In this document: piece by piece, positions 1-29,416 of the stretch | Layout: each line of letters starts with the position of its first letter | How positions within the stretch are numbered: the first letter of the stretch is position 1 | DNA from: Pseudogymnoascus verrucosus | Lineage: Eukaryota | Direction: 5' to 3' (one strand) | Assembly: GCA_001662655.1 (NCBI GenBank) | Contig: KV460287.1 | Length of the DNA: 29,416 nt | The notes under the pieces: model-generated | The model's input: only the letters and a program-made list of their open reading frames with translations | Told to the model about the DNA's origin: nothing | Databases searched by the model: none | Program-made: the position numbers and the translations under genes

Positions 1-236
1 CATCCAAAGTCTGTGTATTGAGCAAGCATATTGTTGAAACAGAGTTGGCCACAAGAAGGTAGAGCAGCCACGCCTGTGATTGTAGAGCTACTGGTTGTCG
101 ATGATGCGGAGGTGGACGTTGGTCGGCTTGTTGTGGTTGTTGGCGGTGTAGTCGATGAACCGCTAGATGCTGTTACTGAGGACAATGAGGTCGATGAGGA
201 AATCTGAGTCGAAGAAGGAGGCGTGGCTATAGAGCT
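1..236 (-). CDS. Fragment of a Ser/Thr-rich cell-surface protein with a CFEM domain; continues off the left edge, 5' part replaced by a transposon (probably disrupted)
   Basis: Manual minus-strand translation gives SSIATPPSSTQISSSTSLSSVTASSGSSTTPPTTTTSRPTSTSASSTTSSSTITGVAALPSCGQLCFNNMLAQYTDFG(C), an S/T linker followed by a CFEM-type P-x-C-x3-C start. The frame runs into AT-rich TE sequence above ~237. Confidence 0.75.
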
Positions 237-1334
237 ACAATCCCCCCATTGATTAGTTATAGTTATTATATACTACCCTTAAAGCCTTAGGGCTATTATA
301 GTTTAATTATAACTATAAGCCTTAAGTATATAGTATAAGGAAGCCTTAGGTAAATAGAGAGTTAGCTAAGATAGAGGCGTTTTAGTATTTAAAGGAATAG
401 AAACTAAGGGTTCACCCTTTATCTTTTTTATATCTTTTATAGTAGACCTATAGGATTATACTAACTTCTATCTAACTTATACTCCTATATACTACTTCTT
501 ATAATATAGTACCCTATGTCCTTATATATAGTTAGTAGTAGAAAATAGCATAGAGAGAGGCTATGAACTTATTAAGTTTCTAGGTAGAATTACCCTTATA
601 TACCTTAGGTTCCTTAACCCTACCTATTAGCCTATAGGCTAGCATTACCTCTTTAGATATAGTAGAGGTAGTCTTATAGTTATCCTCTATTTAGGGTCTT
701 ACCTATTCTTCTTTAATCTCTTAGTATTGCCTTTTCTAACAACTTTCTTCTTAGATCTAGGCTTACTTCTCTATAAAAGCCCTTACTTCCTTAGGGTAGG
801 AGCTATAGTCTTTACTATATAACTATTAGAATAGCTATATAGCTTCTTCTATAGTATTAATCTAGGCCCTCTCTTCGTCTATCTTTTTCTAAAGGTTAGC
901 TAGCTTTAAGGCTATATCCTAGGGCTTACCTGTTATAGAGTGGTTAACTTCTATAGTAGTAGGCCTTAAGTCTAGCTTAACAGCCTCTATACTTAGCGTT
1001 ACTCCTCCTAAGGTCGCCTAGGTGATCCTTCTTTCCTAGCTAGCCATTCTGAACTAGTAGGCTAGATATAGGTTGAGCTAATAGAATTGTAAAGCGTAGC
1101 CCCTTAGGTCTTACGGGAGTCTAGAGAATCAGGTTAGAAGGCAGGAAGGTATGGTATTCTGTAAGCACTGTAGGTCTACGTACGTATATCGACTATCGGC
1201 TAAAGGCCTCCTTCTAAGGCCTCCAGCTCCTTATATCCTACGTTCCCTCATACCCTAGCTTACCGAGCCCTAGTGGCTCTACTGCCGAGCAGCCCCTGAG
1301 TTTAGGGTGGCCTCACGTAATAGGCCGCCTTACA
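237..1334 (-). mobile_element. RIP-degraded short or internally deleted LTR retrotransposon (5' LTR 1334-1088, gag-like relic, PPT; 3' LTR missing)
   Basis: Strong TpA enrichment. LTR bounded by TGTAA...TTACA at 1088-1334. ATG at 1047 (-) opens a stop-riddled frame. Minus-strand purine tract AATGGGGGGA followed by TTGT at 250-237. Confidence 0.7.
1088..1334 (-). repeat. LTR, diverged inverted relative of the solo LTR at 2391-2647
   Basis: Shares blocks with the reverse complement of 2391-2647: TGTAAAG(G)CGTAG, AGAAGGCAGGAAG, TAGGTCTAC, CTCCAGC, TCACGT..GGCCGCCTTACA. Confidence 0.8.
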
Positions 1335-2244
1335 CAGGGTGAGTGGGTGAGTGAGGCGAAGCAACATTTCGTGTCAGTTTGGCGTCATTTTCGTATCAAC
1401 TCTGAAGTTTGACCGTCTTAGCTTACATACCATATTAAGTTTGAAGGTAATTTCCCATTTGTGAGTCATGACTCTGTTGATGCCCGAAAGTGTGAGGTGC
1501 AACATCAAAACCACAAGAGGCTAAGATGATGGCAGAATGTACGGAGCGGTGACTACTTGAAGCTCACGAGATTTTTTTAGAGATTTGCAGAAGGAACCAA
1601 ATCTCCAAACCAACGACCTTAAAACCACTCACGGACATGCCAACTCCTTTTACTCACTAATATTGATATCATTATGGCCTTTGTCCTCCATCGGTGAATC
1701 TTTACTCAATCTATCAGAAACCTTACGTTCCACCGCTTGCATCACAGCGCAACTAGGAGATTCATCACCATTAGCTCCCATGGAACGTCAGTCGCCCGTC
1801 CAGTTGATGTCTGGCTGGGAGACTAAGGGAATGCATATGTCATTCTCGATCCTGAGATTAGCCAGGCTTTCCAAACACAGTACTATGCTGCAGGACGGCT
1901 GCTCGCTTCACAAGACCAGGAGTTATTCCGCTCACTTTCAACCACGAAACACGGCACTTGGAGCTAAATATTATTATCTATAATCGTCCTTTTATCCCCG
2001 TCTTGAAATACCCGAAGATCTTCCACAACAATCGAAAACCAGGTATCACCTCGCTTGCAGTAGGCACCGCGCTTAACCAACAGTCGAGGATGGCTGGGTA
2101 GGTGTTCTAGAATAAAGAGCTCGTCCGCAATATCCCTCATCGTTTTGGAAGTCCACATAATGGTCGTTGCCGCCGCTGGCTCTCCAGTGAGTTCCCGAGC
2201 GGCTGTGCATCTTTTCGTTCGCATGAATTTGACCCAGCACCCGC

Positions 2245-2825
2245 TGTCACGGGTGAGTTCGTGAGAGAGCGCGAGGCTTGGCACCAGGCGAGCGCCATGC
2301 CATCCGAGTCAAGGCGATGTGCCCCCGTGTCACGGGTAACGAGGGAGCCCAACCGGAAGGCACCGAACACGGGGTAAGAAGCTCAGGCTGTGTAAGGCGG
2401 CCCTCACGTGATGGCACGTGAGGTGCCACGTCGAAGGCAGCCCTACGGTGGAGCTGTCATTCGGGTATAGCCCGGTTATTAGGGCTCACGGGATAGGGGG
2501 ATATCAGGGGCTGGAGCCTCAGTTGAGGACTCCAGTCAATAGTCGCTGTATTCAGGTAGACCTATTGTTACGCTAGATAACCTCATCTTCCTGCCTTCTG
2601 ATCTGGTTCCCTGAACTCCAGCGTGACCCTGGGCCTACGCCTTTACAGGCTGGCTGAGCGCTAGGTAGTATATAGTCAGAGCCTGCACCCTCGTATTGAG
2701 GGGGCAAAGATTAGCTTGAATAATACAGGTGATTACTACAGACTCATATTCAAAATCCCGGCCACCTAGCGCACTCTTGCCTGACTACCTTCTCGTGACC
2801 GACGCGCAGCCGCAGCACCGATAAC
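2245..2825 (+). mobile_element. Possible older solo LTR hosting the younger solo LTR
   Basis: Begins TGTCACGGG, contains TATATAG and AATAATACA signals, ends ..CGATAAC, with C-rich imperfect TSD-like flanks. The right end and TSD are not clean. Confidence 0.35.
2391..2647 (+). mobile_element. Solo LTR (257 bp) with 5-bp target-site duplication GGCTG
   Basis: TGTAA...TTACA termini. GGCTG at 2386-2390 and 2648-2652. Homologous to the LTR at 1088-1334. Confidence 0.9.
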
Positions 2826-3455
2826 CCCCCGAAGCGAGGCCTACAAGGGGCCAAGCCATCATCGGTCCAGAGTCGTGGTTCTCTGTCCAGTCGAACCTAA
2901 CACGGAACGCTTTCAAGCCTATGGAAACTAGACGGAGCGAACTGCAGCTTCTAAGTCGTCAGATTCTGAAACGAGATCTTCCCGCCCGCGCACTAATTAA
3001 TTTTGCGTTTATAACGTATCCGGTGGCGAGGAAGGGGCCGAGCATCAATTGATGGAGCTGACCATCGAATACAAACCTCCTCACAAATTGACCTTGCGGC
3101 ATATTTATGAAGGACTTGCCGAGATGAACCTGGATGAAGTTGTGGTGGAAGGAGGTGAGAATGAAAGTGTGGCAATTCGCTGTCGTCTTTGGGTGGGTAG
3201 GTGAGATGACAGAAACAAGCTAGCTGTAGGGATGGACAACGATACGAAACGCCGTCTACGCCCAAGCTAGGGTGGCTGGCTGTTAACGTCGACGAAGGCC
3301 CGTGGGTGGTGGTTGATGATACGACAAAAGGGCTCTATGTTGCGCATGTTGGGCGACGAAAAGGCCGTGGTTGGTTAGGCTAGGACATTATTCAAATTCG
3401 TTTTAGGGCTAGCCATACACACTTCCTAAGCTCAAACTCTAAGCTATAATCTTCT

Positions 3456-5316
3456 CTATTCAACATGGCGAGCAGCGTTATCAATAGACTTATCATCCTC
3501 TATCGAAACTTGAAGAACTCTAGATGGTGCCTCCTTTGCGAGTGATCCTCGAAGATCACCCATGCTCGCGTCCCAGTGAAGCAAAACCTTCTCTCCTGTG
3601 AAAAGCAAATCGATTTGTTCAAGCGACAAGTTCCTGGTCTCAGGATAGAAAAACCAGATGATTGGGATGAAAAGCAAATTTAGTGCGGCAAAGTAGATGT
3701 AGGTCCGCCACTGAATTCTGTCGATAGAAACAGGGGTGATCATAACGACGAGGAAGGTGAAGATCCAGTTTGATGCGGTAGCCAGGGCCGCTGATTTGGT
3801 GCGGATAGCAAGCGGTGCGTACTCTGCAGGGAGTAACCATGGGATAGCGAGTAAACCAACGGCAAAGAAGAAATTGAAGAGGAAGAGCATCACGATAGCA
3901 ACAATCCCGCTAGGCTTGCTGCCATTAGCAACTGTTCCGGACAGTACAGCCATGCAGACGCATTGGCCGCAAGCGGCGAACAGCATGAGTTTACGACGAC
4001 CGAGACGGTCAAGGCACCAAATGGGGATGAGCGAGGAGAAGAAGTATGCAATTCCATTAAAGCCAGCGAGCAGCATGGCGGTAGAATGTGGAATACCCAC
4101 GGAAACTTCGAAGATCACAGGAGCATACTATACATTATCAGTACCCTGGCTTGAAGGCAAATGCAAGAATACTTACATATGTAATCAAGTTAATACCCGA
4201 AAGCTGCTGCATGAACTGACCTCCAATACCGAGGAGGGTTCGGTGACGGAATCTCTGCGGGCCACTCTTGAAAATGGCTAGGAAGCTGGTACCTCCCGCA
4301 GCTGCCCTTTCCTCCTCAAGTGCGTACTGGATACCGTGGAGTTCGGCAACGACGACATGGCTATCTTGATTGATTTCAGATGCATTCTTCTGTAACCTCC
4401 ACAGGACTATGCTAGCTTCGTCGGACCGGTCGTGGGCGACGAGCTAGAAGACACGTTATTAACCAAGATCAAAACTAGAACGTTGGAAGCTTACCCAACG
4501 TGGTGACTCGGGGAGGAAGTACATCATCGCCATGGTAATCAGAGCGAAGATGATTTGGAATGCAATTGGGAAGCGGAATTGAGCTTCGTTGTCAACGTAA
4601 CTCATGCCGTAGTCTATGAAGTTTGTTAGCACATGCTGCAAATGATACGCACCGGTTCTCGGCAGAATAGGGAAGCATTTCTTCACCTACCGACCCAGTA
4701 TGAAAGCATAACACCGAAGATGGTAATGGCCAACTCAATGGACAGACCTTTGCCTCGCAGTGTTGGTTTCATGAGCTCAGAATGCCACACGGCTACAATG
4801 TATCAATCAGTCATTTGTTCACATCCCGACTCAATCATCCGGGTGTTGTAACTTACGAATAGTGGCAGTATTCATGCCGTTGCCTAAGCCAGCCACAATT
4901 CGTCCAGCAATCAGATGCGAGATCTCAGTCGCAGCAGTCTGTACAGCAGCGCCGATGATGAGAATTGCGCATCCCAGGATGATGGTCCAGCGCCGCCCAA
5001 GGCGCTCACCGAAAGCAAAGGCGATGATGGCACCGATGAAGCATCCAATCTCGTAGATGGCAACGACTAACCCCTGCAAAGAGGAGCTTCCACCGCCGCC
5101 ATGAGTCGTGTCGATGGCAGGGAACTGTGCGATGAATGCAGAGCCGGTCAACAAACCACTCATTACACCCTGATCTAAGGAGGTATTTAGATGCGTTCAT
5201 AGAGCGAATAACGCACTGGGACGTGAGGGATTCTTACCATAACCAAAGAGCAGGAATCCCGTGCCTGCCGCGAGGGTGATGGCCCAATCAAGGGCGGAAC
5301 CGGTAAGCTTCGACAT
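3456..5316 (-). CDS. MFS sugar-porter family transporter, STL1-like (polyol/sugar:H+ symporter); 6 exons
   Basis: Exons 5316-5238, 5174-4857, 4792-4691, 4613-4495, 4443-4177 and 4127-3456 splice into one frame. Motifs FGYDQG, GERLGRR, PESPRWL, QQLSGINLITYY, DRLGRR, YPET. PVWHSE, YWVDYG and PWLLPAE are typical of the STL1 clade. Confidence 0.92.
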
Positions 5317-5537
5317 GTTGTCTTCGAGGTTCGTGTCGTAATTCAAGTCAACTTCTCAAAAGTAACATGCCAGGGACAGAGGTGCAATGCAGCGTAAACT
5401 TTAAGATGCGGATTGTGATGGATGTTCTAGGACCTTCTCCGGTGTTTGATACCCCATATATTTTCTTTTTTAAGAAGAGAACGTAAGATCTCTTTATAAT
5501 AATTCGCCACCTGAGCCATGACGCTACTAGCTAGCAT

Positions 5538-5872
5538 CTGGGGTCCCCAGGAAAGGTACGAAACTACTACCTGGGTTGCGGGCAAAGTTGGGGATGGTGG
5601 CTTCTTACCGCGCTTTCGGGTTGAGGGATTAGGTTTCGACTGGGGTCGTGACGGGTATCGAGATTGGCGCCAATCGGTGATGGTTCCCAGAGGCTCTCCC
5701 GATGTGGCCATCTTATGCGCAATTGCCTGTCCGTATTAAGAAATTTCGAGCGCCGCGCTAAATCTTCCTTCTTCTAGTCACTAGTCGCTGGTCCATCGGT
5801 GCGGGGTTTATCATGGAGTGTGTCTTAAATGTGGGTCTGATACATGGATGTCAGGAACGTGTCGCGGCGGAG
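5538..5872. promoter_or_regulatory. Cluster of CreA/Cre1 (SYGGRG) consensus sites in the divergent transporter/SDR promoter
   Basis: CTGGGG 5538-5543 and CCCCAG 5545-5550 (inverted pair), CTGGGG 5640-5645, GCGGGG 5801-5806, GCGGAG 5867-5872. Confidence 0.5.
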
Positions 5873-6140
5873 ACCTCACGGCCATTACTTACGACGTATC
5901 TTCTCTAGGCCTACGGTAATAGTAATAATCGGCGACTGGTAAGCCCCCATGCCAATGGAGCCTCAGCCATGACAATTTCTCCCATACTCGCACATGCTAT
6001 GTAAACTTGCATGCCATACGTCGCAGCTCGCTCACCTTTAAATTGCATAGCTGCTGCCATTAAATTGCCGTTTAACAGGTCCGCCCTGATACCTTCATTA
6101 AACTCGTATCTGGTTCCGAATAAGCTAATTCACTATCAAC

Positions 6141-7079
6141 ATGACTCAATCACTTGTCCCAGATACCACCTTGCCAACCGAAATCCCAGAGTCTCGCCAA
6201 TCAGCAGCTAATGCTCCCGTATCAAGCCTGTTCTCACTCAGCAAGAGAACAGTGATTGTCACGGGCGCTGGTCGAGGTCTAGGCATCGTGCTCGCTGAAG
6301 CAATTCTCGAATCTGGTGGCGACGTTATATGCCTCGATATTCTGCCAGCTCCAAGCAAAGACGAGTGGACTCGAATTGAGCAGACCCAGAAAACTTCCGG
6401 TACATATTGCAGCTACCATCAGTGCGATATCACCGACGAAGATGCTGTGACAGCAACTTTGACGGAGGCCGCAAAAGCTGCTTCGAAGAGGGGAAACCCA
6501 ATACGCGGGCTCATTTCGTGTGCCGGCATTCAGCAAATGCTGGATGCGATTGATTACCCTTTGGATGGTTTTAGACGGATCCTCGAGGTCAATGTCACTG
6601 GAAGCTTCTTGATCGCAAAGCATACTGCACGAATCCTATGGGATGAGGGTAACTCTGGCAGCATTGTCTTCATTGCTTCTATGTCTGGACAAATAGCCAA
6701 CAGAGTATGTGAAAAAATCTTCCTCGATCGGCTCATACTCACAATTGCTAACTCACTCAATCAGGGCATCCATTGCTCGGCTTATAACACATCCAAAGCT
6801 GCAGTGCAACAAATGAGCAGGTCGCTTGCTGTAGAATGGGGACAGTATGGCATCAGAGTGAACACACTGTCCCCGGGATATATCCGTACATCCATGACCG
6901 ATCAGCTGCTTGCAGAGAAGCCAGAAATTGAGAAGCTCTGGATGGCTGGTGCACTTCTCGGACGACTTGGTGCTCCAGAGGATTTCAAGGCTCCTGCAAT
7001 TTACTTGCTTACAGATGGTTCGTCTTTCATGACAGGAGCTGATTTGCGTGTGGACGGAGGACATTGCGCATCAGCATAA
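6141..7079 (+). CDS. Classical short-chain dehydrogenase/reductase, D-arabinitol dehydrogenase/sorbose reductase-like; one 60-nt intron (6705-6764), 292 aa when spliced
   Basis: TGAGRGLG Rossmann motif, Asp after beta-2 (CLDI, NAD-type), SCAGI, ASMSG, catalytic YNTSK, IRVNTLSPGY, DGG. Intron GTATGT...GCTAAC...CAG. Confidence 0.93.
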   Translation: MTQSLVPDTTLPTEIPESRQSAANAPVSSLFSLSKRTVIVTGAGRGLGIVLAEAILESGGDVICLDILPAPSKDEWTRIEQTQKTSGTYCSYHQCDITDEDAVTATLTEAAKAASKRGNPIRGLISCAGIQQMLDAIDYPLDGFRRILEVNVTGSFLIAKHTARILWDEGNSGSIVFIASMSGQIANRVCEKIFLDRLILTIANSLNQGIHCSAYNTSKAAVQQMSRSLAVEWGQYGIRVNTLSPGYIRTSMTDQLLAEKPEIEKLWMAGALLGRLGAPEDFKAPAIYLLTDGSSFMTGADLRVDGGHCASA

Positions 7080-7443
7080 TTACTTTTACTTACAACCTAA
7101 TTGAGTTAGAGGCATAATGAATGATATGTTGTGAAGTTGAATTGAAGTACATGTAAAAATATAATGTTTGTCAATCCGTCTGTCCATCAAGTCGCCGAAA
7201 TATTCATCAGCTATTTCTGAGCTGCGGACTCTTCGTCGTATAATCTTGTCTTCAAGACATGGAACTGAAATATCCGATGTTGATATTCTGATCTGTCTGA
7301 TATATCAGGCATAGAACTAAAATTGTACCCCGCAATGTTTAGTTCTTGCACGGACCTCCCTGACCCCAAACGATGCACAATCTACTTTCCTCCAGCTGTT
7401 AACTATACAACAGCTTGGTTGTTAGTCATGAGCATAATACAAC

Positions 7444-9961
7444 ATGCCAGGTAATGGAGCTCCCGAAGAGTTGGATGTCCAGAAGGATAAGGTGCAGCCC
7501 GATCCTCACATACCGCCACTTAGGGCAAGAGATCATAACCATACTACAAAACGGACCCGAGGTCGAAATGGTTGTCTCAATTGTAGACAACGGCGAAAGA
7601 AATGTTAGTGTTCCACCTGTTAAGGTTGCATCTTGCTGATAGTCTTGGTGATCCAGGTGACGAGAGGAAACCGGTCTGTTCAAAATGCTCCTCGCGTGGC
7701 GAGAGCTGCGAATGGGACACTGGTATCAAATTTCGAAATCGTGGCATTGACGCTAGCCCTCCATCCATGAGACGATTTGGGGGAAATAGGCGGCCGCCTA
7801 ATGAAGGCCAAGTAAGTCGTGCTGTGCTTATCCAACACACAGATACAAGGGGCGAAAATCATGCATTGCTGACTGGGTAGCTTCAATGCAGACCGACGAC
7901 ATTCGATTTGAGACTAGAATATTAAGGACTACTTGCTCGAACAACCCGCTTAACAACGAGAGGTGTGCAAGTAGTGAAGAACCACACGTCAGCATGTCTT
8001 TGGCTCCAAAGCAGCAACGGCTAAGGATACGGCATGAACCGCGGGGCGAGGTGAATCTATCAGCTCCCGACAACAGCCAAGACATTCACGGTCCGACTAT
8101 GGGATCGGATGGCTGGGCTACTGATTTGAATGAAGTGAACGATGATAGCGTCATCTCAACAAGAAACCGAACAGACCAATCTTCGCCGCACTCCATTCTC
8201 GCCCTTAATCACACAAGATCCGTCGGTTCAATTAATCGATCGCCGCCAGAACTTAGTCGCGATGGGGTTTACAAGCAGCATACCGCTCCCACTGGTGGCA
8301 CTGCGGCTCCGTTACTAGACCAAGCTCTTTCGAGGCCTAGCCCACACACATCTACAATAGACGCTTTCGTAAGCACTACGGAAGAACTTGAACCAGCTGG
8401 TATATTCAATGCCAACGGTGACCCATATCTACTAGACATTGACCTCGTCGAATTAGAGGCATTAGATTATCTTATTGCAAACCCGACCGATGCGGAACTA
8501 TTCTCAACAAATATGAACCAGATCGAAAGTTTACCATGGCCTCCCGACGGAAATTGTGAAGTCTTGCCAACGGACCACATATCAGCGGATTCGCCTCATA
8601 TTTATTCTACCTACTATCCGAATACTATATACGAAGAACTGCACACTGTACTCCACAATTATATGGTACAGACCGCACGGACTACTATGATGACACGGCA
8701 AGGTACACCCAACGCCACTTCTGAGGCCGCCTCCAGAGCACGGAATGATCCAGTAACCACTCAATATGTTAGCCAAGCTTCCCTTATGGATGCGGGTGCG
8801 CTCAAGAGACTGCCTGAAGGTACGAAACTGACTGATCGAAGAGAGCTTGAGCTTTGGCAGAATTACCTTGACGAAGTTGCTGTCTGGCTTGATATGTTCG
8901 ATGTGGAAAGACACTTCCAACTTAGGATACCGATGATGGCTAAATCTTCCGAACATCTTCGTTACTCCATTCTTGCTCTTTCCGCACGGCAGGCAGAAAG
9001 AAAGGATCCGGGAAAACCAGCCACCGAGAGTTTGACTCTATATCAGAAAGCGATCGAACTGATTGTTCAAGAACTACATTCTCTTGACACTGCTGTCATT
9101 GCATCGTGCGTGTTGCTCTGTGTTCTCGAGATGATGAGTTCCTCCCCGAAGGCCTGGGACAGACATCTTAACGGATGTTCGATGTTGCTCCAAGCAGCTG
9201 GTATTGATGGTACCGTTGGCGGAGTCCGTCAAGCATTGTTTTGGTGCTTTGCAAGAATGGATGTCTGGGGCGGGTTTCTCTCAGATACGCTGACCAAAAT
9301 TCCGACGAGTCGCTGGTTTATCCCTGGCCAGTCAATGTCGACGGCTGTAATCCGCTTTAAGACTGGCCCAGGCGGTTTCGACAATTATGCTAACTATGCT
9401 GTATTTCTCTGTGCCAGCGTTGTCAACGTACTCTCCAATCGAGGCTCATCATCTGCAGGACAAAGGGATCATACTTCTAATTCCAGGGGATCGTTATCTG
9501 CTCCGTGGAAAGCTTTGTATGACCTATTAGAAGACTGGTACAACAGTAGACCCGAGGAAATGCGGCCTCTTATGTCAAGTACAGCCACTCTAGACGATCA
9601 CTATCATCCTTTTCCAATTGTACTTTATGGGACCTCGCCTGCAGTCAATGGTAATCAGCTCTACCATGCATCATCTGTTCTCATGCTTCAAGAAAAGCCA
9701 AAGGAAATTCGTTTAACCAGAGGCCACAAATCTGTACAATGGCATGCTCGTCAGATCTGCGGTATTGCTACCTCAAATCATAGCCATGGAGCATGGATCA
9801 ACGCATTGCAGCCACTATTTATTGCTGGGAAGATTATGTCTCATCCCATCGAGCACCGAGTAATCCTTGACGTTCTGGCTCGTATCGAGAAAGAGACAGG
9901 ATGGGCAACTTCATGGCGTGCCGAGGACCTGAAGGAATATTGGGGGGATGTGGAAGAATGA
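7444..9961 (+). CDS. Zn(II)2Cys6 transcription factor with C-terminal fungal-specific TF domain; 3 exons
   Basis: Exons 7444-7603, 7657-7811 and 7892-9961 give RGRNGCLNCRQRRKKCDERKPVCSKCSSRGESCEW. The C-terminal region (WLDMFD..HF, ILALSARQ, FWCFARMD, ALQPLFIAG, IEKETGW) is typical of the Fungal_trans_2-type domain. Confidence 0.92.
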
Positions 9962-10279
9962 TAGTCCCTCGCAAACGCACTTTTCAACTACCCTTGCCCA
10001 CCAAGAGGCTATGTGACATGACATCGCATCTGGAAACATAGCCATGGCTTGGCCCCCCATTATTTCCAGCCACCCGATGTCGATCTTTCTTGTTTGCAAT
10101 GCCCCATCTGTTTCGACGATTTATGCTCTCCCCGGGACCTCCGCTAGGAGTTATTTGGACTCTGCACATTCCGGAACAGCTCGGCAAAAAAATTATATTA
10201 TTATTAATAATCACATTTACGGCTACACAGCGTCGATTCAATATGCCAGGAGATTCCGTCCCCAGAGATTGATACCACC

Positions 10280-12101
10280 TTATCCTTCACGATCGCGCTT
10301 TTGATGGAAGGAGTCCGTTTCCGGGTTGTAATCAAACTCCTTGTAGTCGGCACCATAGGGTTTCTAGTCTCGTGTCAGCTGCTTCAACTTTACTGACTTA
10401 TGTTGCACCTACGGGCTCAAGCAGATACACTGTACCCAGTGGAATATCAACGTTCGCAGAAACATAGCTTTGCATCCCTCTACAGTAGGCTAGTAGAACG
10501 CGAATGACAGCCGATCCTCCGATAAATAGGACGTGTCCTGTCACACGCTCCAGCTCGAGGATGATAGATCGAAGCCGTTTTGTCACATCACTATACCCCT
10601 CGCATCGAGTACCAGGATATCCTGTTGAAGTATGGTTCAGCTGTGTGTCAGAGGCCCGTTGCTTGACCTCAGCATCTGAAAGTCCACTAAGTATCCCGGC
10701 GCTCAAGTCGTCAAGCATACGCATATGCTCGATTCGATATCGTGCACTGTCAAAGAATTTTGCGGTCTGAATACTCCGCTGCGTCATGGAGGTCCACAGG
10801 TGAAACCTTTTTGGCGATTTATCTGCGGATAGGCGCAAGGAATCGCCAGCTTCTTCTAGTCTCTTTTGTTGCCGGTTCCATGTGTCCCGTTCCTGGTCAA
10901 TAAACCGGGATAATGCAGCGGCATATTTGACGCCATGTGGACTGAGACCAGGATCGTGGCTGACTTTGCCAGAAAGATTGTCGTTTGATTCGCCGTGCCG
11001 TGTGAGCCAGACTTGACGACCAGCAAGATTGAAGTGTTGGAGATAGCCAACAACCTGTGTCGCCAGAAAACTTTTGATATTGTGTGTGATGAACTTCCTC
11101 CCAACGTCAATCATTTGGCAGTAGGAGACGCCTAGGCGTTCTTCAATATTCCCTACGGGGGTGTATTTCTTTTGGTACATTGCGACACGTCTCCGAAAAT
11201 CTTCTAAGGCTTTGACAGGATCTTGATCTCTGTAATCTGGGTTCGACATCTTGAGTAGCATGTTCGATTGCAGAAGCTAGTAGGTTAAATCAGCTTTGCA
11301 TTATAGACTGAAATTGATCGCTAATATACGTACAGCTTCATCAAAACACTGGCTTTCCAAGAATAATACCTGCAAATTTGACCGTCCCCTCTCTTGTACC
11401 CTCGCAATGATCTTTCTCCTTCGCTCAATTGTGCTGTTGGTCGCATCGAAAATTGCAACAGAACCCCCTTCGTTCAACAGATAATCAAGCGACTCGTCTA
11501 AAGTTTCCATAGCAATTTGTTCCCGAAGTTTGCGAGCCTGAAGGTTGTCAGGGTTAAAGAACCCCGCTGAGTGGGTGCCATGGTCTAACGAGGCTTGGTA
11601 CGCCTCTGTGGACATCAAGCACGGGGCAGCCGATAAATCAAGTTGCCTACCTCCGACTTTTCGGCGCCGATTGCCAACATTAAATATCTTTGTTTCGTGC
11701 TGTAGCCAATTCAGGTATCTACAAACCTTATTGGTCACGTAGCTTTTGCCCCGCGCAGGCAACCCAACCATAACAATTACCAACTTTGCATCCACGGATC
11801 TTTCTATTTCGGTCGGAGACAGGAGGTTCGCATTGTTCTGAATACTTGAGGTAGGTGGGCATGAGGCGGATGGATTTTCAGTTGATCTTTTACGTTTGAG
11901 GTTCCCAGTTGTGATTAATCCACGAACCAGCGGTACGTCTTTTCGTCCATGGTTAGAGTCTCCGCAGATTTCAACACATCCTCGAGGCACGTGAGAATGA
12001 ACGTTGGTTTCTGGGCCGCGAGATGAAATATTTAGCCCCGAGGACATGGCATTGTCGGGCATTTGGTAAGGGTTTATTCCAGAATCCGACAGGGCTGACA
12101 T
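10280..12101 (-). CDS. 6-phosphofructo-2-kinase/fructose-2,6-bisphosphatase family protein (Pfk26-like paralog); 3 exons
   Basis: Exons 12101-11334, 11276-10413, 10363-10280. Kinase P-loop MVGLPARGKS, IFNVGNRRR, FDATNST, FLESQC; phosphatase-domain RHGES; C-terminal EPKPYG. Start codon uncertain (frame is open to 12320). Confidence 0.9.
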
Positions 12102-12583
12102 TGTTTGCGGTTCAATATCTGTCGAAGGGAGAAGATAGATGCGTAGGTTTAGCAAGTTGGCAAGGTTCAAATTAAAAGAATTCTTGAATTGATATATGTT
12201 AACAGTGTCGTTTGAAAATCTTTTGCATACCCGAAGTACGACCTCTGGAGACCTCATCACAAAGTCTAATCTGCTAAAATCGAGATTCTGGGCTTCGCCG
12301 TTTTCTCCTGCGCTTGACAATTCCCGAATCGGAGTTCCTAGCCGCTTCAGCTAGCGCCTATTTGCCTAGAACACCAATGGGAACGCCTAACCTTTCAAAA
12401 TGGACCAATCTATTTCAACACCATTATCGGATTACCCTAAAAGGAAATTCTAAGCGCCGGATTCATACAGAGAACGTCACGTGACATGAGTAGAAACAAC
12501 TGGTATATATGTATTGCAATGTGCACTGAACTTTATATCTGTCAGACACTTTTCAAGCTCATATATACCTGCCTACGTTTAAA

Positions 12584-14934
12584 ATGACTCCTTCACTCGA
12601 GGTCTTAGATATTGACCCGAAACCGACCCTGAACCCGTACAGTGTTAATTCGATCAAGAATGAAGATGGTGACAAAAATGATTTGGTATTAAAGGTATTT
12701 AGATGTCTTATCGCCGATCTTTGCGAGCAATTCAAAGGTGGACATCCTGGGTACGACCCCTATTGTTGTGTTGTGATCTTATTTTCACTAATGTAATGTA
12801 GAGGTGCCATGGGCATGGCAGCAATTGGAGTCGCCCTTTGGAAATACGTGATGCGATTCTCACCTCGCAATCCCTCATACTTCAACAGAGATCGTTTTGT
12901 CCTATCTAATGGTACGCCTCCCGTCTGAATAGTAGTTTTAGTATTTGAATTTCTGACATTCTTCTTTAGGACATACATGCCTCTTTCAGTATACTTTTAT
13001 GCACCTAGTCGGATATGACAATATGACTTTAGATCAATTAAAGTCATATCACTCGAAAAGAGTTGATTCTCTTTGCCCTGGTCATCCCGAGATCGAGCAC
13101 GAAGGTATTGAGGTTACGACTGGTCCCCTTGGTCAAGGTGTCGCAAATGCAGTTGGTCTGGCTATGGCAAGCAAGCACCTTGCAGCTATCTATAATCAAC
13201 CAGGCTTTCCTGTCGTTGACAACATGACTTGGTGCATGATAGGGGACGCTTGCCTCCAGGAAGGTGTTGCTTTAGAAGCAATTTCTCTTGCCGGCCACTG
13301 GAAGCTGAATAACCTTGCTATTATTTACGACAACAATCAGATCACCTGTGACGGCTCCGTTGATCTAGCAAACACTGAGGATGTGAATGGAAAGATGCGA
13401 GCGTCTGGCTGGAATGTGATAGATGTCTTTGATGGCGTGTTCGACGTCAATGGCATACTTGAGGCACTCATTACGTCCCGCGCAAGTGATAAACCAACAT
13501 TCGTCAATGTCCGCACTATTATTGGTGTCGGAAGTGCGGTAGCTAACAACGCAAAAGCTCATGGTGCAGCTTTTGGATCCGAGGCAGTTGCGAATATGAA
13601 AAAGAGCTTTGGCATGGATCCCGAGGCACACTTTGTAATTCCAGACACTGTCTATGAATATTTCCACGAAGTTCGCTCCAGAGGAGCGAGATATGAAGCA
13701 AACTGGAATTCTTTGGTCGCCTCATACGCTAAGAGCCACCCTCAGTTGGCACGAGAGTTTAACCTGCGAGTTCGTGGCAAAATGCTGGACGACTGGTCCA
13801 AATATATTCCATCAAAAGAGAGCTTTCCAACCGGACCCACCCCTTCCAGGAAGTCTGCTGGTATCGTGTGCAATCCTCTAGCACAAAACTTGAAGAACTT
13901 CATGGTTGGGACTGCAGACTTGTCTCCGTCAGTAAATATGATCTGGAAAGATAAAGTAGATTTTCAAAATGTAAGTTTATATCCTTCTATGCTCAGTCAT
14001 GAAAGTCTCTAACAGTTCCTAGCCCGAGCTCAAGACTGCTTGTGGAATTAATGGCGATTACAGTGGTCGCTATATCCACTGGGGAATCCGTGAGCACGCG
14101 ATGGCGTCTATTTCGAATGGCCTTGCTGCCTTCAACAGGGGTACTATACTTCCTATTACCTCAACATTCTTCATCTTCTACATTTACGCCGCCGCAGGAA
14201 TTCGCATGGGTGCCTTGCAAGGATTGCACCAGATTCATATTGCAACACATGATAGTATTGGCACGGGAGAGGATGGTCCAACGCATCAGCCTATTGCTCT
14301 TCCCTCCTTATACCGGTCCATGCCTAACCTTCTATATATTCGCCCCTGTGATACTGAAGAGGTAGCAGGCGCCTTCATAGCTGCTCTCAACGCCACCTCT
14401 ACACCATCAATAATCTCACTCTCTCGTCAGAATCTCCCTCAGTACCCAGCACACACCTCTAGAGACGGCGTCCAACTTGGTGCTTATGTCTTTTCCGAGC
14501 AGACCGGTGCAGAGGTTACCCTCATTGGTGTCGGCGCCGAGATGGTTTTCGCGGTTGAAACGCGCGATATTCTCGCAAAAGAATATGGTATCAAAGCTCG
14601 CATTGTCAGCTTCCCATGTCAACGCTTGTTCGATCAACAATCACGCGAATATCAGCAGGAAGTATTGCAATATCGTGCCGATCGACCAATCGTGGTGATT
14701 GAGGCCTTTGCAATAAACGGCTGGGAGAGGTACGCCGACGCAGGCGTTAGCATGAGCAGCTTCGGCAAGAGTTTGCCTGGTGGCACTGCGTACGAACATT
14801 TTGGATTTGATGGGAAGGTGATTGCACCGAAGGTCAAGGCCCTGGTAGAGAAGGTACGCAAAGAAGGCGTTCGTTGTTTGAGGGGCAATTTCCGGGACTT
14901 GAATGGGATTATGGGTTATGGATTTGAGCATTAG
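12584..14934 (+). CDS. Transketolase of the dihydroxyacetone synthase (formaldehyde transketolase)-like clade; 4 exons
   Basis: Exons 12584-12750, 12802-12911, 12970-13970, 14023-14934. GGHPG, RDRFVLSNGHTCLFQY (DAS-type rather than TKL-type NGHACALLY), TTGPLGQG, ThDP motif GDACLQEG...YDNN, GIREHAM, HDSIGTGEDGPTHQP. Confidence 0.93.
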
Positions 14935-15395
14935 TATTTGTGTTTGATTATTGCTAGATGCAAGTGACCTGCGTCTTAGGTTTTGTATAACGTTACCCAG
15001 TTATCAACGAGAATTTTACCAGTGCTGCGGAAGAAAGTGATGCCGGCTTGGGTTCACTTGTGTCTTTTCGAACATCGTGCTTCGCCTACCCGTGCTTCGA
15101 CTTCCACGTTGTCGATCGCGCCATTACATCTTTGTTAACCATTCCATCTTTCTCATAATCGACCCACTGTACGGCCCCCAGCCATCTCGCTAATTACCTA
15201 CAATCCACCCGTTATAGGGCCCAGCAAGTCTTGTCTGCTTCACTACTTTGAGTCTGATCCCCTGCCTCCTCTGATAAGTAAACCCTTACGCAAGAGAACC
15301 TCTGTGTCTACTATCGTGTAGTAGTCAGCGTTACAGTAAGTGCCTATTCTCGAAATAACACCATGTGTTAATGCTGACCATTTTACTTCCTATAG

Positions 15396-17086
15396 CAAAG
15401 CGAGTAGCAGCCGGCCCGAACCATTGTTGTGAGCGGAAATGAGGCTTTCCCGCAGGCTCTTATCAGGGAGCCGCCAAAGCCCCAAAGCGCCAGTTCTATT
15501 TATCTCTATCTGTGTTGCATCGTGGGGTTTTTCTGCTCCACCATGAACAGTTATGACGGATCTCTTCTAAACTCTCTTCTAGAGAGTAAAGACTTCCTTA
15601 AAGCATATAATGAGCTAGTTCTGGCATCTGGGCTGGAATCGCCACGAATATGTACACCATCGGTGGTGTTTGTGCTCTCCCATTTATCGGCCCTGCTATC
15701 GATACTTGGGGACGCGGAGTCGGCATGCTCATCGGTTCAGCGAGTGTCGTGTTAGGAACAGTGATTATGAGGACGGCTATTAACCGCTCTAGTGTGGGTC
15801 AATTTGAGGGTGGTCGTTTCCTTGTTGGGTGGGGCGTTCCCATTGCTTGTGCTGCTGGGCCCATGTATGTCGTCGACGTCTCCCATCCGGCATATCGTGG
15901 TATTGTCGGTGCCTTTTATAACACCTGGTGGTAGGTTTTCCATTATCATTTCGTGATCAGAGTGGTACAGAGGCTCATATAATTCCACAGGTTCACTGGG
16001 TCAATCTTAGCCAGCGGTGTCACCCGTGCTACGCATTCCCTGCCAGGCCACCAATCATGGATGACTACTCTCTGGTTCCAAATTGCTTTCCCAGGACTGG
16101 TATGCTTGGGGGCTTTATTCCTCCCCGAGTCTCCAAGATGGCTCCATGTCAACGGCAAATCTGAACAAGCACGGGCTATGCTCACTCGATTCCACGGAGA
16201 GGGCAACCCCGATAGCGTGTGGGTAACTTTTCAAATGCAGGAGTATGAGGAGTATCTTGAATTAGACGGCTCCGACAAACGCTGGTGGGATTACCGTGCG
16301 CTATTCAAGAACAAAAATACCTGGAACCGCCTATTCTGTAACTGTGCTATCCAAGCCATGGGCCAAGAAGCTGGCAACTGTGAGTCTGTCTAGAACCTCC
16401 GCAATATATACATACTGACGATAACTCATAACAGCCGTCCTCTCCTATTTCCAAGCCGCTGCGTTCGAAACAGCCGGTATCACAGACGAATTCACGCAAC
16501 ACAACCTTACTCTCGGTAACGCGTGTGCCAACAATTCTTCTTTGCGCTCATCGGCGCCACGCTTGTCGACAAAATCGGCCGCCGGCCATTGCTCATGTTC
16601 TCTAACCTCGCTTGCTGCGTAACCTGGGCCTCTATGTGCATAGCCGCCTTGATCTTCGCCTCGTCAGGACAGACCAATGTCGCCGCCGGGACTGCCACCC
16701 TCGCCTTCCAGTTCATCTTCGGAGCCGCGTACTCCATCGGTTTCACGCCACTACAAGCTCTTTATCCAGTCGAAGTGCTGTCCTTCGAGATGCGCGCTAA
16801 GGGTATGGCGTTCGGCTCGCTCGTTATGAATGTCGTGTCGATTTATAACAACTACGTCTGGCTCGTTGTCCTCAAGCGAATTGCATGGAAGTCTTTCATC
16901 ATTTTCTGCATCTGGTGCTTTTGCCAGGCGGTTATCACCTATTTCTTTATTCCGGAGACGAAGAACCGAACTTTAGAGGAACTCGATATCATCTTTGACT
17001 CGGATAGCCCCGTTAAGACGTCCCTGGAAAAGCGCACAGTTGGTGTTACTGCTCGTGGAGACGTTGTGGAGTACGGCGATGAGTAG
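15396..17086 (+). pseudogene. Lactose permease/cellodextrin transporter-family MFS pseudogene
   Basis: Motifs YDGSL, PESPRWL, GSDKRWWDYRALF, DKIGRR, FTPLQALYPVEVLSFEMRAKG, PETK. Frameshifts near 15612 (1 nt missing) and 16524 (extra TG), in-frame TAG at 15405-15407, no usable upstream ATG. Introns near 15930-15990 and at 16380-16434. Confidence 0.85.
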
Positions 17087-18388
17087 ATTATCCCTGCCAA
17101 GGTTTCTCTGTGTATCACTGGTCCCTAAGGGGGTGTTTATTACTCTATGCGATAACCTCCAAGATTCGGAATCCCGAGGTACATTGCTTGCTCGTTAACT
17201 TAGAGTCTATGTAATATCACACATACATATCTACTGAATTTTAAATATACTATAACTTTAAACATCTCAAGTATAAAAATTTAGTTTTGATACTGGCTTT
17301 CAAGTCGCACTAATTGCTTCAACAATTATTTTTGCCTCTGCTTAGCATCTGATGATACCACAAAATAAAATGCTTATTCTGGGTGGTAGCGCTTGTCATT
17401 AGCTAAGCCTAGTACAGGTAAGCCTAGTACAGCCTCGTAGGAATGTCTGTTGCTACTGCTCAATAAATCTTGTCCTTACATGGGAGAGAATGCCACCCGC
17501 ATTTTGTGACTATTGGACGGACTTCATGTATTTGCCTTATGTATCACGTACAACAAAGTGTGAGTCTACGCAGTGTCACAAGGCCGAATCTAGTAAACTA
17601 ATCCCCAGAGAACTCAAGATTAATCATCGTCGACGTCACACCCGCCAACCCAATGAGTTGGAAAACATTGGCCTGCAGCTCATCATGCATGTTAGATTTT
17701 CATCGAGATATTCCACCATATGCAGGAAGCCGTGCATTGTCACCCCCCCCCCTTCCCCCGCCCCCACCACTAAAATAATACATACTTTCACTTGTTGTCG
17801 CTTGTTTTCGATATCTTGGTCGAAATTGATGGTAAGGAGAGTGCCACGTTATTACATATTAACTTTAATCCTTCAATTGCACTGCCTCCTTGGTTGCATT
17901 AAACTGCATTTGCAGAGCCTCGTTAAGTGTCGGGTCAAGAGACCTTCTCGTAGTCAACTTGTTAATCTGCAGGCTTGAGGCGGGGCTGGCTTTTGTCCCA
18001 TATCGTCGTTGAAATCAAGTCATGATGGATTGCAATAATGGTAGACCAATTAGCAGAATATGATAGTCGGCGTGTTGGGTACTCCTCCCGGTTTTCTTTG
18101 CCTTATTTGTATCGGGTCGTTAGGTTGGGCCGTTCTGCTAGCCTTTCGGGCCACCCCGGTATCTTACACTCAAGGCGACCAAGTACTGTGTGTACTTTGC
18201 TCACCGGAACACTTTGGCATGTTATATAATTCCTTCATTATTAAGAGCAGATGTGCTGCCTATTCCCAAAATGTGAATTAATTCCCAAGAACCTCAATGT
18301 ATCGGATGACTTAGAACCGGCTTGTGGACAATGGTTTTATATAGGATAGGTACTGGTAACCCTACTGGGTAACTGACAGCGAGAACAA

Positions 18389-20702
18389 ATGTCAACCGAA
18401 TTCGAAACACGCAGGGAATTTTCTCATCAGTCTTTGCGACGTTATTGGCCCAAGCGGTTCACAAAACGCCAACCGTTTAATCCCAACAGCGAAAATCAAA
18501 CATACCTCGAATATCTTCAAATCGAACAGTATCTCGGCGAAGGGGTTTCGGACGAGGAGGATGAGGAGGAGGAGGGGAATGAAGTTGAAGCTGAAGAGGA
18601 AGATGGCGCATCGTGTGAGGATGATGGGTCTTCAAATGCGCCGGAGGATGACGTCAACGAGCAGTCTAAAGCCGCCGATGCTAGCAATCAGATAAGCGAT
18701 GTCAGACGCTTTATGAGAGGGATGGAAAGGGATGAGGATTTCCTGGATGATTACGATATGGTTGATGAGGTGGCGAAATTTTGTGAAGGAGGATCTGATG
18801 GGCCCTTTCGAGCACGTGAAAAACATGTGGCAATTCTGGACGAAAGAAACATTGCCGGTACTATCATCGACAAGGGAGGATACTGCAGGACAAACTTAGA
18901 GCCTTTGACCTTGGAACAGTTATTCGACAAGTTGAGCAGAAAGGTAATTCAAATCTCATGCTAGTATAAGAACTCATGATAACTGATTCAAACTGCACAG
19001 CGCCTTCGAGTTGAGTCTGACTCGACTAACGCATTCGATGATGAGGAAATTGACGCGGAGAGGAGAATAGTGTAAGTCCTAGGGCTGATGTGTTCTATCT
19101 TATATAATGTGGCTAATCTGTCTAGTTTCATCTCTGATTTGGACTCATTCACAATTCAGGCCATTATAAAAACGGCATCACGCACCCAAGCCCCGGCTTT
19201 AAGGGATCTTTTTCACAAGTACCTGACGCGTAAAGCATCTATAGGTGTTACTATAGTAAGTACTTTCAGATCAAACGTCCATTCCAGATATCACTATGAC
19301 TTATACTAATTTTCACGTGGTAGTCAAACGGGTTCCCCGTCTTTACTCTCGAGTTACATATGCCATACTATGTATTAGGAAAAAGCAAAACGGCAAGCAG
19401 AGATGCTCGAAGGAAATCTGATGGCAGTCCCTTAAGACAGTCACGGAAATTAGACTTCCTGTCCAGGTCTCTAGATGCATCGAAAGGTTCAAACCCAACA
19501 GATCAGCACTACTGGCTACATGAGGCCCAGATTTCAATTGTTGTAACGGGGGTTAACAATTGGGTGTGGACTGCCTATGGATTTGTCGATACTTATTTTG
19601 GGTCCAAGGGGACAGTGGAAGACTACGATAAATTGAAGGGACGACACTGGGAACGAGAAGACCCTCTTGCGGCTGGGCGGCTGAACGGTGGTGAGCCCAT
19701 ATGGACGCCTAGAGAATACTTCTTGAGAGTGGCTCAAAGCCGCATACGAGAGGTTCTGAAGGAATGGAACCGGATAGTCCGCACGGTTACGGAAGAGGTA
19801 GAAGGGTACGTATTGTGTGTAGACGCTGTCTTGGTGTGGATTTTCACTGTGGATTAGTGGCGACCATGGGCTCTGTTCTCCATTTTCTAATTTCATGCTT
19901 TACTGTGATTTCGGGTGCTGAAGGCTAATTGACTTACTCACAAACAGGTCCAGAGATCTGGTATACAGCTCGTCTAAGATTACAGCTCAAAAGTTAGAGT
20001 TTCTAGAACGGCGGAACAGTCAAATGGCAGCTCTTTCAACGCAACTGATCGGTGGTCTTTCTGAGACCATTCAAGCATGGGAAGGATTCCGGACAACAGA
20101 GGCCAACTATTTTCTTTTTGATGAGGTTTCAACTGCCGAACCATCCCTCGAAGCCTCATTGAACGCTATTGATAAAGAGTTTTCGAAATTAATGCCGGGT
20201 CTACGGAAGTTAGAGCAATTGAAGAAAGAACTGTGCGACCGTAGGGAGGGTGTAAGTCATCTCCAAAACTCTGCATATAGAGGGCTAATAAACGTAACAG
20301 CTCAATGCTTATCTGAGTCTCGATGGACGCGCCGCTGCCAGGCAGCTCCAGGACCTCACTGTTCTCGCCATAGCAAGTTCCCCTGGAAAGTATCGTATTT
20401 GGGCAGCATGTCTAACCATATGTTTTTCCAATTCATAGGTATTCTCTCCTCTACTTATTACCTCGGCCCTGTTCAGCGCCACGGGAGTGCTACCTTCCCC
20501 GGGCCTGGGGAAGTTCATATATGTGTTGGTTGTCGTCACGGGCACAATGGTGGCGATGCTCCTAGTCTTATACCACTGGCGATACTGCTTACAGCGAGGG
20601 GTTGACTATATGCAAAGCGCAGTTAGTTCTTTCAATGAACTACTGAATGGAAACAGGATTTCCAGCGACGCTGAGTCGTGGGACATTGAGAAGGGGCCAT
20701 AG
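18389..20702 (+). CDS. Uncharacterised fungal protein with acidic N-terminal tract, helical region and two C-terminal TM helices (CorA-like topology); 7 exons
   Basis: Exons 18389-18943, 19001-19071, 19126-19255, 19324-19805, 19948-20251, 20301-20372 and 20439-20702 splice into one open frame (last intron GC-AG). Ends LTVLAIVFSPLLITSALFSAT...FIYVLVVVTGTMVAMLLVL. The CorA-like assignment is inference; no GMN motif. Confidence 0.75.
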
Positions 20703-21212
20703 AAGGCGAAAGTAGGGTAAGCTTTCGACAAAGTTGCTTTTGGCTATTTACTACTTGCGAATTGAATGCCCTGGAAATTATCTATATTGGTCATTTTTCT
20801 CTGTTCTGCGCACACATAATGCACTCTCTAAAAAGCCTCGAGGGTTTTGGCATTGATACAGGCAACGTTGGCTGTGCTTTCGGGCTTTGGCAGCTCACCC
20901 AACCACATGAACAGTTCGCTCATCTGCGGAAACTAGGATTATTCGGTGCTCAAACCGCCTCATATCCAACGCAGAATTATTGCTCGGTGTACGAAGCACT
21001 ATATAAATCGGTTATGTGGTTCGCCTTGCATTCATGCCCAACGACCCAACCAGCGTCATCGACAATAATGTGCCAACGCACCGTAAACCATCGCATGACC
21101 GAACCGAGCGACCTAAGCAGCCTCTATATTCTCACGAGTAGAAAACAAACTCCAGCTCAAACACGGCCTTCTTTACCTCAGCCCTTTCAATGTAAACCCA
21201 AGCCTCACCTAG

Positions 21213-23207
21213 ATGGTTCTAATGGCAACCTCTTCACTCCCTGGCCTTCAAACCTTTGTAGCGCAAATCGGGCTCGATCCACTCCCGACTTTTGCAACAG
21301 CAGATGCTTTGAATAATCCTATTGATATCTACCATTCATATCTCGCAGAGCGCTTGCAGACGCTTGTCGAGTGCGACCCAGATGTCGTCTACCATTCTAT
21401 TCAACTTTCAAAGACAATTGAAGATGGAGACTTAGATATCGTTTTGCCGAAGCTAAAACTAGCTGGCGTAAAGCCCAAAGAGCTCGCAGGCGAGCTTCTC
21501 AAAAAAGTTGGTAAATTCCTTTATTTTAATTGAGGTGGCGGTCCAAAATCTAACGTAACTCTTTGATAGTTTCTACCTCATCCCCTCTTTGCTGCCCCTT
21601 TCAAAGATGGCGTCCACATTCGAGTCCTTTTCTCCACCAAAAATACTCCGCGACTCCTTCTCCCCTATGTCAACGACCGGAAGGCCACTTATGGCAACTT
21701 TCCAGCTCTTGGACTACAAGACCAAGCCGAATCTAAAAGTAAAAAGGTCATCGTCGAGTTCGCACGGCCGAATATTGCAAGGGAGTTCACCATAGACCAC
21801 TTGAGAAGCTCGATCCTTGGTGCTTATGTATCCAACATACATGAAGCAATGGGCTATTCTGTGGTTAGGGTTAACTACTTAGGAGATTGGGGAAAGAATC
21901 TCGGTCTGCTCGGAGTGGGCTGGCAGAAGCATGGCTCGGAAGAGATTGTCAATGAGCAGACAGATCTGTTTAGATATATACACGACTTGTATGCTAAGAT
22001 GGAAGAGGAGCTTCAGCCAGAGCAGGATGCGAGAAAGAAGGCTCGACAAGATGGCCAGGATACATCGGTTCTTGAAAGCCAGGGCCTATTCGCAGAACGG
22101 GACGCGACCTTTAAGCAAATGGAAGACGGCGAGCCAGCAGCGATGGCCTTGTGCGAGAAGCTCCGAGCTATCACTATCGAGTATTACATCGAGACCTATG
22201 CAAAACTCAATATCAAGTTTGATGAATATTCTGGCGAATCCCGAGTTAGTCTTGATTCAGAAGCAATTGCCCAGGTCGAGTCGATGTTGAAAAAGAATGA
22301 TGTTTGGGAAGAGAAGGATGGGGCATGGGTTATTGACTTCGACAAGCACGGTGCGAAGCTAGGTACTGCAGCCATTCGAGATAGAAACGGCTCCACGACG
22401 TACCTGCTCAGAGACATTGCGACAGTCTTCGACCGACTCAAAACCCACGAGTTCGACAAGATGGTATACGTTGTTTGCGAACAAGACGTGCATTTTCGAC
22501 AAGTTTTCAAAGCCGTTGAGATCATGGGTCGTGGAGATGTCGCGAACAAGCTGCAACATGTCACCTTTACCAGAGCTAATAGTCCTGTAGCTCAACCTGG
22601 AAGTACCCAACTGCTAGGTGACATCCTCGATCAATGCGAAAATCATATGCGTGATGCAATGACTGCGAACCCGGATGAGTATCAGATTGAAGATCACGAT
22701 GCAGTTGCAAAAGCGATGGCAATAAATTCCCTAGTTCTCCATCAGCTCTCTCTGAAGAAGGGCGACAGCAACGATCTTGACTTCAATCTCCTTACCTCTC
22801 CAACAGGCGAGACAGGCACAAATCTACAACTGTGCTATGCAAAGCTCTGCTCTGAAATTGCCAGCGTTGGGCCGTACCCAGGTCCAGATGAAATTCCCGA
22901 TCTCGACTACACCTCACTCTCGCAACCCCCTTATTCTGATGTACTCCGACTGATAGCCAGGTATCCAGTCGCGACCCAATTCGCTTTCGAAAAATTGGAC
23001 CCGGGCATAATTATTCTTTATATGTTCCTAGTTATCGATGAGCTAAGTGCTTGTCTTGCTATTGATGAGTTTGAGAGAGTTGAGGGTGAGGGGGAAAGCT
23101 CCTCTGCTGGGTTGAAGCATCTAGCTCGAGTGGTTATGTATGAAAACATTCGACAGGTGTTGGAAAATGGTTTGAAGCTGCTTGGGATTACTCCTATTAG
23201 TCCATGA
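21213..23207 (+). CDS. Arginyl-tRNA synthetase-like protein with degenerate catalytic motifs; 2 exons
   Basis: Exons 21213 (or 21222)-21506 and 21570-23207 are in frame. ArgRS hallmarks VEF..PNIA..F...HLRS, NYLGDWG, FDEYSGES, DRNGSTTYLLRDIA, KMVYVV, LENGLKLLGITP. Confidence 0.9.
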
Positions 23208-23743
23208 GTAATGTGCTGGCTGTACTGTTCAATTCAGACTTGATGTTAATTCAGGAATTACCAACCTATGTATGTGGATTTCAATAGACTCTGCAATCGA
23301 TTTTGGCTGAATCATATGGTATAAGCAGAATTACAACCGTCGAGTCCCGTTTGTCATATCCGAACACCTAATGTCAAGCGTTGCCCCATTTTTCAATGCA
23401 TTCCACCTCCCCGTACACACCAGGAATACCCCTCCTACCCGGGAAGGACTTTAGGCCGCCCAGCCCGAATTCCCACCCCTGTTTGGCCAGTCACACTACC
23501 AACAGACCAACACCAGCGGCCGCTTACAGGCCAGGCCCCTTCCAACCCGCGCGGTACCTCACAGCCAAAACAGTCCACCGCAAACAAAAACAGCTCTCAC
23601 CACAACGCAAACCCGCCAAAATACCACGACCAGATGCGCCAGCCCTCATCCGAACCACCTTCCCCAAATGCCGCCTCCGACCCGCCCCCCCCTCGCCTCA
23701 ATAAGCAACCCAGCACCGTACCTCAACACCCTCCAACACAATT

Positions 23744-24049
23744 CCATACACGCTGCATGTCCTGTGCTGCCGAGAAGAACACGATAATATCTCCAACGCT
23801 CTCTGCACCAGGCGCGAAAGCTTTTCGCTCCCTCCTTCTCAATCCTCCCACCAACCTCCGACGTCCTCACTTTGTGGTATCCCTGCATTCAAAGTTTAAT
23901 TATCCGACTTTTCGACTGCAATTGGTAGTTGACGCGAAGCAGTGGGGTTTCGGTTTGGCAGGAGCAGAAGCTTTCGCATTTGGTGCAGAGAGCGTCGGCG
24001 ATATTATCGTGTTCTCTTCTCGACAGCACAGGACGTACAGCGTGTATGG
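23744..24049. repeat. Imperfect inverted repeat: arms ~23744-23831 and 23961-24049, ~130-nt spacer
   Basis: CCATACACGCTGcAtGTCCTGTGCTGcCGAGAAGA--ACACGATAATATC...CTCTCTGCACCA..GCGAAAGCTT matches the reverse complement of 23961-24049. Confidence 0.9.
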
Positions 24050-24273
24050 CCGCAACCCGGGCAGCTCTCGATCGAGAGCGTCATCCCAGATGAATTACAC
24101 TGGCACTGGGGTATTTTTAGCCGTCATGCACTCCTCAATTGATGTTGGCAGCCTACACATATCCACAGCCAAACTACAACCCTCTTCGGCTTGGGTTTGG
24201 GTTTGGGTTTCGGCGGCTATTCATTCACCGCCATCAGCATCCAATTGGTCTATAGGGAAGAATTGATTACCAT
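24004..24273 (-). CDS. 54-aa Cys-rich double zinc-ribbon-like microprotein; 3 exons (first coding exon is ATG only)
   Basis: Exons 24273-24271, 24216-24157 and 24105-24004 with GT-AG introns give MPPKPKPKPKPKRVVVWLWICCQCNSSGMTLSIESCPGCGHTRCTSCAVEKRTR*. W-x-CC-x-C...C-x2-C-x-H-x-RC-x2-C pattern. Confidence 0.75.
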
Positions 24274-24539
24274 TTATCTTTCTCAAAAGGCCCAGAGGCT
24301 TGATTTTCACTAACCAATGACACCTATCTCTCTTTGATGCTCGGCGGGCTGTTGTTGTCACGTACACAGAACGATAGAGCATTGGACACCTGTCTCTCGA
24401 TGATGCTCGAGGGAACTGGTTTCACAAGCCCCTACAGGAGTAATCGTGGTCGGAACCGACCACCAAATATTGTAAGTACCTTTACATAGTAAATTGTATG
24501 AAAAGGTACATATATAAATTACTATAAATTACTACTATA

Positions 24540-25010
24540 ACGTATTTCACGGGCGAGCTGGTTACTTGGGCGAGCTGGTCACCAAAACACCAAAATTTGA
24601 CTATTACTACTACTACTACACCACTACCCTATATAATAACCCTTATTCGATCGTAATCAATTCCTAGCGCTTCTCGCACGTACAGGCGTTATGCCCTTTA
24701 GTGCCACATACTCTATAGTGCTGCTGTCGGCCTGTAGAACCCACCTACTAAATGGTCTCACTTGCTACCTCCATACAGACTTGAGCATCTACCTTAGCAC
24801 TCTAAAGTATATCCTCTCCCTCTTGTACGGAGAGGCTTCCCCCTTACATTATATACCTCTTACGCTTCCTTTCCCTCCTCTTCTTCTATTCATTTGCAGC
24901 TTATAGAGCCTTAACTTCTACCTTTAGTAGAATAGCAGAATGCATCATAACCTAAGCTCCCTTTATAAGCTAGCTTAGTACATTATTAATTAAGCTAGGT
25001 AAGCTATTCT
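24540..25010 (-). mobile_element. 3' end of a RIP-mutated Fot1/pogo-type (Tc1/mariner) DNA transposon
   Basis: TA followed by TIR ACGTATTTCAC-GGGCGAGCTGGTTAC-TT-GGGCGAGCTGGTCACC (24540-24583, two internal direct repeats). Minus-strand relic EVKAL*AANE...YRVCGTKGHNACTCEKR is the C-terminal CCHC knuckle of Fot1-like transposases. Inner boundary approximate. Confidence 0.85.
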
Positions 25011-25012
25011 AA

Positions 25013-25618
25013 TGTTATATAACATAGTTCTTAATATACTTACGTAAACTATCTATACGTTACCTTACCCATTAATTAGATATAAACTAGCAGGATAATG
25101 CTATTAATTACAACAATAGACAACATAAGGGTAGACGCTTAATATAAATGAAAGTAATAACAGCCCATTATAACGCTATTATAGTCACCTTACTAAGTAT
25201 AGTATAAGATAATAGATTAACCTACCTACACCCTAAAACCCTAAGGCTATAGGCCTTACCTATAGAAACCTATAAAGACAGACCCTTAGGGTAAGTAGAG
25301 GCAAATCCTCTAAGAAACGGACTATCTACATATAAGAGAAAAAACCATAGGAGGAGCAGAGTCGTCTCTCTCTCCTAACGCTAGACAATGTTACATAGCT
25401 TCACACTAGTCTAAATTTACAAGATTAGCGCAAACGCTTTCTATTATAAGATAATATAAAGTAACTCTAAGTTCTTTATAATAAGTATCTATGAGATTAA
25501 CTAGATTATCTAGGAGAGGGAAGCAGCTAAGGATAAGGAAACGCTCTACCTTATTTAGGACAAGCTTCTATATATGCACTATAACTATTCTAATGTCTTT
25601 TTAAAGTTAGAATCTAAT
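25013..25618 (+). mobile_element. RIP-degraded retrotransposon fragments (gag/pol relics)
   Basis: TpA-rich. The right part translates ...IQDKLLYMHYNYSNVFLKLESN (read through a RIP stop), resembling the LP....DY.DVFSK segment preceding Gypsy RT. Left part unresolved. Confidence 0.5.
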
Positions 25619-26153
25619 TGTTACAGCTAGGGCTTTTAGCAGCACTATTGCTAACACCCTAAGTATAGTAGCTATAAACATGTTAGTAAGTTAACTACCC
25701 TTAAGGCAGGGTTAACATTAGGTAACAGAGTTTTCTTAGGCACTTGCTTCTATAGGTACTAGAGAATTCCTAGGCACCTAAGAATTGCTAGGTACTAGAT
25801 AGAGTAGGCACCTAACTCTTTCTAGGTACCTAACTATTATAAGGTACTAGACACAGTAGGTACTAGACTATTCATAGGCACCTCCTTATAAGAACCCTAC
25901 ATAATAGAATAGTAGGAATAGTAAGAATAGCAAAGGAGTTTGCTATTCTAACTATTCCCTTTAGTATAACGCTACTATATAAGTAGATAGTTAGTTCTTA
26001 GATAGGAGCTTTATGCTTAACTTAATATAGTATTTGTTATATACTATAACATGTTTTATAAAAGCCTTTATGTCTAATCCTCTACCTCCTCTATTAAGTA
26101 AACTAATGTAACGAAACCTTTATAAGTCTTATAGTTTAAGACCTAGCGTTACA
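25619..26153 (+). repeat. LTR (~535 bp), subfamily variant of the LTRs at 26238-26693 and 28885-29414
   Basis: TGTTACAGCT...GCGTTACA. The 3' part (from TAGTAGGAATAGTAAGAATAG) is nearly identical to 29172-29414. The 5' part is diverged but keeps AGG(T/C)AC(C)T repeats. Confidence 0.85.
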
Positions 26154-26349
26154 CCTAGTACCTACTAAATCATTCGTTGTGTTTTTATATCTAAAAACAA
26201 CCTATTAGTATGTAACTACACTATTAGAGGGGCTACTTATAACGCTAGGTCTTAAACTATAAGACTTATAGAGGTTTCGTTACATTAGTTTACTTAATAG
26301 AGGAGGTAGGGGATTAGACACAAAGGCTTTCGTAAAACACGTTATAGTA

Positions 26350-26401
26350 NNNNNNNNNNNNNNNNNNNNNNNNNNNNNNNNNNNNNNNNNNNNNNNNNNN
26401 N
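26350..26401. other. Assembly gap (N run) inside an LTR
   Basis: Run of N characters. Confidence 1.
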
Positions 26402-26806
26402 TCCTACTAATCTAATTACGTGTATGTCCTATAAGGGTGCTATACTTATTATAGGTACTTATTCCTATAGGTGCCTTTCTAAGGAGGCACCTTACTCTAT
26501 ATAGGTGCCTTTCCTAATAGGCACCTCTCTTTAGCTAGGTACCTTCTAAGAAAGGTACCTTTTCCTAAAGGTGCCCTCATTAACTAAGCTACCTATAATC
26601 TCTACGTCCATTTCCTACTACTAATTAGCTACAAGCTATTTAACTTTATTACTCTATCTTATAGCATATAGGTTACATGTTTTAGCTATAACACTACGTC
26701 CCCTCCCTTAAGGCCTAGTCCTATAGGCCATTACTAACTAAGAATCTACTAACCTACTTAAGCGTAGTAGGTCCCCTATATTTGTAGGGTAGGCAAGGCC
26801 ACAACT

Positions 26807-27361
26807 ATGTCTTCCTCTAAACACTTAAAAATCAAAGAACGTAAACTACTTACTAACTATATAACCTATAAAGGGGTTGAAATGCCTTCCTATTCCTACT
26901 ATAAGAAACGAGGTCTCTGCTACCTTGCTTCTACATCTTTAAAACGATGTAATGAATGTGTTCATTTAAATTCTTACAACTATAACGTCTCTAGCCCTTC
27001 TACTAGCAACTAGCAGTTACTATAGAAAGAAGAAGATTGTCTTTACCTTAAAACTCACATGACCTATGAAGCTGTAGCAACTGCTATAGCACGTCTTAAC
27101 CACCTTAAGTAACAGTAGGATCTTCTTAAGACCTAAGGTGCTAAGATGCTTCGCTATAGTCTAAAGACCTTTAACAAACTAGAGGAGGTAGAAGAACGTA
27201 AGTAGTAAGAAGCTAAAGCCTATAGTTACCTCGCTAGTCCTTCTATAACTAACCCTAGGAGCGCTACCCCTAAGCATAACTACCTATTAGCCCTTTCTCC
27301 TAGGTTCTTTAACTACTAGGGTGTTAATAGTAGAACTCTACTAGTAACTCTAGGCAGCTAA
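26807..27361 (+). pseudogene. RIP-mutated extra ORF of the Gypsy element, antisense to pol; Cys6 zinc-cluster-like motif plus coiled coil
   Basis: 555-nt frame from ATG 26807 to TAA 27361, interrupted only by TAG/TAA stops consistent with RIP of CAG/CAA/TGG/CGG. MPSYSYYKKRGLCYLASTSLKRCNECVHLNSYNY gives a six-Cys cluster if TAT/TAC are reverted to TGT/TGC. Followed by heptad-like ARLNHLK..DLLK..GAKML...LEEVEE. Confidence 0.7.
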
Positions 27362-28884
27362 GGTTTCCCCTTAACTCCTATAAGTTATCTATAGGTTTAT
27401 AGCCTCTCTATTTTATTAAAAACTCTTCTTAGCGTCCTACTAACCTTTTGTCTAGGATTGCTTTAACCTTATATTTAATAATCTCATTCTTAGGTTGAAG
27501 TTTAGTGTCTGTTGCAATTAGGGTGTCCCCTCTTACTAGTTCTAATAATAAGACATAAAACACTAGGTAGAGCTTAGAGTTCTTAGGTAGCTATAGCTTG
27601 TAATTAACTAAGCTAACTTTCTCTAATATCTTAAATAGTCCTAGTTTCTTAAAGTCCAACTTTATGCTTAGTCATTTCGTTTTAATGTATTTCTAGAGTA
27701 AGTATACTTTATCCTCCTCCTTAAAGGTAGGTTCTATACTACGCTTCCTATTTACATATGTAGTAGATCGTTTATTTAAGAACTAGATGTCCGTTACAAG
27801 TTGTTTCTAGAAGGAAAGTATTTTCTCAACTTTAAGTATTCCTTCCTTAGAACAAAATTTATCTAGCCTTAGCGTCTTATATGCCTCTAGTTACTATCTA
27901 TTGTTAGCAAAGAATAGTAAGACTTTCGTTACCTCTAACAGCGCTAAGTTATATGCAAATTCTACTAAGTGTAGGTACTAAACCTAGTTGTCCTATTCCT
28001 TATTAACGTAGCTTTATAGATATGCTTCTAACGTCTAGTTAGTTTGTTCTATCTATCTATCTATCTATAGATGAAAAGCTATAGACAGCTTATAGTTTGT
28101 TCTAAGCTGCGCTATAACTGTCTACTAGAATTTAGATGTAAAGAGCTTATCTCGATCTAAAATTATCTTGTCTAGGAGTCTATACACTACGACAATGACT
28201 TTTAAGAAGGTATAAGCTAACGCCTTCACGTCTAATGCCTCTATAAACAGCGTAAAGTAGGCTTCCTTTATAAGTTGGCAGTTAGAGACCATAATAGCGT
28301 CTATAACAAATCCTGTCATTAGTTCCTTTAATGGCAGTAACTTAACAATGAAGTTAATTGCTATTAAGGACTATACTTGTCCTAGTGTTAGTAGTGACTT
28401 TAAAAGTCCATATAGTACGTGTCTATTTGCTTTTGATTTCTAGCAAATGTTACATCCTAATATAATTGTTTCTACCTACTTCCTTAAACCTAGGAAGTAG
28501 TAGTGTTATACGATTCGTTTAAAGGTTTATGTTACTCCCTAATGACTATGTGCTAGCAACGAGTGTTGTTCTTATACTAGCAGGCGTCTTATTTAACTTA
28601 GGACATACACTAACCCTTTAAATCAAATTAACCCTTATTCGTTAATAGAGAAGTTTCCTTTAACCTTATTTAAGGTTCACTTTGCTATTTTGTCTATTAC
28701 ATAAGCGTTCTTAAGTCTCTGCTTAAGTTCTATGTCTTCTATAATAGCAATTATAGCTAGTAGTTCATTGTATTATATTCCTACGTCTATTTTCTTTAAT
28801 ATTACTCTAGGTCTTTCTTCCTTTAGGCTAATGTAGTTAGTCCTTCTACTAAGAGCGTCTACTCTTACATTCTTAGAGCCTTTG

Positions 28885-29414
28885 TGTTATAGCTAAAACA
28901 TGCAACCTATGTGCTATAAGATAGAGTAATAAAGTAAAATAGCTTACGGCTAATTAGCAGTAGGAAATGGACGTAGAGATTGTAGGTAGCTTAGTTAATA
29001 AGGGCACCTTTAGGAAAAGGTACCTTTCTTAGAAGGTACCTAGCTAAAGAAAGGTGCCTATTAGGAAAGGCACCTATGTAGAGTAAGGTGCCTCCTTAGA
29101 AAGGCACCTATGGGAATTAGTACCTACAATAAGTGTAGTACCTCTTATAGGACACACACGTAATTAGATTAGTAGGAATAGTAAGAATAGTTAGAGAGTC
29201 TACTATTCTAACTATTCCCTTTAGCATAACGCTACTATATAAGTAGATAGATAGTTCTTAGATAGGAGCTTCGTGCTCAACTTAATATAGTATTTTGTTA
29301 TATACTATAACGTGTTTTACGAAAGCCTTTATGTCTAATCCCCTACCTCCTCTATTAAGTAAACTAATGTAACGAAACCTCTATAAGTCTTATAGTTTAA
29401 GACCTAGCGTTACA
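28885..29414 (+). repeat. LTR (530 bp), inverted near-identical copy of 26238-26693, interrupting pol
   Basis: TGTTATAGCT...GCGTTACA with TATATAAG box and tandem AGG(T/C)ACCT units. Differs from the other copy mainly by C/T and G/A transitions. Confidence 0.92.
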
Positions 29415-29416
29415 AC

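What the first reader, a model, noticed from the sequence alone, without database searches (positions are those of the whole stretch)
3456..14934. Candidate undescribed polyol/sugar catabolic cluster: STL1-like transporter + NAD-SDR + Zn2Cys6 TF + PFK-2 + DAS-type transketolase, with no sugar kinase
Seen: five intact, tightly packed carbon-metabolism genes, arranged as two divergent pairs around a regulator. Established: STL1-type porters import polyols; ARD/SOU-like SDRs interconvert polyols and ketoses; DAS-type transketolases act on non-phosphorylated C1/C2 aldehydes and DHA; transketolases can use L-erythrulose as a donor. Known fungal polyol routes use an FGGY or DAK-type kinase, and none is in this window. 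Inference: a kinase-free route, polyol -> ketose (SDR) -> C2 transfer to GAP giving xylulose-5-P (e.g. erythritol/threitol via erythrulose, or glycerol via DHA), with a dedicated PFK-2 tuning triose-phosphate supply. I do not know of this gene combination being described. The substrate is unknown.
Basis: partly seen in the sequence, partly recalled or inferred. Interest (0 to 1): 0.85.

Follow-up and report, generated by a model that had tools for sequence, protein, structure and literature searches.

The report
Conserved fungal transketolase–dehydrogenase sugar cluster
Five neighbouring fungal genes (a sugar transporter, a dehydrogenase, a regulator, a regulatory kinase and a second transketolase) stay linked in many distantly related fungi, so they probably work together on a small sugar alcohol that is still unidentified.

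Summary
Window 3456-14934 carries five intact, intron-bearing fungal genes in the stated order and orientation. No sugar kinase domain occurs anywhere in the window.

The linkage is not chance. In 80 unnamed fungal contigs fetched with the transketolase (TK), an ortholog of the SDR lies within 10 kb in 8 of 18 dereplicated loci that have at least 8 kb on both sides. It is usually directly adjacent. The transporter is present in 6 and the Zn2Cys6 factor in 8 of those 18. The window's non-cluster genes gave no hit in any locus. Consecutive locus tags for TK and SDR occur in four named genomes, including an orbiliomycete.

The PFK-2 gene belongs to a separate, long-branched paralog clade. It is found beside the TK in four other loci, and beside the SDR in Coniosporium apollinis. 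All examined members lack the second catalytic His of the bisphosphatase half, so they are probably kinase-only.

One homologous cluster (L008) carries a complete Dak1+Dak2 kinase. The other 79 loci do not.

The substrate, the reaction direction and the "kinase-free" claim remain inference. "STL1-like" could not be tested. I found no description of this cluster in print. Verdict: a real, conserved, apparently undescribed catabolic cluster, a new variant of a known kind.

The parts
3456..5316 (-). MFS sugar porter (MFS1), 518 aa; exons 5316-5238, 5174-4857, 4792-4691, 4613-4495, 4443-4177, 4127-3456
   Evidence: Pfam Sugar_tr on three exons (E 6e-42, 3e-07, 7e-21). Spliced model is open. Orthologs of 47-74% identity lie in TK loci L002, L008, L010, L026/67, L037/38, L042, L079/80.
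5317..6140 (.). Divergent promoter region between MFS1 and SDR; holds one TGCGGGGT at 5800
   Evidence: Gene models and motif scan. No shared motif reached significance.
6141..7079 (+). Classical SDR, 292 aa; exons 6141-6704 and 6765-7079; TGAGRGLG, Asp at the end of beta-2 (CLDIL), YNTSK
   Evidence: Pfam adh_short_C2 1.2e-47. Nearest solved structures are polyol and sugar-acid dehydrogenases at E 1e-36 to 1e-35. Orthologs lie beside the TK in 14 dereplicated loci and in named genomes.
7444..9961 (+). Zn2Cys6 transcription factor, 794 aa; exons 7444-7603, 7657-7811, 7892-9961
   Evidence: Six-Cys motif spans intron 1. Fungal_trans_2 5e-19. Orthologs of 34-63% identity lie in 11 dereplicated TK loci. 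The L054 ortholog hits Zn_clus.
10398..12257 (-). PFK-2 paralog with a degenerate FBPase-2 half, about 548-600 aa; exons 12257 (or ATG at 12101)-11334 and 11276-10398
   Evidence: 6PF2K + His_Phos_1. Walker A and F6P-site Arg residues align with human PFKFB3. PFKFB3 'ichqav' aligns with 'figgsav', and 'lneidag' with 'lddlsag'. The clade has SH-aLRT 100.
12584..14934 (+). DAS-like transketolase, 729 aa; exons 12584-12750, 12802-12911, 12970-13970, 14023-14934; ends ...GYGFEH
   Evidence: Three TK Pfam domains. All catalytic and phosphate-site residues align with yeast TK 1gpu. 73-77% identical to proteins that sources name transketolase or dihydroxyacetone synthase.
15246..15335 (.). Short dispersed repeat marking the right-hand end of the conserved block
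   Evidence: Depth 200-2400 and many contig ends in run X1. Locus L002 shares MFS1..TK but not the DNA beyond the TK.
15400..17086 (+). Second sugar porter (MFS2), decayed; probably not part of the functional unit
   Evidence: Sugar_tr pieces sit in three frames. Frame switches near 15600 and 16525 leave no room for an intron. A second strain has the same letters with 0 gaps.

Best explanation
This is a co-functional carbon-catabolic gene cluster of filamentous ascomycetes. Its conserved core is a second, cytosolic, DAS-lineage transketolase together with an NAD-type short-chain polyol dehydrogenase, a sugar-porter-family transporter and a Zn2Cys6 activator.

Proposed mechanism (inferred):
1. 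The porter imports a small polyol or ketose.
2. The SDR oxidises the polyol to a ketose using NAD+.
3. The transketolase carries out a ketol transfer in which one partner is unphosphorylated and the other is phosphorylated (GAP/xylulose-5-P). This is the kind of reaction that distinguishes DAS-type enzymes, and it feeds the carbon into the pentose-phosphate pathway.
4. The most likely substrates are C3-C4 compounds: erythritol via L-erythrulose, or glycerol via dihydroxyacetone. The only kinase ever seen inside a homologous cluster is of the Dak family, which acts on trioses and tetruloses.
5. In this lineage and a few others the cluster has also acquired a PFK-2 paralog with a crippled bisphosphatase half. 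When induced, it should raise fructose-2,6-bisphosphate. That would pull fructose-6-P coming out of the pentose-phosphate pathway through PFK-1, block FBPase, and keep triose-phosphate available without a glucose signal.

Shown here: gene integrity, conserved linkage, the catalytic residue sets, and the loss of FBPase-2 residues.
Inferred: co-regulation, substrate, direction, and whether a kinase encoded elsewhere is still needed.
For: Linkage:
- Of 18 dereplicated TK loci with at least 8 kb on both sides, 8 hold an SDR ortholog (>=40% identity), 6 hold the porter, 8 hold the TF, and 10 hold at least one of the three.
- In 13 of the 19 SDR-positive locus rows the SDR is less than 1 kb from the TK, either divergent or tail-to-tail.
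- The gene order differs between loci, as expected when selection keeps genes together.
- SDR-linked TKs lie in both major branches of the TK tree.

Control: the window's other genes (three pieces of the 18-20 kb gene, and ArgRS) gave 0 HSPs in all 80 loci.

Named genomes:
- TK and SDR carry consecutive locus tags in Cadophora malorum, Xylaria longipes, Arthrobotrys megalospora and Chaetomium olivicolor.
- They share the same longest-contig length in at least 10 more genomes.

PFK-2:
- It lies immediately upstream of the TK in L001, L002, L044 and L046. That is 4 of 39 dereplicated loci with at least 1.4 kb upstream.
- Coniosporium apollinis W97_03626 is next to SDR W97_03625, and the TK lists the same longest-contig length.
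- In Exophiala xenobiotica the PFK-2 and the TK list the same longest-contig length.
- The eight TK-linked or His-lacking PFK-2s form one clade, SH-aLRT 100, stem length 0.71. L044 was not in that tree.
- All nine inspected lack the 'GHR/CHQ' His. RHG and the kinase motifs are kept.

TK: it is catalytically complete, including R359/S386/H469/R528 equivalents. None of 100 full-length orthologs, nor the window protein, ends in a PTS1.

SDR: Asp at the end of beta-2 in 120 of 120 orthologs.

Dak: a complete Dak1+Dak2 gene lies inside cluster L008.

Direction: a kinase-only PFK-2 would inhibit FBPase, which the formaldehyde-fixing xylulose-monophosphate cycle needs. This favours the direction that yields pentose phosphate (inference from textbook regulation).
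Against: - There are no expression data. No RNA run holds the region, so co-regulation is not shown.
- No shared promoter motif beat shuffled controls.
- No substrate evidence exists beyond family membership. Source names for the SDR are automatic and mixed ('D-arabinitol 2-dehydrogenase', 'mannitol dehydrogenase', 'gluconate 5-dehydrogenase').
- The intact phosphate site of the TK is equally what an ordinary transketolase acting on two phosphorylated sugars would have.
- 8 of the 18 well-flanked dereplicated loci show none of the three partner genes.
- PFK-2 is present in only a minority of clusters.
- No whole genome is held. I therefore could not check that a housekeeping TK, DAK or xylulokinase exists elsewhere.
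- Linkage in named genomes is read from locus tags and contig lengths, not from DNA.
Confidence: 0.42

Rival explanations
1. An ordinary polyol or pentose route with the kinase encoded elsewhere. The SDR makes D-xylulose or another ketose. An unlinked kinase (xylulokinase, DAK or similar) phosphorylates it. The cluster TK simply adds non-oxidative pentose-phosphate capacity on phosphorylated sugars. The cluster is then not kinase-free, only incomplete, as many fungal catabolic clusters are.
For: - The TK keeps all phosphate-binding residues.
- Sources name SDR orthologs D-arabinitol 2-dehydrogenase.
- In Ogataea polymorpha the DAS enzyme Das1 is needed for xylose fermentation and partly substitutes for Tkl1 (PMC6052537, abstract).
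- L008 shows that a kinase can belong to the unit.
Against: - These fungi are reported to have a separate housekeeping TktA (A. niger, PMC6231085, passages). A dedicated second TK tightly paired with a dehydrogenase across classes therefore needs a reason.
- Only 1 of 80 loci has a kinase.
- D-ribulose, the product implied by the automatic name, is not a transketolase donor (recalled stereochemistry rule).
Confidence: 0.25
2. A formaldehyde or short-aldehyde fixation module running in the classical DAS direction. Xylulose-5-P plus formaldehyde (or glycolaldehyde) gives GAP plus dihydroxyacetone (or erythrulose). The SDR then reduces the ketose to glycerol or erythritol, or Dak phosphorylates it. 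The porter moves the polyol.
For: - Orthologs are named dihydroxyacetone synthase by several sources.
- PMC3866509 (passages) reports DAS orthologs in Pezizomycotina and suggests a methanol capacity.
- DAS + DAK is the known pair, and L008 has Dak.
Against: - The window TK has no PTS1, nor do any of 100 orthologs.
- No alcohol oxidase, formaldehyde dehydrogenase or catalase domain appeared among the 256 flank ORFs scanned in the 13 annotated loci (140, 58, 58 more in the repeat scan of L008 2300-5650).
- A kinase-only PFK-2 would block the FBPase step of the xylulose-monophosphate cycle (inference).
- An NAD-type SDR and a sugar importer fit catabolism better.
Confidence: 0.18
3. Chance neighbourhood of common gene families with no shared function.
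For: Sugar porters, SDRs and Zn2Cys6 factors are among the largest fungal families. No co-expression data exist.
Against: - Orthologs at 40-88% identity (not just family members) recur beside the TK in many diverged contigs with changing order.
- The window's other genes never recur.
- The PFK-2 beside the TK is always from one special clade.
Confidence: 0.03

Closest known systems
Yarrowia lipolytica erythritol utilization cluster (EUF1, EYK1, EYD1, YALI0F01584g, YALI0F01628g; PMC5992420, passages read)
   Same: A small polyol-catabolic cluster in an ascomycete, holding a dedicated transcription factor and a dehydrogenase. Its kinase EYK1 is described there as an erythrulose kinase of the dihydroxyacetone-kinase kind, the same family as the Dak gene inside homologous cluster L008.
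   Different: No TIM-like or RpiB-like isomerase and no kinase is present in the window. A transketolase, a sugar porter and a PFK-2 paralog are present instead. Orthology of the SDR to EYD1 and of the TF to EUF1 was not tested, because no reference sequence was available to me.
Dihydroxyacetone synthase (formaldehyde transketolase, EC 2.2.1.3) with DAK in methylotrophic yeasts
   Same: The same transketolase lineage according to source names and PMC3866509. That enzyme class is known to use one unphosphorylated partner. A Dak partner is present in L008.
   Different: No PTS1, so probably cytosolic (that yeast DAS is peroxisomal is stated in PMC6052537 and PMC3866509). No alcohol oxidase lies nearby. 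It is paired with an SDR, a porter and a TF rather than with methanol genes. Formaldehyde activity is untested.
Yeast Pfk26/Pfk27-type 6-phosphofructo-2-kinases without bisphosphatase activity (recalled)
   Same: A complete 6PF2K kinase half combined with a degenerate His-phosphatase half, which predicts net fructose-2,6-bisphosphate synthesis.
   Different: Here the first His (RHG) is kept and the second His and mostly the Glu are lost. The gene sits inside a catabolic cluster, in a separate clade from the housekeeping PFK26-like proteins of the same fungi.
Fungal catabolic gene clusters in general (transporter + oxidoreductase + Zn2Cys6 regulator; e.g. quinate, galactose, L-rhamnose clusters; recalled)
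   Same: The same architecture and logic, with bidirectional promoters and a patchy phylogenetic distribution.
   Different: Inclusion of a ThDP transketolase as the committed enzyme, and of an allosteric-effector-making kinase. I found neither described in this context.

Membership tests
Transketolase (ThDP-dependent, TK N / Pyr / C domains) | Three-domain architecture | tested here: met
   Transketolase_N 2.8e-99, Transket_pyr 4.7e-36, Transketolase_C_1 6e-31
Transketolase (ThDP-dependent, TK N / Pyr / C domains) | Catalytic, cofactor and phosphate-site residues (yeast H30, H69, H103, D157, N187, H263, R359, S386, E418, H469, D477, H481, R528; residue list recalled) | tested here: met
   All are aligned and identical to 1gpu_A / 1tka_A. 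H30 was read in exon 1 (GGHPG).
Dihydroxyacetone synthase (EC 2.2.1.3) | Orthology to methylotroph DAS rather than to housekeeping TKL/TktA | not tested
   No bona fide DAS sequence was available. Support comes only from source names and statements in PMC3866509 and PMC6231085.
Dihydroxyacetone synthase (EC 2.2.1.3) | Peroxisomal targeting signal (PTS1) | tested here: not met
   The window protein ends in FEH. None of 100 orthologs of at least 700 aa ends in (S/A/C)(K/R/H)(L/M).
Dihydroxyacetone synthase (EC 2.2.1.3) | Formaldehyde as acceptor; methanol induction | not testable with these tools
   Needs an enzyme assay or RNA data. No RNA run is listed.
Classical SDR, NAD-preferring | TGxxxGxG, YxxxK, acidic residue at the end of beta-2 (rule recalled) | tested here: met
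   TGAGRGLG...CLDIL and YNTSK are in the spliced model. Asp is present in 120 of 120 orthologs.
Bifunctional PFK-2/FBPase-2 | 6PF2K kinase half with Walker A and F6P-binding arginines | tested here: met
   GLPARGKS, NRRR, KLRE, FDATNST and ERRR align with PFKFB3. 6PF2K 1.4e-44.
Bifunctional PFK-2/FBPase-2 | FBPase-2 catalytic His-Glu-His set | tested here: not met
   RHG His is kept. Glu is replaced by Asp (lddlsag against lneidag). The second His is replaced by Gly (figgsav against ichqav). The same His loss occurs in P0241-P0245, L001, L044 and L046.
Sugar porter family (MFS, PF00083) | Sugar_tr profile over the whole length | tested here: met
   Three exons cover profile positions 14-452. 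The Atlas nearest clusters are 99-100% Sugar_tr.
STL1-type glycerol/polyol-H+ symporter | Closer to characterised STL1 than to other sugar porters | not tested
   No reference sequence and no homolog search were left. The Atlas names were generic or 'myo-inositol transporter'.
Zn2Cys6 fungal transcription factor | CX2CX6CX5-12CX2CX6-8C plus a fungal-specific TF domain | tested here: met
   CLNCRQRRKKCDERKPVCSKCSSRGESC. Fungal_trans_2 5.3e-19.
Yarrowia-type erythritol utilization cluster | Dak-family erythrulose kinase plus TIM-like and RpiB-like isomerases beside the dehydrogenase and TF | tested here: not met
   No such domains occur in the window. Dak occurs only in L008. No isomerase domains appeared in the 13 annotated loci.
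Fungal metabolic gene cluster | Linkage conserved beyond close relatives | tested here: met
   Locus tags.
Fungal metabolic gene cluster | Co-regulation by the cluster TF | not testable with these tools
   No RNA holder is listed. Promoter motif searches were inconclusive.

The most novel reading that the evidence does not exclude
Filamentous ascomycetes have a widespread, undescribed way of bringing polyol carbon into central metabolism without a substrate-specific kinase. An NAD-dependent SDR makes a ketose (for example L-erythrulose from erythritol). A cytosolic DAS-lineage transketolase then transfers the ketose's C2 unit directly onto glyceraldehyde-3-P to give xylulose-5-P. In some lineages the cluster carries its own phosphatase-dead PFK-2, which sets fructose-2,6-bisphosphate so that the resulting hexose phosphate is driven down glycolysis and the GAP acceptor is regenerated. 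This would be a metabolic gene cluster that encodes its own allosteric flux control.
Probability: 0.2. Interest if true: 0.8.

Novelty: new variant of a known kind. Interest (0 to 1): 0.6.

Why it matters
The 'dihydroxyacetone synthase-like' second transketolase of non-methylotrophic moulds has only a predicted role. PMC6231085 assigns it EC 2.2.1.3 by homology, and PMC3866509 speculates about methanol use.

This work shows that the enzyme sits in a conserved cluster with a dehydrogenase, a transporter and a regulator. That gives a concrete, testable context: which polyol induces it, and which donor/acceptor pair it uses.

If the transketolase takes an unphosphorylated ketose, it would be a kinase-independent entry into the pentose-phosphate pathway. 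That would be useful for engineering erythritol, glycerol or C1/C2-aldehyde use.

A regulatory PFK-2 paralog recruited into a catabolic cluster would be an unusual case of a cluster carrying its own control of the glycolysis/gluconeogenesis switch.

Tried and rejected
- Whole genome: none is held. I could not look for unlinked kinases or the housekeeping TK.
- RNA evidence: no RNA holder is listed. Read laying used only DNA contigs.
- Promoter motifs. No CGG-Nx-CCG dyad is shared between the cluster promoters of the window and L002. The best shared 8-mer (ACCCCGCA/TGCGGGGT) occurs in 5 of 10 promoters, but shuffles reach 5. It occurs twice in the window, both in cluster promoters, while 9 of 100 shuffles give at least 2. 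It is kept only as a weak lead.
- 'STL1-like': the Atlas search with the last exon gave only generic Sugar_tr clusters.
- Earlier findings of this scan: none.
- Literature. Nine searches (plus passages in five papers) gave no description of a TK-SDR-porter-TF cluster or of a clustered PFK-2. The library lacks most subscription journals, and I opened no supplements. Supplementary tables of fungal cluster surveys could list this pair.
- Considered and dropped: that MFS2 belongs to the unit. It is frameshifted, absent from L002, and its matches elsewhere are only 23-29% identical.
- Considered and dropped: that the PFK-2-like protein is the missing sugar kinase. Its F6P-site residues are conserved.
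- SDR or TF matches below my thresholds (for example L012, L014, L015 and L072, with SDR 34-35% and TF 27-32%) were not counted as orthologs.

Full report
**What is in the window.**
The sequence is fungal: short GT..AG introns, about 47% GC in the gene-rich part. I built gene models by hand from stop-to-stop frames and splice consensus. Each of the five reported genes is intact.
- A sugar-porter MFS gene on the minus strand (5316-3456, six exons, 518 aa).
- An SDR (6141-7079, one intron, 292 aa).
- A Zn2Cys6 factor (7444-9961, two introns, 794 aa).
- A PFK-2/FBPase-2 gene on the minus strand (12257 or 12101 to 10398, one intron).
- A transketolase (12584-14934, three introns, 729 aa).

Pfam confirms every family.

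None of the 66 remaining ORFs of at least 60 aa hits any Pfam family at E<=0.01. A Dak query finds nothing in the window. So there is indeed no recognisable sugar kinase here.

Directly after the transketolase comes a short dispersed repeat (15246-15335). Then comes a second sugar-porter gene that is broken by at least two frameshifts.

**Independent check of the models.**
Contigs of a public run (X1) that differ from the window by 38 substitutions cover 3000-15281 without a single indel. Another X1 contig covers 15509-17500, also without indels. The frameshifts in the second porter are therefore not an assembly slip of this record.

A roughly 95-97% similar relative (X2) has pieces of all five genes. 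Its eight listed indels all fall in my introns or between genes (19 more indel rows were not displayed).

No RNA run was listed.

**Is the neighbourhood more than chance?**
I scanned JGI metagenome contigs with the largest transketolase exon. This gave 80 fungal loci, 55-91% identical, many with 10 kb on each side.

tblastn with the window's proteins shows orthologs of the SDR, porter and regulator beside the transketolase again and again, in different orders:
- L002 has all five genes in the window's order.
- L004 and L005 have TF-SDR-TK.
- L008 has porter-Dak-TF-SDR-TK.
- L010 has porter-SDR-TK.
- L026 has TF-porter-SDR-TK.
- L038 and L042 have TK-SDR-porter-TF.
- L079 has porter-SDR-TF-TK.

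I collapsed near-identical loci, which left 66 groups. Of the 18 groups with at least 8 kb on both sides, 8 have the SDR, 6 the porter, 8 the TF, and 10 have at least one of them.

In 13 of 19 SDR-positive locus rows the SDR is within 1 kb of the transketolase.

The same search with the window's non-cluster genes (the 18-20 kb gene and ArgRS) gave no hit in any of the 80 loci. That serves as a built-in negative control.

On a tree of the transketolase exon the SDR-linked loci are spread over both main branches. The SDR-linked label needs 12 changes on the tree; the shuffled mean is 16.7, and 4 of 500 shuffles are as low. The pairing is therefore old or repeatedly kept, not one recent event.

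**Named genomes agree.**
In the homolog lists, transketolase and SDR have consecutive locus tags in four genomes:
- Cadophora malorum (IFR04_003681/003680)
- Xylaria longipes (CHU98_g10685/10686)
- Arthrobotrys megalospora (TWF281_005143/005144)
- Chaetomium olivicolor (VTI74DRAFT_5132/5133)

They list the same longest-contig length in at least ten more species. This evidence is indirect, because I did not see that DNA.

**The PFK-2 gene.**
Only six database proteins exceed 50% identity to the window's C-terminal exon. The remainder, at 41-50%, are ordinary PFK26-like enzymes.

Among the six, Coniosporium apollinis W97_03626 lies next to SDR W97_03625, and the transketolase lists the same longest-contig length. 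The Exophiala xenobiotica protein and its transketolase also list the same longest-contig length.

In the metagenome loci a PFK-2 gene lies immediately upstream of the transketolase in L001, L002, L044 and L046. That is 4 of 39 dereplicated loci with enough upstream DNA. There it reads toward the transketolase, so the window carries an inversion of this gene.

Eight of these proteins form one long-stemmed clade with SH-aLRT 100. L044 was not included in that tree.

Aligned with human PFKFB3:
- The kinase half is complete: Walker A, the arginines and the DATN motif.
- In the phosphatase half the RHG histidine is kept.
- The catalytic Glu is Asp in the window.
- The second catalytic His is Gly.

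The His is missing in all nine clade members I inspected, whereas the eight housekeeping-type sequences in the alignment keep 'GHR'. I read this as a kinase-dominant enzyme. The roles of these residues are recalled from the PFKFB literature, not tested here.

**The transketolase and the SDR.**
Every residue that I recall as catalytic, cofactor-binding or phosphate-binding in yeast transketolase is identical in the alignment to 1gpu/1tka. The enzyme is therefore a working transketolase that still binds at least one phosphorylated substrate.

Sources name its orthologs either 'transketolase' or 'dihydroxyacetone synthase'. PMC6231085 (passages) lists such A. niger paralogs (TktC and NRRL3_10165) as predicted EC 2.2.1.3. 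PMC3866509 (passages) reports DAS orthologs in Pezizomycotina. I could not make the deciding tree because no proven DAS sequence was available to me.

Unlike the peroxisomal yeast enzyme, neither the window protein nor any of 100 full-length orthologs ends in a PTS1.

The SDR has the classical glycine motif and YxxxK. It also has an Asp at the end of beta-2, present in all 120 orthologs, which by the recalled coenzyme rule indicates NAD. Its nearest solved relatives are polyol and sugar-acid dehydrogenases at modest similarity.

**Kinases in homologous clusters.**
I annotated the flanks of 13 loci with Pfam, using 198 ORFs of at least 100 aa and a finer scan of L008.

L008 carries a complete Dak1+Dak2 gene between the porter and the TF. 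No other locus of the 80 has one, and no FGGY domain appeared.

Some SDR-less transketolase loci instead hold a Zn-dependent polyol-type dehydrogenase or an aldo-keto reductase, with a porter and the TF (L030, L054, L021). The general pattern is therefore transporter + oxidoreductase + DAS-like transketolase + regulator.

**Mechanism.**
Shown here:
- The linkage.
- An NAD-type dehydrogenase.
- A complete cytosolic transketolase of the DAS lineage.
- A kinase-only-looking PFK-2.

Inferred:
1. Polyol import.
2. Oxidation to a ketose.
3. A ketol transfer with one unphosphorylated partner that links the substrate to xylulose-5-P/GAP.
4. In PFK-2-bearing lineages, a rise in fructose-2,6-bisphosphate that favours glycolytic use of the hexose phosphate produced.

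The Dak gene in L008 points to a triose or tetrulose intermediate.

It also recalls the Yarrowia erythritol cluster of TF, dehydrogenase and Dak-type kinase (PMC5992420, passages). That cluster, however, uses isomerases that are absent here.

The PFK-2 argues against the formaldehyde-fixing direction, because that cycle needs FBPase. This is an inference.

The main rival is that a kinase elsewhere does the phosphorylation and the transketolase only adds pentose-phosphate capacity, as Das1 does for xylose fermentation in Ogataea (PMC6052537, abstract).

**Novelty and limits.**
Searches of the held library found no description of this cluster or of a clustered PFK-2 paralog. Subscription journals and supplements were not covered.

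Remaining limits:
- The substrate, the direction and co-regulation are open.
- 'STL1-like' is untested.
- No whole genome was available.
- Promoter-motif searches were inconclusive.

I rate this a real, conserved and apparently undescribed variant of the fungal catabolic-cluster theme, of moderate to high interest.

Noticed in passing
window 15400-17086 (+): A second Sugar_tr porter gene is decayed. Its reading frame switches near 15600 and 16525 with no room for introns, and it has no clean N-terminus. The same letters (0 gaps) occur in a second strain's contig. Its matches in other TK loci are only 23-29% identical.
   Followed up: partly
window 15246-15335: A short dispersed repeat. Depth is 200-2400 against about 17 elsewhere in run X1, and many contigs end here. 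It coincides with the right-hand limit of synteny with L002.
   Followed up: no
window 10398-12257 versus L001, L002, L044, L046: The PFK-2 gene is inverted in the window. In the four other loci it lies upstream of the TK on the same strand. Here it is divergent from the TK.
   Followed up: partly
L008:3027-5138 (+): A complete five-exon Dak1+Dak2 kinase gene sits inside an otherwise homologous porter-TF-SDR-TK cluster. It is the only one among the 80 loci.
   Followed up: yes
window 5800-5807 and 7327-7334: TGCGGGGT occurs twice in the window, both times in cluster promoters. Its GCGGGG core resembles the CreA/Mig1 site (recalled). It is also in 5 of 10 compared promoters. It is not significant against shuffles.
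   Followed up: partly
L030, L054, L021 (loci): Some DAS-like TK loci without the SDR carry a Zn-dependent alcohol/polyol dehydrogenase or an aldo-keto reductase, plus sugar porters and the orthologous TF. This suggests interchangeable oxidoreductase modules.
   Followed up: no
window 25000-29416: An AT-rich (GC about 0.33), ORF-poor stretch at the end of the window, in contrast to about 0.47 GC elsewhere. It may be degenerate repeat DNA.
   Followed up: no
window 18377-20605 and 21213-23207 (+): A multi-exon gene with an acidic N-terminal region and no Pfam match, followed by an arginyl-tRNA synthetase gene (tRNA-synt_1d + DALR_1). Neither is linked to the TK in any other locus.
   Followed up: partly
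proteins P0242/P0243 (Coniosporium), P0245 (Exophiala), P0124-P0130: The closest named relatives of the window's SDR and PFK-2 are from rock-inhabiting or black-yeast lineages of other classes, while the TK's closest named relatives are Leotiomycetes. The PFK-2-bearing form of the cluster has a patchy distribution across classes that might reflect transfer or differential loss.
   Followed up: no

What the first reader, a model, noticed from the sequence alone, without database searches (positions are those of the whole stretch)
21213..23207. Intact arginyl-tRNA synthetase paralog with the HIGH motif replaced by TIDH: likely pseudo-synthetase
Seen: a full-length uninterrupted ORF. VEFARPNIAREFTIDHLRS (TIDH at 21789-21800) replaces VEFSSPNIAKPFHAGHLRS. 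The MSTR/KMSKS-equivalent loop is absent (FTRANSPVAQPGSTQLL), GPYLQY reads GTNLQL, and the conserved terminal Met is lost (ends PISP). Established: these elements serve ATP, arginine and anticodon binding in class I ArgRS. Inference: it cannot aminoacylate normally, yet it lacks the stops and frameshifts seen in the nearby pseudogene, so it may be kept for a non-canonical role (tRNA binding or sensing, decoy, scaffold).
Basis: partly seen in the sequence, partly recalled or inferred. Interest (0 to 1): 0.7.

Follow-up and report, generated by a model that had tools for sequence, protein, structure and literature searches.

The report
Fungal arginine-binding pseudo-tRNA-synthetase paralog
This fungal gene is a spliced, transcribed and selectively conserved copy of arginyl-tRNA synthetase that keeps the arginine pocket but has lost the ATP-handling residues, and it belongs to a large, apparently undescribed family that often sits beside one kind of membrane-protein gene.

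Summary
The motifs are as reported (TIDH at 21789-21800, no MSTR-type loop, GTNLQL, end PISP). The ORF is not uninterrupted. Three in-frame stops lie in a 63-nt GT..AG intron (21507-21569), which contigs of relatives in two sequencing runs skip. The spliced product has 640 aa and an ArgRS fold (yeast 1bs2 E 4.5e-87; model TM 0.82).

It is not a pseudogene. dN/dS is 0.12-0.18 against two metagenome orthologs, and 26 of 40 listed strain differences are synonymous.

In its clade (73 sequences) the seven L-arginine-contacting positions are kept almost without exception. The HIGH-loop Lys (1/39), first His (0/39) and Gly (2/39) are lost. All 22 canonical fungal ArgRS keep them.

The clade is acidic (net charge about -27, against -3.5 for canonical). 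A profile search places it in a well-supported group of 53 non-canonical representatives.

A CorA-like membrane-protein gene lies just upstream in the window, in Pseudogymnoascus annotations and in two metagenome contigs. Three distant representatives carry it as an N-terminal part.

Best reading: a non-aminoacylating arginine-binding protein. The biochemistry, and a canonical ArgRS in the same genome, remain untested.

The parts
21222..21506 (+). Exon 1 (95 codons, MATSSLPGLQ...ELLKK): most of the Add1-like N-terminal domain
   Evidence: Alignment with annotated orthologs P0001, P0002, P0004 and others. Contigs of runs X1, X10 and X18 start aligning at 21217. L001 and L002 have the same start.
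21507..21569 (+). Intron, 63 nt, GT..AG, containing the three in-frame stops (21531, 21564, 21567)
   Evidence: Translation and sequence. The X10 contig joins 21506 to 21570, 'skips 63, GT..AG', and the X1 contig also skips 63 nt. L001 and L002 have an intron at the same place.
21570..23207 (+). Exon 2 (545 codons plus stop): end of Add1, Rossmann catalytic domain, DALR-type helical domain
   Evidence: Pfam tRNA-synt_1d 1.2e-57 and DALR_1 3.7e-6. Yeast ArgRS 1bs2 E 4.5e-87 over 531 residues. AF2 model pLDDT 86.3; Foldseek 1bs2/1f7u TM 0.82-0.83.
21780..21800 (+). Degenerate HIGH region R-E-F-T-I-D-H: Arg in place of the HIGH-loop Lys (yeast K156), and TIDH in place of HAGH (yeast 159-162)
   Evidence: Clade counts: K 1/39, first His 0/39 (T in 35), Gly 2/39, second His 39/39. 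Canonical sequences: 22/22 for all four.
21756..22484 (+). Span holding the retained L-arginine pocket codons: E (21756), N (21771), H (21798), Y (22401), D (22413), R (22434), Q (22482). These equal yeast E148, N153, H162, Y347, D351, R358, Q375.
   Evidence: Mapping from the 1bs2 alignment. The roles of the E. coli equivalents D118, N123, H132, Y313, D317, R324 and Q341 were read in passages of PMC3956977. Clade counts 37/38 to 73/73. R289 (the R358 equivalent) is invariant in A4.
22584..22595 (+). PVAQ in place of the MSTR (KMSKS-equivalent) loop
   Evidence: alignment. R411 is kept in 3 clade members against 21/22 canonical. This loop has pLDDT below 50 in the model.
22815..22832 (+). GTNLQL in place of GPYLQY (omega-loop region at the start of the helical domain)
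   Evidence: Neither canonical Tyr appears among the six commonest residues at its clade column; canonical 21/22 and 22/22.
18389..20702 (+). Upstream, same-strand, multi-exon gene for a 625-aa CorA-like membrane protein: the conserved neighbour
   Evidence: P0121 maps here in four blocks. It is syntenic in L001 and L002. Locus tags are consecutive in three Pseudogymnoascus annotations. Three distant representatives carry a homologous N-terminal part before the ArgRS-like part.

Best explanation
The gene encodes a functional, non-aminoacylating descendant of fungal cytosolic arginyl-tRNA synthetase, a pseudo-synthetase.

Shown here:
- It is spliced and transcribed in close relatives.
- It evolves under purifying selection.
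- It keeps the whole ArgRS fold.
- It keeps every residue known to contact L-arginine.
- It has replaced the residues that handle ATP and the transition state: the HIGH-loop Lys, the first His and the Gly of HIGH, and the MSxR loop.
- It has become strongly acidic.

Inferred: it still binds free L-arginine (or a close guanidino analogue) in the old active site, but cannot make arginyl-adenylate and probably binds tRNA poorly. It would therefore act as an arginine-binding sensor or regulatory subunit whose output goes through protein partners. The most likely partner is the CorA-like membrane protein encoded immediately upstream, with which the family is repeatedly linked.
For: Expression and splicing. 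Contigs 95-99% alike in runs X10 and X1 skip exactly the 63-nt intron. Contigs of a soil metatranscriptome (X18, RNA on record) cover most of the CDS. None of the 4 runs shows an indel inside the CDS.

Selection.
- 26 synonymous against 14 non-synonymous among the 40 listed differences, out of 206 in all.
- dN/dS 0.12 (NG86) and 0.16 (YN00) against L001 over 637 codons; 0.14 and 0.18 against L002 over 261 codons.
- 237 of 508 columns are at least 85% conserved in the clade, against 296 in canonical ArgRS.
- The window copy departs at only 2 of 103 near-invariant clade columns.

Pocket kept: E148 37/38, N153 38/38, H162 39/39, Y347 73/73, D351 73/73, Q375 70/73. R358 is invariant in A4. Residue roles come from PMC3956977 passages.

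ATP side lost: K156 1/39, H159 0/39, G161 2/39, R411 3. Canonical sequences keep these in 21-22 of 22.

Acidic shift. pI 5.09 and net charge -27 in 12 clade members, against pI 6.62 and net -3.5 in 13 canonical ones. The shift is spread over all domains, and 11 conserved canonical Lys/Arg are lost. DALR_1 scores 33-44 bits in 7 clade members against 82-104 in 5 canonical ones.

Fold..

Family. 53 non-canonical representatives fall on one side of a 95%-supported branch, next to Pezizomycotina canonical ArgRS.

Neighbour linkage..
Against: - No biochemistry was done. Loss of adenylate formation is inferred from residues alone.
- Thr at the first HIGH position occurs in active TrpRS (TIGN; recalled, not checked here).
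- ArgRS enzymes in general tolerate a missing KMSK motif (passage in PMC3956977).
- H162, E294, Q375 and D376 remain, so some nucleotide or A76 binding, or altered chemistry, is not excluded.
- All three tRNA-contacting domains are still conserved inside the clade, at 0.59-0.73 mean pairwise identity, with Add1 at 0.71. That is unexpected if tRNA binding were simply abandoned. Net charge is only a proxy.
- A canonical ArgRS in the same genome could not be checked, because no genome is held.
- The tool only guesses that X1 and X10 are RNA runs. The spliced contigs are the evidence, and a processed DNA copy is not formally excluded.
- Only 40 of the 206 differences were shown.
- Clade membership of partial sequences was assigned by me from the motif display, not from a tree.
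Confidence: 0.55

Rival explanations
1. Repurposed enzyme. The old active site still binds arginine or the arginyl moiety and performs new chemistry without the canonical ATP step, for example transfer from Arg-tRNA (as cyclodipeptide synthases do) or ligation to another acceptor. Newly fixed residues next to the pocket would take part.
For: The pocket and the whole three-domain architecture are conserved, including Add1. There are 38 clade-specific fixed differences, among them Cys398 (64/73; canonical Ser) and His403 (73/73; canonical Tyr) flanking the Q375 equivalent. Precedent: CDPSs are derived class-I aaRS domains that lost HIGH and gained a catalytic Ser (passages of PMC2922099).
Against: The strong acidic shift and the weakened DALR signal argue against tight tRNA binding. 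No biosynthetic genes lie beside it in the window; the neighbours are transporters, an SDR, a transcription factor, 6PF2K and transketolase. No extra Pfam domains appear in 20 long relatives. Cys398 is not universal in the clade.
Confidence: 0.2
2. It is still an arginyl-tRNA synthetase, a divergent second enzyme (backup, stress-specific or inhibitor/canavanine-resistant) whose unusual motifs are tolerated.
For: Full-length ArgRS architecture with the arginine pocket, the second His of HIGH, E294, Q375 and D376 retained. Public databases name clade members 'arginine--tRNA ligase'. ArgRSs can lack KMSK (PMC3956977).
Against: The clade lacks the HIGH-loop Lys, the first His and the Gly of HIGH and the MSxR Arg all at once. 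These are kept in 21-22 of 22 canonical fungal sequences and, except for the Arg (69/70), by definition in the 70 canonical representatives. The Gly is Asp in the window, placing a negative charge where ATP phosphates would lie (inference). The replacement for Lys is not fixed (R, Q, T, G, S). The net charge of about -27 is atypical for a tRNA enzyme.
Confidence: 0.1
3. Dead paralog that regulates the active ArgRS or another enzyme by heteromerisation ('prozyme' logic), with arginine binding incidental.
For: Catalytically dead paralogs that activate their active counterparts are known (abstract of PMC5201418 in the listing). The surface is conserved across all domains.
Against: ArgRS works as a monomer in the solved yeast and bacterial structures (titles; otherwise recalled). 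The near-perfect conservation of the arginine pocket would then be unexplained. Nothing here links it to the canonical enzyme.
Confidence: 0.08
4. Young pseudogene or neutral relic that merely happens to be open.
For: Catalytic motifs are degenerate. The window copy has Cys at a Trp (position 290) that is otherwise near-invariant in both clades.
Against: dN/dS 0.12-0.18. 26 of 40 listed differences are synonymous and there are no CDS indels in 4 runs. Intact orthologs exist at 63-94% identity in many taxa. Spliced contigs exist. The clade is as conserved as canonical ArgRS, 0.68 against 0.70 mean identity.
Confidence: 0.03

Closest known systems
Canonical fungal cytosolic arginyl-tRNA synthetase (yeast ArgRS, PDB 1bs2/1f7u)
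   Same: Same three-part architecture and fold (E 4.5e-87, TM 0.82-0.83). Identical arginine-contacting residues. Same N-terminal start and intron position as canonical relatives. The nearest canonical sequences in the tree are Pezizomycotina ArgRS.
   Different: Only about 45% identity. The HIGH-loop Lys, the His and Gly of HIGH, the MSxR loop and both Tyr of GPYLQY are replaced. About 23 more negative charges. DALR score roughly halved or lower.
HisZ (HisRS paralog, regulatory subunit of ATP-phosphoribosyltransferase) and the HisRS-like domain of Gcn2; both recalled, not examined here
   Same: aaRS-derived proteins that no longer aminoacylate but keep ligand (amino acid or tRNA) binding and act as sensors or regulators. 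This is the logic proposed here.
   Different: They derive from a class II synthetase, their partners are known, and HisZ lacks the anticodon-binding domain. Here the parent is class I ArgRS, all domains are kept, and the partner is only suggested by gene order.
Cyclodipeptide synthases (CDPS) and MshC: class-I aaRS-derived enzymes of secondary metabolism
   Same: Class-I Rossmann active site reused after loss or change of the synthetase function. CDPSs lost HIGH (PMC2922099 passages). MshC appears as a distant fold match (ranks 21, 37, 49).
   Different: CDPSs are small single-domain proteins related to TyrRS/TrpRS with a catalytic Ser. MshC keeps ATP-dependent ligation. The window protein is a full-length ArgRS look-alike with no biosynthetic neighbours.
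Fungal arginine-containing cyclodipeptide synthases (RCDPS, AnkA/AvaA)
   Same: Fungal, arginine-related and tRNA-linked (commentary PMC11610942, read whole).
   Different: [quoted passage not shown] The window protein has strong ArgRS Pfam domains, so it is not that family.

Membership tests
Arginyl-tRNA synthetase (class I, active enzyme) | ArgRS domain architecture and fold (N-terminal Add1, Rossmann catalytic domain, DALR helical domain) | tested here: met
   Pfam tRNA-synt_1d 1.2e-57 and DALR_1 3.7e-6. 1bs2 E 4.5e-87 over 531 residues. AF2 pLDDT 86.3 with Foldseek TM 0.82-0.83 to 1bs2/1f7u. The N-terminal Pfam model is not hit, but it is below cut-off in 5 of 5 canonical fungal controls as well.
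Arginyl-tRNA synthetase (class I, active enzyme) | HIGH signature (HxGH) | tested here: not met
   TIDH at 21789-21800. Clade: first His 0/39, Gly 2/39. Canonical: 22/22.
Arginyl-tRNA synthetase (class I, active enzyme) | Transition-state Lys/Arg: HIGH-loop Lys and/or the MSxR (KMSKS-equivalent) loop | tested here: not met
   Arg replaces the Lys and PVAQ replaces MSTR. Clade: Lys 1/39, loop Arg in 3. Canonical: 22/22 and 21/22. The catalytic role of the HIGH-loop Lys is recalled (Sekine et al. 2001); I did not see that paper.
Arginyl-tRNA synthetase (class I, active enzyme) | L-arginine pocket residues | tested here: met
   E, N, H, Y, D, R and Q are all present and conserved at 37/38 to 73/73 in the clade. 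Roles from PMC3956977 passages.
Arginyl-tRNA synthetase (class I, active enzyme) | tRNA(Arg) binding and anticodon recognition | tested here: inconclusive
   Net charge -27 against -3.5, 11 conserved basic residues lost, DALR bits 33-44 against 82-104. Yet all domains stay conserved within the clade. No binding data.
Arginyl-tRNA synthetase (class I, active enzyme) | tRNA-dependent arginine activation and aminoacylation | not testable with these tools
   Needs ATP-PPi exchange and charging assays.
aaRS-derived pseudo-synthetase / non-canonical paralog | Arose by duplication of a synthetase gene and forms its own clade | tested here: met
   Trees. The T-type plus RTDH clade has support 100, separate from a canonical clade with support 100. 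53 non-canonical representatives lie on one side of a 95% branch whose nearest neighbours are canonical Pezizomycotina ArgRS. FastTree only, midpoint root.
aaRS-derived pseudo-synthetase / non-canonical paralog | Maintained by selection and expressed despite lost catalytic motifs | tested here: met
aaRS-derived pseudo-synthetase / non-canonical paralog | A canonical synthetase for the same amino acid coexists in the same genome | not tested
   No genome is held for this window. None of the 120 listed homologs gave a same-organism pair of clade member and canonical enzyme. Coexistence is expected on grounds of essentiality only.
Cyclodipeptide synthase (CDPS) / fungal RCDPS | Small single Rossmann-like domain (CDPS), or a protein without recognisable domains (RCDPS) | tested here: not met
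   A full-length ArgRS architecture with strong Pfam hits and no CDPS family hit at E <= 0.01. The RCDPS description comes from PMC11610942.

The most novel reading that the evidence does not exclude
The ArgRS-like protein is the soluble arginine-sensing subunit of a two-gene module with the CorA-like membrane protein encoded next to it. Arginine occupancy of the fossil active site would gate or regulate an ion or solute pathway. The 50-odd acidic ArgRS-like subfamilies of filamentous ascomycetes would then be a diversified set of amino-acid or guanidino-compound sensors built from a synthetase scaffold.
Probability: 0.15. Interest if true: 0.8.

Novelty: new variant of a known kind. Interest (0 to 1): 0.62.

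Why it matters
Pseudo-synthetases that keep ligand binding but not catalysis are known for only a few synthetases. I found no description of an ArgRS-derived one, or of this family, in six full-text searches.

- The family is large. 60 of the 130 fully covered representatives among the best 150 profile hits are non-canonical.
- Public records carry the name 'arginine--tRNA ligase' for it. That probably mis-states its function and inflates ArgRS counts in fungal genomes.
- The near-perfect retention of the arginine pocket gives a directly testable hypothesis: arginine binding without charging.
- The recurrent link to a CorA-like membrane protein of unknown function gives a handle on two uncharacterised fungal families at once.

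Tried and rejected
- Own-genome search for a canonical ArgRS: no genome is held.
- RCDPS idea: rejected, because those proteins lack recognisable domains.
- Biosynthetic-cluster or self-resistance idea: no core or tailoring enzymes stand beside the gene, and resistance copies would need intact catalytic motifs.
- Search for fused, longer forms with the search for homologous proteins: none at E <= 1e-20 (the tool calls this weak evidence). The later profile search did find three.
- Pfam on 20 long relatives: only the two ArgRS domains.
- Cross-pathway-control sites (TGASTCA): none near the gene; 2 in the window against 3.5 expected.
- AF2 model of the neighbour P0121: pLDDT 49.7, unusable, so no fold search was run. 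Pfam gives only sub-threshold CorA hits on relatives.
- Complex prediction of the ArgRS-like protein with the neighbour's cytosolic part: never ran. The queue was full and the tool was then declared unavailable, so there is no result either way.
- Delagoutte et al. 2000 could not be read. Yeast residue roles therefore rest on PMC3956977 passages and on recall.
- Parts of the gene without contig cover in X13 and X18 carry no meaning.
- A mitochondrial-ArgRS reading was considered and dropped. The N-terminus matches that of canonical cytosolic relatives from the first residues, and the catalytic residues are missing.
Full report
WHAT IS THERE.

The window looks fungal, and the best protein hits carry Pseudogymnoascus (Leotiomycetes) names. 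The reported motifs are real. In frame 0 of 21213-23207 the translation reads ...VEFARPNIAREFTIDHLRS......FTRANSPVAQPGSTQLL......GTNLQL... and ends ...PISP plus stop. TIDH is ACC ATA GAC CAC at 21789-21800.

The reading frame is not uninterrupted. It has stops at 21531, 21564 and 21567. Annotated orthologs run ...ELLKK|FLPHPLF... without a break (alignment A1). This fixes an intron at 21507-21569 (63 nt, GT..AG) and a conserved start at 21222.

The gene model is therefore exon 1 at 21222-21506 and exon 2 at 21570-23207, giving 640 aa, the length of the closest annotated ortholog P0001 (94% identity).

The second exon scores Pfam tRNA-synt_1d 1.2e-57 and DALR_1 3.7e-6. It aligns to yeast ArgRS 1bs2/1f7u at E 4.5e-87 over 531 residues. 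It folds with mean pLDDT 86.3 and pTM 0.88 into a model whose best PDB matches are 1bs2 and 1f7u (TM 0.82-0.83). The only segments below pLDDT 50, apart from the first four residues, are the MSTR-equivalent loop and a short acidic insert.

IS IT ALIVE?

I laid contigs of four public runs on 21000-23400.
- A 1436-nt contig of run X10 (about 95-96% alike) joins 21506 directly to 21570 ('skips 63, GT..AG').
- A 440-nt contig of X1 also skips 63 nt.
- Contigs of X18, a soil metatranscriptome recorded as RNA, cover most of the coding sequence at 90-97% likeness.
- No run shows an insertion or deletion inside the CDS. The only two lie at 23273 and 23313, behind the stop.
- The tool only guesses that X1 and X10 are RNA. 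The intron-less contigs are the evidence.
- The X1 contig carries adapter-like letters about 20 nt upstream of the ATG. This suggests a transcript end there and a transcription unit separate from the upstream gene (weak evidence).

Of the 206 differences between the relatives and the window, 40 were listed. I class 26 as synonymous and 14 as non-synonymous, with 27 at third codon positions.

One metagenome scan gave two orthologous loci. L001 is 63% identical over the full length and L002 is 73% identical but partial. Both are intact, with an intron at the same place.
- Window against L001: dN 0.22, dS 1.87, ratio 0.12 (NG86) or 0.16 (YN00) over 637 codons. dS is near saturation here.
- Window against L002: ratio 0.14 or 0.18 over 261 codons.

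The 90%-identity clusters of P0001 and P0003 hold orthologs from at least eight named Pseudogymnoascus strains or species. The window's copy departs from near-invariant clade columns at 2 of 103 places (W290C, L413I), which is within the normal range for the clade. A pseudogene reading is therefore not tenable.

WHAT HAS CHANGED AND WHAT HAS NOT.

I numbered residues by counting along the yeast alignment. Passages of PMC3956977 give the E. coli contacts.
- N123 and Q341 (yeast Asn153 and Gln375), with A121 and H132, bind the main chain of L-arginine.
- D118, Y313 and D317 bind the guanidinium group.
- R324 holds D118 in place.
- The yeast equivalents by alignment are E148, N153, H162, Y347, D351, R358 and Q375.

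All seven are present in the window protein. In the clade I assembled from the homolog list (73 sequences including the window; fewer cover the N-terminal sites) the counts are E 37/38, N 38/38, H 39/39, Y 73/73, D 73/73 and Q 70/73. The R358 equivalent is invariant in a 40-sequence alignment.

The ATP and transition-state side looks very different.
- HIGH-loop Lys (yeast K156): 1/39 (R, Q, T, G or S instead).
- First His of HIGH: 0/39 (Thr in 35).
- Gly of HIGH: 2/39 (Ala in 30, Asp in 5, including the window).
- Arg of the MSTR loop: kept in 3.
- The 22 canonical fungal ArgRS in the same alignment keep these positions in 21-22 of 22.

The retention of the second His fits its role in holding the arginine main chain rather than ATP. 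The catalytic importance of the HIGH-loop Lys is recalled from Sekine et al. 2001, a paper I could not see.

The clade is not a decaying one. 237 of 508 columns are at least 85% conserved, against 296 in canonical ArgRS. 38 positions are fixed differently in the two groups, among them Cys398 and His403 beside the pocket.

A SECOND SIGNATURE: CHARGE.

Twelve full-length clade members have mean pI 5.09 and net charge -27. Thirteen canonical enzymes have pI 6.62 and net charge -3.5. Other non-canonical clades are equally acidic.

The shift is spread over Add1, both halves of the catalytic domain and the helical domain (-4 to -7 each). It includes 11 conserved canonical Lys/Arg lost and 11 new conserved acidic positions. 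DALR_1 scores fall from 82-104 bits (5 canonical) to 33-44 bits (7 clade members).

I read this as weakened tRNA binding. It is an inference, and one result cuts against it: every domain, Add1 included, remains conserved within the clade (0.59-0.73 mean identity).

HOW BIG IS THE FAMILY?

A FastTree of 51 near-full-length homologs separates a canonical clade (20 rows, support 100) from the clade that holds the window (18 rows, support 100) and from further non-canonical clades.

A profile of the clade (A4) was searched against 1.84 billion representatives. It found 1756 proteins at E <= 1e-30, and the best 150 were fetched.
- 130 of the 150 cover all diagnostic sites.
- 70 of those are canonical (K + HxGH). 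Their median net charge is -1 and 69 of 70 keep the loop Arg.
- 60 are non-canonical. Their median net charge is -26, 13 of 60 keep the loop Arg, and 38 of 60 keep the full [E/D]NHYDRQ pocket.
- On a tree of these rows, 53 non-canonical rows including the window lie on one side of a 95%-supported branch. The adjacent rows are canonical Pezizomycotina-type ArgRS. The other 8 non-canonical rows are scattered among canonical ones.

These are FastTree trees with a midpoint root only. The representative library carries no names, so the taxonomic range rests on the named hits: Leotiomycetes, Sordariomycetes, Dothideomycetes and Eurotiomycetes.

THE NEIGHBOUR.

Immediately upstream on the same strand (18389-20702) lies a multi-exon gene. 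An annotated 625-aa hypothetical protein (P0121) maps onto it in four blocks (its middle exon is 100% identical). Relatives give only sub-threshold CorA hits at the C-terminal two-helix region, and one is named 'Cora-domain-containing'.

The same gene precedes the ArgRS-like gene in several other places.
- L001 and L002 (tblastx).
- Three Pseudogymnoascus annotations with consecutive locus tags (V501_01226/27; VE01_10451/52 and ACLOAV_006846/47).
- Three further strains, which have merged gene models of 1164-1260 aa.
- Three of the 150 representatives (P0180, P0203, P0211), from different parts of the non-canonical clade. Each carries an N-terminal part homologous to P0121 (27-31% identity, E 1e-34 to 1e-59) ahead of the ArgRS-like part.

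The junctions of P0180 and P0203 still show the ArgRS-like protein's own Met start. These may therefore be merged models of adjacent genes rather than true fusions. Either way, the order and orientation recur at deep divergence.

The ESM Atlas look-up for P0121 also returned an 81-member cluster without a Pfam family that is automatically named 'Arginyl-trna synthetase'. This is a lead only.

I could not test binding, because the complex tool never accepted the job. The neighbour's own model was too poor to use (pLDDT 49.7).

MECHANISM.

Shown: the gene is spliced, transcribed in relatives and under constraint. The ArgRS fold and arginine pocket are kept. The ATP-side residues are lost and the surface is acidic. 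The gene order with a CorA-like gene is conserved.

Inferred: the protein binds L-arginine but does not activate it and does not charge tRNA. It acts as an arginine-binding sensor or regulator, possibly together with the neighbouring membrane protein.

Rivals are new chemistry at the old site (CDPS-like logic; PMC2922099 passages), a still-active odd synthetase, a regulator of the canonical enzyme, and a relic. They are weighed in their own sections.

COMPARISON AND NOVELTY.

The closest known protein is canonical fungal ArgRS, whose active-enzyme membership test this one fails on two defining motifs. In logic it resembles HisZ and the Gcn2 HisRS-like domain (both recalled).

It is not an RCDPS, which the commentary PMC11610942 (read whole) describes as lacking recognisable domains. 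It is not a CDPS either.

Six full-text searches found no description of an ArgRS-derived paralog family in fungi.
- ArgRS, paralog, fungal, BGC.
- ArgRS, pseudo, HIGH motif, paralog.
- six 'ArgRS-like/homolog/paralog' phrasings. It returned 8 papers, none on this subject.
- Pezizomycotina. It returned 2 general reviews.
- six accession or locus names. It returned 0 papers.
- pseudoenzyme terms. None of the 12 listed papers mentions ArgRS.

Subscription journals and supplements were not covered. I therefore rate the finding a new variant of a known kind.

LIMITS.

- No biochemistry was done.
- No own genome was available, so the coexisting canonical ArgRS is assumed.
- The trees are quick ones.
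- Clade assignment of partial sequences was made by motif.
- dS against L001 is near saturation.
- Only 40 of 206 variant sites were visible.

Noticed in passing
window 18389-20702 (+): A multi-exon gene for a 625-aa CorA-like membrane protein of unknown function. Its apparent stops and frame changes recur in L001 and L002, so they are introns.
   Followed up: yes
window 21213-21221: An in-frame ATG three codons upstream of the conserved start (MVL-MATSS). It is absent from L001 and L002, and the relatives' contigs diverge from the window there. It is probably not the native start.
   Followed up: partly
window 22152-22154: The window copy has Cys (TGC) where the other clade members and canonical ArgRS have a near-invariant Trp. 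The relatives' contigs read TGG here.
   Followed up: partly
window 23744-23823 and 23968-24049: An imperfect inverted repeat downstream of the gene, with arms of 35 and 48 nt that are 90-91% complementary. A similar stretch occurs in L001 at 12971-13190. It may be a small repeat element or a hairpin.
   Followed up: partly
window ~25000-29416: An AT-rich tract (33-35% GC against 45-55% elsewhere) with a run of unknown bases near 26350-26410 and only short broken ORFs. L001 16565-16830 resembles 27465-27759. It looks like degraded repeat DNA. Pfam gave nothing significant.
   Followed up: partly
window 3456-4127 (-), 6129-7076 (+), 7805-9958 (+), 10401-12350 (-), 12957-14931 (+), 15983-17083 (+): Ordinary neighbours by Pfam: an MFS sugar transporter, a short-chain dehydrogenase, a fungal-specific transcription factor, 6-phosphofructo-2-kinase/histidine phosphatase, transketolase and a second sugar transporter. 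There are no secondary-metabolite core genes.
   Followed up: no
public records P0136, P0138, P0147; P0180, P0203, P0211: Gene models of 1066-1318 aa that run the CorA-like protein and the ArgRS-like protein together. They are either merged predictions or true fusions. Clade members are publicly named 'arginine--tRNA ligase', which is probably misleading.
   Followed up: partly
homologs P0083, P0087, P0107, P0111, P0113 and others: Further non-canonical ArgRS-like clades (HGKH, TGLH, DGNH and similar types) in Dothideomycetes and Eurotiomycetes. They are equally acidic. Some have a changed pocket (the D351 position is E or Y, the Q375 position is H), and some carry very acidic insertions (net charge down to -139). 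They may bind other ligands.
   Followed up: partly
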